Source: a virus | Length of the DNA: 45,034 nucleotides | Reading direction: 5' to 3' (one strand) | Virus genome (UHGV): UHGV-0114729 | Shown: piece by piece, positions 1-45,034 of the stretch | Layout of the letters: each line of letters opens with the position of its first letter | Numbering within the stretch: position 1 is the first letter of the stretch | Notes under the pieces: model-generated | What the model was told of the DNA's origin: nothing | Seen by the model: the letters and a program-made list of their open reading frames with translations, nothing else | The model's database searches: none | Made by a program: the position numbers and the translations under genes

Positions 1-49
1 CACATTAAAGTACACAATATTTGTGCCCTTCTCTGTTTCTTTCCCGTTA

Positions 50-598
50 TCAGCTAGCTGGAAACTTTTTATACAGAGTTGAGAGCCCTACTCCATACGT
101 TTTTGATACGCTTTGTCGTGATTCACCGGTTGCCATCCGCTCCCCCATTTCCCGCCATTGCTCATCCGTGAACTTAGGCCTGCGACCACCAACTCGCCAT
201 TTTGCCCTGGCTACGGCCAGCCCTGCTAAGGTACGTTCGCTATTAAGATCAGATTCATATTGTGCTGCGGAAAGGATGTTACGAAAGTTATAGCGGCCGC
301 TGGCTGTTTTGAGATCCACGCCATCGGTAATACTGCGGAAGTTGATACCCTTTTCCTGTAACTGCTGGAACATCAACAGCGCATGCAGAACGTTGCGGCC
401 TATCCTGTCCAGCTTCCACACCACCAGTGTATCGCCCGCATTCAGAGTCCGCAGAAGCTTTTTGAGCGCTGGCCGGTTCGCTACCGTCCCGCTCATTTTT
501 TCTTCAAAAACCTGTTCACATCCTGCGCATTCCAGAGCGCCTCTCTGTAACGCTGTATTCTGGTCATTTGTTGATACCCGGATATATCCAATTTGCAC
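50..598 (-). CDS. Serine DNA invertase (Hin/Gin/Cin/Pin family)
   Basis: 182 aa. N-terminal MQIGYIRVSTNDQN serine-recombinase catalytic motif, resolvase core, C-terminal HTH (GESRQSVSKTYGVGLSTLYKKF). Abuts a hix/gix-like crossover site. Confidence 0.93.
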   Translation of the reverse strand: MQIGYIRVSTNDQNTALQRGALECAGCEQVFEEKMSGTVANRPALKKLLRTLNAGDTLVVWKLDRIGRNVLHALLMFQQLQEKGINFRSITDGVDLKTASGRYNFRNILSAAQYESDLNSERTLAGLAVARAKWRVGGRRPKFTDEQWREMGERMATGESRQSVSKTYGVGLSTLYKKFPAS

Positions 599-663
599 GA
601 ATTACCGCCTCTCTCTATCAAAAAACGCGTGAGAGTAACGGAGGTGGCTATAAATCGCATTAT

Positions 664-690
664 CACAAACCTCGGTTTGGGAACAGCGGC
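664..690. repeat. Left crossover site (hix/gix-like) of invertible segment
   Basis: CACAAACCTCGGTTTGGGAACAGCGGC matches the reverse complement of 2126-2152 at 26 of 27 positions. Core is AAACC-TC-GGTTT. Confidence 0.85.
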
Positions 691-1459
691 CACAAAGACG
701 GTCGGCACGGCGACAGGGAATTTGTTGGAAGTGGGCGCATTTGGTTTGGGCGTCAAGGTGCTGAAAGTGAATTCGGTCACTAACGCTGACAGTTTGGAAA
801 ATTGCTCGTTTGCAGCGGGCATTGGCAGCGACGCTATAAATTTTGCGTCTAATTTTGCCCCGATAATTGTAGCGGCGCGCGATGGTGGTGGGGATGGTAC
901 CGGACAGATCTCTCAGATCCAGAGCGATGACGCGCTGCTTGCGTTTAGATATCGAGGCGGCAATGTCTGGTCTCCGTGGCGTTATGTATATCATTCCGCA
1001 AATACAACAAAAACAAGCGATGGCACGTTAAAAGCTGCGTCGCCTGTAATTAAAATTTTTCACGACGGCTCTGCGGAAACTAACGATGAGTCAGAAGGTG
1101 TAACAGTCTCCAGATTGTGTGTTGGGCAGTACTTGATTGAAGGGTGTGTAGGAATGAACTCCGACGCGGCGTGGGGCGGGATTGATGGCGGGTTTGACAT
1201 TCCCCGAGATCGGAACGGACAGGCGCTAATCTGGCTGGATTACGAAGTGAATGCCGACGGATCAATCCTCGTCAAAACATATCACCGCACGTATCCCGCC
1301 GCTCCTGCATTTGCGCGTAACGAGATAGATGGGCTGGCAGCCGGCGACCCGGTCGACATTCCCGCCGACCAGTTCGTTTCTGTGCGCGTTGAAATGCCCG
1401 CTGATAGCATATGGAATCAGCGGCAATCAATTATTCTGGCTGATCAAGAGCCTGAGTGA
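665..1459 (+). CDS. Silent alternative tail-fibre C-terminal cassette (expressed only after inversion)
   Basis: The frame is open from the crossover codons T-N-L-G-L-G-T-A-A-T. GNLLEVGAFGLG is a typical tail-fibre motif. There is no plausible RBS or start of its own; the ORF-track M at 593 overlaps the invertase start region. Confidence 0.7.
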   Translation, partial: TNLGLGTAATKTVGTATGNLLEVGAFGLGVKVLKVNSVTNADSLENCSFAAGIGSDAINFASNFAPIIVAARDGGGDGTGQISQIQSDDALLAFRYRGGNVWSPWRYVYHSANTTKTSDGTLKAASPVIKIFHDGSAETNDESEGVTVSRLCVGQYLIEGCVGMNSDAAWGGIDGGFDIPRDRNGQALIWLDYEVNADGSILVKTYHRTYPAAPAFARNEIDGLAAGDPVDIPADQFVSVRVEMPADSIWNQRQSIILADQEPE

Positions 1460-2646
1460 CTTGCTCTTTGGTTATTTTGCAGTTGTGCTTGCAGGTCTGA
1501 AATTTGTTGTTGTAGAGCCTGAACACAGCCGAGGAGATCCATTACTATCGGGTTGTTGTCCACGGACGGGCGATCCCGATATTCCTCACTAATTTTATTC
1601 CCGGCCTCATCATACACCTCCGTGCCGGGAATTGGCTCTGGATTATGTTTGATATACTGCGGGGCAATTATTTCTGCGTCTTCCGCAATAACCCCAAAAC
1701 GTACTCGCTCTTGTTCGTCGTCACGGTAAATAAAATTAACAAGCTCAAGCGACAGCACTCTGTTTAGGGCGGTGGCCGCGTCCGCTAGCGCAATATTTTT
1801 CTTGTAATCCCTGCCAGACGTTCCCTGTAATGCAATCGTTCCCGTTGACGTCGGGAAGTTGATCATTACCTGTCCGGTTTTGTCCCAACCAGTGCCTATT
1901 CTTTTCACTAAATACACTGATACGAAATCATTACTCTCCGAATACGACGTCTCGAGCAACACAGTTTTACCAACAGTTGAATCGGGTGCCGAGGTGATTT
2001 CAAGAGTCATATCCGGGTACGACTGGCCTGAAATCCTTAATTTTGGCAGGGTCTGCTCCTGACTAAAGGTATTTTTTTCGCTCAGTAACGGGATTGCGCT
2101 ACCTGATGTGCCTGTGTTTACTGTCGCCGCTGTTCCTAAACCGAGGTTTGTGCGGGCCTCTGCTGCTGTTTTGCCACCGGTGCCGCCCTGAGCGATACTA
2201 AGCGCTGTAGTTAACCCGGTCAGGCTCGTAATGTCCTTATTTGCCCCTTTCTTCGCTAGCGATTTCTGACCAGGAACGGTCACAGCCACACCGTTAATCG
2301 TAATTGTCACGTCCCCTGTGCCGTTCATTACGTCAGCGAATCCGCTCATATTGCGCTGGTACAGAGTGAACGTCTCGGCAATATCTTGCGCCAGCCCATC
2401 AACGCTCAGACTATCACTCAGCAGAATTGAATATTTCGTACCGGCTGGAATTGCTGGGCTGGCAGCAGGCGTTACAGTGAGACTCGTAGCGCTGTTAATT
2501 GCAGTAATCTGAAATACCTGTGCCGGATTTGTCAGTGCAATAACAGTGCAGCCGTTCCGAATTAATGAACCCGCAGCAGTAAAATTAGTTCCGGTGCCGG
2601 TCAGAGTATTACCGCTGACAGCGATAGTGCCGGTTGTATAGATCAT
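1444..2646 (-). CDS. Tail fibre (currently expressed form) with C-terminal intramolecular-chaperone (peptidase S74-like) domain
   Basis: GGAG RBS 9 nt before MIYTTGTIAV. The C-terminus (SGRDYKKNIAL...VRFGVIAEDAE...NNPIVMDLLGCVQALQQQISDLQAQL) resembles the endosialidase/tail-spike auto-cleaving chaperone. The crossover site lies in-frame at codons TNLGLGTAAT. Confidence 0.85.
   Translation of the reverse strand: MIYTTGTIAVSGNTLTGTGTNFTAAGSLIRNGCTVIALTNPAQVFQITAINSATSLTVTPAASPAIPAGTKYSILLSDSLSVDGLAQDIAETFTLYQRNMSGFADVMNGTGDVTITINGVAVTVPGQKSLAKKGANKDITSLTGLTTALSIAQGGTGGKTAAEARTNLGLGTAATVNTGTSGSAIPLLSEKNTFSQEQTLPKLRISGQSYPDMTLEITSAPDSTVGKTVLLETSYSESNDFVSVYLVKRIGTGWDKTGQVMINFPTSTGTIALQGTSGRDYKKNIALADAATALNRVLSLELVNFIYRDDEQERVRFGVIAEDAEIIAPQYIKHNPEPIPGTEVYDEAGNKISEEYRDRPSVDNNPIVMDLLGCVQALQQQISDLQAQLQNNQRASHSGS
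2126..2152. repeat. Right crossover site of invertible segment
   Basis: Inverted copy of 664-690, located inside the tail-fibre ORF. Confidence 0.85.
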
Positions 2647-2663
2647 TTTATTTTCTCCAGGCA

Positions 2664-2688
2664 ATAAAAAAACCCCGCCGGAGCGAGG
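2664..2688 (-). terminator. Rho-independent terminator between cor and the tail-fibre gene
   Basis: Minus strand reads CCTCGC-TCCG-GCGGGG followed by TTTTTTTATT. Confidence 0.7.
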
Positions 2689-2709
2689 TTTATGTTTAAG
2701 CGTAGTGGG

Positions 2710-2943
2710 TTATTTGCAGGTTGTTTCGGTAAATGTATTCGCACTTACCCAGCGCCAGCTGAAAGGATATCCAGCCCGGTACTGCGTCTGGTTGTTTTGT
2801 TTACGCACACCGTAAATCTGAACCGTAGTTTCCTGACCGCCAACGATTGCAGTGCCGCTGCAAACTGGTTCCTGTTTCTCAATTACGCCAGCGCATCCTG
2901 TAAGCATGACAGCGCCTGCCATGCAGATAATCAGTTTTCTCAT
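2710..2943 (-). CDS. cor: Cor-type superinfection-exclusion lipoprotein
   Basis: 77 aa with signal peptide and lipobox (AVMLTGC). Size and position (after J, before the tail fibre) match phi80/N15/HK022 cor. Assignment is from memory of the family. Confidence 0.7.
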   Translation of the reverse strand: MRKLIICMAGAVMLTGCAGVIEKQEPVCSGTAIVGGQETTVQIYGVRKQNNQTQYRAGYPFSWRWVSANTFTETTCK

Positions 2944-3054
2944 TTTGATAGTATCCAGAGGAATTCAGTATCTTAGACGATACCAATACAATTCTGGTGG
3001 GTATAATTGATTGGATAGATCAATATTATGTTATTGATCGCTAAAAACGATCAA

Positions 3055-3729
3055 TCAATCATAGGCCGCTGTATTTATGGCGGTTAATGAAATGCCAGTA
3101 TTCGTTCCCCCTCCAGGTGAACCTGCCCCAGTGGAGGTCCCCCCTGCGTTTATCCTCGTATTGGCCCCGTCAAACCTGCATGAAGAATAAGCATTTATCG
3201 TGTAGATAGTCGGAGGCTTGGTTGAATTATTCACAATGATGGTCTGACCCAACTGAGCAGGTGCAACGGCCCATGACCCGCTCAGCGTCTGGTCAATATT
3301 TATCCCGCCGTTTGCACCAGGCGTGCCAACCGTCTGCAGGTCTGATAGCACACGGGACTCATTAGTTAACACAAGCTTTCCGCTCGCATCCCATATTGCC
3401 AAACCCCATTTCGGTAATATCTGCGGGAATATGGCAAAAACGTACGCCGTTAAAGTGAAACTTTGGTTGTAGGGATTAACACCAGCAACATACACATTAC
3501 CGCCGTTCCTGTAAGACATAACCGGAGTGGGCTGTGCTGTATTGGTGGTTTTGATAAAAACCATCACTGGGTAATCAGCGTTTAAAGCGATATTTTGAGC
3601 AACCTGCTGAGAACTGCCATTCGCGGATGAATTGAAGGTATACTTCCCGTAAAGACAGAAAGGCGTTGATTGTGGCGTTACAAAGGGATTCCCGTTATCC
3701 ATTAATATCATCGCGCCAAATTCGGCCAT
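3055..3729 (-). CDS. Hypothetical protein downstream of J (probably tail-tip associated)
   Basis: 224 aa. Start overlaps the stop of the upstream ORF. The N-terminus resembles that of the 100-aa neighbour (..D.(S)GNP..). Confidence 0.7.
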   Translation of the reverse strand: MAEFGAMILMDNGNPFVTPQSTPFCLYGKYTFNSSANGSSQQVAQNIALNADYPVMVFIKTTNTAQPTPVMSYRNGGNVYVAGVNPYNQSFTLTAYVFAIFPQILPKWGLAIWDASGKLVLTNESRVLSDLQTVGTPGANGGINIDQTLSGSWAVAPAQLGQTIIVNNSTKPPTIYTINAYSSCRFDGANTRINAGGTSTGAGSPGGGTNTGISLTAINTAAYD

Positions 3730-4031
3730 TATGCTTTCTCCATGAAAACGACCACCTCACATTTAGAGGCCGGGTAATTACCCAGGCCCACAGAAGAGGC
3801 TGCGGTTACGGTTATTGTGTTCCCTGACGCGACAATGCTCCTCCCTACGCTGTTACCTCCTTCATCAAGTGAGAGCGCAAAACCGACCTTCATTCCTGAG
3901 GGTACAGTGAAAGACCAGCTGCCGGAGTTTTGTCCGGCGGCAAGTTGTATACGTCCAACAACGGAAACGGGCTTGATTCCGTAGTTGTTGGGGTTTCCCG
4001 AAGCATCCCAGGTCTGTATTCCATAAGCCAT
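3729..4031 (-). CDS. Hypothetical protein downstream of J
   Basis: 100 aa, tightly packed after the J stop. Confidence 0.7.
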   Translation of the reverse strand: MAYGIQTWDASGNPNNYGIKPVSVVGRIQLAAGQNSGSWSFTVPSGMKVGFALSLDEGGNSVGRSIVASGNTITVTAASSVGLGNYPASKCEVVVFMEKA

Positions 4032-4032
4032 A

Positions 4033-7000
4033 TCAGAACACCCCCGTTAATCGGCCAACCTGCACTCTCAGAACGTTGTTGCCATCCTTGACGCTGATTG
4101 TCTGGTTGGTCTGCTTCATGGCTCCCTCCCCAGCTGTCGAACCGTAGTTCTCAAACGTCCCGGACTTATCCAGTTTCCAGCCAACAGAGCCGGCAACATA
4201 ATTGTTCGACTGGATGTAATTGCCAATTTTTGCATTGCTTATGGTCCCGTCGCCAATGACTGTATCCCTGATAATGGCCTGGCCATTCTGAATAACGAAT
4301 GGCAGCGTGACCGCACCACCGGCCTGAGTCATAACAGCAAAGCGGTTAGCCAGGAACAGCACCTGCGACTGCATACCTGCTGGCGTATTTTCGACTCCGA
4401 TACCCATTCCGGCAGCGTATTGCCGTCCGTTCGAGTCGATAGCGACTTTAATACTGTACATCGCATTCAGATTTCCGCTGATATCTGCAACCGCCCGTGC
4501 GTTCTGTTCAATTACTGTCGTCTGCCCATTAACTGACACTGTCAGCGAGTTAATCCGCGTTGCTGACGCCTGCGTGAAATCCGCAAGAGTTTTTGCAAAA
4601 TCAGTCGTATTTGCAGTACCACCTCCTGCACTTGAATCCAGCGTTTTGAGTGACTCAGCCACAGCCAGGCTTGCATCAGCCATCACGTTATCGACACGTT
4701 CGAGCCCTGCTTTATTGTCGCCGTACTGCACACTCATTCGCTGCGACTGATTCACCTGCGCTAACGTCTGCTGAATTACTGCAATCGCGTTATTCTGAAT
4801 GCCTCCTTTAATGACGCCCACATTACTGCTCTGATCTGCGATTTCTGCTGAGATTTCGTCAAAACGTAACGCTGTGGCGCTGTCCAAATCCGTGACCACT
4901 TGATCCAACTCGCTGATTTCTGCGGCATTGCGAGTACTGGCTTGTTCCGCCTCATCTGCTTTATCGCTGGCAGCTTTAGTAGCAGCAGAAAGCTCGTCGA
5001 GTCGCAGCGCTGTAGCTGATTCTGTATCTGTCACAACCTGCTCAAGCGCTGTGATTTTCGCTGCATTTTGTGCGCCAACCTTACCCGCCGCGTCCGCTTT
5101 AGAGTCGGCAGTCTTAGTAGCAGCATTGAGTTCATTAAGACGCGTCGCGACTGCTTGAGACTCGTCAGACATAGCTTGACGCACTTCAATGATATCAGCT
5201 GCGTTGTGCTCTGTAGTAGCTTCAAGGCGCAGTACATCAGCAACACGGGCTTCGGTCTCGTTGGCTATGGCTTCCTGTGTGCGCTCGATCCCGGCCTTGT
5301 TGTCCAGGTACTGAACCGTCATGGTGTTGCGCTGGCTAACCTGAGCTAACGTGTTGTTAATCAGAGCGATGGCATTACTCTGAATGCCGCCCGCAGCGCT
5401 GGCAGTAGCAGCGCTAAGCTCATCAAATCGTGAAGCGGCCGCAGAGGTGCTATCTGTAACAACTTGGGTAAGTGATGTGATATCCGCGCTGTTCTGTGCG
5501 CCAACCTTACCCGCCGCGTCCGTAGCAGCAGTAAGCTGATCGACAGCAGTTGCGCGGGCTTGAGTTTCATCAGCAAGTGCTTGTCGAACCTCAGTGATGC
5601 CCGCCGCGTTATCCTTCGTCTTAGCTTCGAGACGGGTAACATCGGTCACGCGAGCTTCAGTTTCTGTCGCTACAACTTCCCGTAGTTGCTCGAATTGCGC
5701 CGTATTAGCGCCGTTTTGGGCGGTCTGACGCAATACGACATCAGTAATCGCGAGAGAATTGGCAATAATAGCTTCAGCGGTCTGTTTGTTAGATGAAACC
5801 GCCGCGGCAAGACTATCTGCATTTTCACGAATCGCTGCTGCCAGATTTTCAGTACTGGATTTCAAATCCTCTGCAGTTTGTTTCCCGTCAATAATTGCAG
5901 CTGCCAGCGCGTCGGCATTTTCCCGGACCGCATCAGTCAGTTCGGCAATATTTTTGGTATCCTCATCTACAGTGGCGATCAGGTTTTTGAAAACCTCTGT
6001 TTCCTGAATCTCTTTGAATATTGCATCCGTAATTTCTGAAACATCGGTGCTCGCCTGCCCGCGCACCCAGTCGGTATACCCCGATTCGTTACCGGTCCGG
6101 TCAACAAGTTGCGCGCGGTACCAGAAAATCTGCCCAGCCTTAAGGCCCATCTGCTGATATTTGCGCTGCGGGTAAGGCACATCGGCCAGCAGCATTGCAT
6201 CGTCCTCGGTACCGGTCAGGCTATACTGAATTTCCGTCTTCAGCGTGTCTTCGGTATTCGCCGGGAATCCCCAGTTCAGCTCGATACCGAATACCACGTT
6301 TTCAGAAGCGATGAAGCCAACCGGCTTCGGTGGGTTTCCCACTTTACCCGTCAACGTTTTCTCTTCTGAATAGCCCCACCCAGATGAAATTTCGGCGGCA
6401 TTGATGGCACGCACGCGAACCAGGTAGCGTCCTGCATAAATCCCCGGAACATCGAATGACGTGGTGGAGCTGCGCGGCACATTCACCCAGTTCCCGTCAT
6501 TGCGACGCCACTGTGCCTCATACGCGATAGCATTTTTCGCCTGGTCCCAGCTGACGCGCATGGTCTCAACGCTGATATTCTGCTGAACGACAGAAAACGA
6601 ACTGATCGCGATATTAGCTGGCGGGGACTGATTACCGGGCGGAATTACACTTATTGGCCGCTGGTCGATAATGGCACCGGTATCGATACGCGCATATTTA
6701 TCCGGATCGTGCAAAGCGCCAGCAATCGAATACGTTCCGTCATTATTATCCGTAACGCTGATAACGCGATATTGCTGCGCGTAAAGCTCTTCAGACTCGA
6801 CAATCCACACCGATTCCACTGCAGGTGTTTCGCTGTATGCCGTTGTCACAGTGACGGCCCGCCCGTTTACGCTCTGTATCGTCCTGCTCTGCGATGCGCC
6901 GGACGGAAGGTTAACCATCAGACGGCTTCCGGGAGCGGCTGCCGAATCACGATCAAGCGTGATAACGCGACCGTTAACCGCACTGATGCGCCCTCCCATC

Positions 7001-8490
7001 ACTTTTCCGGAAAGCAGCTCATCGGCAACCGCGATGATATAACCAGGCTGTGGGATCTTACCGTCAAGACCAACATCGAACGACACGATGCGATCCTTGT
7101 TATTGGTCAGGATACCCCAACGTCCTTTGCGGTTTGCCTCTGACTGCCGGGTACAACCAATGGCTGTCATTTCGAGCTGATTTGTGCCAAAGCGAGCAAC
7201 GAGATCCTGCTCAAATACAGGCTCCATCGCATCCGCGTAGGCATTACCCGGATCGGACCAGGAAACCAGTGCCGTGGTATAGCGGGTTTTGGTGGTGCTG
7301 CCCGAATAGGTAAAGCGCCCATTAACCACGTTTGCACGCGTGTAGCTGTAATCCACATCGCGGGGCATATCCGCCAGCGCAACGATTTGATCGCCACCCC
7401 AGTACGTCATGCCCCGGAATATCGCCGCAAAATCACGTAACACGGTATAGGCGTCATTCCTCTCCTGCACGTACACGTTACAGGTATAGCGAGGCTCAGT
7501 GCCGCTACCGCCTTTACCATCAGGAACCGGCTGATCGCAATATTGCGCGACCTGATAAAGCGTCCATTTATCAATATTGGCCGCCGTCAGGCGATTGCCC
7601 AGCCCAAAGCGGTCGCTCACCACCAGATCGTAAAAAATCCAGGCTGGATTATCCGTCCACGCCCACTTAAACGCCCCTGTCCATGTGCCGCTGTAGGTGC
7701 GGGTCTCCGGGTCATACGTATCCGGAACGCGGATTACACGCCCTCGCGGTTCGCAGGATATTTGCGGGATAGAGCCGTTAAACTGGCTTGAGTCGAATTC
7801 GATGTACAGCAGCGCGGTATTTGGATAACGCAGTTTGGCGTCAATAACCTCTGTGTAGCTCTGCAGCGTCATCGTGTCGCCAATTTTCGCGCTGTTGGCA
7901 TCCGCCGTAAGCTTACGCAGGCGCACCGTCCATGTACTGCCTGCCTGTGGTAAATCGATACGATGGCTGCGTTCGTAGCCGGAAGTTGTCTTGCCGGTTA
8001 CGCTGGTATTAAGTACCGTCTGCCAGGTGCCGCCATCGGTCTGCAGATCAATAGCGTAGTTAATTGAATAGCCAACCAGATCGCCATCATCCTCCTGTTT
8101 AAAAAGCGATGGCCACTTGAGGCGCAGGCGAACGGCTGACAGTTGCGTGTTGGTAAAGGTATGTGTCCAGCCGGTGGTGCTTGACACTTCGGTGCCCACG
8201 CTGATTTCATTTTCTGTGCCGGGGATACCCTGAATATATTTTTGTGCCTGAGTCCCCGGACGAAATTCCCACGCCACGCCACTGAAGTTTTGCGATCCGT
8301 CTGCATTCTCCAGTGGCGTGCCATCGAGATAGATATCCTTCGCCGTCAACTGCCCTGCAAATTCGCCCTCTCCCAGTGCAACAAGAATTTTGGCTTTCGC
8401 TACGGACTGGAGATCGTCTGGTTGTTCAGTCGGGGTGCGTGAACTGGAGCTGCCGCCCTTGCGGCCTCTAATCGGAGTAGATGTAGCCAT
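4033..8490 (-). CDS. J: Tail tip / host-specificity protein J, with expanded Ala-rich coiled-coil region
   Basis: 1485 aa. The N-terminal two-thirds are colinear with lambda J. An internal repeat-rich coiled coil precedes the C-terminal receptor-binding part. Confidence 0.93.
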   Translation of the reverse strand: MATSTPIRGRKGGSSSSRTPTEQPDDLQSVAKAKILVALGEGEFAGQLTAKDIYLDGTPLENADGSQNFSGVAWEFRPGTQAQKYIQGIPGTENEISVGTEVSSTTGWTHTFTNTQLSAVRLRLKWPSLFKQEDDGDLVGYSINYAIDLQTDGGTWQTVLNTSVTGKTTSGYERSHRIDLPQAGSTWTVRLRKLTADANSAKIGDTMTLQSYTEVIDAKLRYPNTALLYIEFDSSQFNGSIPQISCEPRGRVIRVPDTYDPETRTYSGTWTGAFKWAWTDNPAWIFYDLVVSDRFGLGNRLTAANIDKWTLYQVAQYCDQPVPDGKGGSGTEPRYTCNVYVQERNDAYTVLRDFAAIFRGMTYWGGDQIVALADMPRDVDYSYTRANVVNGRFTYSGSTTKTRYTTALVSWSDPGNAYADAMEPVFEQDLVARFGTNQLEMTAIGCTRQSEANRKGRWGILTNNKDRIVSFDVGLDGKIPQPGYIIAVADELLSGKVMGGRISAVNGRVITLDRDSAAAPGSRLMVNLPSGASQSRTIQSVNGRAVTVTTAYSETPAVESVWIVESEELYAQQYRVISVTDNNDGTYSIAGALHDPDKYARIDTGAIIDQRPISVIPPGNQSPPANIAISSFSVVQQNISVETMRVSWDQAKNAIAYEAQWRRNDGNWVNVPRSSTTSFDVPGIYAGRYLVRVRAINAAEISSGWGYSEEKTLTGKVGNPPKPVGFIASENVVFGIELNWGFPANTEDTLKTEIQYSLTGTEDDAMLLADVPYPQRKYQQMGLKAGQIFWYRAQLVDRTGNESGYTDWVRGQASTDVSEITDAIFKEIQETEVFKNLIATVDEDTKNIAELTDAVRENADALAAAIIDGKQTAEDLKSSTENLAAAIRENADSLAAAVSSNKQTAEAIIANSLAITDVVLRQTAQNGANTAQFEQLREVVATETEARVTDVTRLEAKTKDNAAGITEVRQALADETQARATAVDQLTAATDAAGKVGAQNSADITSLTQVVTDSTSAAASRFDELSAATASAAGGIQSNAIALINNTLAQVSQRNTMTVQYLDNKAGIERTQEAIANETEARVADVLRLEATTEHNAADIIEVRQAMSDESQAVATRLNELNAATKTADSKADAAGKVGAQNAAKITALEQVVTDTESATALRLDELSAATKAASDKADEAEQASTRNAAEISELDQVVTDLDSATALRFDEISAEIADQSSNVGVIKGGIQNNAIAVIQQTLAQVNQSQRMSVQYGDNKAGLERVDNVMADASLAVAESLKTLDSSAGGGTANTTDFAKTLADFTQASATRINSLTVSVNGQTTVIEQNARAVADISGNLNAMYSIKVAIDSNGRQYAAGMGIGVENTPAGMQSQVLFLANRFAVMTQAGGAVTLPFVIQNGQAIIRDTVIGDGTISNAKIGNYIQSNNYVAGSVGWKLDKSGTFENYGSTAGEGAMKQTNQTISVKDGNNVLRVQVGRLTGVF

Positions 8491-8499
8491 ATTGCGCCC

Positions 8500-8525
8500 A
8501 TAAAAAAGGCCACCCTGAGGTGGCC
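8500..8525 (-). terminator. Terminator-like hairpin between I and J
   Basis: Minus strand reads GGCCACC-tcag-GGTGGCC followed by TTTTTTAT. Confidence 0.5.
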
Positions 8526-8542
8526 TGAAAGGAGGTTTTTAT

Positions 8543-9133
8543 TTATTGCTGGTCTTCGACATAAATCCCGGCAGAAATAATCGCACCGCCGATTTGCCGA
8601 CGACCATAAAGAAGCGGTACCGGATAGCCCTGCGCGGCGGTGTTGGTGACTCCACCGAACGCGTATGAGGCGCGGTTATCTGAACTCTGTTTGCTGGCCA
8701 GCCCCGCTGGTTGAGGGGAAAGCATCTGAACAACCCCGCCAATCATCATTGCGGCACCGAATTTGTATAAGAATGGTGATGCCGCAGCCCAGGGTGTGAA
8801 ATTAAGCACCGCCCCAACGGCAACCAGAACTGCACCAAGTATTGTCTGGAGTAATCCGGCCTTTTTGCTCCCGATAATCACCGGGACAATGCGAATGACA
8901 TCGCCGGTGACCGGGTAACCCAGGTCATCAACACCAATATTCTTTTTCCCTTTGAATACTGAATAAGTGAGACCACGGCGTTGGCTGGAAATCATAAACT
9001 GCTCAAAGCCCGGTATAGTCTTTGCCAGCGCAACACTCGCTTCGTTCACGCGGGAAATCAGGCGATGGTGAACTTTACCGAATGTTTTCCCGAGCACGCC
9101 GCCAAGCTCAATGCGGGTCATTACTTCCTGCAT
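8543..9133 (-). CDS. I: Tail assembly protein I
   Basis: Similar to lambda I across its length (..VPVIIGSKKAGLLQTILGA...YPVPLLYG..). Confidence 0.9.
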   Translation of the reverse strand: MQEVMTRIELGGVLGKTFGKVHHRLISRVNEASVALAKTIPGFEQFMISSQRRGLTYSVFKGKKNIGVDDLGYPVTGDVIRIVPVIIGSKKAGLLQTILGAVLVAVGAVLNFTPWAAASPFLYKFGAAMMIGGVVQMLSPQPAGLASKQSSDNRASYAFGGVTNTAAQGYPVPLLYGRRQIGGAIISAGIYVEDQQ

Positions 9134-9852
9134 GTTTCACCTGCCATTACATCTTTATAGCGAACGATCTTCATTGTGCGCTCCTGCCAGTATCCGCCAT
9201 AAGGAACACGTTGACTCAGATGCCCGTAAAGATGGTGCAGCAGCATGTTACCCTCCAGTAAAATCCCGGCATGATTCCACTTATCGGCCTGCACCTGCAT
9301 GATGACGAGGTCCCCTTCCTGAGGCGGACCATCAAACTCCCTGAATCCGCACTCGTACCAGCACTCCTGATAGAAATTGTCCGGGTAGTCGTTTTCCCAC
9401 CAGGGATAATCCACCCGGTAATCGTGGAGCTCGATACAGTGGGTCTGCCGGAAATAGCTCATTACCAGACCCCAGCAATCGAAGTGGCCAAGCACGAACG
9501 GACGCTCCAGCAATGGCAGCTCCCCGCGTGGCTGAATGGTACGTAAATCCCCCTCTGGCCAGCTCACAATATGCCAGGGCAGCAGCGTTGCATCACACTG
9601 CGCCTTATCCAGCTCGCTGGCCTGCGTCGTCGCATCAGGATGGCTGTGAACAATGGCCACCACCGTCCCCCAGTCTTCTGCCGCTGCGTAATCTTCGGGG
9701 GACAGGTGAAAATGTTCAGTCGGCTCTGCTGCGAGATTACGACAGGGAAAATAGCGCTCAACCCGGCTTTTCTGTGCCACCACGCCGCAGCACTCTCGCG
9801 GATATTCCGCTGCAGCGTGTGCCATGATGGCATCAATGGTTTTCTGGCGCAT
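9121..9852 (-). CDS. K: Tail assembly protein K (JAB/MPN + NlpC/P60)
   Basis: HSHP..D JAMM motif and an NlpC/P60 Cys (FDCWGLV). The likely start MRQKTID abuts the L stop. Confidence 0.9.
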   Translation of the reverse strand: MRQKTIDAIMAHAAAEYPRECCGVVAQKSRVERYFPCRNLAAEPTEHFHLSPEDYAAAEDWGTVVAIVHSHPDATTQASELDKAQCDATLLPWHIVSWPEGDLRTIQPRGELPLLERPFVLGHFDCWGLVMSYFRQTHCIELHDYRVDYPWWENDYPDNFYQECWYECGFREFDGPPQEGDLVIMQVQADKWNHAGILLEGNMLLHHLYGHLSQRVPYGGYWQERTMKIVRYKDVMAGETCRK

Positions 9853-9853
9853 A

Positions 9854-10609
9854 TCAGCTCCTGATAAGAGATGTACCGGGGAAACCGCCAAACGGCAGCT
9901 CGTTGCTGTCTCCGTGCCGGAGCTTGCAGGCCGTCAGCGTGCCGTTGCAGACATCCAGCGATGGATCGTCAACCGGATTATTGTTTTTGTCGAAATAGCG
10001 CGTTCCGGCATAGTCGCAGCCGTCGCCGGTCCGGTACTTGTTCCGGATGCACCAGCTGCATAACGAATGCAGCTGCCGCGTGGGTATCATCTGGCCCTGT
10101 AAATCCATCGGACTGGAAAGCGTAAATTCAACAGATTCATCCGTCTCGGTGCTTCTGGCATCGATATAAAAGACCTTCAGCTTTTCCTGTGACGGGTCTG
10201 CAGTGGGATTGCCCTGCGGAAAATTTCTGGCGTCCAGATACTGTGCCAGCGTGTCGTGGATACTCACTTTCGCCTGCAGCAGATCGTCATACGCCAGACA
10301 GAGCGCTGAGATCGAGCTGTCCAGGTTCGCCACACTCAGTTTTGGCTGTGGACTGGTACCGTCCGTAGTCGCTTCAATACCCTCAACCTGACACGGCCAG
10401 GCTTTATACTCCTCCCCCTGCCACCAGATGGACTTCGCCGGAAGTTTATTCTCATCCCCGCCTGCAGCCTCAATCTCTTCCGGGGTATGCGCGATATTAT
10501 GTGCGTGGAAGCGGAGTACATCTGACATACCGAACGCTGTGCCATCGACAGAAAAAAGCCGGACTTCATTGCCCGGCTCGAGTTTTTGATAATCAGCATT
10601 AAGACTCAT
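9854..10609 (-). CDS. L: Minor tail protein L
   Basis: C-terminal Cys cluster (CSWC...C..C) and lambda L-like sequence. Confidence 0.9.
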   Translation of the reverse strand: MSLNADYQKLEPGNEVRLFSVDGTAFGMSDVLRFHAHNIAHTPEEIEAAGGDENKLPAKSIWWQGEEYKAWPCQVEGIEATTDGTSPQPKLSVANLDSSISALCLAYDDLLQAKVSIHDTLAQYLDARNFPQGNPTADPSQEKLKVFYIDARSTETDESVEFTLSSPMDLQGQMIPTRQLHSLCSWCIRNKYRTGDGCDYAGTRYFDKNNNPVDDPSLDVCNGTLTACKLRHGDSNELPFGGFPGTSLIRS

Positions 10610-10953
10610 GGTGCAAATGCCTGTTCAAACGTTGCGGTTACGGTTATCACTTTTACGTTTTTAACCACCTTTTTGAGCGTGTCAGCCTCGACACGCCACA
10701 GCGCGGTATCGCCGAAAGGCGGTGTGAAAATAAACGACTTCACTTTATGCCGCCGAAGGAAAGCGTGAATTTCATTCGCTGTAGTCGGATCCCCTGAAAA
10801 GGAATATTCATAGGTACGAATCTCATCATTCAGGCCGGAGCCGCTCACCTGTGCGTACCCGTCGCCGAACTGGACCTTCCTGACTGTGTCTTTGCTTCCC
10901 TCGGTGGGCTGGCTGGAAACCTTAATGCCCCAGGGGAATGTTTCTATCGTCAT
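10606..10953 (-). CDS. M: Minor tail protein M
   Basis: VRKVQFGDGYAQ motif as in lambda M. Confidence 0.9.
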   Translation of the reverse strand: MTIETFPWGIKVSSQPTEGSKDTVRKVQFGDGYAQVSGSGLNDEIRTYEYSFSGDPTTANEIHAFLRRHKVKSFIFTPPFGDTALWRVEADTLKKVVKNVKVITVTATFEQAFAP

Positions 10954-10958
10954 AACTG

Positions 10959-13475
10959 TTACCTGCGATTGGTCGCATTCCAGATAAGCCCACCGGGCTG
11001 GATTGCCCTGGCGATACCATCGTTGACAGATTTGTTAATCACCTGCTGATACGCCTTACCCAGCCTGTCTCCGTCGTTTTGCTGCTGTGCGTTACCGGAA
11101 GCATTCTCGACCGTCACCGGGGCATATACACTGACACCGAAAGGTGCTGCAGCCGGGCCTGTACCACCGCCCCCGACATACCCACCCGTGGCATACCCTT
11201 TCATCATCCGGTAAAGATTGCCGACGCCGATCCGGCTGGTAGCCTCTTTGGTGAAAACAAATTCACCACGGTGAACGACACCTGCAGGTTCATATTTCCC
11301 GCCTGAACCGGTATAACCGCCACCTGCAAATCCCAGCGCGGTTGTCGCTGAATCCACCAGGCCTACCATCGCCTGTTTCAGCAGGATCTGTGTCAGCATG
11401 GAGAGCGTGGAGCGGGTGAAGTCAGCCCAGTCAGCCTTTCCGCGCGTCAGCATGTCAGCCATATTTTGCCCGATGCCATCAAACGCACTGGTGGCAGCCG
11501 ACTTCATCTGGCCATAAGCATCTGAAGCGGAATCAACATAATCTGCCCATGCGGATTTGGCTCCGGACTGCCAGTCGTCCCGCAGCTTATCCTGCTCGGC
11601 GTAATACGCCTGCAGCGCCTGCAGCTCATTCTGATAACCAGCATCGTTCTCCGAACCACCACCATTTTTCCAGCCCTGAAGAAGCTGGGCCTCTTCATTG
11701 CGACGTTGTGCTGCACGACTGCTCATACCAGCACTTTCCGCAAGGGCTCGGGTTTTCTCGCCGATCTGCGTGACGTATTTTTGGGACGTATCCTGCAGGC
11801 GATTAAGCCGCTCCTGCGCCACTATCTGATCGCCGAGCTTCGCATTCAGCTCCGCACGGGAAAGCACCTCACTTTTACTGGCCAGCAGGGATTTTTCCTC
11901 AGCAGAAAGCGTTCGGGTCTTCGCGGCCTCTTCCAGAACCGTAAAGCGGGACTGCTGACGCCACAGCTCCTGACGCTGCTGGCTGATGGTGTCATTGATG
12001 CTCTTATGCTCCTGCAGGGTGCGCAGCTGTGTCTGTAGCTCCAGCGTCTGGGCACTGGCCGTATCGGTGGCACGGGCACCTGCGGGGGTTCTGATTGCCG
12101 GGGTCTTCTTCGGCTTTTTAAGGGTGTCTTCGTACTCTTTTTTCGCGGCAGCCAGGTTGATGTTGTAGTCAGCCTGGAGGATCCGCCCCTCTTTCAGCGC
12201 CTTGTTGAGCTCGCTCTGCCTGGCCGTGTATTTCTCAAGGGCAGTTTGGGTTTTGGCATAGTTGGCCTGAGCCTGCGCGGCATATTTCTGACGATCGGAC
12301 TCTGCGACCGCTTCACGGGAAGCATTCTCTTCGTTCGCTTTGGCAATACCAGCCTGCTGCTGCGCCATATCCAGTGCCAGTCTGGCCGTTTCACGATCAT
12401 TCCAGAACCGGGCGCGGGCCTCATCATTCACATAATGATCGCCTTTACGCAGATTCCAGATTTCATCAGCCTTTTTAAACGCGGCCTGGGCTTTTGCCAC
12501 CATCTCCTGGGCGGTGTCAGGTCTGCCAATATCAAGTGCAGCATCCCACATCGACTTGAAGGCACGCTTCAGGGAATCCGCTGAAGACTCAATCGTCCCC
12601 ATATTGTCGCGGATGGCCTTGGTCTGATCGTTGAATCCGGCAGTAGCAGCCTGATTAGCCGCCTGCAGTGCGCCAGCCTCATCACCGGCACGCTGCAGCT
12701 GTGCCACATGGGCAATCTGTTCGGCCGTAACATTGTGGAACTGCTGAGCCATCGCGATCAGGCCTGATGTCGGGTCAGTAGTGAGCTTGCCGTATGCGGC
12801 TGCGACTTTTTCCACCGGCACGCCGGAGGCATCAGTAAATCGCGCCACCGCCTGGCTCATTTCATCAAAGCGCGAACTCGCGCCCACCCCCGCGTTGATA
12901 AGCTCGCTCAGGGCTTCGCTGGTCTGATTGAACGTCAGCCCCGCTGCCTGGCCGTTTCGTGCCAGCGCCAACATACGATCGGCAGTCAATCCGGCCGTGT
13001 TCCCCGACAGTACCAGCGTTTTGTTGAAGTCAGATAGTGTGGATGAGCCCTGGTACCAGGCATAGAACAGCGCACCCGTTGCGGCGGACAGTGCACCGAT
13101 GCCGACCATCAACGGTGAGATCGTACCCAGTAAGGCCCGGAATGTTGGTATTATCCCGCCAAAGGAGTCCTTAACCTGACCGCCCTGCTGAAGCAGAATC
13201 AGCCATGGGTTCTGCCCGCCCGCTAGCTGCGTAGCTATATCGGTAAACTGCGCCGGAAGCATACGCATTGCTGCGTTATACTGGCCTATTGAAATACCCG
13301 CCTTGCGCGCGGCGTTCTCCTGGCGGCTAAAGGACTGCTGGATCCGTAGCGCTTCGTCGTTCGCCGCGCTGCCAGTCTGCTTTAATTCTTTTTTGACGTA
13401 GTTAAGCTGCTCGTTAAATTTCGTCGAGTTAACGTCAAGGTTAACGACCAGATCACCCACTGCCGTCTGGGCCAT
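10959..13475 (-). CDS. H: Tape measure protein
   Basis: 838 aa, helical and Ala/Gln-rich, with hydrophobic segments and a Gly-rich C-terminus. Position as in lambda H. Confidence 0.92.
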   Translation of the reverse strand: MAQTAVGDLVVNLDVNSTKFNEQLNYVKKELKQTGSAANDEALRIQQSFSRQENAARKAGISIGQYNAAMRMLPAQFTDIATQLAGGQNPWLILLQQGGQVKDSFGGIIPTFRALLGTISPLMVGIGALSAATGALFYAWYQGSSTLSDFNKTLVLSGNTAGLTADRMLALARNGQAAGLTFNQTSEALSELINAGVGASSRFDEMSQAVARFTDASGVPVEKVAAAYGKLTTDPTSGLIAMAQQFHNVTAEQIAHVAQLQRAGDEAGALQAANQAATAGFNDQTKAIRDNMGTIESSADSLKRAFKSMWDAALDIGRPDTAQEMVAKAQAAFKKADEIWNLRKGDHYVNDEARARFWNDRETARLALDMAQQQAGIAKANEENASREAVAESDRQKYAAQAQANYAKTQTALEKYTARQSELNKALKEGRILQADYNINLAAAKKEYEDTLKKPKKTPAIRTPAGARATDTASAQTLELQTQLRTLQEHKSINDTISQQRQELWRQQSRFTVLEEAAKTRTLSAEEKSLLASKSEVLSRAELNAKLGDQIVAQERLNRLQDTSQKYVTQIGEKTRALAESAGMSSRAAQRRNEEAQLLQGWKNGGGSENDAGYQNELQALQAYYAEQDKLRDDWQSGAKSAWADYVDSASDAYGQMKSAATSAFDGIGQNMADMLTRGKADWADFTRSTLSMLTQILLKQAMVGLVDSATTALGFAGGGYTGSGGKYEPAGVVHRGEFVFTKEATSRIGVGNLYRMMKGYATGGYVGGGGTGPAAAPFGVSVYAPVTVENASGNAQQQNDGDRLGKAYQQVINKSVNDGIARAIQPGGLIWNATNRR

Positions 13476-13806
13476 AGCGCACGCCTCCTGAAATACCTGC
13501 AGCCTTCGCCATCAGCGTATCGTCATCCGGCTCATCAACGTCGATGCTTTCCGATACAGGGGAAAGGATGCTGAAACTGTCCGGTGTTAATTCCGGATCA
13601 GCAAAAAACAGGGTTGAGATGGTGTAGAGCAAACCGGAGAAATGAGCATCCAGCTGCGCATCATGAAAGTAATTGTCCTGGTAGAAGATTTTCCAGTCGC
13701 CGTATTCCGTTGAGGACATGCCAGCAAGCATGGCACGCCAGTCCGGGCGACCGAACTCACGCGCCAGTTTCATGGCAAACTTCAGCTCACTGGCGAGGGC
13801 TTTTCC
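13453..13806 (-). CDS. T: T portion of the G-T tail assembly chaperone (reached by -1 frameshift from G)
   Basis: The -1 frame is open only from about 30 nt before the G stop. Candidate slip site is GGAAAAG at 13800-13806. Confidence 0.65.
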   Translation of the reverse strand, partial: GKALASELKFAMKLAREFGRPDWRAMLAGMSSTEYGDWKIFYQDNYFHDAQLDAHFSGLLYTISTLFFADPELTPDSFSILSPVSESIDVDEPDDDTLMAKAAGISGGVRYGPDGSG

Positions 13807-14204
13807 GCAGTAACAGGTTCAGCGGGTTCATTACGTTCTTCACCGGGCTCAGCCTGGTCATCAGTGACCGGCGCAATCATCCCGGACAGGAGTTTCACCT
13901 TATATTCGGCTTCGGCAACAAGTTCGGTCGGCCATGTCTGCATGACCTCATCCTGAATCTGCTCCACTTCCGCCGCCGCGTTTTCTCCCTGCGATCCTTT
14001 AAGCGCGTGGCCATGCCAGAGTGACATTGCCACCAGATATGCTCCACTCTTCACGGTAAGGGTAATGGCAGCCTGAAAATCACCAGCTTCAACCGCCTCA
14101 AGTTGTTTCAGGTATTCGAGGTATTCAATACGCTGCAGCGCCGACAGCTGGAACAATGTGACGCTGCTGCCGTTACTTTCAAGCAGCTCGCTCTTTAGAA
14201 ACAT
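13782..14204 (-). CDS. G: Tail assembly chaperone G
   Basis: 140 aa, lambda G-like, acidic C-terminus. Confidence 0.88.
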   Translation of the reverse strand: MFLKSELLESNGSSVTLFQLSALQRIEYLEYLKQLEAVEAGDFQAAITLTVKSGAYLVAMSLWHGHALKGSQGENAAAEVEQIQDEVMQTWPTELVAEAEYKVKLLSGMIAPVTDDQAEPGEERNEPAEPVTAEKPSPVS

Positions 14205-14240
14205 AATTACTCCGGGGGAACGGGGCTTTCGCCCCGGTTA

Positions 14241-14978
14241 TCAGGAAACAGTGACTTTGCAGATCGCCACAAAGTTACCGTCATTGCTCATTACGATGAT
14301 CTCGACGGTGCCTGCCGCCACGCCGGTAACAGTCAGGGTATTGCCGCTGACGGTGACCGTTGCTTTTGACGGATCAGAACTGGCTACGCGGAAAGACTTA
14401 TCTGAAGCACTTGCTGGCAGGACAGAAACAACCAGTTGCGTCGTGGCCGCGACAGCCACAGCCGCCGTGGATTTATCCAGGCTGATCCCCGTAACGGCAA
14501 TCGGCGCGGTACCACTGTCTTCGGCCAGCGATGGTTTGCCATTGTTGGTGATTTTTGCCGTGCGGGTCATGACCTCTTTAGACGAGATGGTCTTGCCGAG
14601 ACTGCTCACCCAGCCCTTAAAGACATCGACAACACCATTCGGATATTTGATTTTATACCCCTTCACGGTGCCTTCATCGAACCAGTTCACCAGGTCCTGC
14701 TGACCGGAATCCTCCGGCATCCATGCGAGCGTCAGGTTTGTTTCACCGGCTGATTTCTGCCCCTGCATCGTTGATGTCCAGTCGGCATTCTCATCATCGA
14801 TGTAGGTGTCATCTTCCGATTCAGCTGTCAGTTCTCCGGGCTGCAGGTCTTTAATCTTTGCCAGGCGCAGCCAGTCAACGTCTGAAAGCGGATTGGCGTA
14901 TGGATCACCAGTTCCGGTGTAAACCCAGAGGGTGGTACCAGCACCTTTTGTTGGTGCCAGCGGGTTTGGTGTGGCCAT
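14241..14978 (-). CDS. V: Major tail protein V with C-terminal Ig-like (Big_2) domain
   Basis: Lambda V-like N-domain. The C-terminus ([24 protein letters not shown]) is typical of Big_2. Confidence 0.92.
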
Positions 14979-14985
14979 AGGGTCC

Positions 14986-15384
14986 TCACATGTCGTAAGT
15001 AATGGAATATTTCAGGTCGGCAGAACTCCACAGCGCCATATCGTCATCGCGCTGGTAGTCATAGCCCTGCTGAACCATTGTGGTGATAAGAGATTCAAGC
15101 CCCGGAACCTCTGCGAGAACCGGATACACTCTCGTCTCCATCCAGTCATCCAGATCAGAATCAGGTACCTGAGCCTCAAGAAAGACTTCGATATGCAGAA
15201 TGGCCTGCCAGCTATCGGCGTCCAGTTCTTCCCCTGTGTATTCCGCATCTGTCAGGTAGACGGCAACAGCGGGAAAATCACCCTCTTCGAGCACTGCAGG
15301 TCTGCCGTCAAAATAAATGACATCAGTACCAATCGCGCTTTCCAGCGCGTCAATAATCACCTTGCGAATATCGCTGTGTTTCAT
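14986..15384 (-). CDS. U: Tail terminator protein U
   Basis: 132 aa, lambda U-like, position conserved. Confidence 0.88.
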
Positions 15385-15935
15385 CGTGTCAGAATTAACC
15401 TGAGTTGGTTGGTAAGGGATGCCCGGAGCTCTTTGGGCATATCTGACTCCATGAGCTTCGGCAGTTCTTCTTTAAATGCCGTAGTTAATGGAGCTGCCAG
15501 CGGGATGCTGACCACTTCAATGGGGTAACGAGGTTTTGAAGTCCGCCTCATGACATGCCAGCGACCATTTTTAAGTTGCTGGATAAAGCCGCCCGGAAAA
15601 CGAAATGGCCCTATGCGCAGAACGCTGTTGGCCCCTTTCTTGTCCCGTTTTCTGCGGGAAAGTCGCACGCTTGCGGTACCGAGTTTAATGGCCGGTAAAT
15701 TTCCCCGGTTTACCCGGATAAGTGCACGAGGTCTATTGACCGTCGCACGCTTCACCCTGGCGCGTTGCTTTACCAGTTTTCGCGGTACGCGCGTATCTTT
15801 TGATACGACTGCCACGCTGCGGCTGACGGCCCGGTTTGCCACGCGGTTAACGGCCTGCGCCGATGCCCGCGGAACAGCCGTTTTGCTGATGCTGTTAAGG
15901 TTTTCTATGGCCTGTTCAAGGCCTTTTATGGACAT
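15381..15935 (-). CDS. Z: Tail completion protein Z
   Basis: 184 aa, lambda Z-like, overlaps the U start. Confidence 0.88.
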   Translation of the reverse strand: MSIKGLEQAIENLNSISKTAVPRASAQAVNRVANRAVSRSVAVVSKDTRVPRKLVKQRARVKRATVNRPRALIRVNRGNLPAIKLGTASVRLSRRKRDKKGANSVLRIGPFRFPGGFIQQLKNGRWHVMRRTSKPRYPIEVVSIPLAAPLTTAFKEELPKLMESDMPKELRASLTNQLRLILTR

Positions 15936-15944
15936 ATGCGCTCC

Positions 15945-16298
15945 TTAACGGCGACGCGAAGATGCAGGTGGAGAGCCGTTACCCAGACAGATATGACAGG
16001 AGCCACAGTCATCCGGACCAATACGTTCAACCCAGAATTGCCGACCGTTAATCGTCAGCGTGTCCATACGCTGCAGCTGCCTGACAGTGGCGGTTTCCAC
16101 AAACAGGGTCGGGCTGGTTCCTTCAACACGAATCCCGGCACCGGCATATCCGATATTTTCTGGATCATCGAATACACCGACCAGGGTGGCACCTGACAAA
16201 GCGCCTGACATCACCTTTGCCTCTGTGCCCATCACACCACGGATAGCGCTATCAGCTCGCGACATGGCCTCGTCAAAGAGATTATCGAAATCAGCCAT
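15945..16298 (-). CDS. FII: Head-tail joining protein FII
   Basis: 117 aa, lambda FII-like. Confidence 0.88.
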   Translation of the reverse strand: MADFDNLFDEAMSRADSAIRGVMGTEAKVMSGALSGATLVGVFDDPENIGYAGAGIRVEGTSPTLFVETATVRQLQRMDTLTINGRQFWVERIGPDDCGSCHICLGNGSPPASSRRR

Positions 16299-16308
16299 GT
16301 GGCCCCCT

Positions 16309-16734
16309 TCAGACTTCGAAAGCCAGCCCCTTTGCGATCAAGTCGTCGGCATCCTGTTCAGATACGCGGATAATCACACCAGGCTCTACGATAGATACCG
16401 GCTCGTTACGCGTGGCATGCAGAGCGTCAATATGCAGGGTGGCCAGCGTTTCTACTGATACCAGGTCACCCGTTGTGGCCGATTCCGTTTTTACTTTTGC
16501 CACGTTAGCAACATTGTTGTCGGTGCTGTCGGTGCTGTCGGTGCTGTCGGTGCTGTCGGAAGCATTCTGCACGCCGTTTTCACCGTCAACTGACCCGGCA
16601 TTGCCATCCAGTTCCTCTTCAAGCTCAGCAATACGCATCGTCAGTTCCTGAATGGTGCCGCTGGTACTGACCTCGCGGTTAAGCTGGGTCCCAAGTTCAT
16701 TCAGGCGGGCGACCAGCTTTTCTTTTTCTGTCAT
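16309..16734 (-). CDS. FI: DNA packaging protein FI
   Basis: MTEKEKLVARLNELGTQLNRE and LHIDALHATRNEPV match lambda FI. GGAG RBS before the ATG at 16734. Confidence 0.85.
   Translation of the reverse strand: MTEKEKLVARLNELGTQLNREVSTSGTIQELTMRIAELEEELDGNAGSVDGENGVQNASDSTDSTDSTDSTDNNVANVAKVKTESATTGDLVSVETLATLHIDALHATRNEPVSIVEPGVIIRVSEQDADDLIAKGLAFEV
16521..16556. repeat. 9-bp tandem repeat x4 (CGGTGCTGT) encoding (STD)4 in the FI linker
   Basis: Read directly from the sequence. In-frame, so it codes DSTDSTDSTDSTD. Confidence 0.95.
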
Positions 16735-16779
16735 GGGAAATACTCCAGAAAGGTGGCCCGACAGGGCCACTGGGGGAAG

Positions 16780-17805
16780 TTATGCCAGTTTGACGGAGAC
16801 GAATGCGTCAGGGTCTGGCAGCAGCATCAGCGGAGCTGACTGAATCATGGTGAATTCGCGCGCCGGATCCCCCGACTGCACCCAGTTTTTCGGGTAGCGT
16901 GTCGAGGCATTGATACCTTCGCGCTGGGCATCAGCATCAAGAATGCAGCCATAGGTACGCAGGCCACGAGCCTGGGTATTCCCCAGCACCATTGTCAGGT
17001 CCGGCAGATAATTCTTTTTGACGTCGTTTTCGACGTACTGGCCGGAGTACACCACGATGGCCACATCGCCAAACATCCCCTTGTATGAAACAGCCATACC
17101 CAGGTCTTTCACGGCAGTTTCCAGCTCAGAGTTAGAACCACGACGCGTATCCAGCTTCTTCTCAACAGCCTTGAAGGAACGGAACAGCGCCCAGCCTTTC
17201 GGATCGAACACAATGATGTTGACCACACCGCTGGCGTTGAGCGCGTAGGCTTCAATGTCATCGGTCGGGTCATACGTTTCTTTGTCGCGGGTTGACCATG
17301 CAGCCGCACCGGCCTGGACAATGTTGTTACCAGCGCTGCGGCCCATATCGACTTCAACAGGCTCGAACGCTTCCCCGGTCATGGTGTATTTACCGCTGAG
17401 CACCGCCGAAACAGCCTGTTTCTCTTCGACCTGAGCAATCGCCAGCTCTTCATCCTTCATGTTCTGAAGGATAATGCGGCGACGGCGATAGACCGGGTCA
17501 GCGAGATTCTGCGGATCCTCATCCGGCAGGCGGCGGAGAGTCATCAGTGGGTTAACTTCGTGTTTCGGCTTCACATAACCCGGCGTGAATTCAGACGTGC
17601 TGCCGCCACGGGAGCGGATCACTTTGCCGGAGACAATCGGCGAGACGTAAAGCGCCATATTGACCAGGCCAGGAATTTGCGACAGGTAAACCTTCTCTGT
17701 ACTGAAGGGATAGGTTTCGCGGAAAAAGATACGCAGGAAAAGCGGATCGAATTTGAATTTCTTCTCATTGACCGCCAGCAGTTGGGCAGTGGTGTAAACG
17801 GACAT
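16780..17805 (-). CDS. E: Major capsid protein E
   Basis: 341 aa, near-identical to lambda E as recalled. Confidence 0.96.
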   Translation of the reverse strand: MSVYTTAQLLAVNEKKFKFDPLFLRIFFRETYPFSTEKVYLSQIPGLVNMALYVSPIVSGKVIRSRGGSTSEFTPGYVKPKHEVNPLMTLRRLPDEDPQNLADPVYRRRRIILQNMKDEELAIAQVEEKQAVSAVLSGKYTMTGEAFEPVEVDMGRSAGNNIVQAGAAAWSTRDKETYDPTDDIEAYALNASGVVNIIVFDPKGWALFRSFKAVEKKLDTRRGSNSELETAVKDLGMAVSYKGMFGDVAIVVYSGQYVENDVKKNYLPDLTMVLGNTQARGLRTYGCILDADAQREGINASTRYPKNWVQSGDPAREFTMIQSAPLMLLPDPDAFVSVKLA

Positions 17806-17816
17806 AGATTTTTCCC

Positions 17817-17840
17817 GTAAAAAAAGCCGCGCAAGCGGCT
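17817..17840 (-). terminator. Terminator-like hairpin between D and E
   Basis: Minus strand reads AGCCGC-ttgc-GCGGCT followed by TTTTTTT. Confidence 0.5.
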
Positions 17841-17872
17841 TTTATGAATGATGATGGTTGTAGAAATGCGGA

Positions 17873-18205
17873 TTAAACGATGCTGATTGCAGTACCGGCG
17901 AACGCGTTACGTTTAATGTTGTCGTCGGTGACGGCAGATGGCCAGAGGACATCTTCAATACGGAAAGAGCCAGATTTGTAATATGCCAGTTCCGCGCTGT
18001 TCTGGTCTGCGGTTACAGCCAGGATGCCCATTGCCGCGCCAGCATGAGCACCATCCCAGACGGTCAGCTTGCCAGAAGTGGCATCCAGCATGAGCGGCGT
18101 CATGGCTGGAGTGGAAGCCGTCAGTTCGCCAGGACCATACGCAGTGTGCGCCGGGTCGCTGTTACCGAGCGGCTGGTTATGTGTGAAAACTTCAGTAATT
18201 GCCAT
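17873..18205 (-). CDS. D: Head decoration protein D
   Basis: 110 aa, lambda D-like (..FAGTAISIV end). Confidence 0.95.
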
Positions 18206-18214
18206 GATAGCCTC

Positions 18215-19558
18215 TTAAACGGGGGTGTTTAACAAATCGTCAGCGGCATCAGAAGATGCGCTACCTGCTGGGAGTGCACCGGGTGCGGTTTCCATCAAAC
18301 GATCCAGCGCCGTATCGGTACGCGCCTGGGCACTTTGCGGTGCAGCAGCCAGAATGCGCTGTGCGCTCTCTACCGTCATACCCGGCGTTTCGGCCAGTGC
18401 TCGCGCCTGTGACTCACGCCCTTTAGCCTCATCGCAGTTCAGGATGCCCATGATGCGGCTATTCTCTGCAGCTACTGCTGCAGTAACCTGCGCACTGACA
18501 TCTACAGGGGCCGCTACGGAAGCAATGGTCGTGTCAACGGTAGTGACCTGTTCAGCTGAGGCAGTTGTCTGAGTTGCTGCCTGGTCAACTGGCTTAGTGG
18601 TCACAGCTGAAGCAGAAGGTGATGGCATAGTTCCTCCAAGGGTTGTTTTTTTGCGTCTGTCGAGTGCTTCGCGCATCACGCCGAGCGCATCGGTATTGTT
18701 AACAAGTTCATCCGCCAGTCCGTTATCCAAAGACTCCTGGCCGGAGAATACTGCCGCTTCGGTGTCCAGCACGTCCTGAACAGACATGCCGGTATAAGCG
18801 GAAACCTTTTCGGCAAACATCTGACGAGTGGCATCGATACGCGTCTGGAAATCAGCACGCACATCTTTCGGAAGCTTTTCGTAAGGGTTGCCGTCGACCT
18901 TGCGATCGCCGCTGTAAATCAGCGTGACCTCAACGCCGTTAGTTTTGAGCGCAGCGCCATAGTTGCTGTGCGCCATCATGACCCCAATGGAGCCGGTTCT
19001 GGCCGTTTGTGTGACCAGCCGTCGCGATGCCGAACTGGCTATAAGCTGCCCTGCACTGCAGTTCATGTCATTGGCCAGCGCCCAGATGGGTTTGATATCG
19101 CGCATACGGGCTATAATGTCGGCGCAGTCAAACGCCCCGGACACCATTCCACCCGGCGTATCCATATCCAGAAGAATGCCGTCAACGCCGGGGTCACTGA
19201 TTGCCTGCTGCAGGCGAGCAATGATCCCGTTGTAACCCGTCATGCCGGAATAAGGCTGAAGCGCACGGGTTTTACTGACCAGCGTGCCGGAAACCGGCAA
19301 GACCGCGATACCATTTGCCACCTGATAGCTGCGTGATGGACGGGGATCCATGTCATCATCCTCACCAAACAGCGCCAGCGGTTCGGCTATTTGTCCGGCA
19401 TCAAGCGTGATGCCAGAGACGGTATCTGTCAGCCGGGTGATGCCCAACTGGCCAGCCAGCGCGCAAAAGAAAACCCGCGCATAGGCGGGTTCAAGCATCA
19501 GCGGCTCATTAAAGGCCATACTGGCAATATGCGGAAGATTACGCAGCTCGTGCGCCAT
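18215..19558 (-). CDS. C: Prohead protease/scaffold C (with nested Nu3-type scaffold in frame)
   Basis: 447 aa, lambda C-like ([28 protein letters not shown]). Confidence 0.95.
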   Translation of the reverse strand: MAHELRNLPHIASMAFNEPLMLEPAYARVFFCALAGQLGITRLTDTVSGITLDAGQIAEPLALFGEDDDMDPRPSRSYQVANGIAVLPVSGTLVSKTRALQPYSGMTGYNGIIARLQQAISDPGVDGILLDMDTPGGMVSGAFDCADIIARMRDIKPIWALANDMNCSAGQLIASSASRRLVTQTARTGSIGVMMAHSNYGAALKTNGVEVTLIYSGDRKVDGNPYEKLPKDVRADFQTRIDATRQMFAEKVSAYTGMSVQDVLDTEAAVFSGQESLDNGLADELVNNTDALGVMREALDRRKKTTLGGTMPSPSASAVTTKPVDQAATQTTASAEQVTTVDTTIASVAAPVDVSAQVTAAVAAENSRIMGILNCDEAKGRESQARALAETPGMTVESAQRILAAAPQSAQARTDTALDRLMETAPGALPAGSASSDAADDLLNTPV

Positions 19559-21131
19559 CTTGCTCCTCCTCGTTTGATTTTTTCACTCCGGCCTCAAAAG
19601 CTGCAGCGGCCCATGCCGGTGGTTTCAGACCCGCAGCACGACGCTCCATGGTTTCCCGGACCTGCTGGGCAAAAATCTCCTGATAATCATCACCGCGTTT
19701 GGCGCACTCTTTTTCATACGTGCTGAGACCTGCCTCAATGAGCATGACGGCCTCCTGTACCTCTTTCAGCCCGTCAATTGCCATTCGACCAGAGCCAATC
19801 CAGTTGGCATTCCCCCAGGCTGTTCTCGCCTCCTGGAAACTGAACCGGGCTTTCGAAGGAAGCGTGACCACGCGGCGGACAATCGCCTCTTCAAGCCAGC
19901 AAAGAAACATCTGACAGGCCTGTCGGGATGCCACAAACTTGCGACGCCCCATAAAGTACGCCCAGGACTCGTTAGCACTTGCGCGTGCGGTCGAGTAGCT
20001 CATCTGCGAATAGTTTCGCGAAAGCTGCTCATACGACACACCAAGCCCAGCGGCAATATAACGCAGCAGGGACTGTTCAAAAGTCGAGTAGCCGTTATCG
20101 GTATCCTGCGCCGACTGAAGGTTGAGAGAATCACCCGGCAACAGGTGTGGAACCCTTGCCCCACCCAGGCGAACAGGCGCAGCTGAGTAATAGGACGCCA
20201 TTTCACCGAGCCAGCCCGTAAGTTTGCTCTGCTGCTCTTTATTATCCGCGCCGAGAATAAAGTCCATCGCCGATTGGGTATCCAGTTCACTCTCGATGGT
20301 AGCGGCATACATAGCCTTCACTATCGCGCTCTGGAGCTGGGTATTTTGCAGGGTATCGAGCATTTTCATCTGCTCCATCACGCTGTAAAACGCATTGGCC
20401 CCACGGGTCTGTCCATCCTCCATCGGTTCGAATACATGGATAAATGAAGGTCGACCGCCGGGTAGTTCGCGAGGAATGTAGGTCCAGTTCTGCGCCATCC
20501 AGCCGGGATAACCATCGTCGCTGACGTAATATCCCAGCGCAGCACCGCTATCATTTATTTTCACACCGGCGCGACAGTTCCGGGTATCACCGATATTATT
20601 CGGATTGCTGACGCGCTTCGGACTGACCATTTTGAACTGAGTACGGAAAAGACGCGTTGAATCGCTGTCCCAGGTCGCCTGCGTGCATAATTCACCGTTA
20701 AACGCGTGCATGGCCACACCTTCTCGGATCATCATCGTAAACGTTCGCTTACGCTCGGCATCAATCCCGCAAAAGTCGTCCTCGGCATACTCATTCCATG
20801 CAGCTTCCACATCCCGCGAGAATGCCCGTGAATCCTCCTCATTTATTCCCAGATAACGCCAGCTTGGTCGATAACTGAGTCTGAAAAATGACCCGACGAT
20901 GTGGTCCTGGTGGAGCTGCACGGCGTTTGCCGCGTAGCCATTATTTCGCACCAGATCGTCAGCGCGGGCATTTCCGCGAGAATAGTTGGGTAGGAGTGCG
21001 GCATCTGCACTTTCACTCGGCGGATTCCAGCCTCGCAGCTGCCCACCAAACCCGCCTCCACTGCCATGATATCCTGCGTATTCCCGAAGGGATGTTTTCC
21101 CGTCAGGTCCCACCAAAGATGGTATTTTCAT
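19539..21131 (-). CDS. B: Portal protein B
   Basis: 530 aa, lambda B-like, at the expected position. Confidence 0.95.
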
Positions 21132-21334
21132 ACGTAAAACCCTGCTGGCCCCCGGCGTCGTGATGTGGTGCCAACCTGAGATTCAAGGTCAGCAATATAT
21201 TTTTTGAGATCGCTGACTGAAGTGGCTGTAAATTCCACTCTTCGACCGTCTTTCTGTACCGTCGCCACGCGCTTTCCCATCATCAGGTCATGTAACGCAG
21301 CGCGCGCGGCATCCAGTTCAGTCTGTGTTGCCAT
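21128..21334 (-). CDS. W: Head-tail joining protein W
   Basis: 68 aa, position and size as lambda W. Confidence 0.9.
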
Positions 21335-23256
21335 TATTCATCTCCAGATAATGCCCGCGCGTAATCCGCCAGGGTCTTGTTATTGTTACGGCTGCCTTCT
21401 TCCTCCAGCAGGCTGGCCAGAAGTGAATCAAGATTTAGCTGCCAGCGGGATATGCTTATACGCAGCGCCGCCAGTGCATAAACAAAGCAATCGAGCGCCT
21501 CATTTCGTCGTTTTTTGCTGTCCCAGACGATTTTCTTACGCCCGTCCACCCATTTTTCAACCTGCTCCTCAGCAGTAAGCTGCTGCGCCTCAGCCAGATC
21601 ATAAATTTCGGGGTTATTGGGAAAATGCACGGCACCGGCAAGAGGTTCACTCCCTTCCGGCTGAAGTGTGAAGCGGTTATAAATCTGCTCCTTTGCGGTA
21701 TCAGTCCCCACTTCCGTCAGATAAACGCCGTTCTTGTTGCGTTTACGCGGCATATTCGCGACAGGCTTACCGTAAACGGAAGCCCCTTTAATCGGGATCA
21801 CGCGAAACAAACCATGCTTTTTTGAGCGATTGTAGACAATGGTGGGGTCAATACCGCCGATATCCCAGCAGATACGGGATACCGACATTTCCACGCCATT
21901 CTTTCGGAGATAGGTTTTGTTAATCGCCTCGTCCACCCTGACGAGGGTCGCTTCATCATCATGACGGCCCATAATGATCTGCCGGTCAATCAGCCAGCTT
22001 TCCTCACCGGGCCCCCATCCCCAGACGCGCATTTCATATCGATCCAGTTGGGAGTCGATCCCGGCTGTCAGATAAGCAACACGCTCCGGTACGGATGCCC
22101 CGAAGAACTCTTTGCGTTCGGCCATGAGCTCCGCGTCAGGCCGTTCACCAATTTTAGGCTCCCATGTTTCGCCCAGAGTGGTGTTCACGAAGGTTTTACG
22201 CTTTCCTGTATCCCCTTTCGTTTTTAGCCAGTCTTTAACGATCTGAACCCAGGTGGTAAACGGGCTGTATGCCGTCCAGATGTGAAACGTCACGCTGTCT
22301 GGCGGGTCGATTTCGGTGCCTGTTGATGAAAACCAGGATAAACCGTCGCGCGTCCAGATCCCGGTGGTGTCGCAGATGTAACGAGCTTCAGTGAAATCCA
22401 GCTCCTGCTGCTTAATGACGCAGGCATTATGTTCACACAGGTAAAAGACGCTGGAGGGTTCGCCCGGTGTCCATTTCAGCCCGAACGGGGTCTCTTTGTC
22501 GCCGAATTTAAGGTACTGCTCTTCACCACAGTGCGGACAGGCAACATGAAAACGCATGAAATGCCCGGACTCGCTGGCAGCACGCTCAATCTGGCAGGTC
22601 CCCTTTGTTTTTGGCGTTGAGCCGCGAATAGATTTGGGCCAGACAGACCCCTCAATACGTTTATCACCCAGGAACGTCGGGGATCCCTCTTTCTCAATAT
22701 CTTCATCGAATGCCGCCAGTTCATCGTAACCGGCGACATCGACCGATTTCTCACGATAGTTTTTCGCCGCTTTACCACCCAGACACCAGAACCCGCGACC
22801 GTTGGAGAAGCGTTTCATACTGAGCGTATTGTCCCGGTGCTTTTTTCCATACCAGGGGGCCAGCGCCAGAAGTGACGGAATATCGCGAATCGTCGGCTCA
22901 ACATGCGACTTCATAAAGTTTTCGGCGTCACCATCAGTAGGCAGCCAGATAAGGGAATTTCGCTGCTTGTGCTGAATAAAATACGCATAAACACCCAGCA
23001 ACATTTTTGAATAGCCAACACGGGCAGACTTAACAACGTTGACCTCACGTATGTAATCGTTACCCATCGCATTCATGATCGCGCGTTGAAACGGCAACGT
23101 TTCCCAGCGCCCTTCCTGGTAGGCCGACTCTTTGGGGAGATAGTAATTATCGTCTGCCCATTCAACCGCCGTTTGCGGCTCAGGTCGGTACAGCGAAAGT
23201 AGACCCGCGCGCGCAGAGTGCTGCAGCCCCTTAACCTGACTGTTCGATATATTCAC
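21334..23256 (-). CDS. A: Terminase large subunit
   Basis: 640 aa, near-identical to lambda gpA as recalled. Confidence 0.97.
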
Positions 23257-23776
23257 TCAGCAACCCCGGTATTATTTCATCCAGCGCAGCTGCTTTGTTC
23301 ATGGCTTTAATGATGTCCTTCTTGAGGAAATCAATATGTCGGTTTTCCAGCTCCGGGAAGCGCCGCTGAACCGACAGAGGAACTCCATCAAGAATGCTGG
23401 CTACTTCTCCGGCCATCCGCGACAGCACGAACGTGCAGAATGCGGTTTCCACCACCTCAGCGGAATCTTTTGCATTTTTTAGTTCCTGGGCATCTGCCTG
23501 CGCTCGGGTGAGGCGGTGACGCTCATAGTCAATCGTACCAGGCTGAAGGTCGGATTCCGATGCAAGACGAAGGTCTTCCACCTCCTTCCGTAATTTCTCA
23601 TTCTCAATCGCCGCGTCGCGTGCGGAATACCATTCGATAGCCGCGGAAGATTCATAGAGGACCTCATTACCTTTTCCACCGCCACGTGCTACAGGCATTC
23701 CCTGATCCTGCCAGTTCTGAATGGTTCGCACGCTGACCCCAAATATTTCAGAAAGACGCTTTTTGTTGACCTCCAT
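23231..23776 (-). CDS. nu1: Terminase small subunit
   Basis: 181 aa, near-identical to lambda Nu1 (MEVNKK..IFG.S.RTIQNWQ.QGMPV). Confidence 0.97.
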   Translation of the reverse strand: MEVNKKRLSEIFGVSVRTIQNWQDQGMPVARGGGKGNEVLYESSAAIEWYSARDAAIENEKLRKEVEDLRLASESDLQPGTIDYERHRLTRAQADAQELKNAKDSAEVVETAFCTFVLSRMAGEVASILDGVPLSVQRRFPELENRHIDFLKKDIIKAMNKAAALDEIIPGLLSEYIEQSG

Positions 23777-23779
23777 AGC

Positions 23780-24000
23780 TCACTCCATACACAAAAACAG
23801 AGAAAGGAAACGCCCTCTGGCTATTTAGCCGTTTTTAAGGCTTATCATTTCCTTTCTTTTCAGGGGGTGTTTACAGTTAAAACAATGAATTAGCGAGAAG
23901 AAGAACGGAAACGGCAAATGCCTGAAAATTTTCATAAATAGCGAGAATCTGCGAGGTCGCCGCCCCGTAAGAAGACGATAAGCTGGAAAGGACCCGAATA
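23780..24000 (-). other. cos: cos site (cosB-cosN-cosQ); cosN 12-nt end at 23954-23965
   Basis: The minus strand contains GGGCGGCGACCT, the lambda cohesive end. It is followed by CGCTATTTATGAAAATTTTC, which matches lambda cosB as recalled. Confidence 0.9.
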
Positions 24001-24260
24001 ATGCATACATCCGCATATATTATGGGCCCACACTCAAGCAAATAACTTGTATATGGTCGTAAAATCCTAATAGCATCTACCAAAGCAAACTATTGAAATT
24101 AACCTGTTCATCATGCTTTAAAATAAACCTATGTAATTAACATTTCCACTTAGTTCCAAACTGTTGTGTGTAGCAACTGACACATAGCCAAGAAATAAAT
24201 ATCGTCGCAACTTATATGTCACCCCACTAAACCTTATCAACAAACTTACACGTTAAACAC

Positions 24261-25148
24261 TTAATCCCTATCTAAAATCCCTTTCTTATAAGCCCTAGCA
24301 AGATAAAGTAGGTTACTTTCCTTATCATCACTATGTAAAATCTCAGCATGCTTATCACTTACTTTAATGAATCCCTTCGCAGCCTGCAGAAGCCCCAAAC
24401 CTGTCACCAACGGATTTTCCGTGTCGCTAACACTAATAATCGCTCCTAAAACAATATTAACCATATCGTCAGAACCTGGCATTTCAAAACTTAAATTGTA
24501 GCGATTTAAGAACCAACCTTTATTAATTTCACTAATTCTGTTTATATCTTCCAAGGAATTACGGAAGCGTTCATAAGCCTTTTTTTGAAAAAGCGGCTCA
24601 TCGGGAGCATAAGCAACATCTTGGTATAAGTCATCCAGATAATTATGGAACGCATCATAATCAACTTTATATTTATGCTTAAACTCAAGTATCTGCTCAG
24701 GATGGATATGTGGTCCGGGAACAGGAAGTGCATCAAAGAGTTCAAGTTTTAAGTTCGTATTTCTATCACTTGTCCCATTCCCCCCTATAAATTCCTCTCC
24801 TATCTGATGTAAATTCCAGTCACGCTGAGGCTCATCCTTCCTTAACTTACTAAGTATCTCAACCTGACGTTTTGGGAACTCTATCGGGTACTGATCGCTA
24901 TTGAATCCGATAGACACTACTGGTCTAGACAAAAAGTCCAAACCAATCAATATATCTTCTCGGGGTAATTGAAAATATATTTCTCTTGAGCCTGGAATTA
25001 CTAATCTATCCCAAAAAAGAGTGTAATAATTCAAATCTTCTTCATTCAACCCTCGCGCTGTCTGGAATCCACCAGTGGGCAAAACTTCCGTCATAACAGG
25101 TGAAGCAACAACACATCTTTCCACAATATTCCCCTTAGTAGTTTTCAC
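24261..25148 (-). CDS. Orphan 295-aa protein, AT-rich moron between Rz and cos (function unknown)
   Basis: Long ORF in a visibly AT-rich tract flanked by AT-rich non-coding DNA. The start is uncertain: the track start is GTG with no clear SD. I recognise no motif with confidence. Confidence 0.7.
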   Translation of the reverse strand: MKTTKGNIVERCVVASPVMTEVLPTGGFQTARGLNEEDLNYYTLFWDRLVIPGSREIYFQLPREDILIGLDFLSRPVVSIGFNSDQYPIEFPKRQVEILSKLRKDEPQRDWNLHQIGEEFIGGNGTSDRNTNLKLELFDALPVPGPHIHPEQILEFKHKYKVDYDAFHNYLDDLYQDVAYAPDEPLFQKKAYERFRNSLEDINRISEINKGWFLNRYNLSFEMPGSDDMVNIVLGAIISVSDTENPLVTGLGLLQAAKGFIKVSDKHAEILHSDDKESNLLYLARAYKKGILDRD

Positions 25149-25398
25149 TCAAAAGCTTAGGAGAAAGTAACTATCACACCCACAAAAAAAAGTAAACGAA
25201 AAATACTGTATACTTGATTTGGATTATGAAACTCTATCAGTCACGCTTGTGGCAATAATAAAAATAATCGACAACATCGGAATACCTAATAAACAATCAT
25301 CTCAAAAATGAAATCTACTAGCATTTTTCAGAACGTCTTTTTCATAAACTAGTACATAGAACAGTTTGACTGACTTCATAAAATTTATTTTTCCCTAG

Positions 25399-25920
25399 TT
25401 AATGAGATGCTCGAACATTTTCTATCTCTCGAATCCCTGCAAAGCGCTTGTTGCCCTTTTCGATAAGTGACAGTAACGGTTTTATCCAAAGCACTGCCTG
25501 ACAATATGTCATTGGGCTGGTGGTAACGGCACGATCATCGGCTGAGTTAAGTTTGTCGGTATCGGTGTGCATGGCGCTGGCACGTAAACGGTACGCGTAT
25601 TCGAGCAGCCCACCAGCAATGTCAGCAGGAACAGGCAGATCACAGGTTTTTTCACGGCGGAGAATCTCCCGGTATTCGATAACTGTTTCTTCAGTACTGG
25701 TGTCGATCAGGGAGTTAAGCCTGATGGCATGTTCGGCAACCTGATTGAATCGATTGAAGTTGAATGCCTGGGTGGCGATCACCTGCCCCTGCATAGAATT
25801 GTCGCTTCGCAGAACGTCGTTATCGCTCTGAAGGCTACTGGCGTCGGAGCAACTCTTAACGAGAGCGACCGAAAGGACAGCAATAACAACAACGCCGATA
25901 AGACCCGGATTAATTTTCAT
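25399..25920 (-). CDS. Rz: i-spanin (Rz-like)
   Basis: N-terminal TM (MKINPGLIGVVVIAVLSVALV) with a periplasmic coiled part. The ATG overlaps the endolysin stop (ATGA). Confidence 0.8.
   Translation of the reverse strand: MKINPGLIGVVVIAVLSVALVKSCSDASSLQSDNDVLRSDNSMQGQVIATQAFNFNRFNQVAEHAIRLNSLIDTSTEETVIEYREILRREKTCDLPVPADIAGGLLEYAYRLRASAMHTDTDKLNSADDRAVTTSPMTYCQAVLWIKPLLSLIEKGNKRFAGIREIENVRASH
25509..25655 (-). CDS. Rz1: o-spanin lipoprotein (Rz1-like) embedded in the +1 frame of Rz
   Basis: My own translation gives (GTG)KKPVICLFLLTLLVGCSNTRTVYVPAPCTPIPTNLTQPMIVPLPPAQ*. It has a lipobox (LLVGC), a Pro-rich mature part and GGGAGA upstream. It is below the ORF-track size cut-off. Confidence 0.75.
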   Translation of the reverse strand: MKKPVICLFLLTLLVGCSNTRTVYVPAPCTPIPTNLTQPMIVPLPPAQ

Positions 25921-26465
25921 TGGTCTAACCCCCAGCACGCCAGTGCGCTTTCCTGGTCCCGTCGCTCAACCTGACCATAGCAGCCATTCTTCTGGCCTTT
26001 GGTTAGACGGCAATCACGGCCACCGTCTTTAATCCACCAGCGGATAGCTTCACAGGCTCCTTTCGTATCGCCAGCATTAATTCGCTTATAGAACGTAGAC
26101 GGGAAACATTTTCCGGGGCCGATGTTATATGGGCAGAAAGAAGCGATACCCGCTTTCTGTGGTTCGGTCAGTGGTACTTTGATATTTCGGTCAACCCACG
26201 CCAGCGCCTTGTCGCGTTCAATGGCGTTTACCTGGGCGCATTTCTCAGCTGACAGCTTCATGCCCTGTACTACTGGCTTGCCATCAACCATTGTTGCACC
26301 ACGGCAAATGGTCCAGAGTCCGCCGCCGTCGCGATATGCTGTCAAGCTGTTACCCTCTTTCTCATCCAGAAACTGATCGAGAATCACGGGTGCGGAAGCC
26401 CCGGCAAGAATCAAACCAACGACCGCTGCGCTCAATTTATTCTTCAGCTTTAGAGACATAGCCAT
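25917..26465 (-). CDS. R: SAR endolysin (T4-lysozyme/GH24 type, R21-like)
   Basis: N-terminal weakly hydrophobic Gly/Ala-rich signal-anchor-release segment (LSAAVVGLILAGASAPVIL). Catalytic E-x8-D-x5-T (EGNSLTAYRDGGGLWT). Confidence 0.9.
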   Translation of the reverse strand: MAMSLKLKNKLSAAVVGLILAGASAPVILDQFLDEKEGNSLTAYRDGGGLWTICRGATMVDGKPVVQGMKLSAEKCAQVNAIERDKALAWVDRNIKVPLTEPQKAGIASFCPYNIGPGKCFPSTFYKRINAGDTKGACEAIRWWIKDGGRDCRLTKGQKNGCYGQVERRDQESALACWGLDQ

Positions 26466-26715
26466 TGCGCCGATCCTCCCGTTCTTTCCAGCGGAAATAC
26501 CAGTTCACTGCACAGGTGATTACCGTGCATGCGATACCGACAATAATTGCCCAGTCGCTCAGGCTTAACCCTGCAATTCTGTCGGCCAACATCCAGGACA
26601 CCTCTTTTGCTGTTTTTGCTGTTTCGGCATATGCCTTCGCTGATACACCGCAGCCGGTCAGCGTGGTGCCTGTTCCATATGAAAGTCTGCTGTAAATGGT
26701 GCTCATTCTGGTCAT
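26437..26715 (-). CDS. S: Pinholin (S21-like), dual-start motif MTRM
   Basis: ..YGTGTTLTGCG.. and SLSDWAIIVGIACTVITCAVNWYFRWKEREDRR parallel phage 21 S as recalled. Paired with a SAR endolysin. Confidence 0.8.
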   Translation of the reverse strand: MTRMSTIYSRLSYGTGTTLTGCGVSAKAYAETAKTAKEVSWMLADRIAGLSLSDWAIIVGIACTVITCAVNWYFRWKEREDRRNGYVSKAEE

Positions 26716-26824
26716 AGCCTCACCTCCGATTCTTCGGATGGCGCTGTGTGTGTATGAAAAGGATCAGGCTTCACTGGCTGGATTTATCAACAAAGCACGT
26801 AGCGGATGATTCCCGGAAGCCTGA

Positions 26825-26851
26825 AATAAAAAAGCCCCGCTATTACGGGGC
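26825..26851 (-). terminator. Rho-independent terminator after the HEPN-like moron
   Basis: Minus strand reads GCCCCG-taatag-CGGGGC followed by TTTTTTATTT. Confidence 0.8.
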
Positions 26852-26865
26852 AGTTAATAGAATTA

Positions 26866-26893
26866 TAAAGTTTAAAAGTTTAAAAGTTTAAAG
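26866..26893. repeat. 8-bp tandem repeat (TAAAAGTT, about 3.5 copies) spanning the stop codon of the 213-aa gene
   Basis: Read directly: taaagtt taaaagtt taaaagtt taaagg. Confidence 0.9.
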
Positions 26894-27521
26894 GAACCAT
26901 AAAGCTACCAGGCTCTGCACCAGCTTCTTTATTTATTTCTTTACGGATTACCTCATTAATCTGAAAAGCCTCATTGTATACTTTTTCTAAGTTAATTGAC
27001 GCCTTCATATTATAGTATGTTTTTTCCTCACAAACATATAACCTTATCGGATATGGCCTAGGGTTGATTGCCTTCCAGTGGGAGATCACAAAATTATAAA
27101 CTGCAATACCATGACCTTTCATCTTCCCTGCTGTAACATCAATGTTTAGCTGATCTAAATACTCATCGAAGTGTTGCAAGGTGTTTCTCACCCTCACGGA
27201 ATTAATTTCCTTAATTTCAATATCTTTTATTTTTTCTTGAAGGTAATTACTTCGCTTAATATGCAATCTGAATTGTTCAGGGGATTCTTCCCTAGTCTGA
27301 TTTTTAGGAACTGCGATTAGTTTCTTGACGTTAGCCGCATCTGAAAGAATACTATTTATTAATATATGAATATTGTAATCAATTTTAAAGTAGTAACCAG
27401 CATCAGGAAGTGGTGTCTCATGAAAGAGCTCTTCACAGCGTGTTTTTATCGAATGAGTTAACAACCATAATTCGTGCAAATAAATAAAATTAAGTTTCAT
27501 TTGCTCAAAGGTTTTTGACAT
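26880..27521 (-). CDS. HEPN-like (Rx4H) 213-aa protein, AbiU2/AbiV-style candidate abortive-infection RNase; AT-rich moron
   Basis: Strong RBS (AAGGAG, 8 nt upstream). Motif VRNTLQHFDEY matches the R-N-x3-H HEPN signature. All-helical-looking, very AT-rich, with its own terminator. Confidence 0.75.
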   Translation of the reverse strand: MSKTFEQMKLNFIYLHELWLLTHSIKTRCEELFHETPLPDAGYYFKIDYNIHILINSILSDAANVKKLIAVPKNQTREESPEQFRLHIKRSNYLQEKIKDIEIKEINSVRVRNTLQHFDEYLDQLNIDVTAGKMKGHGIAVYNFVISHWKAINPRPYPIRLYVCEEKTYYNMKASINLEKVYNEAFQINEVIRKEINKEAGAEPGSFMVPLNF

Positions 27522-27854
27522 AGCGAACTCTCCTTTTCAATAGTCCGCTTTTATAGCATTTACATAAGGGGCCTGTGAATTACTATTCTGTTGCTTACCA
27601 CACTCTCGCAGTGGCCGCGCTCATGCCTTTGAGACCGTAGTCAGGGGTATCTCATGAATCCCTCACCTCTAACCGGAGAACGATTGGCGATCGTTCTGGA
27701 GTACCGGCACACCTCTTCTTTATTAACCCTAACCAGTGTGTGTTGCAGTTCGTACCTGCATCTGGCTCTCATGGAGACTCGGGACCGCATCACGACTGCG
27801 GATTTGCCTATCGGCTGCGGTCTATCCGTTTACTGGTGCATTTTCTTACCCTCC

Positions 27855-27892
27855 AGAAACGCAAAAGCCCCACGGTGTTATCCGCAGGGCTT
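27855..27892 (-). terminator. tR'-like terminator just downstream of the late promoter
   Basis: Minus strand reads AAGCCC...GGGCTTTTGCGTTT. Confidence 0.6.
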
Positions 27893-27923
27893 GAAACGAA
27901 GGCATTAACCCATCGTTGGGACA

Positions 27924-27951
27924 AAATTAACACAGATTCGGGAAAAGTAAA
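27924..27951 (-). promoter_or_regulatory. Candidate late promoter pR' (Q-modified)
   Basis: Minus strand reads TTTACT-N16-TAATTT with a TGt extended -10, immediately downstream of Q. Found by eye only. Confidence 0.45.
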
Positions 27952-27988
27952 TAGCCCGCAACAAAATCGCAGGCTATCGCTACAGGCG

Positions 27989-28819
27989 TTACCGCGTTAT
28001 CTGCTTAAGCTGTTTTTCTGCCCATGCCTCTTCAATATCGAATTTCGTAATCAGCTGATCATAGAACGGTTTAACGGACTTCTTCCACGTATCCAGGCTG
28101 ATTACATCCGTAATCTGGCAAACAGCTGCGTGGGCCTCAGTTGACGGGATGCGCTCATATCCGCGACCGCCACAGCGCTTGCAGGTGCTGAATACTGGAA
28201 CGCCTTGCTGCTTCGTTTCCTTCTGATTCACCGCTTTCCCACGGCCACGGCAATCACTACATGCGCAACTGATGGCTTTTTTCCCTTTGCACTGAGGACA
28301 GAGAACGCGCGTTATCTCTTTTACCTCACGCCTGTTTTGGTGCTGCGAAGGTATCACCTTCAAACCAAACGCTTTTGATGCCTTAATGATTTCTTTTGCA
28401 TGTGCCGGCGTATTGGTTTTCATACTGAATACCTCAGCATCAATAAAGCCCTCACCGTTGCAGCAATCGCACCGTTTTACACTGGCTGCGCTGCGGGAAT
28501 AATCCTCAAATGCGAAGGTGGCCAACTGGTACATCACCTGAGGCTTAACCCCGAAATCCAACTTACGCAGCGCGGCAACCTTGTCACATTTGGTCATCGC
28601 GTACTCAGCCAGCAGTCCGATAGCCCGATCCCGGTCGTTATTGCTTATGCCCATCTTGCCGAGGAAGGCGCTGTAACCCATTGCGGCGCGTTCCTGGGTC
28701 ATGCCCATGGCCGCCATGACATCCGTCCCGGTCAGCGAATCTGAACCAGTGGCGCGCGGAGAGTCGCTAATAAGCGTCGACTTGGCGAAGTGATATTTCA
28801 CGGTGTTTTCGAGGTTCAT
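27989..28819 (-). CDS. Q: Late antiterminator Q (QuuQ-like, with DnaJ-type CxxCxGxG zinc fingers)
   Basis: 276 aa. N-terminus and CPQCKGKK / CSDCRGRG / CKRCGGRG repeats resemble E. coli Qin QuuQ as recalled. Confidence 0.88.
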   Translation of the reverse strand: MNLENTVKYHFAKSTLISDSPRATGSDSLTGTDVMAAMGMTQERAAMGYSAFLGKMGISNNDRDRAIGLLAEYAMTKCDKVAALRKLDFGVKPQVMYQLATFAFEDYSRSAASVKRCDCCNGEGFIDAEVFSMKTNTPAHAKEIIKASKAFGLKVIPSQHQNRREVKEITRVLCPQCKGKKAISCACSDCRGRGKAVNQKETKQQGVPVFSTCKRCGGRGYERIPSTEAHAAVCQITDVISLDTWKKSVKPFYDQLITKFDIEEAWAEKQLKQITR

Positions 28820-28956
28820 TAGGCTGCTCCTGCTGAATGATAGATACGAACAAAATTACGAAGAATGCGATAATCCACCAGCACCGATCCCCGGTAGCGA
28901 TAAATGCGAAGGCGCTGCCAGCGCGCGCGGAGTATCTCAAGCGTTTCTGGCTTCAT
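28819..28956 (-). CDS. Small 45-aa ORF translationally coupled to rusA (ATGA) and Q (TAATG)
   Basis: My own translation gives MKPETLEILRARWQRLRIYRYRGSVLVDYRILRNFVRIYHSAGAA*. Supported by overlaps at both ends and its NinH-like position. Confidence 0.4.
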   Translation of the reverse strand: MKPETLEILRARWQRLRIYRYRGSVLVDYRILRNFVRIYHSAGAA

Positions 28957-29309
28957 TTGGCCTCCTCAATAATGATTTGCCCGGTTTCTCCCCAGATTTT
29001 GGTAACCCGTCCGTCCCAGACATGGCTATCCTCGTCAAACACTGCATCCAGCAAAGCTTTTTCCAGGTTGTCTTTGTCCGGCTTTTGTCGATGTGGCTTG
29101 CCGACATATTGCGCCCGCTTTGCCTTACTCCAGCTCTTTGGCATGGGGATAACGAACGTGACGTGATATCCGGACTCAGGCAGACGGATGCCGAGCAACC
29201 TGACCTGTTCTTTGTAAGCCCAGTACGCTGCCGTTGCTGGCCGTTTATGCCATCGGTCACGCTGAGTCATCCTGGGCTTGCCAATCGGCGTAATTTCGTA
29301 AATTTTCAT
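28953..29309 (-). CDS. rusA: Holliday-junction resolvase RusA
   Basis: 118 aa with the PDKDNLEKALLDAV catalytic-Asp motif. Confidence 0.88.
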   Translation of the reverse strand: MKIYEITPIGKPRMTQRDRWHKRPATAAYWAYKEQVRLLGIRLPESGYHVTFVIPMPKSWSKAKRAQYVGKPHRQKPDKDNLEKALLDAVFDEDSHVWDGRVTKIWGETGQIIIEEAK

Positions 29310-29590
29310 GCGGGCACCACCAGCCCGCGGCGGGCAACTTCAATCACTGTCAGAACAATCGCGCGATCCATAAGCTGCCGGCGCTCTTCCCTGTTCAGCT
29401 TATTCCCGTTATCAATGCTGTCATGACAGCAAACGCAGAGCGCAGCTGTCGCACAGTCATCAGTTTTTAATCCCATGCCTTTCCCTTCGTTCCGGTGTGC
29501 CACCTGCGTTCCCCATGCGCCACAAAGAACACAACGTTCGATCTGCCCGACTGCGGCGAGCCACTTCTTGCTGCGGTAGGTTTTACTCAT
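29306..29590 (-). CDS. YbcO-like (DUF1364) small Cys-rich putative nuclease
   Basis: Pattern C..C....AH....G...K.D...A.LC..CH..ID as in E. coli YbcO. Probable start is [10 protein letters not shown]. Confidence 0.75.
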
Positions 29591-30251
29591 GGTCACCACC
29601 TTGCACCTGAACCAGCGTGAGGTTTCCGCAAAACACCGCTCCTGTGTCGATGTACATCTGGTTGGCATACTTCAGGGGCTGGCGCGCAGGGGTGTGGCCG
29701 AAGATAAACAGATCAGCACCGGCTATCGGCGAGACAATGCCGCCCTGAGCGTCGCTAACCCGCTCACGATTCCAGATGACCATGTCTTTCGGGACCGGCT
29801 TCTCGAACGCATATTCGTTATGCGGGTAGTCAGCGTGGCAAATTACGATTTTCCGATCGGAGGTAACCAGCTCGATGATGAGTGGTAACTCAGCTGCCTT
29901 GTGAACCAGAGCCTTAGCCAGCACCTCTTTGTCATAGTCGAGATTGAAGAACCAACCGCCACCGTTTACCAGCCAGTGATTGACGTTTCCATGCTCTGAA
30001 AGCCCATCAACCATCATCTGCTCATGGTTACCGCTCACTGCCCTGAACCACGGCATAGTAATCAGATCCAGGCACTCGACGTTTTCCGCGCCGCGGTCAA
30101 CAAGGTCACCAACCGAGATCAGCAAATCACGCGCAGGGTCGAACGAAACCTTTTCGAGCTCATTCATCAGCAGCGTGTAGCACCCATGCAGATCGCCGAC
30201 GACGAAGATATTGCGCCAGTCAGCGCCATTAATTCGTTGATACATGCTCAT
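29583..30251 (-). CDS. ninI: Ser/Thr protein phosphatase NinI
   Basis: GDLHGCY, GDLVDRG and GNHE metallophosphatase motifs. Highly similar to lambda NinI. Its ATG overlaps the NinE-like stop. Confidence 0.93.
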
Positions 30252-30418
30252 GCTGATTTTCTCCTCGCTGCGAGACGCAGCCATTTCTGATCCACCAGGC
30301 GGGCGGTGTAGTCTTTCAGGGTCGGGATATCGGATGGCTTAACCGCGGGCTTAGGCTTGCGGCGCGCCGGAACGCGGAAGATTTCATTGGTGATGACGCG
30401 AGAAAGTGGAGTAGACAT
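30248..30418 (-). CDS. ninE: NinE-like small protein (56 aa)
   Basis: My own translation gives [56 protein letters not shown]. It resembles the lambda NinE C-terminal half. Coupled to both neighbours. Confidence 0.6.
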
Positions 30419-30873
30419 CAGGCCTCCTGCTTATCGCGCAGTTGCTGGTACTCGCAGCCGGTCGGGATAGTCAGCGCCAGGCCGAACTGAGCGCACCACA
30501 TTTCAACCTTCACCAGGAAGATATGCATTTCCCCGGTGTCGAGGTCTGCGGTGTGGCGCGGCTCCCAGGTGGTGGTCTTCTCACCGGTGATGAAGTCGGT
30601 ATAAGTCACCTCTTCGCAGCCGAGATAGGTCTTTTTGAGGTTGCGCTTAACCCACTCTGGGGTAGCGTCAGTGCGCCCGGATTTAATCAGGTATTCACTG
30701 ATTTCAGCCAGCCACATATGAAGAAGTGAATTTTGAGACAGGCTGCGCTTCTCTCTCCACGGCTTAATTTGAAGGCGGAAGCATTGCCCGTCATTCAGAA
30801 GTGGGTGAAGGTGCTGGGTGATAGCATTAATATTGCCACGATGTAGCTTGATGCCGTCTTTTGGGAGAATCAT
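30418..30873 (-). CDS. ninB: NinB (Orf) recombination mediator
   Basis: RSLSQNSLLHMWLAEIS parallels lambda NinB RSLDQNRKLWACLGDVS. Confidence 0.85.
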   Translation of the reverse strand: MILPKDGIKLHRGNINAITQHLHPLLNDGQCFRLQIKPWREKRSLSQNSLLHMWLAEISEYLIKSGRTDATPEWVKRNLKKTYLGCEEVTYTDFITGEKTTTWEPRHTADLDTGEMHIFLVKVEMWCAQFGLALTIPTGCEYQQLRDKQEA

Positions 30874-30965
30874 ACGTCACCTCCGAGAGGTAACGCAGAA
30901 TGCAGAAAATCGCAGGTGCCGTTAAGCATCTGTGACAAGGTGATACGTTCAAGTTGTGGTCGCAT
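30870..30965 (-). CDS. Possible 31-aa ORF coupled to the ninB start
   Basis: ATGA overlap with the ninB ATG. No other support. Confidence 0.25.
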   Translation of the reverse strand: MRPQLERITLSQMLNGTCDFLHSALPLGGDV

Positions 30966-31053
30966 TTAATGTCCCCATCAAATGCGCAGAAGTCTTACCG
31001 TCGGGCGTTCAACTCCGACGGCGACTTAATTATGGCTGGTTGATTACTGAAAA

Positions 31054-31638
31054 TCAAAGGTCTTCTTCGTCTTGGTATTTCAGCCTTTTGTCTTTTATTT
31101 TCTGAAGTCTTTCCTCAAGCGCTGGAAGAACCCACTTTGCAAGTTCGGTAGCAGGGAAGCCATTCTCTTTACGGATTCCCGAAGCAATCTCAGCAGCTTT
31201 TAATCCAAGTAAGGAAAACTGGTATTGTCTCTCATCGAAGTACTCTCGATGATCTGGAGGTGAAGACATGTATTCACCGACAAAATTAATAGATTTTATA
31301 GCCTCATTTTGCTTCATTGGAAGGCTGCAAATTTCATACATTGTTTTAGATTTCAGAGACTTCCAGTTTCCCTTAACTAATGAATAGTCAATTTTTTCAG
31401 GAAGCTTTGTTGTAGATTCATACTCACCTTGCTCACCATTAGCCTCGCCATCATCCTGGACAACCTCAGCACACTTAACAGCATAGTTTTCAAGGAGGAA
31501 TACCAATTCTGCACAAATGAATTTTCTTTCTGGGCTAGACTGCTTATTTTCTTTGAACCACCCGATAAAGTGGTTTGCACCATGGCCTATTACTGCCCCG
31601 ATTGCACCACCGATCATTGAACCAACCCACAGTTCCAT
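31054..31638 (-). CDS. Membrane-anchored 194-aa orphan (N-terminal glycine-zipper TM helix)
   Basis: GGGAG RBS. MELWVGSMIGGAIGAVIGHGANHFIGWF is followed by a soluble domain. Part of the AT-rich island. Confidence 0.75.
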   Translation of the reverse strand: MELWVGSMIGGAIGAVIGHGANHFIGWFKENKQSSPERKFICAELVFLLENYAVKCAEVVQDDGEANGEQGEYESTTKLPEKIDYSLVKGNWKSLKSKTMYEICSLPMKQNEAIKSINFVGEYMSSPPDHREYFDERQYQFSLLGLKAAEIASGIRKENGFPATELAKWVLPALEERLQKIKDKRLKYQDEEDL

Positions 31639-31647
31639 TTAGGCTCC

Positions 31648-31911
31648 CTATTTAGTATTGGCTTCTGTCATTTCTATGTAACGTGGATCGCTTGCCTTAG
31701 GAAGTTTCAAACTCTCCTCCCGATAATGTCTCAACCGTTCAAGGAAATAATCTCGCAAATGCTCGGGCTGCTCGCGCATAACCACTTCGGCGATAACCGG
31801 CATGTTCAGCCGCTCTTTGTACGCCACGCCGGAGGCTGCAAGGTCAACGTTAACCTTGTCGCGTTCCTCTTGGCTCTTTGCAGCAATATTGAAGTCGTTC
31901 ATAATCATCAA
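31648..31911 (-). CDS. 87-aa orphan, co-transcribed upstream partner of the 194-aa gene
   Basis: 9-nt spacing to the next gene. AT-rich. No recognisable motif. Confidence 0.6.
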
Positions 31912-31967
31912 CTCATTCGTTTTAATAGAACGTATCTTACGTCAGATAACCGCTGCTGAGACCAATT

Positions 31968-32147
31968 ATGCGCGCAAAGATCCATCGTTACTGCTCATGG
32001 ATATTTTTTATCGTACTTTTCCTGTTCCTGTTTGCTCTCTATCAGAAAGCGTACTTGGGTGTCGCCCTCAATCAAATTATCATTGCAACGCTTGCCGTTA
32101 CTGGTTTTCTCGGTTGGATTACGAGAGAAAAGCATCCCAAGAATTGA
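31968..32147 (+). CDS. 59-aa two-TM small hydrophobic protein, divergent from the 87-aa gene
   Basis: My own translation gives MRAKIHRYCSWIFFIVLFLFLFALYQKAYLGVALNQIIIATLAVTGFLGWITREKHPKN*. Followed by the hairpin GGCCACT-atga-AGTGGCC. Weak RBS. Below the track cut-off. Confidence 0.5.
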   Translation: MRAKIHRYCSWIFFIVLFLFLFALYQKAYLGVALNQIIIATLAVTGFLGWITREKHPKN

Positions 32148-32193
32148 GTAAATGGCCACTATGAAGTGGCCGGCTCATCGTAAAAATTAGCGT

Positions 32194-32562
32194 TCAAATG
32201 CCATCGGCACCCTGAAGCATGGCGGCGCGGCAGGCGTTCCAGCCGACTGCTTTTCCATGCTCAAACGCGCTGTCAAAGTCATCATCCATTTCCATCGAAT
32301 CAGGCACAGATACCGGCGCTGGAGGGGCGGTGTAAAGCGGCGTTACTTCTCGCAGCGGGTCGGCATAAGCATTGCCACTATCGAAGCTGACGTTGTTTTT
32401 TGCGCCGCCGCCTGACAGCAGCCACGCCACCGGCTCCGCTTCGAGCGATGCCAGCGCGATACGCGCCAGCTCATTCAGGATTGCCACATCAGCGTGACCG
32501 AGGGTGTATCCAGCTTTCAAATCGGCAACTGCTTGCACGGCCTGTTTGGTAATAGTGCTCAT
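32194..32562 (-). CDS. Hypothetical nin-region protein (122 aa)
   Basis: Backbone GC and packed arrangement. The ..PVAW...TPLYTAPP... pattern is common in lambdoid early-region ORFs. Confidence 0.7.
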   Translation of the reverse strand: MSTITKQAVQAVADLKAGYTLGHADVAILNELARIALASLEAEPVAWLLSGGGAKNNVSFDSGNAYADPLREVTPLYTAPPAPVSVPDSMEMDDDFDSAFEHGKAVGWNACRAAMLQGADGI

Positions 32563-32572
32563 AGGCTAGTCC

Positions 32573-32755
32573 TCAGTATCCAGAGTACGCGCGGAGTGAT
32601 GCTATTCTCGCGGTGATATCATTGATGATTTCCTGCACCACCACTGCGTGCTCATGCTCATCACGCAAGATGTCAAGGGCGCTGTCTATTTCACGGAGCA
32701 TATCCTGCTGCCATTCAATATCTTCTGATTCCGGTATTTCGTATTTCATGCTCAC
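32573..32755 (-). CDS. Hypothetical 60-aa acidic protein
   Basis: Its start overlaps the stop of the upstream gene. Confidence 0.6.
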   Translation of the reverse strand: MSMKYEIPESEDIEWQQDMLREIDSALDILRDEHEHAVVVQEIINDITARIASLRAYSGY

Positions 32756-33090
32756 TCTCCTTTACCGGCTGCGGCAATGTTGATGCCAGCTCTTTCTAGC
32801 ATTGCGACAACCTCGGATTCCTCATAGCACGCTATTTTTCCAGCCCATAGGCGAGTAGTTGGCAGTTTCACAGTGGGTTTATTGCGCTCCATCTTCCGAA
32901 TTAACTCTGAAGCAGAATCGTGAGCCTCGCGGAAAGATCGGGCCTGAAGGAGCATATCCTCATAGCGTTCTTCTGAGGCTTCCAGCTCATCCAGCAGCGC
33001 CAGCACATCGCGAGTTTCCACGAACATATTCGGGTCGAAGTTATCGACCGCTTTAGCCGCGGCTGATTTCAATTTGTCGATGTTGCTCAT
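32752..33090 (-). CDS. Hypothetical 112-aa protein
   Basis: Overlapping start and stop with its neighbours. Confidence 0.65.
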   Translation of the reverse strand: MSNIDKLKSAAAKAVDNFDPNMFVETRDVLALLDELEASEERYEDMLLQARSFREAHDSASELIRKMERNKPTVKLPTTRLWAGKIACYEESEVVAMLERAGINIAAAGKGE

Positions 33091-33575
33091 TGGGCCTCCT
33101 GGCGAAGTTGGGCCGCGAACTGTGCTGCAACCGCTCCGGCATCCATGAAGAAGTCATAGGATTTTTCCAGCGCTTTCTGCTCGCAGTGTTTAACTAACAT
33201 CTCCACGCCCTGCGCCCGCACTTCAGCCAGGAAGGCGTCGGTTGCTGGGGTTTCAGGAATAGTGTCTGGAATAACTTCTGAGTAAATGCGATCCATTGCT
33301 TCGAGCCATCCATATTCACAGGCGTTATAACCGTCAGTCTGAAGACCGTTATCCTCAACACCACAGCCCATTCCGATGCTTTGATAATCAGGCTCGTTAC
33401 TGCGGTCAATCACTGCTGATAGAGTGCCTTTCAGCCACGCATTCTCCGCAGCCAGCGCCGCGAATGTGGTTTCAACCACGTTAAGCAAAGTCGTAACCTC
33501 TTCAGGCGACATGTGCTCACCACATTCGGCATTCACCCTGGCATTTTTAATCAGATCTTCGTATTTATTGCTCAT
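33087..33575 (-). CDS. Ea22/Ead-like hypothetical protein
   Basis: The C-terminal ETPATDAFLAEVRAQGVE...FAAQLR motif is recurrent in enterobacterial prophage early proteins (from memory). Likely start is MSNKYEDL. Confidence 0.65.
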   Translation of the reverse strand: MSNKYEDLIKNARVNAECGEHMSPEEVTTLLNVVETTFAALAAENAWLKGTLSAVIDRSNEPDYQSIGMGCGVEDNGLQTDGYNACEYGWLEAMDRIYSEVIPDTIPETPATDAFLAEVRAQGVEMLVKHCEQKALEKSYDFFMDAGAVAAQFAAQLRQEAQ

Positions 33576-33916
33576 ACCCCTGCCCTCCCCCAAACCATCA
33601 ATACTCGCTTCATCGCCGCGCTGTTGCGGCACTCCTGGCAGATCACGTTTGCCTCTGTACGCTGCACCAGCTTCGAATTTCCCTTCGGCATAGCCGGGAT
33701 TGTTTCTGGTGCGTATTTCATGCCGTAATCGGTCAGCCGATAAAGCCGCTGTCCGTGCTTGCCTTCGAACTCGATCAAGCCGTCTGCCAGCAGCGTGCTC
33801 ACCGTTCCGGATATCTTTTTGGTGGTCATGCCGATCATGCTGGCAATACGAGCACTGTTCAGGCCCGGGTTGTTACGCAGGGCTGCAAGAATCTGCCCGC
33901 GGATTGTTATGGTCAT
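33572..33916 (-). CDS. Winged-helix DNA-binding protein (114 aa)
   Basis: The segment ILAALRNNPGLNSARIASMIGMTTKKISGTVSTLLADGLIEFE looks like an HTH/wHTH. Confidence 0.65.
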   Translation of the reverse strand: MTITIRGQILAALRNNPGLNSARIASMIGMTTKKISGTVSTLLADGLIEFEGKHGQRLYRLTDYGMKYAPETIPAMPKGNSKLVQRTEANVICQECRNSAAMKRVLMVWGRAGV

Positions 33917-34767
33917 GCTGCCCCCTTAGAACGGTAAGAATCCCACGTGAATGACAGAGTGCACCCGCCGCCATCGCTCATGCGGTCAAGAACGCGCTCG
34001 CCGATGAATGCTGCCAGCTCTTCCCTTGTCTGGTTGCTGATCAGGATGGTCGGCTTCATACGCTCATAACGGGTGTTGATGATTTCGAACATGATCAGCT
34101 TCTCGGCCTCGCTGCCGAACTGGACGCCAACTTCGTCGATGATCAAAAGGTCCGGAGTGGTGAAGTGCGCAATCACGTCGTTCTCGCAGCGCTTCGCTGT
34201 TTTCGACCACGTTGATTTGAATTCGCGGGCAATCTTCAGCGCGGTGGTGAAAATTACCGGGCTCTGGTGGTTCTCGATGACATAACGGGCGATCGCCAGG
34301 GCGAGGTGGTTTTTACCGGTTCCCGGCTTGCCGCACATCACCAGGCCACCACCCTGCTTCAGGCGCTCTGGCCACTTCGCGGCATACGCCTGGCAAACCC
34401 GCAGCGCGCGCTCTGACTCCTTCCCCACCGGCTGATAGCTTTCCAGCGTGCACGTTACAAAGCGCTCAGGGATTTCGAGCTGGCGCAGCAGGCGATCGAT
34501 GTTCTGCTGGCGCGTGCGGTCTTCCCACCGCTTTTTCTCGTCATACAGGAAGGTCAGCTCATCGCGAAGGCAGCCCGGACAACGAGTCGGCGGTGACGGC
34601 AGCTTGATCAGGCTGCTGGTAAGCACGCGTTTACGCTGTTCGTACTCGCCATGTTTCTCGCAAAGCACTGTTTCGAAGACGGTCTCGCAGTTAGGGAGCT
34701 GCTCTGGAGGTCTACCAAGGACTTCCAGCATTTTTTCGATAGCGTCGATTTTTTCGAGCAGTTCCAT
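33913..34767 (-). CDS. DnaC/IstB-like AAA+ helicase loader (P analogue)
   Basis: Walker A GKPGTGKNHLA, Walker B LLIIDEVG, and an N-terminal Cys pairs region. Confidence 0.88.
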   Translation of the reverse strand: MELLEKIDAIEKMLEVLGRPPEQLPNCETVFETVLCEKHGEYEQRKRVLTSSLIKLPSPPTRCPGCLRDELTFLYDEKKRWEDRTRQQNIDRLLRQLEIPERFVTCTLESYQPVGKESERALRVCQAYAAKWPERLKQGGGLVMCGKPGTGKNHLALAIARYVIENHQSPVIFTTALKIAREFKSTWSKTAKRCENDVIAHFTTPDLLIIDEVGVQFGSEAEKLIMFEIINTRYERMKPTILISNQTREELAAFIGERVLDRMSDGGGCTLSFTWDSYRSKGAA

Positions 34768-34769
34768 AC

Positions 34770-35639
34770 TCAGTCCCTCGCCCAAGATGGAATTTCAGTC
34801 TGGCCATAGTCCTTGCCAGCGAAGTTCTCAGATACGCGAGACTGATTGCGGGCTGGCTGCTTGATGCCTTTCGGCTCAAACAATCCCTGCCAGCCGTTCG
34901 CAATGCTCTGGTTGATGATTTCTTCAGGCTGATATCCGCTGCACTTGCAACGCTCGAGCAGGTTGATGGCCTGGGTAACCGTCTGCTGAGACTTGATCGG
35001 TTTCTTCAGGTCGCGACGATAATCGACCCATGACTTCCAGACTGAAACTGACAGCCATTCAGGAAGGTCAACACCAGCCGGATCGAACGAAGCATGTTTG
35101 GGGGATTTAGGGGGTTTATTAATATTGTCTTTATTGTCTTTTGTAATAGTGTCTTTTGTGTGTCCCCATTTTGGTGACAGGGTTGTCACTGTTTTGGTGA
35201 CACTTTTTGTCACCACCGTAGGGACACTGTCACTACCATGGTGACAGTCACTACTATGGTGACATTTTGGCGCAGGCTTAGTGCCAGGAATTACCCACTC
35301 ACTCAGGTTTTTGTTGGGCCCGATCAGCATGCCGTCGGACACCAAAACATTCATCGCAATGAGTTCGTTTTTGGCAGCGTTAACCTTCTGGCGAGGTAGC
35401 CTGGTCAGCTCAGAAAGTTGTGAGTCTGCTATGCGGTCCATCTTTTTGTTGAACCCATAGGTTTTGCGGCAAACAGCATGAGCTACCTTGGCCTGATTTT
35501 TGGTCAGGTTCGCGCCGATAAGCTCCTCATACAACTCGTTTGCCAGACGGGTGTACCCATCGTCTGTATCGGCCACGCGTTGCTCCTGTATTCCCGAAAC
35601 TACAGCGGGAAAGTTGAGAATTTCTGCGGTGTTTGACAT
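34770..35639 (-). CDS. O: Replication initiator O
   Basis: The N-terminal domain is highly similar to lambda O (MSNTAEILNF...DDGYTRLANEL...TKNQAKV...RKTYGFNK.MDRIADSQLSE). Contains the ori iterons. Confidence 0.92.
   Translation of the reverse strand: MSNTAEILNFPAVVSGIQEQRVADTDDGYTRLANELYEELIGANLTKNQAKVAHAVCRKTYGFNKKMDRIADSQLSELTRLPRQKVNAAKNELIAMNVLVSDGMLIGPNKNLSEWVIPGTKPAPKCHHSSDCHHGSDSVPTVVTKSVTKTVTTLSPKWGHTKDTITKDNKDNINKPPKSPKHASFDPAGVDLPEWLSVSVWKSWVDYRRDLKKPIKSQQTVTQAINLLERCKCSGYQPEEIINQSIANGWQGLFEPKGIKQPARNQSRVSENFAGKDYGQTEIPSWARD
35105..35264 (-). repeat. ori: Origin of replication: GGTGACA/GTCAC iterons (35173-35264) followed by an AT-rich tract with TGTCTTT repeats (35105-35165)
   Basis: At least four direct GGTGACA copies plus inverted GTCAC copies inside O. 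Layout matches lambda ori. Confidence 0.8.
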
Positions 35640-35648
35640 ACTTACTCC

Positions 35649-35715
35649 CGTTACTTGGCGTAACACAGTGTGATAAGGGCCTTTGAAGTTACCGCTTCAA
35701 GGGCTTTTTCTTTTC
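35649..35715 (+). ncRNA. oop: oop-like antisense small RNA (candidate)
   Basis: A plus-strand terminator (GGGCCTTTGAAG-ttaccg-CTTCAAGGGCTT plus TTTTTCTTTTCTT) whose G-U pairs become A-C mismatches on the other strand. Candidate promoter is TTGAGA-N17-CATACT at 35614-35642. Position (between the CII analogue and O) matches lambda oop. Confidence 0.45.
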
Positions 35716-35724
35716 TTGTGCCTC

Positions 35725-36270
35725 TCATATAACCCCCAGCATCGATGTAACCATCGTCATCAGCGGTCCTACCTGCTCCGGCATGAGGCGGAACAGCGAC
35801 GCTATACCCTCGCTTACCTCTTTGAGCTTCTGATGCTCTGGAGCGTCCAGCAGCACGGCCTGTTTAGCCTCGGCACACTCTTTCATCGCAGAGGCGATCA
35901 GCGACATCGTGTCGTTCTGCGGCGCCAGACGGTTTCGGTACTCCAGCGGCAGGACCGACATGATTGCCGGGGCCAGCTGGCGAATGTTGTTGGCGGCATA
36001 TTCGGTATCGCCATCAATCCATCGAAACACTTTCTGCATCTGGCGGTGCGAGTCAGTCGGGATATCCAGACCGGTTCCGCCGGACGCCCGCCACTCTTCC
36101 ACGATCAGCGCGGCGACAAATTCACGGCTTCGGCAATCAGCTGCCCAGGCGCGAACAGCTGCGCGGATCCCATCGATGTTTAACGCCGTGGAATCAGGCT
36201 CCCGGCGATTCTGGTAAATCATCGCCGTTGGCGAAAATTTGTTACCTTGTTGATACGCAAGTGAATGCAT
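35725..36270 (-). CDS. YdaT-family protein (CII functional analogue)
   Basis: 181 aa. The ..EEWRASGGTGLDIP....Q.VFRWI.GDTE.....I.QLAPAIMSVLPLEYRNRL pattern parallels E. coli Rac YdaT as recalled. Located directly after cro. Confidence 0.65.
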   Translation of the reverse strand: MHSLAYQQGNKFSPTAMIYQNRREPDSTALNIDGIRAAVRAWAADCRSREFVAALIVEEWRASGGTGLDIPTDSHRQMQKVFRWIDGDTEYAANNIRQLAPAIMSVLPLEYRNRLAPQNDTMSLIASAMKECAEAKQAVLLDAPEHQKLKEVSEGIASLFRLMPEQVGPLMTMVTSMLGVI

Positions 36271-36287
36271 TGCTTTCCCTTTCGTGG

Positions 36288-36521
36288 TTAGGCCGCAGTA
36301 TCACGCGGCGATGCGAATACCAGGCTTTCTTTTAGGACCGGAGCCTGGCGGTGAAAATTCTTCGTGCCTTTCTCGATAGCAGATGCCATTTCTGGAGATG
36401 CCCGGCGATTTCCGTAGGCGATCTGGTCCAGGTAACCTGGCGTCGTGTTAGCCAACTTTGCGAGCTGCGCCCATTCGTCGGTAGTGGCGGCCTTGCGCCA
36501 GCGGTGTAGTTCAGTGCTCAT
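36288..36521 (-). CDS. cro: Cro / YdaS-like HTH repressor
   Basis: 77 aa, divergent from cI across the operator region. HTH segment is WAQLAKLANTTPGYLDQIAYGNR. Confidence 0.8.
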   Translation of the reverse strand: MSTELHRWRKAATTDEWAQLAKLANTTPGYLDQIAYGNRRASPEMASAIEKGTKNFHRQAPVLKESLVFASPRDTAA

Positions 36522-36553
36522 TGGTGTCTCCGGGTGAGTCGTTTGATTTGGAG

Positions 36554-36619
36554 TTTAGCGTTATGCTAAATACTACGCAAGCATCATTTAGCAATTTGCA
36601 CATTTATCATTTTGCTAAA
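36554..36619. promoter_or_regulatory. OR operators / pR-pRM region
   Basis: TTTAGC-GTTAT-GCTAAA (36554-36570), a degenerate copy near 36587-36603, and TTTATC-ATTTT-GCTAAA (36603-36619). Confidence 0.7.
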
Positions 36620-36637
36620 AGCAGTAACAATGCAGGT

Positions 36638-37315
36638 ATGGAAAATAAAGAAATCAGAAAAGCCAACCTGGAAGCGCTGTACGAGAAGCGTCAGCACGAG
36701 TCTGGAATGACCAAAGCGCAGTTTGCCGAGCTCATCGAGACAAGTCCGGCTGCGCTTAGCCAGCTACTGGGACCAAACCCTCATCGCAATATCGGCGATA
36801 AGATGGCTCGCAAAATTGAAACTGCGCTTGATCTGCCTTTTGGCTGGATGGATGTTTTACACGCCAGTGAAGAACCTTCGAACGTTGCATTTCGAGGACT
36901 GAACGAGACAAAAGGAAGTTATCCTGTAATCAGCTGGGTAAGCGCGGGGCAATGGATGGAAGCTGTAGAACCTTATCACCGAAGAGCGATAGATCGCTGG
37001 TATGACACGACTGTTGACTGCTCAGAAGATTCATTCTGGCTGGACGTTAAAGGGGATTCTATGACCTCCCCGGCTGGACTGAGCATACCCGAGGGAGCAG
37101 CGATACTTGTTGATCCTGAAGTCGAGCCGCGCAACGGAAAGCTGGTTGTCGCGAAGCTAGAAGGCGATAACGAAGCGACCTTTAAGAAGCTTGTAATCGA
37201 TGCCGGCAGACGCTTCCTAAAGCCCCTTAACCCCGCATATCCCATGCTAGAAATTAATGGAAACTGCAAAATCATCGGCGTTGTGGTTGATGCCAAAATA
37301 CTAAACATCCCATAA
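36638..37315 (+). CDS. cI: CI repressor (HTH + S24 LexA-like autopeptidase)
   Basis: HTH (MTKAQFAELIETSPAALSQL). GDSM Ser and FKKL Lys dyad. Start chosen at MENKEIRK. Confidence 0.92.
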   Translation: MENKEIRKANLEALYEKRQHESGMTKAQFAELIETSPAALSQLLGPNPHRNIGDKMARKIETALDLPFGWMDVLHASEEPSNVAFRGLNETKGSYPVISWVSAGQWMEAVEPYHRRAIDRWYDTTVDCSEDSFWLDVKGDSMTSPAGLSIPEGAAILVDPEVEPRNGKLVVAKLEGDNEATFKKLVIDAGRRFLKPLNPAYPMLEINGNCKIIGVVVDAKILNIP

Positions 37316-37334
37316 CCTCACGCAAAACCCCTCA

Positions 37335-37359
37335 AGCCCGCCATCGCGCGGGCTTTTTT
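37335..37359 (+). terminator. Rho-independent terminator after cI
   Basis: AGCCCGC-catcgc-GCGGGCT followed by TTTTTT. Confidence 0.8.
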
Positions 37360-37398
37360 ACGTCCCGAATTCCTTCGCTGTAAATTTTTAATCGCTTA

Positions 37399-37475
37399 TT
37401 AATCAATACGCTAAATAAAACCATTCAACAATTTAGCATTTTGCTATTGCGCATAATTTAGCATCACGCTAAATT
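37399..37475 (+). promoter_or_regulatory. OL operators and candidate pL
   Basis: TTAATC-AATAC-GCTAAA (37399-37415), TTTAGC-ATTTT-GCTATT (37432-37448), TTTAGC-ATCAC-GCTAAA (37457-37473). Candidate promoter is -35 TTGCGC (37447) with -10 TAAATT (37470). Confidence 0.6.
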
Positions 37476-37481
37476 TACCCC

Positions 37482-37891
37482 ATCGAAACGAAACATCGAC
37501 AGCTGAGCGAAGTTAGCCAGCGGCGGACAGCAAGTCGCCTGCTTTTTAACAACATGCAGATTTACAGCGTCAATGACCTGTTAAGACCCCTACACGTAAA
37601 CGTGCTGTATCACCGGGTGCGATCCGGTCGGTGAGAGAGTATCCCCGCGCGAGAGCGAGAACGGCGTGAGAACGGGCAACACTGGCAGGGAGTTGGCGCT
37701 GACCAATACAGGGAATGTTATGGGCTGTGGTGAAGGGTTCATGGACGGGAATATGTCGCACGTAAAGCGGCGAGGCCCGAGGAGCTATTGCCGAAGATAA
37801 GTAGGCCGAATCGGGTCGAAATGGGTCTCCCACCTACCACATCGCCAAAGCATTTCTCCCGCATCAGCGGGTAACGACAGAGGGTAAGTCA
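37482..37891 (+). other. Long untranslated, GC-rich pL leader (possible cis-acting or stable RNA)
   Basis: No ORF longer than about 26 codons in any plus frame, and no Arg-rich N-like ORF. Lies between pL and the first gene. Confidence 0.5.
37540..37552 (+). promoter_or_regulatory. boxA-like element (TGCTTTTTAACAA)
   Basis: One mismatch to the E. coli rrn boxA TGCTCTTTAACAA. Preceded by an imperfect hairpin (37519-37543). The pair could alternatively be a weak intrinsic terminator. Confidence 0.5.
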
Positions 37892-38560
37892 ATGATTCGT
37901 CTTAACAACGAAATTAAAAATCAGCTATGCCATAACCTGCTTCTCGCATCCCCATTGTTTGAGAAAGCGAAAGCTGCGGTTAATGAGAGGGCGAAAATTG
38001 TTGAAGAAATTCGACAGGCATTGCTCAAGCAGGAAAACACTAGCGATGAGCAAATAACTAAGGCTCGGGAAGATTTCAAAGATAACTCCTTCATCAAGAT
38101 GCAGGTCGGCGCTAAAACTGCAATTTTAAAGGTCATTATTAATGGTGAGTATCACGAATTAGCCAGGAACGGTTTGGATCATCGCTATCGCCACCGTGGA
38201 AAACATATTGGTAAGCACGATCTTGAAAGCGACCTGTTCTTCGGAGCTTCCTTCGCGCCTGTAATTGATTCGGGTTTCGTTCCTGAAAGTTACAGCACGC
38301 TGAAGAAAGTTGGAAAATTACACGACCGACTCACTGAATCGACGGTAACCATCAACGTTCTTTACGATGAAGTTGATGCCTTCCAATTGCAGGTTAAAGG
38401 TGCTCTAACCAAAGTCTCAACTGTTAAAAAACTGGCTGAGATGTGGCCTGATGCAGTGCCATATTTGCCTGAGGTGGAACGCCGTGAAGCGACCAGCACC
38501 GCACTTGCCATTCCCGTTGAAACGCTAAACGCCCTTTGCGGCATACCAAAGAATGAATGA
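37892..38560 (+). CDS. Orphan 222-aa protein, first gene of the pL operon
   Basis: Clean ORF followed by its own terminator. The N-terminal MIRLNNEIKN.. and C-terminal ..VSTVKKLAEMWPDAVPYL remind me of the Nmad5 family, but I cannot verify this. Confidence 0.7.
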   Translation: MIRLNNEIKNQLCHNLLLASPLFEKAKAAVNERAKIVEEIRQALLKQENTSDEQITKAREDFKDNSFIKMQVGAKTAILKVIINGEYHELARNGLDHRYRHRGKHIGKHDLESDLFFGASFAPVIDSGFVPESYSTLKKVGKLHDRLTESTVTINVLYDEVDAFQLQVKGALTKVSTVKKLAEMWPDAVPYLPEVERREATSTALAIPVETLNALCGIPKNE

Positions 38561-38582
38561 CCCGCTCCGGCGGGTTTTTTAT
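38561..38582 (+). terminator. Rho-independent terminator after the 222-aa gene
   Basis: CCCGC-tccg-GCGGG followed by TTTTTTAT. Confidence 0.85.
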
Positions 38583-38721
38583 CGGCCATACATAGGCAGA
38601 TTTTCGAGTCTGCCCATTTATGACAACCGGCGGCCATCCACCGCCCATTGAAACACTGAATAAATGCGTTGAAGTCTTGTATTAACCGTTCCGTTCGCCG
38701 CGATAAGGCCAAGAGGAAATC

Positions 38722-38928
38722 ATGGTAAACCAGCACTACGGTACACAGACAGTAAACCGCGGCGCAGTTCAGCCGGGGATGCTCGTCAAACACAAGGATT
38801 CAACCTGGACGGCATCAGCTAATGCTCGTGGTCGTTTGTATCTGCATCGCGGCGTTGAGATGACTTACACCAGGGATTTGCTGGTTGAAGTTTATCTGAA
38901 CGGTCTGGGGCATGGACTCAGCCACTAG
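38722..38928 (+). CDS. Hypothetical 68-aa protein
   Basis: AGAGGA RBS. No recognisable motif. Confidence 0.55.
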   Translation: MVNQHYGTQTVNRGAVQPGMLVKHKDSTWTASANARGRLYLHRGVEMTYTRDLLVEVYLNGLGHGLSH

Positions 38929-38939
38929 CGGAGGATGTC

Positions 38940-39101
38940 ATGTTAGACAAGAAATGCGGATATTGCGGCAAGCCGGTTAAAACGGAGGAAGTAATCAAGA
39001 GCACCCTTCTCTATCGCAACGGCTCACAGCTGGCGCGCAAAGAAAAAGAGTATTGCTCCAAACGTTGCGCTTCGCACGACCAGATGGCTCACGAAGGCTA
39101 A
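38940..39101 (+). CDS. 53-aa zinc-ribbon protein
   Basis: GGAGG RBS 6 nt upstream. My own translation gives MLDKKCGYCGKPV...EYCSKRCASHDQMAHEG* (CxxC...CxxxC). Below the track cut-off. Confidence 0.6.
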   Translation: MLDKKCGYCGKPVKTEEVIKSTLLYRNGSQLARKEKEYCSKRCASHDQMAHEG

Positions 39102-39240
39102 CGTAAAACCCGCGCAAGGCGGGATCTACGTCCGGTGGTACCGACCAAAGTTACACCGGAAACAACATTAAAACCAAAGTTAACCCAATGGGCGCTATCA
39201 ATGGTCCGGGGATTCTAACACCCAAAAAAGAGGATCTCAC

Positions 39241-42150
39241 ATGGAATTTTTCCATCTGATAAAAGCCAGTCAGAAGTCTGGTAAGAAAGATGCAGTGATT
39301 TGGTTCACTGCGAAAAGTGTAGCGCGCGCCAATCTCCAACTCGATGTGGCACTGGAAGAAGCCGGAATTGAAGAAACTGGCCGCGGTAAAGATTATGCCA
39401 AACCAATCCGCACCGATTTCCCGGTATATGACGACCTGCCGGAAGAAGGCGCAGTGGATTACACCTGGTGCGAACGCTACGAACTGCAGAACGATGACCG
39501 CACCTGGCTGCCAAAAGTCACAGCTGAAAACTCTGACGAGAAAACGGCTCAGACCGTTGATAGTCACATAACTACTGAGTCAACGCTGCCAGAAACCGCT
39601 GGCATCACGCTGGACGAACACGACGACGACTCAACCCTCTACCCGGTAGTGCAGATGCCGTTTCGTAAGCAACTGCTTTCCCAGTTCACCGCCGACGAAC
39701 TGCGCCACCACGTAACCCACGAAGAGTACGAAGCTATCGGCGCGCTGGAGATGGACACTGATAACAGTTACGTCCAGAACTTGCTGTTAGCTGCTGAGAA
39801 CTGCCCGGAAGTGAAGGGTTACGACACCAAAGACCTGTGGCGCTACACCGATGCCATTCGCAAAGTGTTCAGCCAGGACAAGCGTCACGAACTCGCGCTG
39901 GTACTCCGTTTCACCAGAATGTGGGCGGCGACTGATTACATTGACCGTGGCATCCTGGCGCGTGAATGGGCCGCCGGTAATCGCATCAGTAGTGTGCAGC
40001 GTACTGATTCCGGCACTAATGCCGACGGCGGTTACGTCACTGACCGTGGACCTGACGCACACCACACACTGGACACTCTCGATTTAGAGATTGCGTGTGC
40101 CCTTCTGCCTATGGACTTCAACCACTTCGAGATCCCGGGCAGCATTCTTCGTCGCGCTAAAGAAATCGTGACCAAAAAAGAAGAACCATGGAAATCATGG
40201 AGCAACATCCTGCGCAATCAGCCAGGCGTTCTGGGTGTTAACCGCACGGCTATTTTTAACCTGGTACGTATCGCACCGGAAAATATTCATTTAACTCCTG
40301 TCGCTCACCTGGAATTTGTTAACCAGACCATGACAGCCGCGTTCAATTCCGCGGTCGAGTTATTGCCGTTGCATGAGGCTGAACCCGCAACACAGGAAAT
40401 TCCCCAACCTGAAGGTAAGGAGTCTCCGCGCAAATCCTTCTGCACTCACGAAGAGAACCTGCAACGCGTGCGTGAAGAAGGAGCACGCCGCCGCGCAGAG
40501 GAAGCGGCAGCACAACAGCAGAAAGTCGAACAAGAACTGGTTAAAAATGTCGGCAACGGAATATTCGACGTTACGGCTTTGCTGCAGAACTCAGCAACTC
40601 ATGGCACGAAAAAGGCTACGGAGACCACCAGCAATGTGCAGGTTCAAGAAACTGTCAGTGATGAAAAACAAGCTGGTGATGAAGTACAGCTAGGCGAAAG
40701 CAGTCTGGAGTCTGGTGAAGAGTCACATCCCGGCCAGAAGGACGATGTAAACCAGAATACGGATTCTGTCGCCAAAAATAGCGATTCTGTAAGCCAAACC
40801 GAACCAGTTGCAGCACAAACCGAGCCAGAAGCGCAATCTGACGAACCAGCTGTTGTTTATCCCGCTTATTTCGAGCCAGGCCGCTATGAAGGGCTGCCAA
40901 ACGAGGTTTACCACGCCGCCAACGGCATCAGCTCAACCCAGGTGAAAGATGCGCGCGTTTCGCTGATGTACTTCAATGCGCGCCACGTAGAGAAAACCAT
41001 CGTCAAAGAGCGCTCAGCGGTGCTGGACATGGGCAACTTGGTGCATGCGCTGGCGTTGCAGCCTGAACTACTGGACGCAGAATTCAGCGTTGAACCGGTG
41101 ATCCCTGAAGGCGCATTCACAACGGCCGCGACCCTGCGCGCCTTTATCGATGAGCACAATGCCAGCCTGCCGGCGCTGCTGTCTGCCGACGACATCAAGG
41201 TGTTACTGGAAGAGTACAACGCCACCCTGCCGCCGCAGGTTCCGCTTGGCGCTAACCTGGAAGAAACGGCACAGAACTATATGGCGCTGCCAGCTGACTT
41301 CCAGCGTATTGATGGTGACCAGAAGCAGACGGCGACGGCAATGAAGGCATGCATTAAAGAGTACAACGCCACCCTGCCGCCGCCGGTTAAAACCAGCGGC
41401 AGCCGTGACGCGCTGCTGGAGCAGTTGGCAATCATCAACCCTGACCTTGTGGCTCAGGAAGCACAGAAACCGGCACCACTGAAAGTGTCCGGTACCAAAG
41501 CAGACATGATCCAGGCCGTGAAGGCAGTCAAACCAGATGCCGTATTTGCCGACGAACTGCTGGATGCCTGGCGCGATAACCCGGAAGGAAAAGTGCTGGT
41601 CACCCGCCAGCAGCTGAGCACCGCGCTGAATATTCAAAAAGCGCTTCTGGCACACCCGACCGCCGGCATGCTGCTGACCCACCCTAGCCGAGCCGTTGAG
41701 GTGAGCTACTTTGGTTTTGACGAGGAGACGGGCTTGGAAGTTCGTGTGCGCCCTGACCTTGAGATCGACCTGGATGGCGTGCGTATAGGTGCAGACCTGA
41801 AAACCATCAGCATGTGGAATGTTAAGCAGGAAAGCCTGCGCGCCAGGCTACACCGGGAAATTATTGAACGTGATTATCACCTGAGCGCGGCTATGTACTG
41901 CGAAACCGCAGCGCTGGATCAGTTCTTCTGGATTTTCGTCAACAAAGACGAGAACTACCACTGGATCGCCATCATCGAGGCATCCGCTGAACTACTGGAG
42001 CTGGGTATGCTCGAGTACCGCAAAGCGATGCGCAATATCGCAACCGGATTCGACACAGGTGAATGGCCAGCGCCAATCACTGCTGACTACACCGACGAAC
42101 TGAACGACTTCGACCTGCGCCGCCTTGAAGCGCTGCGTACTCAGGCATAA
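39241..42150 (+). CDS. recE: RecE-like exodeoxyribonuclease VIII (969 aa; C-terminal PD-(D/E)XK domain)
   Basis: C-terminal region has GLPNEVYHAANGISSTQVK, ..RPD.., and ..GADLKT.. (the D...DxK motif). The long acidic N-terminal extension resembles Rac RecE. Located directly upstream of the annealing protein. Confidence 0.85.
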   Translation: MEFFHLIKASQKSGKKDAVIWFTAKSVARANLQLDVALEEAGIEETGRGKDYAKPIRTDFPVYDDLPEEGAVDYTWCERYELQNDDRTWLPKVTAENSDEKTAQTVDSHITTESTLPETAGITLDEHDDDSTLYPVVQMPFRKQLLSQFTADELRHHVTHEEYEAIGALEMDTDNSYVQNLLLAAENCPEVKGYDTKDLWRYTDAIRKVFSQDKRHELALVLRFTRMWAATDYIDRGILAREWAAGNRISSVQRTDSGTNADGGYVTDRGPDAHHTLDTLDLEIACALLPMDFNHFEIPGSILRRAKEIVTKKEEPWKSWSNILRNQPGVLGVNRTAIFNLVRIAPENIHLTPVAHLEFVNQTMTAAFNSAVELLPLHEAEPATQEIPQPEGKESPRKSFCTHEENLQRVREEGARRRAEEAAAQQQKVEQELVKNVGNGIFDVTALLQNSATHGTKKATETTSNVQVQETVSDEKQAGDEVQLGESSLESGEESHPGQKDDVNQNTDSVAKNSDSVSQTEPVAAQTEPEAQSDEPAVVYPAYFEPGRYEGLPNEVYHAANGISSTQVKDARVSLMYFNARHVEKTIVKERSAVLDMGNLVHALALQPELLDAEFSVEPVIPEGAFTTAATLRAFIDEHNASLPALLSADDIKVLLEEYNATLPPQVPLGANLEETAQNYMALPADFQRIDGDQKQTATAMKACIKEYNATLPPPVKTSGSRDALLEQLAIINPDLVAQEAQKPAPLKVSGTKADMIQAVKAVKPDAVFADELLDAWRDNPEGKVLVTRQQLSTALNIQKALLAHPTAGMLLTHPSRAVEVSYFGFDEETGLEVRVRPDLEIDLDGVRIGADLKTISMWNVKQESLRARLHREIIERDYHLSAAMYCETAALDQFFWIFVNKDENYHWIAIIEASAELLELGMLEYRKAMRNIATGFDTGEWPAPITADYTDELNDFDLRRLEALRTQA

Positions 42151-42155
42151 GGGGA

Positions 42156-43274
42156 ATGATGATGGAAAACACGAATATCGTAACCGCTGAGCAGCAGACT
42201 CCAAACACGATCTCAGCCAGCAATGCCATTTTCAACGTGCAGGCTTTAACCCAGCTTCAGTCTGTCGCCGGGTTGATGGCACAGGCAGCCGTAACGGTGC
42301 CTGAGCACCTCCGCGGCAATCCGGCAGACTGCATGGCCATCATCATGCAGGCGATGCAGTGGGGTATGAACCCTTACGCCGTGGCGCAAAAGACGCACCT
42401 GGTTAACGGTGTCCTGGGATACGAAGCGCAACTGGTTAATGCGGTGATCTCCAGCTCAAACGCCATCGTTGGCCGCTTTCACTATGAGTACGAGGGCGAC
42501 TGGTCGAAATGTGCCAGCAGCCGCGAGATAACCGTTAAAAAGCCTGCGAAAGGTGGCGGGACGTACGACAAGAAAGAAATGGTACGCGGTTGGGAAAGTG
42601 CTGATGAACAAGGACTGTCGGTACGGGTAGGTGCCGTTATTCGCGGTGAAAGTGATATCACCTGGGGAGAGCCTGTTTTCCTCTCCAGCGTAATCACACG
42701 TAATTCTCCACTTTGGGTATCAAACCCGAAACAGCAGATCGCTTATCTGGCACTCAAATACTGGGCGCGCCTGTATTGCCCTGCAGTTGTTCTTGGTGTG
42801 TACACCCCTGATGAGATTGAACAGCGCACAGAAAAAGAGATCAACCCAACGCCGCAACGCGTTAGCCTGGCTGATATCTCAGGTGACACCGTCACAACCA
42901 CGCAAAGCGCACAGGAATCGTCGGTAAATGTCGACTCTCTTGCCGATGATTTCCGCGAACGCATCGAATCTGCTCAGGACGTGGATAGCGCCAAATCGCT
43001 GCGTGCCGACATTGAAACGGCGAAAGCTACGCTGGGATCCGCACTATTCACCGAGCTGAAAAACAAAGCCGTAAAGCGTTATTACCTAGTGGATGCACGC
43101 AACAAGGTTGAGGAGGCTATTAAATCCCTGCCCCAGCCCGACGAGCCGCATGCAGCCGAACGGTTCGCTGAAGCCGAGCGCATGCTTGCATCTTCAAAGC
43201 GTCACTTAGGCGATGAACTGCACGATCAATTCAGCATCACCCTGGCGGATATGAAACCGGAATACGTGGCCTGA
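42156..43274 (+). CDS. recT: RecT/Red-beta family single-strand annealing protein
   Basis: AIIMQAMQWGMNPY...GVLGYEAQL and WVSNPKQQIAYLALKYWARLY parallel lambda Bet motifs. Confidence 0.82.
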   Translation: MMMENTNIVTAEQQTPNTISASNAIFNVQALTQLQSVAGLMAQAAVTVPEHLRGNPADCMAIIMQAMQWGMNPYAVAQKTHLVNGVLGYEAQLVNAVISSSNAIVGRFHYEYEGDWSKCASSREITVKKPAKGGGTYDKKEMVRGWESADEQGLSVRVGAVIRGESDITWGEPVFLSSVITRNSPLWVSNPKQQIAYLALKYWARLYCPAVVLGVYTPDEIEQRTEKEINPTPQRVSLADISGDTVTTTQSAQESSVNVDSLADDFRERIESAQDVDSAKSLRADIETAKATLGSALFTELKNKAVKRYYLVDARNKVEEAIKSLPQPDEPHAAERFAEAERMLASSKRHLGDELHDQFSITLADMKPEYVA

Positions 43275-43312
43275 CGAGACCGGGAGGGGTAACCCTCCCT
43301 CAAGGAGATTAT

Positions 43313-43555
43313 ATGCGACTGATCAATCGAGGAAGTAAGCAATCACCTTTAGCTCGCCAAGCATGCGACATCGCGCTGGCAGCTCACTTGCAAACATATG
43401 GCGACTATGGGCGAAGCAAGATGAAAGAGACTTATACGGTGAAGGTTGAAGGCGTGAAAGTCTGGGTGGAGGTGGTGAACCGAAAGGCGAGCTACGTGGC
43501 CACAGCGATGACCGGCATGCGCCGTCTCCGCTCCCTGCCCGGGCAGGTTGGTTGA
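43313..43555 (+). CDS. Hypothetical small protein
   Basis: ORF only. The true start may be the internal MKETYTV. Confidence 0.4.
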   Translation: MRLINRGSKQSPLARQACDIALAAHLQTYGDYGRSKMKETYTVKVEGVKVWVEVVNRKASYVATAMTGMRRLRSLPGQVG

Positions 43556-43596
43556 AAAAGATTTTGAATGGCCCGAACGGGCAACTGGAGAGAGCT

Positions 43597-43794
43597 ATGG
43601 ATGATATTTTGGTAACGTCAGACCTGACCAGTCGCTACAAAATTTCACGCAAAACCCTTTGGTCATGGCAAAGTGCAGACACAATGCCTCGGGGCTTCGT
43701 ATGCCCGTTCCCACCCCCTGACTGGCCCGGCAACCCTAACCGCTGGCGCTCTGAGTCAATCAAAGAGTGGGAGGATAAAAAGAAGATAAATTAA
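43597..43794 (+). CDS. xis: AlpA/Xis-type excisionase (MerR-like HTH)
   Basis: [20 protein letters not shown] is typical of the AlpA/excisionase HTH. It converges on int with a 4-nt overlap. Confidence 0.75.
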
Positions 43795-44984
43795 CTGAAG
43801 GGCTCTCCGATGATCTCTTCAAGATGGCTCTGCCAAACGCGGAGCCAGTGTTTCTGATCATCGATATAGTCATGAAGGTTGTAATGCGCCATAACCCCCA
43901 CCATCTGATGCCCGAGCAGCTTTTCAATTACGTGCGGCGGGCAACCTAACTCAGAGAGATTTGTGGCTATCGTCCGCCTCATATCATGAAGCGACCACTC
44001 TGCCATACCTGTTCCATTCCAAATAGAACGGGCGTAATTGGATGCCACAGGTGAATGAACGGGCGAATCTTTGATCCCGCCATCAATTTTACGTTGTGAA
44101 GTCACCAGGTGATTGGTGTTTATTTTCTTGAGGTGATTTCTGACCAGGTTAACGGCGGCGTCTGAGAGTCCCCTTCTAATATGTACCCGAGTTTTATAAC
44201 TGCCCGCAGGCACGACCCACTCATTATCATCCAATCGAAACCATGATCTCTCACTAAGTCGAATCTCAGCCGTACGGCATCCGGTAAGCATAATAAATTT
44301 CACCAGGAAAACGGACTCTATCGACATATGGCTTTTCAACCACTGATAGATTTTGCGCAGATCGTCATCGTCCATCCTGCGAGTTCTCTTTTTAGGCTTT
44401 TGCCCGACATCAGATGGCAGTAATCCCTCGAGTGGGTTTGAGGCGATCACACTTCTGTTAACGCAGAACCTAAACGCCCGTTTGCACAGCGAAAGCATGT
44501 AATGAGCCATCACCCTGCTTTCTATAGAATCGAAGACGTTGATCCAGTGCATTTTCGCTGTGTTATCGACTTTGACATTCTTCATCGGTTCGGCGATATG
44601 TTTCTCAAACACCTGGCGATAGTAATCGACTTTAACTAGCCCGTTAGCGATACAGTGCCTTTCAATCCAGTAATTGAACGCTTCGGCAACGGACATCGCT
44701 TCCTGTCGGGTCTGCTTATCCAGCTTCACCTGCTCTCGCGGATCCAGTCCCTCAGTTAACCAGTTTCTGAATTGTTGGCGACGCTCTCTTGCCTGGGTGA
44801 TACTCATTGCAGGATAATCACCAACATTGAGTTTTACCGCTTTACCGGCCCAGCGATACCGATAGAAAAATGATATTTTTCCGGCCTGGCTGATTCTGGC
44901 GTTGAGCCCGTGCGAATCAGAAATAATCTCGATATCATCTCTTTTCTTGCCGAGCGCCTTCCTGAGCTTTGTGTCGGTGATCAT
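43791..44984 (-). CDS. int: Tyrosine integrase (P4/CP4-57-like, N-terminal DUF4102-type arm-binding domain)
   Basis: The C-terminal catalytic region contains R (TGCRTAEI), H..R (HDMRRT) and ..GH...VMAHY (Tyr). The likely start [10 protein letters not shown] is at 44984; the track ORF extends to a GTG at 45029. Confidence 0.92.
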
Positions 44985-45034
44985 TGAATGGGTACACATT
45001 TTTGTTTTTGGGTACACAAAAGTGTACACAAAGT

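Follow-up and report, generated by a model that had tools for sequence, protein, structure and literature searches.

A two-state Gin/Pin-type inversion switch probably exchanges the side-tail-fibre tip of a phi80-like lambdoid prophage of Escherichia coli

The window analysed here, a viral stretch of 45,034 nt (UHGV-0114729), derives from a phi80-like lambdoid E. coli prophage. Its side-tail-fibre gene most likely contains a two-state inversion switch of the Gin/Pin type that is working or was working until very recently, a reading to which we assign a probability of roughly 0.85; the switch is genuine and probably active. According to the mechanism we propose, the serine invertase Pin would bind two gix-like sites (Table 1) and strand exchange at their central TC dinucleotides would turn positions 673-2143 around, so that the constant 168-aa part of the fibre would be joined in frame via the residues N-L-G-L to one of two tips. 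In the state seen in the window this would be a self-chaperoned S74 tip, a relative of DT57C LtfA, a lateral fibre that depends on O-antigen; in the flipped state, which prevails in public genomes, it would be a Phage_tail_C_2 tip of the kind known from phi80 gp25. A cassette would be expressed only while joined to the constant part, with late transcription entering through the terminator upstream of the fibre gene.

An earlier note on this sequence had described a 27-bp inverted repeat with a single mismatch (664-690 and 2126-2152). Our repeat search placed it within longer arms of 31 nt (664-694 and 2122-2152; two mismatches, 94 % complementary), which bracket a segment of 1.47 kb with two convergent fibre-tip cassettes. 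The repeat is far above chance: the runner-up inverted repeats within positions 1-4200 are 22-24 nt long at 71-77 %, and the 27-mer site occurs exactly twice in the 45 kb when up to three mismatches are allowed, compared to no occurrence in 100 shuffles. Both copies are read in frame, as ...EARTNLGLGTAATVNTG in the expressed fibre gene on the minus strand and as ...IITNLGLGTAATKTVG in the ORF on the plus strand. We compared the two 26-bp sites to Mu gix, taking the reference from NC_000929. The invertase-proximal site is identical at 18 of 26 positions, including the entire AAACCTCGGTTT core and the outer TTATC, the constant-side site at 15 of 26. They are the only gix-like sites in the 45 kb and are inverted relative to each other; each consists of imperfect 12-bp half-sites flanking the same core dinucleotide, TC. 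The assignment of AAACC-nn-GGTTT as a hix/gix-type core was borne out, as AAACCTCGGTTT core, TC crossover and N-L-G-L reading frame are all common with Mu gix.

Table 1. Position of the switch components in the window
Feature	Position	Strand	Description
pin, Gin/Pin/Cin/Hin-family serine DNA invertase, 182 aa, GTG start	50-598	-	catalytic motif GYIRVSTNDQ
Invertase-proximal gix-like site, 26 bp	660-685		TTATCACAAACC-TC-GGTTTGGGAACA, core TC 672-673; arm 664-694
Silent (OFF) tip cassette, ~260 aa	665-1459	+	Phage_tail_C_2 / 'pyocin knob'-type end; read only after inversion
Expressed (ON) tip cassette, ~233 aa	1444-2143	-	distal domain, then S74 intramolecular chaperone, C-terminal coiled coil
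Constant-side gix-like site, 26 bp	2131-2156		fibre sense CCCGCACAAACC-TC-GGTTTAGGAACA, core 2143-2144; arm 2122-2152
Constant N-terminal exon of side tail fibre, ~168 aa	2144-2646	-	from translation; ends ...GGTGGKTAAEARTN
Rho-independent terminator between cor and fibre gene	2670-2691	-	from terminator scan

Both orientations of the segment are present in public genomes. When 673-2143 was flipped in silico, the predicted inversion product matched 14 of 5426 complete genomes, all E. coli, at 100 % over the 600-nt junction; the junction of the window state was found in none of the 5426. These 14 genomes carry the same prophage with flanks 99.7-99.9 % identical and exactly 664-2152 inverted, and in the loci L001 and L002 the reversed segment is 100 % identical to that of the window. 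The two mismatches of the repeat, at 679 and 691, move with the segment in the flipped genomes, which places the exchange point within the 15 bp from 664 to 678, around the TC at 672-673. Both fusions are open in frame through the site, giving proteins of 400 aa in the window state and 429 aa in the flipped state, and the latter, which joins the constant part to the Phage_tail_C_2 cassette, carries the annotation tail fibre in the flipped complete genomes. Among public assemblies the 400-aa fusion is encoded on about 21-26 contigs and the 429-aa fusion on 162 plus about 30, or about 190 in all. About 88 % of all contigs are thus in the flipped state, corresponding to an orientation ratio of roughly 88:12 in lysogen assemblies; the bias could reflect infrequent flipping, selection or the sampling of clones. 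The state of the window is spread over no fewer than three chromosomal backgrounds and two different prophage backbones. One prophage in this state (L012) has just 2 mismatches to the flipped L001 over 3.2 kb of flanking sequence, and flanks of opposite-state prophages show only 2-5 substitutions in several kb. With flanks this close and a segment that does not differ at all between the orientations (100 % identity), the flip must be very recent. The orientation data are consensus assemblies, in which the two states are seen between near-identical prophages, not within one culture. About 10 of 51 related loci, as well as many 'partial' proteins, end just past the site. Such ends might hint at both orientations being present, but we discarded them as ambiguous, because the longer repeats of relatives (57 nt in phage LLS) and their repeated cassette starts break short-read assemblies anyway.

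Could the segment have flipped once and then lost this ability, so that the database orientations are old inherited states? We consider this unlikely. There is a precedent in phi80, in which pinL survives beside decayed fibre fragments and a degenerate site while a second cassette is missing, and all 14 complete genomes, including nine derivatives of one strain, show one orientation. Here, however, the pin gene is intact, as are the two sites and the two cassettes, the near identity of segment and flanks points to a very recent event, and the window state recurs across host and prophage backgrounds. It is highly improbable that the difference in orientation arose by RecA-dependent homologous recombination between the repeats or as an assembly artefact, although any inverted repeat is in principle a possible substrate and the many draft contigs of relatives ending just past the site show that assemblers struggle there. 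The longest perfect identity between the arms is 15 bp, followed by 11 bp. A perfect identity of 15 bp is below the length that RecA uses efficiently, and the exchange maps to just those 15 bp that contain the gix core. The repeat of 31 bp is shorter than any read, so that orientation is fixed by the data, and within each state independent drafts give the same result as closed long-read genomes.

As had been proposed, the gene next to the left repeat encodes a serine invertase. It belongs to the Gin family and lies 66 nt from the site. Pin contains the Pfam domains Resolvase (E 1.3e-37) and HTH_7 (E 1.2e-9) and matches the Gin crystal structure 3uj3 with E 1.3e-62 over residues 1-181, compared to only 5e-21 for gamma-delta resolvase. 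Its catalytic motif aligns with GYVRVSTNDQ of Gin, and global alignment gave an identity of 52 % to Mu Gin; identity is 97 % to mEpX1 Pin and 85 % to phi80 PinL. Pin is the probable catalyst of the inversion. The pin stretch aligned to the annotated P7 cin enhancer (nt 19-86) is well conserved and contains two invariant blocks, GTATCAACAAATGA and GCAGGATGTGA, about 49 bp apart. The conservation is equally explained by coding, since the same blocks code for the catalytic VSTND motif and for AGCE. Pin presumably relies on Fis and on an enhancer at the 5' end of its gene, the classical place of this cis element. A consensus promoter scan revealed no sigma-70 promoter for pin, and neither a terminator nor a consensus promoter was found by scanning between fibre and pin. 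Flipping might therefore be driven mainly by late read-through transcription in lytic growth, a less likely reading that would fit the roughly 88:12 bias in lysogen assemblies. Judged from the sequence alone, the outer half-site, TGTGATAAT on the strand of pin, resembles an extended -10 element, and such an element (GATAAT) is also seen at the gin-proximal gix of Mu.

The expressed fibre is encoded by 1444-2646 on the minus strand (400 aa). It begins at the ATG at 2646, with the N-terminus MIYTTGTIA that is also seen in homologues, and not at the TTG at 2664. The family of the constant exon is common in Enterobacter, Kluyvera, Kosakonia and Escherichia, where it is combined with many different C-termini; within the fibre, residues 3-107 match the N-terminal ends of phage depolymerases, and a match to R-pyocin fibres covers residues 125-182. 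The ON cassette scores 32.3 bits for Peptidase_S74 at aa 279-330, compared to a Pfam gathering cut-off of 22, and a candidate autocleavage serine is located four residues upstream of this match (…GTSGRDYKKNI…). Fibre residues 202-390 match residues 884-1070 of DT57C LtfA (E 1.5e-52), with the homology running on to the C-terminus of LtfA. S74 is absent from the OFF cassette, where Pfam detects Phage_tail_C_2 (PF25670, E 1.7e-59, reaching aa 246 of 264) instead. The latter cassette also matches phrog_1591 'tail fiber protein', shares 68 % identity with the phi80 gp25 tip and 58 % with that of LLS gp22, and is homologous to residues 535-785 of SU10 gp12.

That the silent ORF lacks a start of its own is only partly true: in-frame GTG (644) and TTG (593) codons exist, the GGAG next to the GTG touching it with zero spacer. 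Gene callers do predict a 271-aa ORF from this cassette (P0134, 26 contigs), and its product would miss the 170-aa N-terminal part. In annotation pipelines the silent cassette turns up as a gene product in its own right, a 'tail fiber domain-containing protein'. The 3' ends of the cassettes overlap by 16 nt (1444-1459). As had been noticed earlier, Tfa or U genes are lacking: the two overlapping cassettes fill the segment, S74 and Phage_tail_C_2 are its only Pfam matches, and tblastn with Mu U, Mu U' and P7 U' gave no match across the whole window (best E 0.37). Presumably neither tip needs a separate chaperone. The two tips would be expected to bind different receptors and inversion, in turn, to change adsorption and host range. 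An AlphaFold2 model of the silent cassette from 25 homologues was of low confidence (mean pLDDT 59.7, pTM 0.43). When it was compared to the PDB by Foldseek, the only matches were weak and elongated, to fibres of R2-pyocin (E 1.5e-4, TM 0.24), at most consistent with the name 'pyocin knob domain' given to some homologues at NCBI. Nor did the PDB matches provide folds of the tips, since the SU10 gp12 and DT57C LtfA entries model only N-terminal parts.

The homology to SU10 gp12 also bears on what inversion would change. The Phage_tail_C_2 end might be a joint that docks a second protein, in which case inversion would alter the architecture of the fibre and not only its specificity. The closest sequence in the PDB set is indeed gp12 of kuravirus SU10 (E 1.3e-66, ending one residue short of its 786), which is described as proximal in the long fibre, with the distal gp13 attached to it. 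By analogy, the cassettes may stand for two designs of fibre: an S74 tip made in one piece with its own chaperone, and a joint recruiting a separately encoded distal protein. We regard a docking joint as improbable, however. In every PHROG family match the domain is located at the extreme C-terminus of so-called tail fibres, phi80 gp25 and LLS gp22 end with it and are followed by no distal-fibre gene, no candidate partner gene was found adjoining the module, and the genes from J to the fibre are swapped in other backbones bearing an identical module.

The switch is located beside cor (2710-2943, minus strand), in agreement with the earlier note. A counterpart of the terminator between the two is annotated in phi80 and mEp237, and in other prophage backbones homology to the window begins exactly at 2691. 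The terminator is the left border of an exchangeable module of stf, segment and pin. This compact module, free of chaperone genes, moves among lambdoid backbones in clinical E. coli and Enterobacter, and its small self-contained cassettes are convenient parts for engineering phage receptor-binding proteins. Public genomes alone give clean evidence of natural inversion here, with both orientations present and the exchange mapped to the gix core. Host-range prediction from assemblies depends on the orientation that the assembler chanced to fix.

Among lambdoid phages, phi80 (JX871397) shares the attachment site by yciI/tonB, the order of J, small genes, cor, terminator and fibre, and the PinL and gp25 homologies given above. 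It has lost the switch: gp25 is without an NLGL site, there is no second cassette, and a 'tail collar' pseudogene fragment and a degenerate site (AAAGGTTGGTTTGGGAGAAGCGGC) lie beside pinL. The pinL region of phi80 is a decayed remnant of the same module, and the window holds the intact counterpart of this orphan region; a literature search on pinL returned only unrelated papers. The lambdoid siphovirus LLS (PQ299149) has J, two small genes, the fibre, an opposed fibre cassette and a 'Fin' invertase, arranged in the same order as here. Its genes 22/23 are the same pair of Phage_tail_C_2 and S74 without chaperone genes, its site starts AAACCTCGGTTTGGGAAG, and identity to the window is 55 % in the constant part of the fibre and 60 % in the invertase. 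LLS was deposited with the Phage_tail_C_2 tip ON, whereas the window has the S74 tip ON; its annotated repeats IR-L/IR-R measure 57 nt instead of 31, its cassettes are 61 nt apart instead of overlapping, and it integrates at ssrA. Tip switching as in Mu and P1 was proposed for LLS by its authors in 2025, without evidence of inversion (PMC12315714). FRphi of Enterobacter sp. BIDMC93, a FhuA-dependent temperate lambdoid phage, carries a tail-fibre 'shufflon' in which the C-terminus is swapped by a downstream gin, as followed by long reads from prophage and virions and abolished by gin deletion; only one fibre isoform infects the test host. This gin-dependent inversion was published as a preprint in 2025 and as a paper in 2026 (PMC13418256). 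Two loci, L074 and L075, share with FRphi a gene order of fibre, cassettes, resolvase, flagellin and a TnpB-like gene, from which, rather than from a sequence in the FRphi paper, L075 appears to be FRphi-type. Loci of this type are 54-61 % identical to the window in fibre and invertase (fibre 56 %, invertase 61 %) and 78 % in Cor, which they also adjoin, and the constant-side site of L075 has a CGCACAAACCTCGGTTTAGGAACA stretch identical to that of the window. FRphi has three sites, three tips (all Phage_tail_C_2 in L075) and fliC-tldR; the window, by contrast, lacks a flagellin module and has only two sites, with two tips that differ in type. A homologous constant domain, a site in ...ARTNLGLG..., a downstream 182-aa invertase and tfa-less cassettes of Phage_tail_C_2 and/or S74 type are common to the window, LLS, L046, L047, L074 and L075, and Enterobacter relatives show cassette overlaps of 4 nt and 35 nt. 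The four traits called unusual in the earlier note (no chaperone genes, overlapping cassettes, S74 in one tip only, the location beside cor) are all true of the sequence, but they recur in this lambdoid family of fibre inversions.

The window shares with Mu G/Gin and P1/P7 C/Cin a serine invertase adjoining the segment, two convergent alternative C-terminal exons and 26-bp sites with AAACCTCGGTTT core, TC crossover and TTATC outer end. The fibre frame over the site is N-L-G-L as in Mu S/S', the constant N-terminal part is of nearly equal length (about 168 aa, compared to 169 aa in Mu S), and Gin and Pin are 52-56 % identical. Mu and P1, however, are myoviruses with segments of 3-4.2 kb, compared to 1.47 kb in this lambdoid prophage, and each of their tips has its own U/U' (Tfa-type) assembly gene, of which there is none here; the 16-nt cassette overlap and a tip with an S74 intramolecular chaperone also set the window apart. 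The P segment of e14 with Pin, and Min of p15B, are further cases in which Gin-family invertases switch fibre C-termini; e14 is a lambdoid defective prophage and Min a multi-cassette version, and the cassettes of both are of the Mu/P1/lambda Stf-Tfa type with tfa genes. Switching of tail-fibre tips by inversion has been known in phages since Mu and P1. The kind of switch described here is already familiar from these phages and, recently, from the related lambda-like phage FRphi; the finding is of modest importance.

Public genomes supply the strongest evidence for inversion. When window positions 1-2700 were compared by megablast with 5426 complete E. coli genomes, 14 genomes gave as best match exactly 664-2152 at 100%, with the flanks as a second match on the opposite strand. 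Direct alignment with one of them (NZ_CP085069) placed window 2122-6152 (99.93%) and 1-694 (99.7%) in one orientation and 664-2152 (100%) in the opposite one, the aligned pieces overlapping by precisely the 31-nt repeat. We made the flipped sequence in silico by exchanging 673-2143, approximately the inversion claimed in an earlier note, and searched with its 600-nt junction: all 14 genomes contained it at full length and 100%, and the protein annotated there as the fibre is the 429-aa fusion expected from the flip. The window-state junction had no match past the repeat in any of the complete genomes. Since both mismatches of the repeat (679 G/A, 691 C/G) remain with the segment, exchange takes place within 664-678, which includes the central TC. 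Between a window-state locus (L012) and flipped NZ_CP085069, the flanks differ by 2 substitutions over 3.2 kb beside pin and by 2 over 4.0 kb at the far end of the segment, so that inversion is essentially the sole difference. We conclude that the switch is real and anatomically well defined, and the proposed inversion mechanism is supported.

In a wider protein collection, 21 contigs carried the 400-aa window-state fusion, 26 carried the silent ORF that accompanies it, and 162 carried the flipped fusion, with about 30 more for one-residue variants of the latter. The window state was seen in at least three chromosomal backgrounds. Across assemblies the orientation bias is about 88:12, and among the complete genomes nine derivatives of one strain all showed the same orientation.

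Features of the left-hand 2.7 kb and exchange sites compared with Mu
Feature	Position	Strand	Remarks
cor	2710-2943	minus	
Rho-independent terminator	2670-2691	minus	
Side-tail-fibre gene	1444-2646	minus	400 aa; ATG at 2646
Serine recombinase gene (pin)	50-598	minus	182 aa
Open frame (silent cassette)	665-1459	plus	16-nt overlap with fibre gene end
Mu gix			TTATCCAAAACC-TC-GGTTTACAGGAA
Window pin-proximal site			TTATCACAAACC-TC-GGTTTGGGAACA
Window constant-side site			CCCGCACAAACC-TC-GGTTTAGGAACA

A repeat search yielded a single outstanding inverted repeat of 31 nt with 2 mismatches (664-694 versus 2122-2152) and no rival of comparable quality within 1-4200. It contains the 27-bp repeat reported earlier; this 27-nt core has exactly two occurrences in the 45-kb window, against none in 100 shuffles. 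Both copies are indeed in frame, each translating as T-N-L-G-L-G-T-A-A-T, and the claimed overlap of the cassettes is present. The earlier observation is thus confirmed on every point, with one qualification. The assertion that the plus-strand frame lacks a start of its own holds only in part: in-frame GTG (644) and TTG (593) codons precede it, and, in favour of the claim, a GGAG directly touches the GTG. From these codons gene callers predict a 271-aa ORF (P0134) whose product would be without the N-terminal 170 aa of the fibre. Annotation pipelines carry window 644-1459(+) as a free-standing 271-aa 'hypothetical protein', and in flipped genomes the mirror ORF (NZ_CP085069, L001 4781-5509) as a 242-aa 'tail fiber domain-containing protein' (183 contigs). 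Such separately called cassette ORFs are silent exons, not genes.

The terminator hairpin is strong and lies directly upstream of the ribosome-binding site of the fibre gene; a hairpin at the same place is also annotated in phi80 and mEp237. Given its position ahead of the fibre, late-operon transcription of the side fibre and the downstream genes, including pin, would occur by read-through only.

The recombinase has Resolvase and HTH_7 domains and matches Gin crystal structures (E 1e-62) far better than resolvases (about 1e-20). Its sequence identity is 52-56% with Gin and Cin, rising to 85% with phi80 PinL and 97% with mEpX1 Pin. With the Mu G-segment boundaries read from NC_000929, the alignment to gix suggested in the earlier note revealed a common 12-nt core, the TC crossover dinucleotide and an outer TTATC beside the invertase gene. 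The Mu S site translates as I-Q-N-L-G-L-Q-E, the same frame as in the window fibre, and the constant part comprises 169 aa in Mu S and about 168 aa here. Conservation is strong in the region aligned to the annotated cin enhancer of P7, where two blocks spaced by about 49 bp are invariant; because the same stretch encodes the catalytic motif, this conservation proves nothing about a Fis enhancer.

As claimed, the expressed cassette carries an intramolecular chaperone domain (Peptidase_S74, aa 279-330), and the silent one instead has Pfam Phage_tail_C_2 (E 1.7e-59). Fibre residues 202-390 are homologous (E 1.5e-52) to the C-terminus of LtfA from DT57C, a T5-like phage whose lateral fibres are required on hosts bearing O-antigen. 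Searched separately, the silent cassette likewise resembles fibre tips, with 68% identity to the phi80 gp25 tip and 58% to LLS gp22. It is also homologous to residues 535-785 of SU10 gp12 (E 1.3e-66), described in the SU10 paper as the proximal protein of the long fibre, with a distal protein attached to it; on this homology rests a minority reading of the Phage_tail_C_2 end as a 'docking joint' for a second protein. The structure predicted for the silent cassette is of low confidence and hints only weakly at R-pyocin fibre knobs. We found no Tfa/U-type gene in the segment or elsewhere in the window, in agreement with the earlier claim. For the S74 tip this absence is expected. For the Phage_tail_C_2 tip it agrees with what is seen in phi80, in LLS and in hundreds of homologous fibres of 420-445 aa ending in this domain.

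The window is a complete lambdoid prophage with an integrase (43791-45029), RecE/RecT-like genes and no tRNA genes; in other genomes the same prophage occupies the phi80 attachment site beside yciI and tonB. Several GTACACA copies at both window ends (1-30 and 44950-45034), beside the integrase gene, may be arm-type sites bound by the integrase on either side of the att core. J (4033-8490), the central tail-fibre protein, has 1485 aa, about 350 more than lambda J. Diverged direct repeats occur inside it, especially at 4747-5522, in an Ala/Thr/Glu-rich stretch (119 nt at 426-nt, 64 nt at 138-nt and 60 nt at 585-nt spacing).

Four loci in other prophage backbones (L008, L010, L011 and L013) show 98.3-99.7% homology beginning exactly at the terminator (2691) and continuing via fibre and segment into pin (window 408-2691). 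Their J-to-fibre genes are replaced by unrelated ones, and their integration site differs (near aspS/yecD). As the homology is bounded at the terminator in foreign backbones, the fibre-segment-invertase block acts as a single exchangeable unit. Downstream of the same module, L010 (Logan ERR271456, locus 6049-7914) has tandem invertase genes (184 and 182 aa) with DinI between them, pointing either to a place where the ends of two prophages meet or to a duplicated module.

Fibres with this constant N-terminal domain are common across Enterobacter, Kluyvera, Kosakonia, Pseudescherichia and Escherichia, and beyond the ARTNLGLG motif they continue into many C-termini that are unrelated to one another. 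A Pin homologue follows 2-3 kb downstream in about 11 of about 40 full-length related loci, where inverted site copies, three sites in some, lie about 90 nt ahead of it. One E. hormaechei locus (L047) expresses S74 with Phage_tail_C_2 silent and a 4-nt cassette overlap; locus L046 combines two Phage_tail_C_2 cassettes with one S74 and overlaps by 35 nt. The annotation of the lambdoid siphovirus LLS (PQ299149) includes the repeats IR-L and IR-R, a pair of opposed fibre genes and a 'serine-type DNA invertase Fin', an arrangement that according to its authors suggests tip switching like that of Mu/P1 (PMC12315714). In the lambdoid Enterobacter phage FRphi, long-read sequencing detected three C-terminal fibre isoforms in prophage and virions, deletion of the downstream gin froze the fibre locus, and a test host was infected by one isoform only (PMC13418256). 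Two Enterobacter cloacae complex loci (L074/L075, 9001-16900) have the gene order given for this flagellin-remodelling phage (PMC13418256): fibre, two or three Phage_tail_C_2 cassettes, resolvase, a 140-aa ORF, flagellin and a TnpB-like gene (OrfB_IS605, 310 aa) adjoining lepA. Compared with the window, their fibre is 56%, invertase 61% and Cor 78% identical, and their constant-side site matches that of the window without a difference along 24 nt.

The compact, cor-adjacent design without chaperone genes, initially considered unusual, is present in the window but not peculiar to it: in the light of these relatives, the layout is a family trait, already noticed before and experimentally proven in one relative. 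In phi80 (JX871397), gp25 (locus 6246-7457) has a fixed Phage_tail_C_2 tip without the NLGL site. Judging from its retained PinL, fibre-fragment pseudogene and degenerate pin-proximal site (AAAGGTTGGTTTGGGAGAAGCGGC, beside pinL at about locus 5099-5200), phi80 looks like a locked, decayed form of the window's switch. No new principle emerges from this switch; the window system is a new two-cassette member (S74 and Phage_tail_C_2) of a known kind, and its main value is that it offers clean evidence of inversion in nature and explains phi80's orphan pinL.

Follow-up and report, generated by a model that had tools for sequence, protein, structure and literature searches.

A stand-alone DUF6236 gene as a mobile moron cassette between Rz and cos in a lambdoid prophage

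Phage lambda and the prophage DLP12 carry bor in the slot between Rz and cos, where it encodes, on the opposite strand, the small lipoprotein Bor. [quoted passage not shown] The phi80 interval also holds rha, atiEcA, and other genes.

Here, we describe the cargo of this slot in the virus genome UHGV-0114729 (45,034 nucleotides; this whole stretch is referred to as the window), a single gene of the DUF6236 family. In DefensePredictor, the protein WP_126688523.1 appears as a “putative novel defense gene” (mean log-odds 6.8; Science 2026, PMC13092281), and we found it to be the 295-aa reading of the window gene in E. coli 65COLEC. WP_097421955.1 (289 aa, log-odds 8.6) is likewise an E. coli DUF6236 protein and a predicted defense gene (PMC13092281). 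[quoted passage not shown] WP_097421955.1, a different family member from the window allele, was the one covered by the assay and was recorded as not defensive, with no protection against the 24 phages in MG1655 (PMC13092281, Table S6); the authors point to the panel of phages, the level of expression, and the boundaries chosen for the systems as possible reasons for failures (PMC13092281). An earlier note, made from the letters of the window alone, had regarded the gene as a candidate single-protein defense or exclusion factor. The published prediction for the same protein family agrees with this, while the one relative assayed, WP_097421955.1, was not protective. We found no literature text naming DUF6236 or PF19749, but the supplementary tables of DefensePredictor do name the family. 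Some kinds of phage, temperate ones for example, may have been scarce among those used in that negative assay.

The gene is an ordinary moron of an uncharacterized family. Its sequence, its family, and the defense hypothesis are already on record, together with one experiment, performed on a relative, which was negative. Our analysis corrects the start, places the cassette boundaries exactly, finds no partner gene, and shows that the family recurs where lysis and packaging genes adjoin in several unrelated backbones; it also yields a predicted fold without known relative, which is confident over residues 1-200.

The window comprises a complete lambdoid prophage, described here along the minus strand. 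The integrase (43791-45029), RecE/RecT (39241-43274), and the Q antiterminator (27989-28819) precede the lysis cassette, which consists of a P21/HP1-type holin (26437-26715), a lysozyme (25917-26465), and, as its last gene, an Rz-like spanin (25399-25938, minus strand) in which an Rz1-like ORF (25509-25655) is embedded. The spanin was named from its place behind the holin and lysozyme genes and from the annotation of mEp237, whose sequence is 97% identical in this region. On the other side of the slot lie Nu1, the terminase small subunit (23231-23776, minus strand; Pfam Phage_Nu1, E = 1.2e-93), the large terminase, and then the head and tail genes. The slot is bounded by the cosN sequence at 23954-23965 (minus strand), an exact match to GGGCGGCGACCT, which we take to be the lambda cohesive end; this sequence occurs once in the window, at a chance expectation of 0.02. 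The DUF6236 gene (24261-25124, minus strand, 287 aa; supported by Pfam, PHROG, homologue alignment, and RefSeq) is located between the end of Rz at 25399 and cosN, with Nu1 following next, so that the Rz-to-cos placement given in the earlier note was correct.

The ORF at 24261-25148 on the minus strand (295 aa, GTG start) was present as originally described. The claim that AT-rich gaps bracket it amid tightly packed neighbors was also confirmed, by composition, by the contents of the gaps, and by overlaps between the neighboring genes (holin/lysozyme, lysozyme/Rz, and Nu1/TerL). The GC content is 0.31-0.40 over about 24000-25400, compared to 0.49-0.54 in the lysis and terminase genes on either side. 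The upstream AT-rich spacer (25149-25398, minus strand, GC about 0.31-0.36), which includes a weak promoter-like block, measures 250 nt, or 274 nt if counted to the corrected start, and contains no ORF of at least 40 aa. The sole ORF in the downstream gap (24000-24260) comprises 41 aa and begins with TTG.

Comparison with mEp237 delimited the cassette. Cassette-specific DNA extends over about 23997-25420, and homology to mEp237 stops at exactly those points; mEp237 is 97% identical to the window over 25421-28300 (Q, a 213-aa ORF, holin, lysozyme, and Rz) and 76% identical in the cos region (23778-23996). The downstream AT-rich spacer (23997-24260, minus strand) is part of the cassette and ends where the lambdoid cos homology begins, and the homology of the K-12 DLP12 nohD region to the window ends at about 24007. 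In mEp237, the slot is filled by four small ORFs unrelated to the window cargo. The cassette was present in only 5 of 5426 complete E. coli genomes. The copy in E. coli W619 is 100% identical to that of the window, whereas the adjacent cos-Nu1 DNA carries 57 differences in 300 nt. Close copies of the cassette differ by 0-1 nucleotides, too few for dN/dS, and the identical protein was found behind several different Q and holin modules. The replacement in mEp237 and phi80, the rarity of the cassette, the identity contrast in W619, and the varied Q and holin modules together lead us to conclude that the gene is mobile cargo in a recombination hotspot. The earlier suggestion of accessory cargo in a variable slot thereby held, with taiEcA of phi80 and recurrence of the family elsewhere adding to the evidence. 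With respect to the features by which Hendrix and Juhala recognize morons, we observed both presence, absence, or replacement between collinear phages (mEp237 and the 5 of 5426 genomes) and deviant base composition, the latter in the window and in nearly all of 58 viral loci carrying homologues. The feature is a horizontally mobile moron cassette of about 1.4 kb in the Rz-to-cos slot, with one stand-alone DUF6236 gene.

The mechanically called ORF begins at GTG 25148 and yields 295 aa, while an inner GTG at 25124 yields 287 aa. An AAGGGG motif is located at 25136-25131, 6 nt upstream of GTG 25124. All 16 homologues in the respective alignment (A2) begin with M-K/E-R-G-V-V at the position aligned to GTG 25124, and the 287-aa form is called by RefSeq in E. 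coli W619 as well as by the gene calls on eight other assemblies. Because the homologue starts, the spacing of AAGGGG, and the gene calls agree, GTG 25124 is most likely the true start and the product most likely has 287 aa; the eight extra codons of the mechanical ORF (25125-25148, minus strand), which contain the Shine-Dalgarno-like AAGGGG, are probably untranslated. The doubt raised in the earlier note about the start was therefore justified insofar as GTG 25148 is probably wrong, but the Shine-Dalgarno-like sequence that it had missed does exist, in front of GTG 25124.

Profile searches, which had been proposed as a check, assigned the protein to Pfam DUF6236 (PF19749; E = 7e-16, residues 19-287 of the 295-aa ORF) and to phrog_23128 (E = 1e-25). 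The whole-protein score of 58.7 bits lies above the curated gathering threshold of 26.2. The match starts at position 58 of the 324 positions of the Pfam model, leaving the first 57 unmatched, but the protein shares the LYWD, LPVP, and FK motifs of the family and its stand-alone length of about 285 aa. The faint resemblance to a DUF that had been noticed from the letters was well founded: LFWD, LPVPG, EFK, and FHNYL correspond to the most conserved Pfam DUF6236 columns. No NCBIfam or PADLOC model matched the window protein, and we found no similarity of it to characterized host-fitness families.

DUF6236 was matched by all 106 aligned relatives. Across these 106 sequences, 17 columns are at least 90% conserved (R3, G4, L36-Y37-W38-D39, P44, P68, W103, L133-P134, P136, F148-K149, Y167, D175, and Y274), all of them represented in the window protein. 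They are mostly aromatics, prolines, and leucines, in addition to R3, D39, K149, and D175, and we recognized no catalytic signature among them. A HMMER scan of 1.84 billion cluster representatives (E <= 1e-3) recovered DUF6236 matches in 882 clusters at 50% identity; among the matches listed, most are stand-alone proteins of 280-300 aa. The C-terminal part diverges fast, and in many matches the alignment is confined to residues 1-200. The relatives are spread over Gammaproteobacteria, Campylobacterota, Nitrospirota, Bacteroidota, Acidobacteriota, and other groups, with free-living bacteria from marine and sediment habitats among them. NCBI records the exact window protein as “MULTISPECIES: DUF6236 family protein [Enterobacteriaceae]”, covering several genera of this family, and a public assembly collection contains the exact 287-aa sequence in 268 indexed blocks. 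Its 90% identity cluster includes shortened gene calls of 229, 184, and 116 aa.

More distant homologues (30-55% identity) were located at the lysis-to-terminase junction of four terminase types, namely the Nu1/GpA backbone of the window itself and the DUF1441/GpA, HNH/Terminase_4, and Terminase_2/3 backbones. Further homologues were found behind the tail-fiber genes, at the prophage end, in Klebsiella and Vibrio. Another borders a KAP NTPase gene at the edge of a prophage of the P2 type, and one lies in an island with integrase, H-NS, VgrG, and Abi_alpha genes. In non-enteric genomes, DUF6236 is mostly solitary among housekeeping genes. For viral contexts, we used 58 of the 63 IMG/VR loci found by the scan. 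In nearly all 58, the GC content of the gene (0.33-0.44) is below that of the flanks (0.50-0.60), nearly always by 10-20 points. Pooled Pfam counts for these loci were enriched for Rz, endolysin, and holin in the two nearest upstream ORFs, and for small and large terminase and HNH in the two nearest downstream ORFs. No neighbor family was common to more than 6 of the 31 DUF6236 lineages, and those that were shared are phage core genes; hence, the gene has no conserved partner and works alone. This also argues against a two-gene system with the 486-aa ORF that follows the gene in Kosakonia-type prophages, as no neighbor cluster occurs in more than 6 of the 31 lineages. The earlier note had proposed asking whether homologues sit in defense islands or other prophage hotspots. 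They do recur in prophage cargo slots, but outside prophages we saw no association with defense islands, the exception being the one island with an Abi_alpha gene.

The DUF6236 gene and taiEcA are both single cargo genes located between Rz and cos in lambdoid phages. They differ in that taiEcA runs antisense to the late operon and is accompanied by an anti-Tai gene, while the DUF6236 gene runs with the late operon and lacks a conserved partner. Homology to TaiEcA (phi80 orf63) was rejected by hhalign of the 106-sequence profile (probability 0.1%, E = 0.45), phi80 orf66 showed no homology to DUF6236 either, and a tblastn search of 50,697 phage records gave matches in two Vibrio prophages only. 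With lambda bor and DLP12 borD, the gene shares the nature of accessory cargo and the Rz-cos slot, but the window protein matches only DUF6236 in Pfam and has no lipoprotein or transmembrane signal. Among the PADLOC v2.0.0 models, the window protein had no match and the 106 relatives gave only weak single-member matches; the strongest, to PDC-S12 and E2, were discarded because they map to residues 21-54 of a single relative (P0092), in its N-terminal extension outside the DUF6236 core.

AlphaFold2 modeling with the 106-sequence alignment gave a pLDDT of 80 and a pTM of 0.81. The prediction is confident over residues 1-200, where a beta-rich alpha/beta domain precedes three long helices, and poor over residues 230-287. 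The protein has a mass of about 33 kDa, and its Gly/Ala/Ser-rich C-terminal 80 residues are poorly predicted. The fold search of the model against the PDB and viral structures returned no significant match, and PDB sequence searches with profiles gave chance matches only (E >= 0.46). The structure search proposed in the earlier note hence led to no relative of known structure, by sequence or by fold. A CARF-like ligand sensor was considered for the N-terminal domain, as Csm6 and Cad1 were the top Foldseek matches, and dismissed, since these matches (E of at least 0.027, TM-score about 0.2) are not significant.

We also considered a membrane-hairpin effector of the 2TM/SLATT type. The C-terminal 95 residues are rich in Gly, Ala, Ser, and Thr with an uncharged stretch (median 19 aa), the hydrophobic maximum lies at residues 220-258 in 88 of the 106 members, and SLATT_6 or 2TM models matched weakly in single members only (E about 0.005). 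By a crude sum of insertion free energies, the lowest 19-residue value was 9.6 kcal/mol for the window protein and 5.6 for the family median, compared to 1.2 for the holin, 1.2 for Rz, 1.6 for the lysozyme, 5.9 for Nu1, and 8.1 for TerL of the window. This groups the window protein and the family median with the soluble proteins, and we rejected both the hairpin effector and a constitutive transmembrane protein, because these energies are unlike those of the holin, Rz, and lysozyme segments. No signal peptide, lipobox, or transmembrane segment was found in the window protein.

The expression signals do not establish independent transcription of the gene from a control region of its own, as had been proposed. 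The scan for sigma-70-like promoters on the minus strand of the upstream spacer found no site with at least 9 of 12 matches, and the scan for terminator-like sites found none adjoining the gene, the downstream spacer included. The best promoter candidate is weak (TTTACT at 25196-25191, N15, GATAGT at 25175-25170, with TG at 25178-25177); the block is partly conserved upstream of one homologue (L015) whose protein is 71% identical. An Rfam search for known RNAs in the two spacers gave no match at E <= 1. Both here and wherever an annotated prophage locus has flanking late genes, the gene points in the same direction as the late operon, and from this co-orientation we expect late read-through transcription by the Q-modified polymerase. 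Expression in the lysogen is an assumption on our part.

Taken as a whole, we tentatively read the gene as cargo for phage conflict that excludes or defends against other phages in the lysogen by binding, although we would put this at somewhat less than an even chance. The gene would be transcribed by read-through of the Q-antiterminated late operon; in the lysogen, its AT-rich upstream region may also drive weak transcription. Most likely, it would serve to exclude, or defend against, other (probably temperate) phages infecting the lysogen; a defense role is plausible but unproven. The protein would most likely bind a phage or host protein rather than have an enzymatic or constitutive membrane activity, binding in place of catalysis being probable solely from the absence of motifs. 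Since the gene is presumably co-transcribed with the late genes, the protein would have to be harmless to the late development of its own phage. The wider claim that DUF6236 is a widespread, single-gene, prophage-borne anti-phage family with a fold absent from the PDB, whose members bind phage components non-catalytically and act on specific phages (e.g., temperate ones), is more doubtful still.

The co-orientation with late genes would also suit an accessory of the phage’s own lytic cycle, acting in lysis or its timing, in packaging, or in host takeover, and expressed only from pR' under Q. The position directly after the spanin gene in backbones of four terminase types with lysis genes recurring upstream, the lack of a detected promoter or terminator around the gene, and the negative defense assay of a homologue point the same way. 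On the other hand, the gene is sporadic in E. coli, unrelated cargo occupies the nearly identical lysis-cos frame of mEp237, and homologues also occur after tail fibers, at the P2-like prophage edge, and as solitary genes among non-enteric housekeeping genes. With its strongly deviant GC content and without the transmembrane segment that is usual in partners of holins and spanins, we consider such a late accessory unlikely, albeit a serious contender. Somewhat less probable again is a lysogenic-conversion factor that serves host envelope, stress, or colonization traits rather than phage defense, as lambda bor and lom do. Such a factor would fit the bor slot of lambda and DLP12, the moron-type composition and mobility, the negative assay of the homologue, and the wide taxonomic spread that includes free-living bacteria. 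However, a Bor-like surface role is unlikely because the protein lacks a detectable signal peptide, lipobox, or transmembrane segment, and it resembles no characterized host-fitness family.

The negative assay would also be the expected outcome for a counter-defense (anti-immune) protein that shields the phage or its progeny from host defense systems, and a protein that stands alone, lacks catalytic motifs, diverges rapidly in its C-terminal part, and is encoded in an orientation implying late-operon transcription could be of this kind. Anti-defense genes of temperate phages are usually early genes, however, most known inhibitors are smaller than 287 aa, and the solitary chromosomal copies and the copy in the Abi_alpha island fit host-side cargo better; we regard this explanation as improbable. 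That the sequence is a functionless or purely selfish passenger seems very improbable. No function has been assigned to it, and the 90% identity cluster contains shortened calls, but the full-length frame is kept across the 882 divergent clusters from many phyla, with its 17 highly conserved columns, and the exact protein has spread over several genera of Enterobacteriaceae.

If the role in phage conflict is true, DUF6236 would represent a compact, partner-less immune family of 882 clusters in many phyla with a fold absent from the PDB, and the lysis-to-packaging junction would be extended as a cargo hotspot across unrelated backbones of temperate phages. If it is not, the gene would become a test case in which a machine-learning predictor and genomic context point to defense while the actual service to phage or host differs. 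At present, the finding adds little; the candidate is a reasonable one for testing and not a surprising one.

Two minor observations concern the ORF and its relatives. One member of the alignment matches the Pfam SEC-C motif, which is irrelevant to the DUF6236 core. Additionally, as about 0.5 such pairs would be expected by chance according to our estimate, we did not interpret a 16-nt inverted repeat that brackets the ORF.

Comparison of positions 23700-25400 of the window with two E. coli loci that carry the same DUF6236 cassette, from strains W619 and 65COLEC, revealed a sharp mosaic joint close to cos. The cassette of the window and its W619 counterpart share 100% identity, and between the window and 65COLEC the DUF6236 coding sequence differs by one nucleotide; the adjacent cos-Nu1 DNA (23700-23999) shows 57-68 differences from these two loci. 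A 16-nt inverted repeat (88% complementary) lies on either side of the DUF6236 ORF at 24157-24172 and 25353-25368. Since we estimate that about 0.5 such pairs would be expected by chance in 1.9 kb, this repeat is probably not meaningful.

In an HNH/Terminase_4-type Kosakonia prophage (L004), the DUF6236 gene is followed by two ORFs of 486 and 196 aa (11004-13036), neither of which yielded a match in Pfam searches. An ORF of the same size also follows the DUF6236 gene in six viral loci (L024, L044, L049, L052, L053 and L060). Because the recurrence of these ORFs is limited to a few lineages, they are probably phage genes of the HNH/Terminase_4-type backbone and not partners of DUF6236.

The lysis cassette of the window (25399-26715, minus strand) looks like the pinholin/SAR-endolysin type. 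Its holin matches two holin families, P21 S and HP1. The lysozyme has an N-terminal hydrophobic stretch (residues 11-29). The Rz-like spanin had no match in a Pfam search, and an Rz1-like ORF (25509-25655) is nested within its gene.

A second AT-rich orphan ORF of 213 aa (26880-27521, minus strand; GC 0.30-0.38) is located between the genes for the antiterminator Q and the holin. Searches of Pfam, PHROG and NCBIfam returned no match, and the sole PADLOC match was a weak one to CasR (E=0.004). The same gene is present as gp56 in the lambdoid phage mEp237; in related prophages it is missing or a 189-aa ORF takes its place. The Q-to-holin interval of the window is another moron slot.

Two further regions were noted in the 65COLEC prophage (NZ_CP070914.1, 11998-13630 and 246-3319). 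A NADAR protein is also encoded by this prophage, as is WP_000097610.1, a phosphoribosyltransferase-like protein. WP_000097610.1 together with a NADAR-family protein constitutes DS-32, a defence system validated in the DefensePredictor study (PMC13092281). The prophage is truncated after Nu1, and it adjoins mcrBC.

Follow-up and report, generated by a model that had tools for sequence, protein, structure and literature searches.

A candidate solo HEPN-like RNase encoded by a moron cassette between Q and the holin gene of an mEp237-like lambdoid phage

HEPN active sites are defined by an Rx4-6H motif in which the arginine is directly followed by a polar N, D or H, and the motif is located at a helix break; many, but not all, HEPN families also have a second acidic residue upstream of the motif, often in the form Ex3[KR] (PMC3710099). 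The superfamily (Pfam clan CL0291; Anantharaman et al. 2013) is further characterized by an up-and-down bundle of four helices, with the motif at a distorted helix end ahead of the last core helix, and by a metal-independent RNase activity that requires the R and H and is usually sited at a dimer interface. The closest described system for the locus analyzed here is HepS, a solo, partner-less HEPN abortive-infection protein of the Salmonella prophage Gifsy-1 (PDB 9OIJ and 9OIK), whose family was defined by its authors via PSI-BLAST (PMC13043305). HepS has more than 200 aa with R100-H105 as its motif, is non-toxic at rest and becomes activated by a phage protein; its trigger is the siphovirus tail-tip protein J, and tRNA anticodon loops are cleaved (PMC13043305). 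Within the set of one-gene HEPN systems examined here, it is the sole member with an understood mechanism. Cargo genes of prophages are also known from the P2 gpQ-gpA interval, the old/tin antiviral hotspot, which houses non-defense cargo as well (PMC9122126).

The DNA stretch of this analysis, called the window in the following, comprises the 45,034 nt of the virus genome UHGV-0114729. From its letters alone, an original prediction had read a 213-aa ORF as the moron-encoded gene of an HEPN-like RNase, and had pointed to a Salmonella prophage HEPN protein, which is the HepS introduced above. In the gene region, phage mEp237 is ~99.8% identical to the window, and its hypothetical protein mEp237_056 shows 99.5% identity to the 213-aa protein. 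A literature search by accession numbers yielded no papers. We give about an even chance to the reading that the protein works as a stand-alone HEPN-like RNase in abortive infection or inter-phage competition, encoded in a moron cassette after tR′ of an mEp237-like lambdoid phage. From the comparisons below we infer a defensive role, and we regard the gene as a good candidate for one-gene anti-phage defense.

All oriented features of the locus lie on the minus strand. The upstream neighbor is the gene of the antiterminator Q (276 aa, 27989..28819; Pfam Antiterm PF03589, E 2e-44), followed by a pR′-like late promoter region at 27912..27951, which was read from the sequence as TTTACT, 16 nt, TAATTT and then AACGAT (27917-27912). 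We take this region to resemble lambda pR′ and its sigma-dependent pause element, and AACGAT(GGG) is also present in locus L049 and in HK225. Downstream of Q and this region, a terminator scan placed a tR′-like terminator at 27865..27892, which forms the upstream border of the slot. The downstream neighbor is the first lysis gene, encoding a 92-aa holin (26437..26715; Pfam Phage_holin_2_3, E 1.7e-11), and its counterpart in mEp237 is likewise annotated as holin. In Shiga-toxin phages, the Q-holin slot carries the stx genes.

Within this slot, the ORF listing gives the 213-aa ORF, the counterpart of mEp237_056, at 26880..27521 with an ATG start codon. Its GC content is 33.6% compared to a window mean of 51.7% (sd 4.6%, 642-nt windows), making it the lowest-GC stretch of its size in the window; only 0.1% of the 642-nt windows are equally low. 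The ribosome-binding site AAGGAG, read from the sequence, is located at 27535-27530, 8 nt 5′ of the ATG, and its AGGAG is kept in homologous cassettes. The peptide VRNTLQHFDE corresponds to residues 111-120, so that the codons of the Rx4H motif R112-N-T-L-Q-H117, likewise read from the sequence, cover 27171..27188 (R112 at 27188-27186, H117 at 27173-27171). The AT-rich composition, the AAGGAG and the VRNTLQHFDE motif of the original prediction were thereby all found again. Upstream of the ribosome-binding site, a promoter-like element of the extended -10 type was read from the sequence at 27550..27579, consisting of TTCACA (27579-27574), an 18-nt spacer with TG at 27558-27557, and TATAAA (27555-27550); it may serve as promoter of the gene. 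In none of the four contexts tested did a simple scan call a sigma-70 promoter ahead of the gene, and it missed this element because its -10 hexamer lacks the usual final T. At the other end, the terminator scan identified an intrinsic terminator of hairpin and T-run at 26824..26851, 28 nt past the stop codon and directly upstream of the holin leader. The stem (26851-26834) has seven pairs, six of them G-C, and a loop of 4 nt, and is followed by TTTTTTATTT to ~26824. Searches of the slot for tRNAs and Rfam families revealed neither a tRNA nor an RNA family.

Comparison of the slot by blastn of the window against loci L048, L049 and L002, together with the annotations, delimited an inserted segment at 26841..27775. 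In the ‘empty’ slot of a prophage of E. coli 2017.02.03CC (L048), which lacks the gene, it is replaced by 176 bp, while the slot outside the cassette is 85-99% identical. In HK225, a different ORF on the opposite strand takes the place of the gene. The inserted segment is nested within a block (26757-27871) shared with L049 at 97.8%, there located between a different Q and different holins. The gene is thus confirmed as a true moron in the Q-holin slot, as originally predicted, both by its presence and absence among related phages and by its deviant composition. The 3′ tail of the tR′-like terminator recurs, as a direct repeat with 79% identity, in the tail of the cassette terminator (repeat family D2; 27853-27871 and 26820-26838), which suggests that cargo may be swapped in this slot via junctions at terminator-like repeats.

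The gene moves as a horizontally acquired cassette of promoter-like leader, ORF and terminator. In eight cassettes from different prophage slots, the core of the leader (TT..C, then AATG.TA) is invariant, with TT..C, 17-18 nt, TGnTATAAn as the conserved promoter-like pattern, and about 75 nt of leader as well as the 3′ hairpin are kept across cassettes; the ORFs that precede this leader in the enterobacterial copies show no relationship among themselves. In homologous cassettes, the hairpin occupies the same 3′ position with changes on both stem arms, and in homologs located in another slot it lies directly 3′ of the ORF. In 31 of 35 loci, the gene has a lower GC content than its surroundings. 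The terminator was originally assigned to the gene itself. Hairpins do follow the ORF in homologous cassettes as well, but related phages without the gene (L048, HK225) likewise have a hairpin terminator just before the holin, which makes it in part a property of the slot. As a portable unit the cassette is small, made up of ~75 nt of leader, ORF and hairpin, and it illustrates clearly how genes of this kind are transferred.

The genomic contexts of the family bear on the question whom the gene serves. Besides the Q-holin slot, it was found on the late-operon strand in the lysis-terminase interval of prophages of Citrobacter, Enterobacter, Kosakonia and Yersinia and of two further prophages from a JGI metagenome (L046) and an NCBI assembly (L047). 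In the latter two, the gene directly upstream is of the Acb2/Tad1 (hairpin) anti-defense type. Two P2-like prophages have the family gene in the old/tin hotspot, with gpQ (portal) on one side and gpA (replication) on the other; the flanking proteins of these prophages are 88-90% identical, but the family alleles only 41%. In other loci, it adjoins an integrase gene (L064) or follows the gene of a Gram-positive endolysin (L065). A few chromosomal neighbors match PADLOC models of defense components (LmuA, PifA, Avs1a and the defense-associated reverse transcriptase DRT) or of the candidate defense proteins PDC-S05 and PDC-S23, and Pfam families among the neighbors include the HigB toxin, the Phd antitoxin and a KAP NTPase. 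An integron test of the proteobacterial small-gene arrays gave no Rfam attC match in 14 loci and as sole finding a tmRNA gene near L023.

Since in every enterobacterial prophage examined the gene lies within the late operon and runs in its direction (Q-holin or lysis-terminase interval), the protein could instead be a late RNase or counter-defense factor under Q control, cutting RNA of the host or a competitor, or an RNA or signal of a defense system, in favor of the phage's own lytic growth and not for protection of the lysogen. The anti-defense gene upstream in L046 and L047 and the lack of a scan-grade promoter upstream of the gene would fit such a phage-serving role. We nevertheless consider it unlikely, because the family is widespread in bacterial and archaeal chromosomes beside unrelated housekeeping, toxin-antitoxin and defense genes, because the P2 gpQ-gpA, integrase-side and post-lysin positions are typical of lysogen-expressed cargo, and because the conserved leader and terminator travel with the gene. 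In addition, a terminator before the holin gene is useful only for Q-independent transcription, which also counts against a purely late function.

The assignment to HEPN was examined at the level of the family. The 213-aa protein has 27 close homologs. In this analysis it serves as founding member of an unnamed family of stand-alone Rx4H proteins, which comprises at least 238 clusters at 50% identity from bacteria and archaea. Nearly all members have 200-250 aa (mostly about 210-250) and align end to end; a repeated word-indexed homolog search with alignment A2 added almost no members. R112, N113 and H117 are invariant in 15 of 15 close homologs. Across 127-134 diverse members, R112 is retained in 99% and H117 likewise in 99%, as the original reading of the motif requires, N113 in 88% (otherwise H or D) and E/Q116 in 94%. 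Further conserved residues are Y14, E17, R90, D123 and Y162, of which R90 in helix 3 is conserved in 98% of the members, and E17 in helix 1 in 91%, with L instead of K/R at position 21. With a mean column identity of 18%, the family is very divergent, and conservation of the Rx4H motif is far more than expected by chance. Judged by the alignments, Rx4H with a polar residue after the arginine is the most conserved feature of the family, and R112-N-T-L-Q-H117 has the form of the HEPN active site. The acidic run HFDEYLD at the motif is not a general feature of HEPN domains and counts against the HEPN reading.

An AlphaFold model of the 213-aa protein, calculated with an alignment of 134 sequences, reached a pLDDT of 96.5 and a pTM of 0.91. 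It contains helices at 11-35, 49-69, 81-97 and 110-130, strands in 140-177, and a final helix at 178-196. According to the secondary-structure assignment, the helix 110-130 is broken exactly at H117. Out of 48,164 PDB chains, the best structural neighbor of the model is an HEPN-clan protein. The viral BFVD structure library gave one meaningful match, an uncharacterized protein of Gordonia phage Madeline. The core is most likely an HEPN-type helical bundle with R112/N113/H117 as putative catalytic motif. In the model, a four-strand beta-sheet is inserted before the last helix.

For the 213-aa protein, no match was obtained in Pfam, NCBIfam or PHROGs, and in PADLOC only a weak, chance-level match to CasR (E 0.004); five family members showed weak, chance-level PADLOC matches to Cas13a models. 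Pfam searches with the 134 members singly, with the HMM consensus and with its N-terminal 125 residues detected no HEPN or Abi family. Searches of the PDB sequences with the profiles A1 and A2 and the 57-column, motif-centered A6 returned no HEPN chain, but noise from a GCN4 coiled coil, LptB and VP2. Significant profile similarity to an established HEPN family was thus not found in the searches run. Of the original claims, HEPN membership finds support in the kept Rx4H motif and the closest PDB neighbor, but these searches gave no profile link to a curated HEPN or Abi family, and the models of AbiU2, AbiV and AbiD/F, which the original prediction had named, were not matched.

One may also think of a non-catalytic helical bundle with a binding, regulatory or sponge function, in which a ligand or partner is contacted by the conserved R, N, H and acidic residues, and the likeness to HEPN is convergent. 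To this we assign a small probability: at a mean column identity as low as that of the family, 99% of the members retain Rx4H at precisely this spacing, the arginine being followed by N, H or D, the motif lies at a helix break as in HEPN domains, and the best structural neighbor belongs to the HEPN clan.

The original prediction had noted that no antitoxin ORF is adjacent to the gene, and the absence of a partner proved to be a property of the family. There is no conserved neighbor gene in 37 genome loci and no conserved antitoxin or partner in ~50 loci, no HepT-like ORF was found in the loci of the family, and no nucleotidyltransferase is among the neighbor families listed (25 of 59 matched). 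As in the HepS family, the members are encoded by stand-alone genes of less than 250 codons without conserved partner, often on prophages. A 50-aa GTG ORF at 27641-27793 was considered as antitoxin and rejected, being absent upstream of every homolog. That the protein is the toxin of an unrecognized toxin-antitoxin or addiction module stabilizing the prophage, with a small RNA or tiny leader ORF as antitoxin, is highly improbable. HEPN toxins do often occur in toxin-antitoxin pairs (e.g. HepT-MntA and RnlA-RnlB), HigB- and Phd-type genes lie near some homologs, and the inserted block contains ~180 nt of non-coding, GC-normal DNA (27598-27775). Against this reading, no adjacent ORF is conserved in the ~50 loci, and the ORFs found upstream bear no relation to each other. 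The region 26000-29000 has no Rfam match and no ToxI-like tandem repeats, the single repeat detected being an 8-nt AAAGTTTA at the stop codon. In other slots, the gene is accompanied only by the ~75 nt of leader and not by the 27598-27775 segment.

In the preferred reading of a solo HEPN-like RNase, the 213-aa protein would be a metal-independent RNase working alone as an effector of abortive infection or inter-phage competition. In the lysogen, the gene would be expressed from its own weak promoter, and Q-dependent late transcription would contribute additional expression. Without an antitoxin, the protein would be held inactive by its own resting oligomeric state, and a component of the infecting phage would switch it on, as shown for HepS. 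Going beyond this, we tentatively propose, while thinking it somewhat more probably wrong than right, that the family represents HepS-independent single-protein HEPN immune sensors, in which the inserted beta-sheet senses the phage and an inert form changes to an RNA-cutting oligomer, and which have been captured repeatedly by lambdoid and P2-like prophages as promoter-gene-terminator cassettes. If the preferred reading is confirmed, the one-gene HEPN abortive-infection systems would gain a family so far without annotation, with at least 238 clusters from bacteria and archaea. Neither Pfam nor NCBIfam, PHROGs or PADLOC recognizes this family, so that current defense-finding pipelines would miss it. 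As both mEp237 and E. coli, its host, can be handled easily, the hypothesis is directly testable.

Compared to known systems, the family differs from several HEPN groups. The lactococcal AbiV, AbiU2, AbiD/AbiF and AbiJ are predicted or shown HEPN RNases of one- or two-gene abortive-infection systems on mobile elements, and neither the 213-aa protein nor the 134 members match the respective Pfam and PADLOC models. HepT-MntA, a type II toxin-antitoxin system of a DUF86 HEPN protein and a minimal nucleotidyltransferase (7AE2, 1YLM), has an adjacent nucleotidyltransferase antitoxin, whereas none is among the neighbor families listed for the loci of the 213-aa family; there is also no Pfam DUF86 match, and the 213-aa protein is ~70 aa longer than HepT and has the beta-sheet insert. 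The integron cassette HEPN protein Vpc_cass2 (3JRT; PMC3710099, PMC3548836) shares only 11% identity and no profile match with the 213-aa protein. It has 166 aa and is all-alpha with the helix order 1-2-3-alpha′-alpha″-4, where the 213-aa family has its four-strand sheet, and in contrast to this cassette protein the family lacks an Rfam attC or integron signature in 14 loci.

Like lambdoid morons, the gene is additional to the conserved phage genes on either side, deviates in composition, and comes with a terminator and a promoter-like leader; its slot holds other cargo in related phages. With the cargo of the P2 old/tin hotspot, family members share the gpQ-gpA position, a location that amounts to guilt by association only. 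The likeness to HepS is the closest, and it was drawn by description, since no ORF with the R100-H105 motif was found in the LT2 Gifsy-1 sequence NC_010392; we regard HepS as a probable functional analog rather than an evident homolog. Both are single-gene, partner-less, prophage-encoded proteins of just over 200 aa with the Rx4H motif in the middle of the protein (R100-H105 in HepS, R112-H117 in the 213-aa protein), lambdoid prophages carry both of them in accessory slots, and the two families each range from Firmicutes to Enterobacteriaceae. Finally, beta-strands outside the HEPN core join in trigger sensing of HepS, and an extra beta-sheet is predicted for the 213-aa protein.

The open reading frame (ORF) under study, a minus-strand gene of 213 aa with an ATG start (26880..27521; ORF listing), has a GC content of 33.6% compared with 51.7% for the window, and in the GC profile it is the lowest-GC stretch of 642 nt, about 4 standard deviations under the mean. 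An AAGGAG ribosome-binding site was read from the sequence 8 nt upstream of the ATG on the minus strand, and the terminator scan detected a minus-strand hairpin 3′ of the stop codon (stem 26851-26834, T-run to ~26824), whose stem has 7 pairs, 6 of them G-C. The peptide VRNTLQHFDE occupies residues 111-120, with R112 and H117 forming the Rx4H motif. Thereby, ORF listing, GC profile and scan bore out all features that the original prediction had described as visible: ORF, AT-richness, ribosome-binding site, terminator and motif. A tandem-repeat search also detected a perfect 8-nt repeat, AAAGTTTA, in 3.2 copies across the stop codon (26867-26892); as coding-strand sequence it is a threefold TAAACTTT that encodes ...LNF*, and L049, a prophage carrying the same block, has it too.

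Over this region, the window and Enterobacteria phage mEp237 are 99.8% identical; the phage counterpart, mEp237_056, is annotated as 'hypothetical protein' and is flanked by 'late gene regulator Q' and 'holin'. In the window, Pfam identified Q (Antiterm family; 27989-28819, minus strand) as upstream and the holin (26437-26715, minus strand) as downstream neighbor, so that the predicted placement between Q/pR′ and holin was correct. Two terminator-like hairpins were found in the interval between Q and the ORF by the terminator scan, and since the one at 27892-27865, at the tR′ position, precedes the gene, the latter is the first ORF past tR′. Directly ahead of this hairpin we read TTTACT, 16 nt, TAATTT and then AACGAT, which we take as a lead for its resemblance to lambda pR′ and its sigma-dependent pause signal. 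Farther along the strand, after the endolysin gene, an ORF of 179 aa (25399-25938, minus strand) contains in another frame one of 48 aa (25509-25655, minus strand; both ORF listing), which begins with MKKPVICLFLLTLLVGCSNT, a lipoprotein signal with lipobox cysteine; judged from sequence, the pair has the classic embedded Rz/Rz1 spanin arrangement. Immediately downstream of Rz, there is a second AT-rich moron (36-40% GC; AT-rich island ~23650-25650), a 295-aa ORF (24261-25148, minus strand) matching Pfam DUF6236 (E 7e-16) and phrog_23128 (E 1e-25), two families whose function is unknown. At this position mEp237 carries other small ORFs; the window is therefore a relative of mEp237 and not mEp237 itself.

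The gene is a mobile cassette, in agreement with its designation as a moron. The E. coli 2017.02.03CC prophage L048 is 98.6% identical to the window in the holin region and 84.7% identical in the Q/tR′ region, and lacks 26841-27775, with 176 bp in its place. Phage HK225 has a different ORF on the opposite strand in the same slot, and in L049 the stretch 26757-27871 recurs at 97.8% identity, flanked by another Q (ydfT type) and by other holins. The observed junctions coincide with a direct repeat of 19 nt (79% identical), made up of the 3′ tails of tR′ (27853-27871) and of the cassette terminator (26820-26838). Of 50,697 phage records, only that of mEp237 has the gene, and 7 of 5,426 complete E. 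coli genomes contain the whole block. A hairpin, GCCTCGCTTATGCGGGGCTT (L048 1620-1660), is kept in the 'empty' slot of L048 and differs at one position from the hairpin 3′ of the homologue in L053, GCCTCGCTTATTCGGGGCTT (L053 4660-4690), located in a different slot; cargo may be exchanged by recombination at terminators, or L048 may have arisen by deletion. Klebsiella phages RothC and RothD and E. coli E01 share with the window a further block of 36-40 nt at 97.5-100% identity (27598-27636, up to ~27804; CAAAGGCATGAGCGCGGCCACTGCGAGAGTGTGG on the minus strand). The RothC copy occupies the Q-holin slot directly upstream of tRNA-Ile and tRNA-Arg genes, and in the empty slot of L048 a related sequence, whose GCCACT/AGTGGC stem is perfect, precedes the terminator. 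This block, for which neither an Rfam nor a tRNA match was obtained, may be what is left of a tRNA region or else a conserved RNA element of the late leader.

Leader and terminator travel with the gene. About 75 nt upstream are kept at 79-94% among most enterobacterial cassettes, which occupy a different slot, and a core of TT..C, 17-18 nt, AATG.TA and then AGGAG is invariant in all eight sequences compared; the window has TTCACA, 18 nt, TG-n-TATAAA. The leader reads as a putative extended -10 promoter. A simple promoter scan did not call it, as its -10 is missing the final T, and the promoter is therefore treated as putative. The hairpin 3′ of the stop codon occurs in the window, L050 and L053, both arms of its stem showing changes; it is weaker in L055 and farther downstream in L047. 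A terminator right before the holin is useful only for transcription not modified by Q, which favors a gene expressed in the lysogen, its terminator being read through in late growth.

A word-indexed search yielded 27 relatives, all of ~213 aa, from Escherichia, Citrobacter, Enterobacter, Kosakonia and Yersinia, and two further ones at 42% identity. By exhaustive profile search, 238 clusters (50% identity) were obtained at E up to 0.001, 57 of them at E up to 1e-30, nearly all of 200-250 aa with end-to-end matches. Genome matches covered Gamma-, Beta-, Epsilon- and Deltaproteobacteria, Bacillota, Actinomycetota, Chloroflexia, Bacteroidota and Thermoplasmata archaea, and in 31 of 35 loci the family gene has a lower GC content than its surroundings. 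Prophages of Enterobacter, Citrobacter, Kosakonia and Yersinia, and likewise L046 (from a JGI metagenome) and L047 (from an NCBI assembly), have the homologue (identity 55-69%, but 46-47% in Yersinia) between lysis and HNH/terminase genes on the late-operon strand. On IMG/VR contigs, one copy is beside an integrase (L064) and another follows a Gram-positive endolysin at the contig end (L065). In a Burkholderiaceae genome (locus L023, 2874-3262), ~2.7 kb separate the family member from the gene for tmRNA, where islands and prophages classically integrate. In the P2-like prophages L061 and L063, the family gene lies between the genes for portal (gpQ) and replication protein A (gpA) (L061 4782-7035; L063 4526-5693), an interval known as the cos-proximal old/tin hotspot of antiviral systems (PMC9122126). 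The terminase, portal and gpA proteins of both are 88-90% identical compared with just 41% for the family alleles, so the slot was filled twice or has turned over. The L061 hotspot has two extra ORFs (236 and 185 aa), the larger of which, from its DPPY motif, looks like a DNA methyltransferase.

In L046 and L047 (4638-4931), the gene immediately upstream of the family member encodes a 97-aa protein with an Acb2/Tad1 hairpin domain (PF24729) of the anti-CBASS/anti-Thoeris sponge type, and a probable counter-defence gene and a candidate defence gene thus share one accessory slot. This neighbor and the late-operon position would also suit a phage-serving late RNase or counter-defence factor; we consider this unlikely, the terminator and the family's occurrence in chromosomes and archaea being hard to square with it.

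No curated library (Pfam, NCBIfam, PHROGs, PADLOC) recognizes the window protein, and none of 134 members matched any family in a Pfam scan. Among these members, with a mean column identity of 18%, Y14, E17, R90, R112, E/Q116, H117, D123 and Y162 are at least 90% conserved. R112 and H117 reach 99% each, the Rx4H motif being conserved across a divergent family, and position 113 is N in 88%; the hallmark is R-[NHD]-[ST]-[LIV]-[EQ]-H-F-D-E-Y-L-D. Judged by the models of these families, the gene belongs neither to AbiV, AbiU2 or AbiD/F, which the original prediction had named, nor to HepT.

An AlphaFold model from 15 close sequences was mediocre and poorest at the motif, while 134 diverse sequences gave pLDDT 96.5 and pTM 0.91. 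Helices are predicted at residues 11-35, 49-69, 81-97 and 110-130, the last broken exactly at H117, followed by four strands within 140-177 and a final helix at 178-196. The HEPN census places the Rx4-6H motif at a helix end that is often distorted and gives N, D or H as the usual residue after R (PMC3710099); the model agrees on both. In 3JRT, the structure of the integron cassette protein Vpc_cass2, two extra helices interrupt the bundle after the conserved histidine and precede the last helix, whereas here a helix and a sheet fill their place, and we therefore take 178-196 as the probable fourth core helix. The HEPN assignment thus stands in part: Rx4H conservation and the predicted helix break speak for a probable HEPN fold, the missing Pfam match against it. 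The failed profile searches would fit a non-catalytic bundle protein as well, a reading made quite improbable by the near-absolute Rx4H conservation. The only viral predicted structure resembling the model, BFVD A0A514A2X7 of Gordonia phage Madeline (188 aa, uncharacterized; Foldseek E 7e-5, TM 0.57-0.64, 15% identity), may represent an actinophage branch of the family.

An all-against-all comparison of 516 neighboring ORFs from 37 genome loci revealed no family common to more than three loci, and ORFs directly upstream in enterobacterial prophages are mutually unrelated. Pfam and PADLOC scans of two genes on each side of family members returned mixed neighbors: housekeeping, HigB and Phd toxin-antitoxin, resolvase, transposase, integrase and KAP NTPase genes, and also LmuA, PifA, Avs1a and a defence-associated reverse transcriptase (DRT), each type once or twice. 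The original prediction of a single gene with no adjacent antitoxin therefore holds family-wide, beyond this copy. A toxin with an unseen RNA antitoxin is very unlikely, drawing no support from repeats, Rfam or leader conservation.

The observation is confirmed and its interpretation as an RNase defence gene partly supported. In kind, the gene would be a new family inside a category already known, that of solo HEPN effectors of prophages. HepS of Salmonella prophage Gifsy-1 offers the closest worked example: it is a partner-less HEPN protein of just over 200 aa (R100-H105), constitutively expressed and non-toxic, in whose tetramer the active sites are closed until tail-tip protein J binds and tRNA anticodon loops are cut (PMC13043305). 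By analogy, an RNase defence role is plausible for the mEp237 protein: it would be made at low level in the lysogen and rest as an inactive oligomer, until a product of an infecting phage, possibly via the inserted sheet, switched it on to cut RNA and abort infection, as HepS does.

What the first reader, a model, noticed from the sequence alone, without database searches (positions are those of the whole stretch)
31054..32147. Three-gene AT-rich island of membrane proteins inserted in the nin region
SEEN:
- A visibly AT-rich block lies between ninB and the backbone ORF at 32194.
- On the minus strand, an 87-aa ORF is followed 9 nt later by a 194-aa protein with an N-terminal glycine-zipper TM helix (GSMIGGAIGAVIGHG).
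- Transcribed divergently from a 56-bp intergenic region, an unannotated 59-aa two-TM peptide sits at 31968-32147 (plus strand) and is followed by a GGCCACT/AGTGGCC hairpin.
- The divergent region contains a small palindrome, ACGTA-TCT-TACGT (31930-31942).

I recognise none of the three proteins.

INFERENCE: The composition and layout suggest a horizontally acquired module. It could be a membrane-acting superinfection-exclusion or abortive-infection system, or a small-toxin/regulator pair, rather than a nin recombination function.
Basis: inference. Interest (0 to 1): 0.6.

Follow-up and report, generated by a model that had tools for sequence, protein, structure and literature searches.

The report
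Theta-gene accessory island in lambdoid phage
This AT-rich block next to ninB is a real patchwork accessory island in a lambda-like phage, holding a small membrane-protein gene, a copy of a host DNA-polymerase helper (theta/Hot), and an untested candidate anti-phage membrane protein, but nothing shows they work as one three-gene membrane system.

Summary
All three ORFs exist at the stated coordinates and the block is low in GC (0.43 against 0.52 for the window). The reading "three unrecognisable membrane proteins forming one module" is only partly right.

- **87-aa ORF.** It is not a membrane protein. It is a close homologue of phage P1 Hot and E. coli HolE, the theta subunit of DNA polymerase III.
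- **194-aa ORF.** It has an N-terminal glycine-zipper anchor and a cytoplasmic four-helix bundle. It matches PADLOC's PDC-S67, an untested candidate defence family. That family is also common on enterobacterial plasmids, for example in the IncR backbone next to resD.
- **59-aa plus-strand ORF.** It is a genuine, selected gene for a two-helix membrane protein of an unnamed family. It runs antisense to the lytic operon and is followed by a hairpin.

Comparative loci show a theta-centred cassette. The small gene often lies divergent from theta. The 194-aa gene nearly always lies 9-12 nt downstream of theta or of a decayed theta pseudogene. Each gene also persists without the others, and other cargo genes replace the 194-aa gene between theta and a conserved junction element. 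The palindrome is at chance level. The function of the two membrane proteins remains inferred.

The parts
31029..31059 (-). Conserved junction element CTTTGATTTT-N15-CCATAAT, which contains a promoter-like TTGATT-17-CATAAT. It marks the left edge of the variable cargo slot. The TGA stop of the 194-aa gene lies inside it.
   Evidence: It occurs once in the window with 0 expected. It is present once in 24 of 78 fetched loci, immediately 3' of whatever cargo gene is there and 5' of ninB, dinI or DUF1367. E. coli prophages that lack the island match 30900-31057 only.
30998..31021 (.). Inverted repeat CCGTCGG...CCGACGG just downstream of the junction element, between the island and ninB.
   Evidence: Read from the sequence. 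The equivalent inverted repeat is kept, with sequence changes, in L002, L004, L067 and L074. Its function was not tested.
31054..31638 (-). Gene for a 194-aa protein with an N-terminal glycine-zipper membrane anchor and a cytoplasmic four-helix bundle bearing a beta-hairpin. It is a member of the PADLOC candidate defence family PDC-S67 (phrog_33426).
   Evidence: - PADLOC gives E = 6.1e-45 over the full length. PHROGs gives 1.2e-29 with function unknown. There is no Pfam or NCBIfam family.
- The family has 1,166 representative relatives.
- Residues C56, D62, G64, P80, W92, R137, G145 and R156 are conserved in at least 93% of 139 sequences.
- pN/pS is 0.11-0.34.
31639..31647 (-). 9-nt spacer, TAG-GGAGCCTAA-ATG on the minus strand. 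It carries a GGAG Shine-Dalgarno for the 194-aa gene, which implies co-transcription with theta.
   Evidence: Read from the sequence. The same 9-12 nt arrangement follows theta or its pseudogene in all related prophage loci that have one.
31648..31911 (-). Gene for a homologue of the DNA polymerase III theta subunit, the phage P1 Hot type. It is 84 aa from the ATG at 31902 or 87 aa from the TTG at 31911.
   Evidence: - Pfam PF06440 gives E = 5.5e-35 at 119 bits against a cut-off of 34.6.
- NCBIfam NF008207 gives 109.6 bits against a cut-off of 97.
- PDB 1SE7/2IDO (P1 HOT) matches at E = 2.9e-36 over 76 residues. E. coli theta 1DU2 matches at 9e-21.
- RefSeq annotates it as theta in E. coli YPE10.
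31877..31905 (+). Promoter-like site TTTGCA-17-CATAAT facing the small gene and overlapping the theta start codon. A second candidate -10 element, TATCTT, lies at 31933-31938.
   Evidence: It is a consensus match only. The theta 5' remnant that carries it is retained next to the small gene where the rest of theta is lost, in L012-14 and L037. The second -10 position reads TATAAT in Klebsiella L026 and TATCAT in L012. Neither site has been shown to function.
31930..31942 (.). Palindrome ACGTA-TCT-TACGT. It is probably a chance feature that overlaps the candidate -10.
   Evidence: The window has 49 such palindromes against ~44 expected. It is not preserved in L012, L026 or L009.
31968..32147 (+). 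Gene for a 59-aa two-helix membrane protein of an unnamed family. It is antisense to the early-right operon and has the same orientation as the repressor gene.
   Evidence: - There are 15 homologue clusters of 59-63 aa at 37-98% identity.
- pN/pS is 0.13-0.31 with pS 0.48-0.74.
- A homologue is annotated as a hypothetical protein in phage PhiR30_1, in the same slot.
- AF2 predicts helices 2-25 and 30-52.
- The repressor gene at 36521-37315 is on the + strand.
32145..32177 (.). Stem-loop (core 32154-32171) between the convergent ends of the small gene and the upstream 122-aa gene. It resembles a bidirectional terminator but has no T-run.
   Evidence: It folds at -18.5 kcal/mol on the + strand (z -3.8) and -14.7 kcal/mol on the - strand (z -3.9). 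A stable hairpin follows the small ORF in L010, and weaker predicted stems, not above shuffled controls, follow it in L011 and L012; the sequences differ. L011 has a T-run. HK639 has an annotated terminator after the orthologous upstream gene. The simple terminator scan did not call it.
32194..32562 (-). Backbone gene of 122 aa that has lost its C-terminal domain at the right edge of the island.
   Evidence: The HK639 orthologue is 170 aa and matches as far as ...AAMLQ. RefSeq flags the YPE10 copy as a pseudogene 'missing C-terminus'.

Best explanation
The block is a mosaic accessory island in the variable slot between the replication/ea22-type genes and ninB of an HK225/phi80-like lambdoid phage. 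It is built around a theta (hot/holE-like) gene.

**Shown**
- The middle gene encodes a close homologue of P1 Hot.
- The 194-aa gene follows it after 9 nt with its own GGAG ribosome-binding site. It belongs to the PDC-S67 family of N-terminally membrane-anchored four-helix-bundle proteins.
- The 59-aa gene is a selected, independently oriented gene for a two-helix membrane protein, with a hairpin at its 3' end.
- Theta followed by the 194-aa gene is an old linkage in prophages. Theta has decayed repeatedly while the 194-aa gene stays under purifying selection.
- Other cargo genes occupy the same place between theta and a conserved junction element.

**Inferred**
- The theta homologue binds and stabilises the epsilon proofreading subunit of the host replicase, as P1 Hot does. 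It is made, together with the 194-aa protein, from early-right-operon read-through.
- The 194-aa protein sits in the inner membrane with its bundle in the cytoplasm. It acts as a protective device carried by mobile elements, either exclusion or abortive infection against incoming phage or DNA, possibly through glycine-zipper oligomerisation.
- The small antisense gene is a lysogen-expressed moron made from its own promoter, which overlaps the theta start.
- The three products act independently, not as one system.

**How the confidence splits.** The figure of 0.55 is for the whole statement. Gene identities and the mosaic architecture are about 0.9. The protective role of the 194-aa protein is about 0.35.
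For: **Gene identities**
- Theta.
- PDC-S67. The IncR protein and an RM-adjacent relative hit the same model.
- Small gene as coding.

**Island status and edges**
-.

**Linkage**
- Theta or a theta pseudogene lies 9-12 nt upstream of the 194-aa homologue in the window, L001, L004, L005 and L063-L074. This includes L074, where the 194-aa protein is 58% identical and theta 77%.
- The small gene is divergent from theta in L002, L026-29 (57% and 76% identity) and L032-39.

**Independence**
- The 194-aa gene stays intact and selected (pN/pS 0.11-0.34) where theta is broken.
- Alternative cargo of 73, 84 and 159 aa sits after theta.
- The small gene occurs with other neighbours or alone.

**Defence lean**
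- A relative lies beside a methylase/specificity fusion and another beside AAA_21+RloB in the same prophage slot.
- 4 of 8 other PDC/HEC candidates protected when tested.

**Orientation**
- The repressor is on the + strand and the early-right genes are on the - strand.
Against: - No member of PDC-S67 has been tested.
- Most family members found are on plasmids, 2,055 PLSDB records. There they lie in an operon with a ResD-type recombinase in the maintenance region. This fits a maintenance role at least as well as defence.
- The fold is a generic helical bundle with no informative match.
- No convincing minus-strand promoter precedes theta or the 194-aa gene in the window, so expression in the lysogen, which a prophage defence gene needs, is not supported.
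- Promoters for the small gene are consensus matches only, and the hairpin lacks a T-run.
- The recurrent theta linkage could mean a functional tie that I discount.
Confidence: 0.55

Rival explanations
1. The 194-aa family is a maintenance or recombination accessory factor of mobile elements, not an anti-phage protein. As a membrane-anchored protein it would work with DNA-handling partners: a ResD-type tyrosine recombinase on plasmids and the replisome via theta in phages. It could, for example, tether or organise element DNA at the membrane. Its PDC label would then reflect hitch-hiking of small recombinase modules into defence loci.
For: - On IncR plasmids the homologue overlaps the resD start by 4 nt and lies between vapBC and repB/parAB.
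- The same arrangement, [~120 aa][homologue][115 aa or DUF2913][recombinase][ParA/ParM], occurs in L006-8, L016-19 and L023-24.
- The family is present in 2,055 plasmid records.
- It is persistently adjacent to theta in prophages.
Against: - Prophage copies have no adjacent recombinase.
- Theta decays while the gene persists, so no theta partnership is needed.
- One relative lies beside a restriction-modification fusion without a recombinase.
- The family was picked up by embedding inside BREX, DISARM or type I RM after mobilome filtering.
Confidence: 0.2
2. The island is one functional system. On this view the small membrane peptide is a toxin or effector, and theta and/or the 194-aa protein act as its regulator or sensor.
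For: - The small gene and theta are a recurrent divergent pair across diverged lineages.
- Theta and the 194-aa gene are a recurrent tandem pair.
- The small protein gives a weak PADLOC match to a 4TM CBASS effector, E = 3e-5.
Against: - All three genes occur together only in the window lineage (L001, L036/L063).
- The 194-aa gene occurs with theta but without the small gene in L064-66 and L074, and with only a dead theta in L004, L005, L067-73.
- The small gene occurs without either partner in L009-L011, L030-31 and L040-62.
- Theta is a well-characterised replisome subunit homologue.
- The PADLOC hit covers only hydrophobic helices.
- No Rfam RNA was found.
Confidence: 0.08
3. The 194-aa protein serves the phage's own lytic cycle, for example host take-over, counter-defence, or exclusion of secondary infection during lytic growth. 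It would be expressed only with the delayed-early nin genes.
For: - It has the same orientation as the early-right operon and is translationally set up directly behind theta, with no predicted promoter of its own in the window.
- The slot lies downstream of a terminator-like hairpin, as in the lambda nin region.
Against: - The family is abundant on plasmids and in chromosomal, non-phage settings.
- In L004 promoter-like sites lie inside the theta pseudogene just upstream of the gene.
- It persists in many prophages, including degraded ones.
Confidence: 0.15

Closest known systems
Phage P1 Hot (homologue of theta; PDB 1SE7, 2IDO) and E. coli HolE
   Same: The 87-aa ORF aligns over 76 residues to P1 Hot at E = 2.9e-36 and to E. 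coli theta at 9e-21. It passes the Pfam and NCBIfam cut-offs. It is phage-borne, like Hot.
   Different: It lies in a lambdoid nin-region slot rather than in P1. Here it heads a variable cargo position and is often pseudogenised in related prophages. Binding to epsilon was not tested.
PADLOC PDC-S67 (single-gene phage defence candidate, Payne et al. 2024 bioRxiv 10.1101/2024.01.29.577857)
   Same: The 194-aa protein gives a full-length HMM match at E = 6.1e-45. It has the same architecture as other members.
   Different: The candidate family was defined by embedding inside BREX, DISARM or type I RM and is untested. Here the gene is prophage cargo behind theta. The window protein is a distant member, scoring 151 bits against 268 bits for P0037.
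IncR plasmid backbone gene between vapBC (vagCD) and resD (WP_000129823.1)
   Same: It belongs to the same family, with 41% identity over residues 28-167 and the same PDC-S67 score. It has an N-terminal hydrophobic helix and is uncharacterised.
   Different: It is 247 aa with a longer N-terminus. It is translationally coupled to a tyrosine recombinase, and no theta is nearby.
Membrane-anchored prophage exclusion proteins (HK97 gp15, T4 Imm, lactococcal Sie2009). This is an analogy recalled from the literature and was not tested.
   Same: They are small prophage- or phage-encoded inner-membrane proteins carried as accessory genes, the likely kind of role for the 59-aa and 194-aa products.
   Different: No sequence or profile similarity was found in Pfam, PHROGs, NCBIfam or PADLOC. 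Activity is unknown.
Lambdoid 'morons' and the mosaic nin region (Hendrix/Juhala concept, from established knowledge)
   Same: The block has lower GC than its flanks and is absent from close relatives. The small gene is antisense with its own 3' hairpin and a promoter-like site. Conserved boundary sequences lie at the junction.
   Different: The island is composite, with three cassettes of different history. Two of its genes are oriented with, and probably read from, the early operon rather than being autonomous units.

Membership tests
DNA polymerase III theta / HOT (Pfam PF06440, NCBIfam NF008207) | Profile match above the curated cut-off over the whole ~70-residue domain | tested here: met
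   Pfam gives 119.4 bits against a cut-off of 34.6, covering profile positions 2-68 of 70. NCBIfam gives 109.6 bits against 97.
DNA polymerase III theta / HOT (Pfam PF06440, NCBIfam NF008207) | Close similarity to the solved proteins P1 HOT and E. coli theta | tested here: met
   1SE7/2IDO match at E = 2.9e-36 over residues 4-79. 1DU2 matches at E = 9.4e-21.
DNA polymerase III theta / HOT (Pfam PF06440, NCBIfam NF008207) | Binds and stabilises the epsilon (DnaQ) proofreading subunit | not testable with these tools
   This needs a binding or complementation assay.
PADLOC PDC-S67 candidate defence family | Full-length match to the PDC-S67 HMM | tested here: met
   E = 6.1e-45, residues 7-191 on profile positions 3-190 of 203.
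PADLOC PDC-S67 candidate defence family | Genomic association with known defence systems (embedded or adjacent) | tested here: inconclusive
   This is not the case in the window. Relatives lie beside AAA_21+RloB (L004) and an N6_Mtase/Methylase_S fusion (L020). Most copies are in plasmid maintenance regions.
PADLOC PDC-S67 candidate defence family | Confers protection against phage | not testable with these tools
   No paper in the library mentions PDC-S67. The authors list the PDCs as untested.
Type I toxin or small-toxin/regulator pair | Small hydrophobic membrane peptide | tested here: met
   The product is 59 aa with two hydrophobic helices.
Type I toxin or small-toxin/regulator pair | Cognate antisense RNA or an adjacent dedicated regulator that always co-occurs | tested here: not met
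   There is no Rfam match. Neighbours differ between loci, and the gene occurs alone in L010, L011 and L040.
Type I toxin or small-toxin/regulator pair | Toxicity on over-expression | not testable with these tools
   This needs an experiment.
Moron (autonomous accessory unit in a lambdoid genome), applied to the 59-aa gene | Absent from closely related phages and differing in base composition from its flanks | tested here: met
   It is absent from HK225, phi80 and HK639. Its GC is 0.43 against 0.58 for the neighbouring gene.
Moron (autonomous accessory unit in a lambdoid genome), applied to the 59-aa gene | Own promoter and terminator | tested here: inconclusive
   A promoter-like site lies at 31877-31905. 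A stable hairpin follows the ORF in the window and in L010, but the predicted stems in L011 and L012 are not above shuffled controls. There is no T-run and no transcript data.
Known superinfection-exclusion or abortive-infection proteins (Rex, Sie, Imm, Abi families in PADLOC, Pfam and PHROGs) | Sequence or profile homology to a characterised member | tested here: not met
   Only the untested PDC-S67 matched, plus a weak hydrophobic match of the 59-aa protein to a CBASS 4TM effector at E = 3e-5.

The most novel reading that the evidence does not exclude
The position just downstream of phage theta genes, closed off by the conserved CTTTGATTTT...CCATAAT junction element, may be a previously undescribed cargo hot spot of lambdoid phages that exchanges small protective genes. 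On this reading the PDC-S67 protein found there, and on thousands of enterobacterial plasmids including the IncR backbone, is a new membrane-anchored anti-phage or anti-plasmid effector that works alone. The antisense 59-aa protein would be a separate lysogen-expressed membrane factor.
Probability: 0.25. Interest if true: 0.6.

Novelty: new member of a known kind. Interest (0 to 1): 0.36.

Why it matters
If the 194-aa protein is protective, one very common but ignored gene of clinical IncR and related resistance plasmids, and of lambdoid prophages, would gain a function. That would bear on phage therapy and on plasmid spread. The theta-linked slot with its conserved junction gives a simple handle for finding more small accessory genes in lambdoid phages. 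The 59-aa family adds a selected but mostly unannotated small membrane protein to the prophage repertoire. If none of this holds, the island is still a clean example of nin-region mosaicism, with repeated decay of a phage-borne theta gene.

Tried and rejected
- **Near-identity search in phages.** A megablast of the island against 50,697 phage records found nothing. Only the flanks match HK225, phi80 and HK639.
- **Family scans.** Pfam and NCBIfam gave no family for the 194-aa or 59-aa proteins. The weak hits of the 59-aa protein (NMN_transporter, DUF998, SdpI, CBASS 4TM effector) cover only hydrophobic helices and fall below the cut-offs, so I rejected them.
- **Regulatory RNA.** The Rfam scan of 30700-32700 was empty.
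- **Palindrome as an operator.** Rejected, because it is at chance frequency and is not conserved.
- **"Three fully independent cassettes".** This was my own first reading. I revised it when tblastn across 78 loci showed theta or its remnants upstream of nearly all prophage copies of the 194-aa gene.
- **Literature.** Searches for PDC-S67 and for WP_000129823 found nothing. A search for a nin-region defence hot spot returned no paper that names ninB; I did not read its hits. IncR backbone papers name resD but not its upstream neighbour.
- **Theta remnant in L015.** A remnant upstream of the Franconibacter copy was looked for and not seen.
Full report
**Setting.** The window is a lambdoid phage or prophage related to HK225, phi80 and HK639. 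The early-right operon lies on the minus strand: replication genes, ea22/ren-type genes, ninB, ninE, ninI phosphatase, rusA and Q. The S24/HTH repressor lies on the plus strand at 36521-37315. The finding covers the stretch between ninB (30418-30873) and a backbone gene at 32194-32562.

**Observation.**
- The island has GC 0.43 against 0.517 for the window, about two standard deviations low for its size. It is not the lowest, because 24.9-27.5 kb reaches 0.33.
- The hairpin at 32154-32171 is stable (z about -3.8 on both strands) but has no T-run on either strand.
- The 5-3-5 palindrome at 31930-31942 exists. Such palindromes occur 49 times in the window against ~44 expected, and this one is not conserved in relatives.

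**What the genes are: the 87-aa ORF.** It is a DNA polymerase III theta homologue of the phage P1 Hot type.
- Pfam PF06440 gives E = 5.5e-35 and NCBIfam NF008207 scores above its cut-off.
- PDB 1SE7/2IDO (P1 HOT) matches at E = 2.9e-36 over 76 residues, and E. coli theta at 9e-21.
- It has no hydrophobic segment.

**What the genes are: the 194-aa ORF.**
- It has no Pfam or NCBIfam family, and its PHROG has unknown function.
- It matches PADLOC PDC-S67 over its full length at E = 6.1e-45.
- PDC systems are 145 untested candidates chosen because a member was found embedded inside a BREX, DISARM or type I RM locus. PDC-S67 appears in no paper of the library. In one study, 4 of 8 other PDC/HEC candidates protected against phage.
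- The family is large, with 1,166 representatives at 50% clustering.
- An N-terminal hydrophobic helix is present in 95% of 138 diverged members. Residues C56, D62, G64, P80, W92, R137, G145 and R156 are conserved in at least 93%.
- The AF2 model (pLDDT 83) shows a four-helix bundle with a beta-hairpin behind a low-confidence N-terminal segment.

**What the genes are: the 59-aa ORF.**
- It is a real gene. There are fifteen homologue clusters of 59-63 aa at 37-98% identity.
- pN/pS is 0.13-0.31 at pS 0.48-0.74.
- A 63-aa homologue is annotated as hypothetical in phage PhiR30_1, in the same slot and the same antisense orientation.
- AF2 predicts two helices, 2-25 and 30-52.
- No curated family contains it.

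**Island edges.**
- On the right, the 122-aa backbone gene has lost the C-terminal domain present in HK639_59 (170 aa). RefSeq flags it as a pseudogene in E. coli YPE10.
- On the left, the stop codon of the 194-aa gene lies inside a conserved element, CTTTGATTTT-N15-CCATAAT (31029-31059, minus strand).
- That element occurs once in the window (0 expected) and once in 24 of 78 fetched loci. It always sits immediately 3' of the cargo gene, whatever that gene is, and 5' of ninB, dinI or DUF1367.
- E. coli prophages lacking the island match only 30900-31057.
- Among 5,426 complete E. coli genomes, only YPE10 carries the whole island. MB20 carries the part with theta and the small gene.

**Linkage.** My first impression was three independent cassettes. 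A tblastn survey of 78 loci changed that.
- In the prophage and viral copies of the 194-aa gene, theta or a decayed theta lies 9-12 nt upstream. Theta is intact in the window, L001, L063-66 and L074, where the 194-aa protein is 58% identical and theta 77%.
- Theta carries stop codons, frameshifts or internal deletions of different kinds in L004/L073, L005/L071, L067-70 and L072.
- One lineage, L015, shows no remnant.
- The 194-aa gene stays full-length and under purifying selection in all of these (pN/pS 0.11-0.34).
- So theta followed by the 194-aa gene is an old tandem. Theta has been lost repeatedly and the downstream gene does not depend on it.
- The 59-60-aa type of small gene is divergent from theta in L002, in Klebsiella L026-29 (57% and 76% identity) and in L032-39. 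It lies next to a short theta 5' remnant in L012-14 and L037.
- It also occurs next to int/xis (L011), in a non-prophage setting (L010) and in L040. The 63-aa type sits in the same slot with an acyltransferase and a lipoprotein instead.
- Theta occurs without the small gene in HK639, L064-66 and L074.
- Between theta and the junction element, other phages carry unrelated genes of 73, 84 and 159 aa. The 159-aa one also has an N-terminal hydrophobic helix.
- All three genes together occur only in the window lineage.

**Outside phages.**
- The 194-aa family is found on 2,055 of 72,556 PLSDB plasmids, mainly from Klebsiella and Escherichia.
- In the IncR backbone it lies between vapBC and resD and overlaps the resD start by 4 nt. 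It scores the same on PDC-S67 as the window protein.
- Similar units of [~120 aa][homologue][115 aa or DUF2913][tyrosine recombinase][ParA/ParM] occur in other plasmids.
- Another relative lies beside a methylase/specificity fusion, and one lies beside AAA_21+RloB in the same prophage slot.
- IncR papers name resD but not this neighbouring gene.

**Expression signals.**
- For the small gene, a promoter-like TTTGCA-17-CATAAT (31877-31905) overlaps the theta start. A second -10-like hexamer at 31933-38 reads TATAAT in Klebsiella.
- Retention of just the theta 5' end beside the small gene in L012-14 and L037 fits a promoter located there. This is inference.
- A stable hairpin follows the small ORF in the window and in L010. 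Weaker predicted stems, not above shuffled controls, follow it in L011, L012 and L009. The sequences differ between lineages.
- No minus-strand promoter was predicted ahead of theta or the 194-aa gene in the window. In L004, promoter-like sites lie inside the theta pseudogene.
- Rfam finds no RNA family in the region.

**Interpretation.**
- The island is a theta-centred mosaic of accessory genes in the classic variable slot upstream of ninB.
- I take the theta homologue to act like P1 Hot on the host epsilon subunit.
- I take the 194-aa protein to be an autonomous, membrane-anchored protective factor of mobile elements. That function is inferred, at roughly one chance in three. A plasmid/phage maintenance role is the main rival because of the ResD linkage.
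- I take the 59-aa protein to be a separately transcribed small membrane protein, probably made in the lysogen.
- The idea that the three form one system, or a toxin/regulator pair, is poorly supported by co-occurrence.

**Novelty.** Theta/Hot is known, PDC-S67 is a known computational candidate, and nin-region mosaicism is textbook. What is new here:
- the placement of PDC-S67 behind theta;
- the repeated decay of theta;
- the conserved junction element and the alternative cargo it closes off;
- the membership of the IncR backbone gene in the family;
- the unnamed 59-aa family.

This amounts to a new member of known kinds, with a moderate lead for experiments.

Noticed in passing
window 30998-31059 (minus strand); also L001-L005, L015, L032-36, L039, L063-75: A conserved junction element, CTTTGATTTT-N15-CCATAAT (promoter-like TTGATT-17-CATAAT), followed by an inverted repeat. 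It sits immediately downstream of whatever cargo gene follows theta and upstream of ninB, dinI or DUF1367. It may be a recombination boundary or a promoter for the nin genes.
   Followed up: partly
L004 4831-4989, L005 4801-4946, L067-70 ~2880-2990, L072 ~2850-2990, L073 2831-2989: The theta gene upstream of the 194-aa homologue is pseudogenised in several different ways: stop codons, frameshifts, an internal deletion and an N-terminal deletion. The downstream gene stays intact. This points to repeated loss of a phage-borne theta.
   Followed up: yes
window 32194-32562 (minus strand): This backbone gene is truncated to 122 aa, against 170 aa in HK639_59, and has lost its C-terminal domain at the island's right edge. 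RefSeq marks the identical YPE10 copy as a pseudogene.
   Followed up: partly
window 24261-27521: This is the most AT-rich part of the window, with GC 0.33-0.35. It holds the lysis cassette (holin 26437-26715, lysozyme 25917-26465). It also holds an unknown 213-aa ORF between Q and the holin (26880-27521, no Pfam) and a DUF6236 ORF after the lysis genes (24261-25148). Both could be further cargo.
   Followed up: partly
L076 5824-6567 and L077 4824-5567 (IncR plasmids): An uncharacterised 247-aa IncR backbone gene lies between vapBC and resD and overlaps the resD start. It is a PDC-S67 family member at E = 3.6e-45. Homologues occur in 2,055 PLSDB plasmids.
   Followed up: partly
L002 3510-3989 (E. 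coli MB20) and L035: The alternative cargo gene behind theta encodes a 159-aa protein that also starts with a hydrophobic helix. It has no Pfam or PADLOC match and may be an analogue of the 194-aa protein.
   Followed up: partly
L009 1235-2244 (phage PhiR30_1), L030-31, L041-62: The 63-aa variant of the small membrane gene sits in the same slot. It is paired with a gene annotated as an acyltransferase (no Pfam match) and a glycine-zipper lipoprotein gene upstream of ninB. This arrangement is common in E. coli prophages in IMG/VR.
   Followed up: no
L003 2747-2929 (HK639) and L074 2553-2735: Where the antisense small gene is absent, theta is preceded on the same strand by a conserved 60-aa basic ORF. 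In HK639 this ORF is unannotated.
   Followed up: no

Follow-up and report, generated by a model that had tools for sequence, protein, structure and literature searches.

How an early-left operon without an N gene is transcribed past its own terminators is the question raised by the virus genome UHGV-0114729, of which we analyzed a stretch of 45,034 nucleotides (the window). The initial annotation had described three CI operators and a plausible pL, a leader with an rrn-type boxA, no N gene and a strong terminator beyond, and from these features it suggested RNA-based or host-factor-only antitermination or, alternatively, a separate regulatory RNA. The operators and pL were indeed found before the leader, by pattern search and by mapping of the phi80 annotation (Table 1). 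Matches to ATTTAGC-N5-GCTAAAT with up to three mismatches number nine in the window against 2.0 expected, and six of the nine flank cI, three per side. pL was absent from a consensus promoter scan because each hexamer fits the consensus at only four of six positions; transcription from it would start near 37482. The leader that runs from pL to the first gene is untranslated and measures about 410 nt. The strong terminator, earlier placed at 38561-38582, is present and begins two nucleotides further upstream, and 38560-38645 matches the pair of annotated terminators in phage HK639 at 100% identity. Only by passing this terminator can transcripts from pL extend into kil, recE, recT and xis.

Table 1. 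Features of the early-left region in window coordinates.
Feature	Position	Strand	Description
Operators on the other side of cI	36553-36571, 36586-36604, 36602-36620		Pattern search
OL, three CI operators	37398-37416, 37431-37449, 37456-37474	.	Consensus ATTTAGC-N5-GCTAAAT; pattern search and repeats
pL promoter	37447-37475	+	-35 TTGCGC (37447-37452), -10 TAAATT (37470-37475); same as the annotated pL hexamers of phi80 (alignment)
Module A, initial transcribed segment	37476-37521	+	Common to HK639, CobraSix, HK225, KO-TP1 and phi80
Module B, phi80 'nutL'-type boxA-linked structured RNA	~37514-37705	+	Covariance model R1: 191 positions, 40 pairs
H0 hairpin, directly 5' of boxA	37522-37539	+	GGCG-G-AC / GT-CGCC
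boxA	37540-37552	+	TGCTTTTTAACAA; phi80 annotation 'nutL boxA'
H1 hairpin between boxA and core	37561-37584	+	TT-ACAG-GTC / GAC-CTGT-AA
GACCCC unpaired motif	37585-37590	+	GACCCY in all homologues found (alignments)
H2 boxB-like hairpin	37593-37604	+	CACG-UAAA-CGUG; A-rich loop of 4-5 nt; phi80 'nutL core'
H3	37610-37634	+	7-bp helix UCACCGG / UCGGUGA, 2-bp helix cap, conserved loop GCGAUCCGG
H4	37642-37669	+	Helix UCCCCG / CGG-C-G-U-GA around hairpin CGC-GAGA-GCG
3' motif	37670-37688	+	GAACGGGCAACACUGGCAG; includes weak helix H5 (37673-37675 / 37682-37684)
Module C	37721-37850	+	Long-range stem around three hairpins; 91% identical to a segment of HK97, 933W and HK106
Module D, gene-start cassette	37845-37891	+	Hairpin CCCGCAUCAGCGGG (37858-37871), Shine-Dalgarno GAGGG (37880-37884), ATG at 37892
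Nmad5-family ORF, 222 aa	37892-38560	+	Pfam PF18757, E 3e-29; phrog_1965 (function unknown in PHROG)
Strong intrinsic terminator	38559-38582	+	GACCCGCTCCGGCGGGTT then T6; sits where phi80 has tL1A

In the leader, the longest ATG-initiated ORF on the plus strand of 37476-37891 has 26 codons, as had been stated, lies at 37554-37634 and spans H1 to H3; we rejected it as a gene, since the ATG is lost in Stx2a phages and the frame is lost in variants with a 1-nt loop insertion. Two further ORFs begin with other codons, one of 44 codons with GTG (37666-37800), crossing a mosaic junction, and one of 28 codons with TTG (37788-37874), and neither has a meaningful Pfam match. Searches for N were negative as well. 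In the window, tblastn with lambda N, the HK97/933W-type N, the P22-type N, phi80 N and the basic HK225 ORF returned nothing, the best E value being 0.04 within a tail gene; Pfam searches of the leader and left-operon ORFs found no N-type family, an arginine-rich-motif scan gave alternative-frame artefacts only, and no left-operon ORF has an arginine-rich N-terminus. Thus the claim that the window lacks N agrees with every search, including the homology search for a conserved N-like ORF that had been named beforehand as a refutation, although absence by homology is not proof because N proteins diverge quickly. The description of the leader as GC-rich was overstated, its GC content being 55.3% against 51.7% for the whole window.

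Judged by alignment, the leader sequence itself is not new but is the pL leader of phi80, sequenced long ago. Pairwise comparison of 37475-37888 with phi80 gave one mismatch in 414 nt (99.5% over 413 nt). In the phi80 records (GenBank M11919, X13065 and JX871397), this stretch is annotated as nutL, with a boxA plus a 'core' hairpin; the boxA and 'nutL core' at 2566-2574 and 2619-2630 of phi80 (L001) map to 37540-37548 and 37593-37604, and the equivalent of 37503-37780 is called a 'nutL regulatory signal' in M11919. The homology stops at the Shine-Dalgarno/ATG and returns after the terminator. In the slot between, phi80 has a 98-aa N, whereas the window has the Nmad5 gene behind the same Shine-Dalgarno cassette. 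The lack of N in the window is the outcome of a cassette exchange that put Nmad5 in place of N right at the start codon, not of an ancestral N-less design; the single leader mismatch marks this swap as recent. The two phages share boxA, the 'nutL core' hairpin, the Shine-Dalgarno cassette, the tL1-flanking sequence and the pR operon type (YdaS/YdaT-like), and the window phage has a Q antiterminator gene; their operators and immunity are different. The phi80 annotation comprises boxA and a 12-nt core, without the multi-helix RNA of about 170 nt that is common to many phages.

As the comparison across phages shows, four portable modules, A to D, are pieced together as a mosaic in the leader, and of these only module B is the conserved boxA-linked RNA. 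For module A, blastn of 37474-37525 matched the other phages that have it at 92-98% identity. HK639 has modules A and D and the downstream terminators in common with the window, and between A and D it carries an annotated 'putL-like antiterminator RNA'; therefore, this slot is used there for an RNA antiterminator. In HK97, 933W and HK106, the counterpart of module C separates nutL from the classical N gene, which makes module C an N-leader-type domain rather than a nut site. One compensatory change distinguishes the window from HK97 in module C (CCCGA/UCGGG versus CCUG/CAGG), and single-sequence folding of this module was no stabler than shuffled (z = -1.2). Module D stands directly before unrelated genes in 46 of 102 loci.

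According to the alignments, module B is a conserved structured RNA of about 170-190 nt, built of H0, boxA, helices H1 to H5 and invariant unpaired motifs. Among 56 distinct sequences, 13 pairs show two-sided changes, compared with 3.8 +/- 1.5 in shuffled alignments (0/500) and at most 8 in slid controls. When the APSE and Klebsiella sequences were added, 24 of the 40 pairs did so against 14.6 +/- 1.9 shuffled (0/500) and at most 8 slid, with a covariation score of 0.307 versus 0.133; since the alignment (A4) had been fitted to the model, the pair counts are somewhat too high. These comparisons, of the kind that the initial annotation had proposed, reveal strong conservation among relatives and compensatory changes, and they support its view of the leader as a conserved, structured and noncoding element. 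It is covariation that carries the leader structure, as folding of the single 425-nt leader gave nothing stabler than shuffled sequence (z = -1.4).

The changes are spread over the helices. All six pairs of H0 are changed on both sides (alignment A4), and its sequence varies in relatives while some hairpin is always there; H1 has compensatory changes in three pairs and is re-formed with other sequence in Edno5, L028 and APSE. In H2, A-U is replaced by G-C in 10 of 24 sequences and G-C by A-U in 9 of 24. H3 has C-G to U-A in the Stx2a phages, as well as A-U to G-C and G-C to A-U in APSE, and H4 has compensatory changes in eight of nine pairs, its inner hairpin being swapped for other hairpins in L069, L260 and APSE. 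Between the helices, GACCCC could pair with GGG at 37674-37676, both sides of which are invariant, and GAACGGGCAACACUGGCAG is nearly invariant from E. coli phages through APSE phages. As for the reported repeats, GAGAACGG occurs twice as described, at 37657 and 37668, the first copy within H4, and CACGTAAA is found at 37593, its second copy lying at 37759 and not 37758. Chance pairs of 8-mers are common (19 families in 1.3 kb), and the leader repeats matter only through their place in conserved helices. An Rfam search, which had been recommended, yielded no family for the region: Rfam 15 gave 0 matches at gathering thresholds in the whole window and only chance-level matches (E >= 0.06) in 37300-38800. 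A literature search, extending to work other than the primary phi80 N/nutL, phi80 genome and HK639 papers, found no description of the module B RNA.

The boxA lies exactly where it had been placed and is the sole copy of TGCTTTTTAACAA on that strand of the window when up to one mismatch is allowed. From the rrn boxA UGCUCUUUA it differs once, by C to U at position 5; written as GCTTTTTAACA, it also has one mismatch to the consensus GYTCTTTAANA, C to U at position 4. Relatives carry TGCTCTTTAACAA or CGCTCTTTAACAA, and the consensus is perfect in, for example, PA2, L059, L083 and APSE. In suhB, C4T together with T6C in boxA abolished function and Nus recruitment (PMC5725501), and by analogy NusB/NusE binding to the window boxA could be weak. 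The rrn-style hairpin reported before boxA corresponds to H0 and is supported by its covariation. Double-stranded RNA next to boxA is likewise a target of NusB/NusE (PMC3177189), and the abutting position of H0 would fit this. H0 followed by the U-rich boxA scores terminator-like. From boxA to the first start codon there are about 340 nt without a conserved ORF, and a boxA scan of the window found none at up to one mismatch on the pR strand.

In the phage and viral collections, from which its taxonomic range is drawn, module B occurs in phi80-like prophages, outbreak-type Stx2a phages (the isolated phages PA2 and P13374 included), and phages of Klebsiella, Edwardsiella and Hamiltonella (APSE); of 5426 complete E. 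coli genomes, 244 carry it too, in no case with an annotation. Each of the 65 carrier loci, like the APSE phages, has a single copy, which in every case sits in the early-left leader, downstream of the repressor gene, and model R1 detected no second copy in the 45-kb window or the phi80 pR region. A scan of genome contigs with GCGATCCGGTCGRTGAG gave at least 120 matches; those listed are chance hits in GC-rich genomes, and none of them fits the core. The first gene after module B begins about +190 to +930 nt away and belongs to dozens of unrelated kinds: in 90 loci it is phi80 N in 8, Nmad5 in 3, a Rha-like gene in 21 and many unrelated genes in the rest. Classical N lies within 4 kb of module B in only two loci, and about 80 of the 90 (about 90%) are without phi80 N or classical N. 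In Edno5 a classical N is encoded about 750 nt downstream of module B, and the conventional nutR boxB of that phage (GCGCC-GAUACA-GGCGC) is absent from module B. No consistent arginine-rich ORF was found across the module B loci, nor was a common partner protein in the 90 loci; kil, a 52-aa ORF and gam-like genes are frequent, and none is in all carriers. An intrinsic terminator follows module B in at least 38 of 77 loci, a lower bound since the strict scan misses weaker sites such as phi80 tL1A and the PA2 terminator. In PA2, a deposited complete Stx2a phage genome, the order is pL, module B, module C, an intrinsic terminator (stem plus T7) and the first gene, and therefore the terminator precedes every coding sequence; the first 35 kb of PA2 contain no N homologue and no other boxA.

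Comparative evidence favors the RNA-based or host-factor-only reading: most carriers are without N, in viable Stx2a phages a terminator comes between the RNA and the first gene, and HK639 has a put-like RNA in the same slot. The leader may also be a separate regulatory RNA, for which there is no specific support. We estimate a probability of roughly one half that module B acts, together with host Nus factors, as a boxA-linked antitermination RNA for which phi80 N is dispensable. In such a mechanism, the nascent boxA would bind host NusB/NusE as RNA polymerase leaves pL, and the adjacent folded domain would remain with the elongation complex. The modified polymerase would withstand Rho along the leader and read through the terminator into kil, recET and xis; a dedicated phage protein would not be needed, which would leave phi80 N the role of an optional enhancer or specificity factor. 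For Nus/boxA complexes, action has been established on Rho-dependent termination but not on strong intrinsic terminators, which counts against this mechanism. Host-factor-only antitermination at boxA serves long untranslated RNAs in rRNA operons and CRISPR arrays (PMC7665894). From the comparisons we infer Nus-factor binding, antitermination activity and independence from N. It also counts against this reading that there is a single copy per phage and nothing in the pR operon, unlike in the N/nut and HK022 put systems.

If phi80 N were essential for nutL activity, the RNA in the window would be an orphan. Module B would then serve phi80 N strictly, N would have been lost through the Nmad5 cassette, and pL transcription would mostly stop at the terminator unless a co-resident phi80-like prophage gave N in trans. 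N, nutL and tL1 are indeed all annotated on the corresponding part of the phi80 records, the swap looks recent from the near-perfect leader, H2 is boxB-like with an A-rich loop, and seven further loci keep phi80 N after a near-identical module. However, the roughly 80 carriers without either N, isolated Stx2a and APSE phages among them, keep the RNA under purifying selection and with compensatory changes, and in PA2 a protein encoded downstream of the terminator could not start its own read-through. phi80 N, moreover, lacks an arginine-rich N-terminus, falls into no Pfam or NCBIfam family and belongs to a PHROG of unknown function. We consider the dependence on phi80 N unlikely.

About equally unlikely, in our estimate, is a regulatory leader that is not processive, in which boxA and Nus factors protect the leader or, as in suhB, repress it, and the fold serves RNA stability, RNase III processing, translation of the first gene, or sensing of a ligand or protein. 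Nus complexes at boxA can have a repressive as well as an antiterminating effect (PMC5725501). Module C is similar to the N-leader domains that HK97 and 933W have downstream of nutL, the multi-helix junction with invariant unpaired nucleotides is typical of ligand- or protein-binding RNAs, and the terminator-like score of H0 and boxA points the same way. Against this, the distance and identity of the first gene vary too much for gene-specific translational control, downstream intrinsic terminators are common, HK639 has a put-like antiterminator RNA in the same slot, and no Rfam riboswitch or leader family matches. Finally, that Nmad5 or another early product acts as N on module B is very improbable, even though Nmad5 sits exactly in the N slot behind the same cassette, follows module B in L103, L106 and L256 too, and N-type proteins are too divergent for decisive homology searches: in L255 an 80%-identical homologue lies downstream of a genuine classical N (PF25694), on which ground Nmad5 was rejected as an analogue of N; a second homologue, 49% identical, comes from a region without recognizable early-left genes; the three loci are 3 of 90; no left-operon ORF of the window offers the arginine-rich N-terminus; and by its distribution Nmad5 appears to be an accessory gene.

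Should the RNA act without N, it would account for early-left expression in a large 'N-less' lambdoid group, with the Stx2a phages from outbreak strains and the toxin-carrying APSE phages found in aphid symbionts among its members, and it would be a form of RNA antitermination bridging host rrn/boxA and phage put RNAs. If phi80 N is needed, the window is a natural N deletion and most carriers must hold an undiscovered partner protein. The same RNA is in the phi80-derived prophage of DH5alpha-type cloning strains and is thus easily tested. The phi80-like prophage of the window is itself present in the strains YPE10 and W619. Either way, module B merits an RNA family, unannotated as it is in E. 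coli genomes.

Compared with the N/nut systems of the lambda type (lambda, P22, 21, HK97 and 933W), the element is alike in being a boxA RNA site near the early-left promoter and upstream of terminators, with H2 recalling boxB and host Nus factors implied. It differs in that an arginine-rich N is missing from the window and most carriers, H2 stands 40 nt from boxA with a hairpin between, the hairpin before boxA is as in rrn, three further conserved helices and invariant loops follow, and the single copy has no nutR counterpart. A boxB of the lambda type has a GNRA-like pentaloop and follows boxA within a few nt; H2, as a candidate boxB, covaries and has its A-rich loop, which starts with a base other than G. 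The put RNAs, two stem-loops in about 70 nt, lack boxA and are independent of Nus factors, and HK022 has both putL and putR. Put antitermination requires no protein factor, and mutations affecting the zinc-binding domain of the beta' subunit of RNA polymerase block it (PMC9378689). Like put in HK022 and HK639, module B is a cis-encoded folded RNA in the pL leader of lambdoid phages without N. HK639 is the closer parallel: its sole annotated site is in pL, neither a put nor a nut feature being annotated in its pR operon, and a put-like RNA stands in the same slot before the same terminators. No likeness between module B and the put RNAs was detected in sequence or structure: blastn against HK639 finds only modules A and D in common, and model R1 with filters off reached at best 5 bits (E ~3) in the HK022 early region and HK639. 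With the host-factor-only sites of rrn operons, CRISPR arrays and suhB (repressive), the window element has in common a near-consensus boxA, perfect in relatives, a hairpin just upstream, in the rrn order of boxB then boxA, and a long untranslated RNA downstream that would otherwise be a Rho substrate. Unlike these host sites, which are without a large conserved folded domain, the window element is phage-borne and stands upstream of strong intrinsic terminators, which Nus/boxA alone is not known to suppress. We may propose, tentatively and as a possibility rather than a probability, that module B represents a third kind of phage antiterminator RNA, boxA-tethered, multi-helix and about 170 nt long, which with Nus factors alone would beat both Rho-dependent and intrinsic terminators and would be the early device of N-less lambdoid phages, including O104:H4-type Stx2a and APSE phages, with the phi80 'N' as an accessory.

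The untranslated pL leader of this prophage is that of phage phi80 with a different gene placed behind it. Window 37475-37888 differs from the phi80 pL leader at a single base, and the phi80 records annotate pL, an N gene (98 aa) and tL1 on the homologous stretch, as well as the nutL features listed in the table. The phi80 homology breaks off at the Shine-Dalgarno/ATG and returns past the terminator, so that the N coding cassette has been swapped for the 222-aa ORF, which belongs to the Nmad5 family (PF18757, E 3e-29) and to a PHROG of unknown function. This ORF, with its putative nucleotide-modification-associated domain, stands first in the early-left operon; its GC content, 44.8% vs 55% in the flanks, is consistent with recent cassette acquisition, and a classical N lies upstream of some of its homologues but not of others. 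Nmad5 as a substitute for N is rejected: the pL operon of an 80%-identical homologue also encodes a genuine N (PF25694), and a 49%-identical homologue sits where no early-left genes are recognisable.

Features of the early region and pL leader (window coordinates)
Feature	Position	Strand	Remarks
Q-type late antiterminator gene	27989-28819	minus	
cro-like gene	36521-36288	minus	
cI	36640-37315		
cI terminator	37334-37355		
OL and pL	37398-37475		leader then extends to ATG at 37892
Module A	37474-37525		common to HK639, CobraSix, HK225, KO-TP1, phi80
'nutL regulatory signal'	37503-37780		278 nt, phi80 record annotation
Module B	start ~37520 or 37540; end 37689, 37702 or 37727		ends phage-dependent
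Hairpin 5' of boxA	37522-37539		
'nutL boxA'	37540-37548		phi80 record annotation
boxA	37540-37552		TGCTTTTTAACAA
'nutL core'	37593-37604		CACGTAAACGTG; phi80 record annotation
Module C	37721-37850		91% identical to nutL-to-classical-N segment of HK97, 933W, HK106
Module D	37845-37891		hairpin + GAGGG + ATG
222-aa ORF	37892-38560	+	
Intrinsic terminator	38559-38582	+	
kil	38722-38928	+	followed by 53-aa zinc-ribbon ORF
recE, recT, xis	beyond zinc-ribbon ORF	+	int on opposite strand

The + strand of the window reads leftward on the lambda map, and E. coli strains YPE10, W619 and PS3Tanimalfeces2 carry the same prophage segment at 100% identity. As in phi80, YdaS- and YdaT-like genes open the pR operon: the cro-like protein is YdaS/HTH_3-like (35725-36521 minus-strand region), and the 181-aa gene after it, named cII in the phi80 annotation, belongs to the YdaT_toxin family (PF06254, E 2e-27). 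The gap between the two genes, only 17 nt, is too short to hold a nutR. In RecE (39241-42150; 969 aa), the exonuclease domain is preceded by a long, acidic N-terminal half of low complexity, and numerous spurious overlapping ORFs are called across the gene. In lambda, int is expressed by read-through from pL; here the integrase gene (43791-45029, minus) converges with xis (43552-43794, +) with a 4-nt overlap, so that its opposite orientation to the early-left operon precludes such expression.

The initial annotation had described an N-less operon led by a GC-rich leader with an rrn-type boxA, and the core of this description held. The CI operators are real (ATTTAGC-N5-GCTAAAT occurs three times on either side of cI, with 9 window matches vs 2.0 expected), as are the hairpin-preceded boxA, which is unique within the window, and the terminator ahead of recE, recT and xis; homologues of lambda N, HK97/933W N, P22-type N and phi80 N are absent throughout the window. 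Other details needed correction. The leader has no ATG ORF above 26 codons, as claimed, but it does contain 44-codon GTG and 28-codon TTG ORFs, both without family or conservation. 'GC-rich' mildly overstates 55.3% GC vs 51.7% for the window. The repeated 8-mers exist, with the second CACGTAAA at 37759, not 37758; such pairs are frequent by chance in the leader region.

By blastn against related phages, the leader was divided into four modules, A to D. About 120 phage records share module B, among them the Stx2a 'Oslovirus' phages PA2, P13374 (O104:H4), TL-2011c and phi191, Klebsiella KO-TP1 and Edwardsiella Edno5. Three hairpins closed by a long-range stem make up the fold of module C, which shows one compensatory change relative to HK97. 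Since its counterpart in HK97, 933W and HK106 lies between nutL and N, and the P22-type boxB of HK97 (GCGCTGACAAAGCGC) lies upstream of it, module C is an N-leader-type domain rather than a nut site. Module D is a gene-start cassette (hairpin CCCGCATCAGCGGG, then GGGTAACGACAGAGGG, 4-12 nt and ATG) found directly before unrelated genes in 46 of 102 related loci. Two copies lie within HK225, and examples are found at L005 3023-3051 and 3257-3280, L007 3189-3230, L012 2068-2121 and L013 2233-2276; the cassette looks like a recombination joint for swapping accessory genes into the early-left operon, such as N for Nmad5.

Homologues of module B were collected by scanning viral contigs with a 17-mer from its core (92 true homologues, 63 distinct), and blastn searches that started from divergent members extended the set to Hamiltonella phages APSE-1, -2, -7 and -8 and one Klebsiella phage. 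The consensus RNA begins with a hairpin of variable sequence (H0), boxA ((U/C)GCU(C/U)UUUAACAA), hairpin H1 and a conserved GACCCC (GACCCY in some relatives). There follow H2 (4-bp stem, A-rich loop of 4-5 nt), H3 (7-bp plus 2-bp helix, conserved loop GCGAUCCGG), H4 (a helix around a small hairpin that is capped by a GAGA tetraloop in most members; L069, L260 and APSE have different hairpins there) and the near-invariant motif GAA(C/A)GGGCAACACUGGCAG. Covariation among relatives, which the initial annotation had proposed as a check, exceeded shuffles. Across 56 distinct sequences, 95% of cells pair, and 13 pairs changed on both sides vs 3.8 +/- 1.5 in column shuffles (0/500) and at most 8 with slid partners. 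In 24 distinct sequences including APSE, 24 of 40 pairs changed on both sides vs 14.6 +/- 1.9 (0/500), with at most 8 in the slid control and a covariation score of 0.307 vs 0.133; the fitting of this alignment to the model biases it towards the structure. Individual compensations can nevertheless be seen by eye in H2 and, in APSE, in H3 (both A-U to G-C and G-C to A-U), and in H4b (CGC/GCG to CCC/GGG). The single-sequence fold of the leader is not unusually stable, and no Rfam family matches the leader. Additionally, H0 with the U-rich phi80-type boxA (UGCUUUUUAA; 37522-37552) scores as intrinsic-terminator-like about 60 nt past the transcription start, and relatives with the consensus boxA (UGCUCUUUAA) appear less so; the site may act in pausing or attenuation and so assist loading of the complex.

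A covariance model of module B (R1) located a single copy in each carrier, invariably within the early-left leader past the repressor gene, with no second copy in the 45-kb window and none in the phi80 pR region, nor any in HK022, HK639, HK97 or CobraSix. Likewise, the pR strands of the window and of PA2 contain no boxA with up to one mismatch. Module B is present in 244 of 5426 complete E. coli genomes, including DH5alpha-type strains with phi80-derived DNA, and is annotated in none of these carriers.

Does module B depend on N? In the 90 loci that extend far enough downstream, module B is followed by phi80 N in 8, Nmad5 in 3 and a Rha-like regulator in 21; the remaining first genes are unrelated and varied (HNH nucleases, a RelA/SpoT-like protein, small acidic proteins). 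A classical N is recognisable within 4 kb only in the two Edno5-type loci, and a scan for arginine-rich N-termini returned only alternative-frame artefacts. In Edno5, a 75-aa ORF that is unannotated or mis-annotated (L011 3280-3507) is a genuine N_peptide member (PF25694, 30.1 bits) with an arginine-rich N-terminus (MNSRQRRAMRYRA). This phage has a conventional nutR past cro (L011 700-734, minus strand), whose boxA is accompanied by a boxB, GCGCC-GAUACA-GGCGC, absent from module B. PA2 (Stx2a) has the order pL, module B, module C, a strong intrinsic terminator (AGACGCGCCAGCGTCT + T7) and then the first gene, with no N homologue and no other boxA in its first 35 kb. Because the terminator precedes the first gene, a protein encoded past it cannot initiate its own read-through. 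In the Stx2a Oslovirus phages (PA2, L003 1330-3749; P13374, L010 1-2250), cI and pL are separated by an inserted type II restriction-modification pair (PstI-like methylase, BsuBI-like endonuclease). Behind this pair comes a terminator, immediately ahead of the pL from which module B is transcribed.

On present evidence, module B is best read as the antitermination element of the early-left operon, in which boxA would recruit NusB/NusE and the folded domain would provide what N or put provide in other phages. Nus/boxA complexes are not known to read through a strong intrinsic terminator, so we would assign passage of 38559-38582 to the conserved domain. The abutment of H0 on boxA fits the double-stranded-RNA site of the NusB/NusE pair, which adjoins the boxA site of that pair (PMC3177189). 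For long untranslated RNAs such as rRNA and CRISPR arrays, boxA antitermination by host factors alone is established (PMC7665894), and this precedent would by itself rationalise a boxA heading a 410-nt untranslated leader. Caution on the N-free reading is warranted because the phi80 annotation labels this RNA an N-utilisation site, the window boxA has U for C at a position important at suhB (PMC5725501), each phage has one site only, and N proteins may evade homology searches. We hold the anatomy with high confidence, and the action of module B without a phage protein with moderate confidence.

The leader sequence itself is already known as the phi80 nutL leader. In the literature consulted and in Rfam, we found no description of the covarying multi-helix core of about 170-190 nt, of its sharing among phi80-like, Stx2a, Klebsiella, Edwardsiella and APSE phages, or of most carriers, this prophage included, being without N. 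Modules A and D also occur in HK639, as do the terminators further on: the terminator of the window and the hairpin region after it (38560-38645) match, at 100% identity, the two annotated terminators that follow HK639_44, the genes ahead differing, and phi80 shares this region only from 38600 onward. The HK639 pR operon has no put or nut feature. Between modules A and D, HK639 carries an annotated 'putL-like antiterminator RNA' where the window has module B; therefore, module B occupies the slot that a close relative uses for an RNA antiterminator.

What the first reader, a model, noticed from the sequence alone, without database searches (positions are those of the whole stretch)
37892..38582. 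Self-terminated 222-aa orphan occupies the first position of the pL operon
SEEN:
- A clean 222-aa ORF immediately follows the leader.
- It is followed by a perfect terminator (CCCGC-tccg-GCGGG-TTTTTT).
- It therefore forms a gene-plus-terminator cassette ahead of the recombination genes.
- It has a basic patch (DHRYRHRGKHIGKHD).
- The ends of the protein (MIRLNNEIKN... and ...TVKKLAEMWPDAVPYL) remind me of the Nmad5 (nucleotide-modification-associated) family. That is an unverified recollection.

INFERENCE: As the earliest product after derepression, it is positioned like anti-restriction, anti-defence or host-takeover genes (ral, gam and kil positions in lambda). It could conceivably be the missing antitermination factor.
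Basis: inference. Interest (0 to 1): 0.5.

Follow-up and report, generated by a model that had tools for sequence, protein, structure and literature searches.

The report
Nmad5 gene cassette replacing phage N
The 222-aa gene is not an orphan: it belongs to the widespread phage protein family Nmad5, whose function is unknown, and it is one of more than 40 interchangeable gene-plus-terminator cassettes found just after the early-left promoter of phi80-like prophages, so it is an accessory early gene and probably not the missing antiterminator.

Summary
There is an ATG ORF at 37892-38560 (222 aa) with a good Shine-Dalgarno sequence. An intrinsic terminator at 38559-38582 starts inside its stop codon. 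It is the first ORF after pL.

It is not an orphan. It gives a full-length Pfam Nmad5 match (E 3e-29) and a PHROG 1965 match. RefSeq already names the identical protein "Nmad5 family putative nucleotide modification protein".

The leader 37475-37888 is 99.5% identical to the phi80 pL leader, including nutL. Exactly phi80 N plus tL1A has been swapped for Nmad5 plus its terminator.

The swap point is a conserved linker made of a hairpin and a Shine-Dalgarno sequence. In at least 120 viral contigs this linker precedes more than 40 unrelated small ORF families, and 105 of 111 of these are followed by a terminator. So being "self-terminated" is a property of a hypervariable cassette slot, not of this gene.

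An antiterminator role is unlikely:
- An 80%-identical homologue sits in the same operon as a Pfam N_peptide gene.
- Relatives occur in virulent phages.
- The protein is folded, neutral in charge and lacks an arginine-rich motif.

No DNA-modification enzymes are present in the prophage, and the predicted fold has no solved relative.

The best guess is an inference: a stand-alone, early, non-enzymatic host-interaction or counter-defence protein. In Dhillonvirus, a K-to-E change at the residue equivalent to K180 gives escape from the Tmn defence.

The parts
37447..37475 (+). pL promoter (TTGCGC-17 nt-TAAATT) inside the repeated GCTAAAT/ATTTAGC operators
   Evidence: The -10 at 37470-37475 aligns with the annotated phi80 pL -10, and homology to the phi80 transcript starts at 37475. 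The hexamers were read directly.
37475..37891 (+). phi80-type pL leader (about 410 nt), with an rrn-like boxA TGCTTTTTAACAA (37540-37552) and a boxB-like hairpin CACGTAAACGTG (37593-37604)
   Evidence: 99.5% identity over 414 nt to phi80 positions 2501-2914 of L001. The nutL boxA and core annotations were transferred by position. The first 50-65 nt are conserved in 101 of 120 related viral contigs.
37846..37891 (+). Conserved cassette linker: hairpin CCCGC-ATCA-GCGGG (37858-37871), then TAACGACAGAGGGTAAG carrying the Shine-Dalgarno sequence (37880-37884)
   Evidence: The same 45 nt precede phi80 N, HK225_040, partly HK225_039, and every lambdoid Nmad5 copy. There is one copy in the window and none in shuffles. 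At least 120 viral contigs carry the core.
37892..38560 (+). Nmad5-family gene, 222 aa
   Evidence: Pfam PF18757 E 3.4e-29. PHROG 1965 E 1.4e-48. RefSeq name. Purifying selection. AF2 model with pLDDT 84.4 and pTM 0.77.
38559..38582 (+). Intrinsic terminator that closes the cassette, at the position of phi80 tL1A
   Evidence: It is conserved with the cassette. 105 of 111 cassettes in this slot end the same way.
38600..38717 (+). Conserved segment downstream of the slot, where homology to phi80 resumes
   Evidence: 94% identity to phi80 L001 positions 3249-3366.
38722..38928 (+). kil-type cell-division inhibitor gene, the next gene in the pL operon
   Evidence: ORF list. The identical region in strain W619 is annotated 'phage encoded cell division inhibitor protein'.

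Best explanation
The ORF is a member of the Nmad5 protein family (Pfam PF18757). It is carried on one interchangeable cassette of a hypervariable slot that lies directly after pL in phi80-, HK225- and Rac-like lambdoid prophages.

Each cassette has three parts: a conserved linker (a small hairpin plus a Shine-Dalgarno sequence), a variable ORF, and an intrinsic terminator. Homologous recombination at the conserved linker and at the terminator or downstream segment swaps cassettes. In this prophage that exchange replaced phi80-type N plus tL1A with Nmad5 plus its terminator.

The cassette has no promoter of its own, and the cI terminator lies upstream. The protein is therefore made only when pL is derepressed, as the first and, because of the terminator, probably the most abundant pL product. 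This expression step is inferred.

Function is also inferred. The protein works alone, has no catalytic-looking conserved residues, and carries a strongly conserved C-terminal motif (T177..K180-L181..W185-P186-D/E187..P193..L212-N213..G217-x-P219). It most likely binds a host or defence component early in infection, as a takeover or counter-defence factor. It probably does not modify DNA or act as an antiterminator.
For: Identity:
- Pfam, PHROG and RefSeq agree.

Exact replacement of N plus tL1A:
- Shown by alignment to annotated phi80.

Cassette slot:
- The same linker precedes different genes.
- The Nmad5 cassette occurs in at least 8 upstream contexts at 97-100% identity.
- The linker core occurs in at least 120 viral contigs, ahead of more than 40 unrelated ORF families.
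- 105 of 111 cassettes are followed by a terminator.
- In about 24 of 101 loci the cassette lies only 187-300 nt from the pL 5' leader.

Expression from pL only:
- No promoter-like site was found, and a strong cI terminator lies at 37334-37355.

Accessory and mobile:
- 8 of 5426 complete E. coli genomes carry it, all at least 99.7% identical, in three or more contexts.

Autonomous:
- There is no conserved neighbouring gene across phage groups.
- All 287 family representatives are stand-alone proteins of about 180-250 aa.

Non-enzymatic look:
- Family-wide conserved residues are G, P, W and L plus T177, E/D187 and N213.

Link to defence:
- In Dhillonvirus, K296E in nmad5 gives escape from Tmn, deletion does not, and the gene is toxic to clone (PMC11846954).
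- K296 aligns with K180 of the window protein, inside the conserved motif.
- Tmn is known to sense an early phage protein directly, RIIB in T2 (PMC13001434).

Slot content:
- The proteins resemble early accessory proteins: median 86 aa, median pI 5.15, and all ten of the commonest cassette families checked have unknown function in PHROGs.
Against: - No experiment exists on this protein or on any lambdoid copy.
- The Tmn result comes from a homologue that is only 26% identical, and it is a gain-of-function allele, so it does not define the wild-type role.
- The protein is larger and less acidic (222 aa, pI 7.07) than most known anti-defence proteins and than its slot neighbours.
- In M6-like phages, a gene that the source paper labels Nmad5 (its relationship to this protein was not checked here) sits next to thymidine-hypermodification enzymes (PMC9476957), so a nucleic-acid-related role is not excluded.
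- With N gone, it is unclear how genes beyond the terminator are expressed. The arrangement could be a partly crippled prophage in which position says little about function.
Confidence: 0.5

Rival explanations
1. Nmad5 is an analogue of N. It would be a processive antiterminator that acts on the retained phi80 nutL or on RNA polymerase, and so lets pL transcription pass its own terminator.
For: - It sits exactly where phi80 N sits, behind an intact nutL boxA and boxB.
- No N homologue or arginine-rich small ORF was found elsewhere in the window.
- The only intrinsic terminator within the pL operon is the one right after it; the next + strand site lies at 43825-43847, towards the operon's distal end.
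- In Guernseyvirinae phages it is the first or second gene of the early rightward operon.
Against: - An 80%-identical homologue shares an operon with a Pfam N_peptide protein, E 2e-13.
- Other copies follow the basic 70-aa HK225_041-type protein.
- The same slot holds more than 40 unrelated ORFs, and the isolated phage CobraSix has a different cassette first and no N.
- The protein is neutral, folded and has no arginine-rich motif.
- Homologues occur in tail modules and in antisense islands among head genes.
Confidence: 0.05
2. It is an accessory subunit of a DNA base-modification pathway, as the family name suggests. It would target or scaffold a modifying enzyme on phage DNA.
For: - In M6/SN1-type phages, a gene that the source paper labels Nmad5 is the first gene of the thymidine-hypermodification cassette, next to aGPT-Pplase, a nucleotide kinase, and radical-SAM and PLP enzymes (PMC9476957).
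- RefSeq and Pfam use this name.
- The authors of the Tmn paper interpret their result this way.
Against: - No modification enzyme is encoded in this prophage, either in the RefSeq annotation of the near-identical W619 prophage or in Pfam scans of the segments that differ.
- No such neighbours are seen in Dhillonvirus, Guernseyvirinae, eiAU or the other lambdoid contexts.
- The family has no conserved catalytic-type residues.
Confidence: 0.12
3. It is an accessory factor for phage recombination or replication. For example, it could protect DNA ends or load or regulate RecET, Bet-Exo, Erf or the replisome.
For: - In lambdoid phages it lies upstream of kil and recombination genes.
- In Guernseyvirinae it heads the operon that encodes an exonuclease, a single-strand annealing protein and DNA polymerase.
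- The T2 trigger of Tmn is a replisome-associated protein.
- It has a basic beta-hairpin at residues 96-110.
Against: - The association with recombination genes in lambdoid phages follows simply from where the slot lies.
- More than 40 unrelated ORFs share the same position.
- Homologues occur in tail and head regions.
- The basic hairpin is not conserved across the family.
- No known DNA-binding fold was detected.
Confidence: 0.13
4. It is a moron or lysogenic-conversion gene, for example a superinfection-exclusion gene, expressed from the prophage for the benefit of the host.
For: - It has a gene-plus-terminator architecture, and its distribution is patchy and recently mobile.
- A homologue is reported to be toxic.
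Against: - No promoter-like site lies between pL and the gene.
- The cI transcript is closed by a strong terminator.
- Family members are common in strictly virulent phages.
Confidence: 0.05

Closest known systems
Nmad5 (PF18757) of Dhillonvirus phages such as PhiSMS22 and PhiSMA8
   Same: Same Pfam family. The two align end to end at 26% identity (E 1e-14). They share the N-terminal MRLT start and the C-terminal T-x-K-K-L-x3-W-P-E ... L-N-x2-C-G-x-P motif. The Tmn-escape residue K296 corresponds to K180 here.
   Different: The Dhillonvirus gene sits in a two-gene island antisense to the head genes of a virulent phage, not in a pL operon. It carries about 35 extra residues inserted in the beta region. 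Only that homologue has any genetic data.
Nmad5 of M6/SN1-type Pseudomonas phages (thymidine-hypermodification cluster)
   Same: Both carry the Nmad5 label; for the M6/SN1 gene this is the source paper's own label and was not checked here (tblastn with the window protein did not list Pseudomonas phage records among the hits shown). That gene is likewise placed at the head of an early DNA-metabolism operon (PMC9476957).
   Different: There it is flanked by aGPT-Pplase, a kinase, and radical-SAM and PLP enzymes. Here no such enzyme is present.
phi80 gene N plus terminator tL1A
   Same: Identical genomic position. The leader is the same up to 3 nt before the start codon, the Shine-Dalgarno region is the same, and both are followed at once by an intrinsic terminator and then by the same downstream segment.
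   Different: There is no sequence similarity. phi80 N is 98 aa, and this protein is a folded 222-aa protein. phi80 N is itself just one of the cassettes found behind this linker (5 of about 120 loci). It belongs to an 'unknown function' PHROG and to no Pfam N family.
Accessory early genes just after N in lambda and P22 (ral; P22 gene 17). From my own knowledge.
   Same: They are promoter-proximal pL genes that are dispensable for growth and deal with host restriction or exclusion. They occupy the same general location between N and kil.
   Different: No homology. Those genes are not known to be bounded by a repeated linker-and-terminator unit. An anti-defence role for Nmad5 is only inferred.
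Morons and conserved boundary or linker sequences of lambdoid phages (Juhala et al. 2000; Clark et al. 2001). From my own knowledge.
   Same: A discrete unit ending in a terminator is inserted between conserved genes. Short conserved intergenic sequences mark the module exchange points.
   Different: Classical morons carry their own promoter and are expressed from the prophage. This cassette has none. Here one junction type serves more than 40 alternative ORFs at a single slot.

Membership tests
Nmad5 (Pfam PF18757) | Full-length match to the family HMM above the gathering score | tested here: met
   102.8 bits against a cut-off of 27, E 3.4e-29, residues 2-219 on profile positions 1-206 of 206. 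Also PHROG 1965, E 1.4e-48.
Nmad5 (Pfam PF18757) | Stand-alone protein of about 200 aa with the conserved C-terminal W-P-E/D ... L-N ... G-L-P motif | tested here: met
   In a 155-sequence family alignment: W185 99%, P186 98%, N213 98%, L181 97%, T177 92%, L212 92%, P219 91%. The 150 best of the 287 family representatives are listed, mostly about 180-250 aa plus some shorter fragments; no longer multi-domain protein appears among them.
Nmad5 (Pfam PF18757) | Genomic association with nucleotide-modifying enzymes (the origin of the name) | tested here: not met
   There is no such enzyme in the prophage or next to the homologues examined. This association is seen only in M6-like phages (PMC9476957).
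Nmad5 (Pfam PF18757) | Biochemical role in nucleotide or DNA modification | not testable with these tools
   No member has a demonstrated activity. The fold has no solved relative.
Lambda-type N antiterminators | Small (about 80-130 aa), basic, largely disordered protein with an N-terminal arginine-rich RNA-binding motif | tested here: not met
   222 aa, pI 7.07, K+R = D+E = 31. Confidently folded alpha/beta model with pLDDT 84. The N-terminus MIRLNNEIKNQL has no arginine-rich motif.
Lambda-type N antiterminators | Sequence membership (Pfam N_peptide PF25694 or similarity to a known N) | tested here: not met
   Only Nmad5 was found.
Lambda-type N antiterminators | First gene of pL, directly after nutL and before tL1 | tested here: met
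   Shown by alignment to annotated phi80. This is positional only.
Lambda-type N antiterminators | One such factor per phage, that is, not found together with another N | tested here: not met
   The 80%-identical homologue in L008 and L032 lies downstream of an N_peptide protein, E 2e-13.
Lambda-type N antiterminators | Antitermination activity at nut-dependent terminators | not testable with these tools
   This needs a reporter assay or RNA-seq after induction.
Moron (promoter-gene-terminator unit expressed from the prophage) | Own promoter upstream of the gene | tested here: not met
   No sigma-70-like site on the + strand in 36000-40000. The consensus scan is a weak test.
Moron (promoter-gene-terminator unit expressed from the prophage) | Own intrinsic terminator downstream | tested here: met
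Phage counter-defence proteins (a functional class) | Demonstrated inhibition or evasion of a defence system | not testable with these tools
   The only evidence is indirect: the K296E allele of a 26%-identical homologue escapes Tmn (PMC11846954). There is no PADLOC hit, as expected for a phage gene.

The most novel reading that the evidence does not exclude
The segment right after pL in phi80-, HK225- and Rac-like lambdoid phages is a hypervariable array of terminator-delimited cassettes, with more than 40 ORF families that are almost all of unknown function. It would serve as a reservoir of counter-defence and host-takeover genes. Under this reading, Nmad5 is one such factor: an early protein that binds or is sensed by host immunity such as Tmn-type NTPases through its conserved C-terminal motif. 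The slot would then be a direct hunting ground for new anti-defence proteins.

An even more novel reading is not excluded, at about 5%: that Nmad5 itself supplies N-independent antitermination in this N-less phage.
Probability: 0.3. Interest if true: 0.6.

Novelty: already known. Interest (0 to 1): 0.33.

Why it matters
As a single gene it matters little. It is a catalogued member of a family whose function nobody knows.

Two by-products are more useful.

First, the gene shows how lambdoid early-left operons diversify. A conserved hairpin-plus-Shine-Dalgarno linker and a terminator bound a slot that exchanges dozens of unrelated small genes, and the gene called N in phi80 is one of them. If those genes are counter-defence factors, the slot is an easily mined catalogue.

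Second, this prophage keeps a phi80 nutL but has no recognisable N, and at least one isolated phage (CobraSix) has the same N-less layout. This raises a question that can be tested directly: how do such phages read through the cassette terminators?

For Nmad5 itself, the mapping of the Tmn-escape residue onto the most conserved motif gives a concrete mutagenesis target, K180.

Tried and rejected
RNA and structure searches:
- Rfam on the whole window at gathering thresholds found nothing. The region at E up to 10 gave only sub-threshold noise.
- Folding the conserved 5' leader gave z -0.5 to -0.8, so there is no sign of a put-like structured RNA.

Protein family and fold searches that gave no functional lead:
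- PADLOC and NCBIfam: no hit.
- A sequence profile against all PDB chains: no hit at E up to 1.
- Foldseek against PDB: nothing below E 2.7.
- BFVD: only other uncharacterised Nmad5 proteins.
- The afdb50 library was not available.

Collections and papers:
- The species-representative genome scan returned a single locus, an Enterobacter with 99% identity, so it gave no phylogenetic breadth.
- The paper I guessed to be the family's original description, under a PMC id recalled from memory, could not be read.
- A search for Nmad1-4 found nothing relevant.
- A literature search for a described hypervariable pL-proximal slot found nothing pertinent.

Searches for N and for partners:
- tblastn with lambda, phi80, HK225_041 and N_peptide-type proteins found no hidden N in the window. 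A scan for small ORFs with arginine-rich N-termini found nothing in the early region.
- A search for a conserved partner gene next to Nmad5 across phage groups found a shared neighbour only within Guernseyvirinae.
- The 215-aa gene that follows the same leader element in Stx phages is Rha-family, not Nmad5.

Slot content:
- PHROG and Pfam annotation of 20 other slot cassettes gave only unknown-function PHROG families, one DUF2528 hit, or no hit. The content of the slot therefore could not confirm an anti-defence theme.

Full report
**What is there.** The window is a lambdoid E. coli prophage. In strain W619 the near-identical element lies next to kch and carries head, terminase, lysis, Q, nin, replication, cro-like, LexA-type cI, kil, RecE/RecT and integrase genes. 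The ORF at 37892-38560 (+, ATG, 222 aa) is real. GAGGG lies 7 nt upstream of the start. Against homologues that are 70-73% identical in DNA, about 70% of nucleotide differences fall at third codon positions and about 70-75% of changed codons are synonymous. The TGA stop is overlapped by the stem of an intrinsic terminator, GACCCGC-TCCG-GCGGGTT followed by T6, at 38559-38582. It folds at -16.1 kcal/mol with z = -2.8.

**It is not an orphan.** Pfam gives a full-length Nmad5 (PF18757) match, E 3.4e-29 and 102.8 bits against a cut-off of 27. PHROGs gives phrog_1965, unknown function, E 1.4e-48. RefSeq annotates the identical protein as "Nmad5 family putative nucleotide modification protein". A profile search of 1.84 billion representatives finds 287 family members at E up to 0.001. 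The full-length ones among the 150 listed are stand-alone proteins of roughly 180-250 aa.

**It is the first gene of pL, in the place of N.** Positions 37475-37888 are 99.5% identical to the phi80 pL transcript. The match runs from the annotated -10 to 3 nt before the phi80 N start codon and includes the annotated nutL boxA and core. In the window boxA is TGCTTTTTAACAA at 37540-37552. From my own knowledge, that is one mismatch from the rrn boxA. Homology resumes at 38600. So exactly phi80 N plus tL1A (334 bp) has been replaced by Nmad5 plus its terminator (711 bp). No sigma-70-like promoter lies between pL and the ORF, and a strong terminator at 37334-37355 closes the cI transcript. Expression should therefore depend on derepression of pL. 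This is an inference.

**The cassette and its slot.** The 45 nt before the ATG are AAAGCATTTCTCCCGCATCAGCGGGTAACGACAGAGGGTAAG. They form a hairpin, CCCGC-ATCA-GCGGG, followed by the Shine-Dalgarno sequence. The same 45 nt also precede phi80 N, HK225_040 and (in part) HK225_039, as well as every lambdoid copy of Nmad5.
- In IMG/VR the Nmad5 cassette occurs at 93-100% protein identity behind at least eight different upstream sequences. It always has the same linker and terminator, and only the terminator loop varies.
- The ORF that follows the linker falls into more than 40 unrelated families of 42-222 aa. The phi80 "N" is one of them, with 5 loci, and Nmad5 accounts for 7.
- 105 of 111 complete cassettes, representing 76 of 81 distinct proteins, are followed within 60 nt by a hairpin and a T run.
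- In 101 of 120 loci the conserved pL 5' leader lies 187-1195 nt upstream. In about 24 of them it is only 187-300 nt away, so the cassette is the first ORF of the operon.
- Some loci carry cassettes in tandem.
- The linker hairpin has the same CCCGC/GCGGG stem as the cassette terminator. This suggests that each junction is a hairpin followed by a Shine-Dalgarno sequence.

"Gene plus perfect terminator" is therefore the general architecture of a hypervariable slot and not a peculiarity of this gene. Recombination at the conserved junctions explains how N was replaced. The slot proteins are small and mostly acidic, with median length 86 aa and median pI 5.15. Almost all are unannotated.

**Is it the missing antiterminator? 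Probably not.**
- The 80%-identical homologue in L008 and L032 lies three genes downstream of a protein that matches Pfam N_peptide at E 2e-13.
- Five other copies follow the basic 70-aa HK225_041-type protein.
- Relatives occur in virulent phages. In Dhillonvirus the gene is in a two-gene island antisense to the head genes. In Guernseyvirinae it is the first or second gene of the early operon that leads to an exonuclease, an annealing protein and DNA polymerase. It also occurs in eiAU. A 49%-identical copy and a Vibrio phage copy lie in tail-gene surroundings.
- The protein is neutral, with pI 7.07. It is predicted to be well folded: pLDDT 84.4, pTM 0.77, with N-terminal helices, a small sheet that includes the basic hairpin at residues 96-110, a long helix, and a C-terminal helix after a flexible linker. 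It has no N-terminal arginine-rich motif.

The window does appear to lack any N. That is not peculiar to Nmad5. The plaque-forming Enterobacter phage CobraSix has a different 212-aa cassette as its first pL ORF and no N either. In the window no intrinsic terminator lies on the rightward-operon strand between cro and Q, so lytic growth may not need N. This too is an inference. How transcription passes the cassette terminator in such phages remains unexplained.

**Is it a DNA-modification protein? Not supported here.** The family name comes from M6-like phages, where a gene labelled Nmad5 heads the thymidine-hypermodification cluster (PMC9476957). This prophage encodes no such enzymes, and neither do the neighbourhoods of the other homologues examined. 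Residues conserved across the family are structural (G85, G94, L181, W185, P186, P193, L212, G217, P219) plus T177, E/D187 and N213, with no catalytic-type set. The fold has no relative among solved structures. Among viral models it matches only other Nmad5 proteins. No partner gene is conserved across phage groups.

**Most likely role (inference).** It is probably an autonomous, early, non-enzymatic binding protein that deals with the host or its defences.
- It is rare: 8 of 5426 complete E. coli genomes carry it. All copies are at least 99.7% identical despite three or more contexts, which indicates recent horizontal spread.
- The only genetics in the family comes from Dhillonvirus. There nmad5 K296E (K216E in a second phage) lets the phage escape the Tmn defence, deletion does not, and the gene could not be cloned because of toxicity (PMC11846954).
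- K296 aligns with K180 of the window protein, inside the most conserved motif, T-V-K-K-L-x3-W-P-D.
- Tmn is reported to be activated by direct binding of an early phage protein, RIIB in T2 (PMC13001434).

None of this defines the wild-type activity. I put about 0.9 on identity and cassette architecture and about 0.4-0.45 on the host-interaction or counter-defence role.

**Verdict.** The gene itself is already catalogued, so its novelty is low. The transferable results are the description of the linker-ORF-terminator slot and the N-less but nutL-bearing layout.

Noticed in passing
window 37475-37888 (boxA 37540-37552, boxB-like hairpin 37593-37604): The prophage keeps a 99.5% phi80-type nutL leader with an rrn-like boxA, yet no N-like gene is detectable anywhere in the window. 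How the pL-distal genes are expressed past the terminator is unexplained.
   Followed up: partly
window 37846-37891; loci L052-L171: The linker before the ORF marks a hypervariable slot. At least 120 viral contigs carry it ahead of more than 40 unrelated ORF families. 105 of 111 of these are followed by a terminator. The proteins have median length 86 aa and median pI 5.15, and nearly all are unannotated. The gene called N in phi80 is one of these cassettes. It belongs to an 'unknown function' PHROG and does not match Pfam N_peptide.
   Followed up: partly
window 37540-37856; L013 (phage PA2) 2001-2317: This 317-nt part of the leader, starting at boxA, is about 95% conserved in roughly 160 Stx-converting phage records. 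In the one Stx phage examined (PA2) it lies after a restriction-modification gene pair and before a Rha-family gene rather than directly after pL. It behaves as a mobile non-coding module.
   Followed up: partly
window 37480-37543: The first 50-65 nt of the pL transcript are 96-100% conserved in 101 of 120 linker-bearing contigs that have unrelated immunity regions. Folding gives no significant structure (z about -0.5 to -0.8).
   Followed up: partly
L172 (Enterobacter phage CobraSix) 2260-3240: This isolated, plaque-forming phage has the same layout: pL leader, linker, then a different first ORF (212 aa, Cys-rich) and a terminator. No N-like ORF lies between pL and the slot.
   Followed up: partly
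L017 5885-5954: In one viral contig, ARAGORN predicts a 70-nt tRNA-Ile(GAT)-like gene between the pL leader and the linker of the Nmad5 cassette.
   Followed up: no
L015, around 5985-6000: One copy of the cassette has a 13-nt deletion between GGGTAA direct repeats in the linker. The deletion removes the GAGGG Shine-Dalgarno sequence in front of Nmad5.
   Followed up: no
L010 3353-3532 (E. coli L73); also L020: In some prophages the nutL part of the leader is replaced by a segment that carries an antisense ECs_2282-family zinc-binding protein gene, between pL and the Nmad5 cassette.
   Followed up: no
window 28819-36288, - strand: No intrinsic-terminator-like site lies on the rightward-operon strand between cro and the Q antiterminator gene (27992-28819, Pfam Antiterm E 2e-44). 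Delayed-early rightward transcription may therefore not need N.
   Followed up: partly
L002 (HK225) 3298-3510; L011 3378-3590; L012 3303-3515: A 70-aa protein with a basic stretch (LPKKRQKPRKQAIKEAQ) sits between the shared nutL leader and the slot in HK225-type phages. It could be that group's N analogue. It has no Pfam or NCBIfam match.
   Followed up: partly
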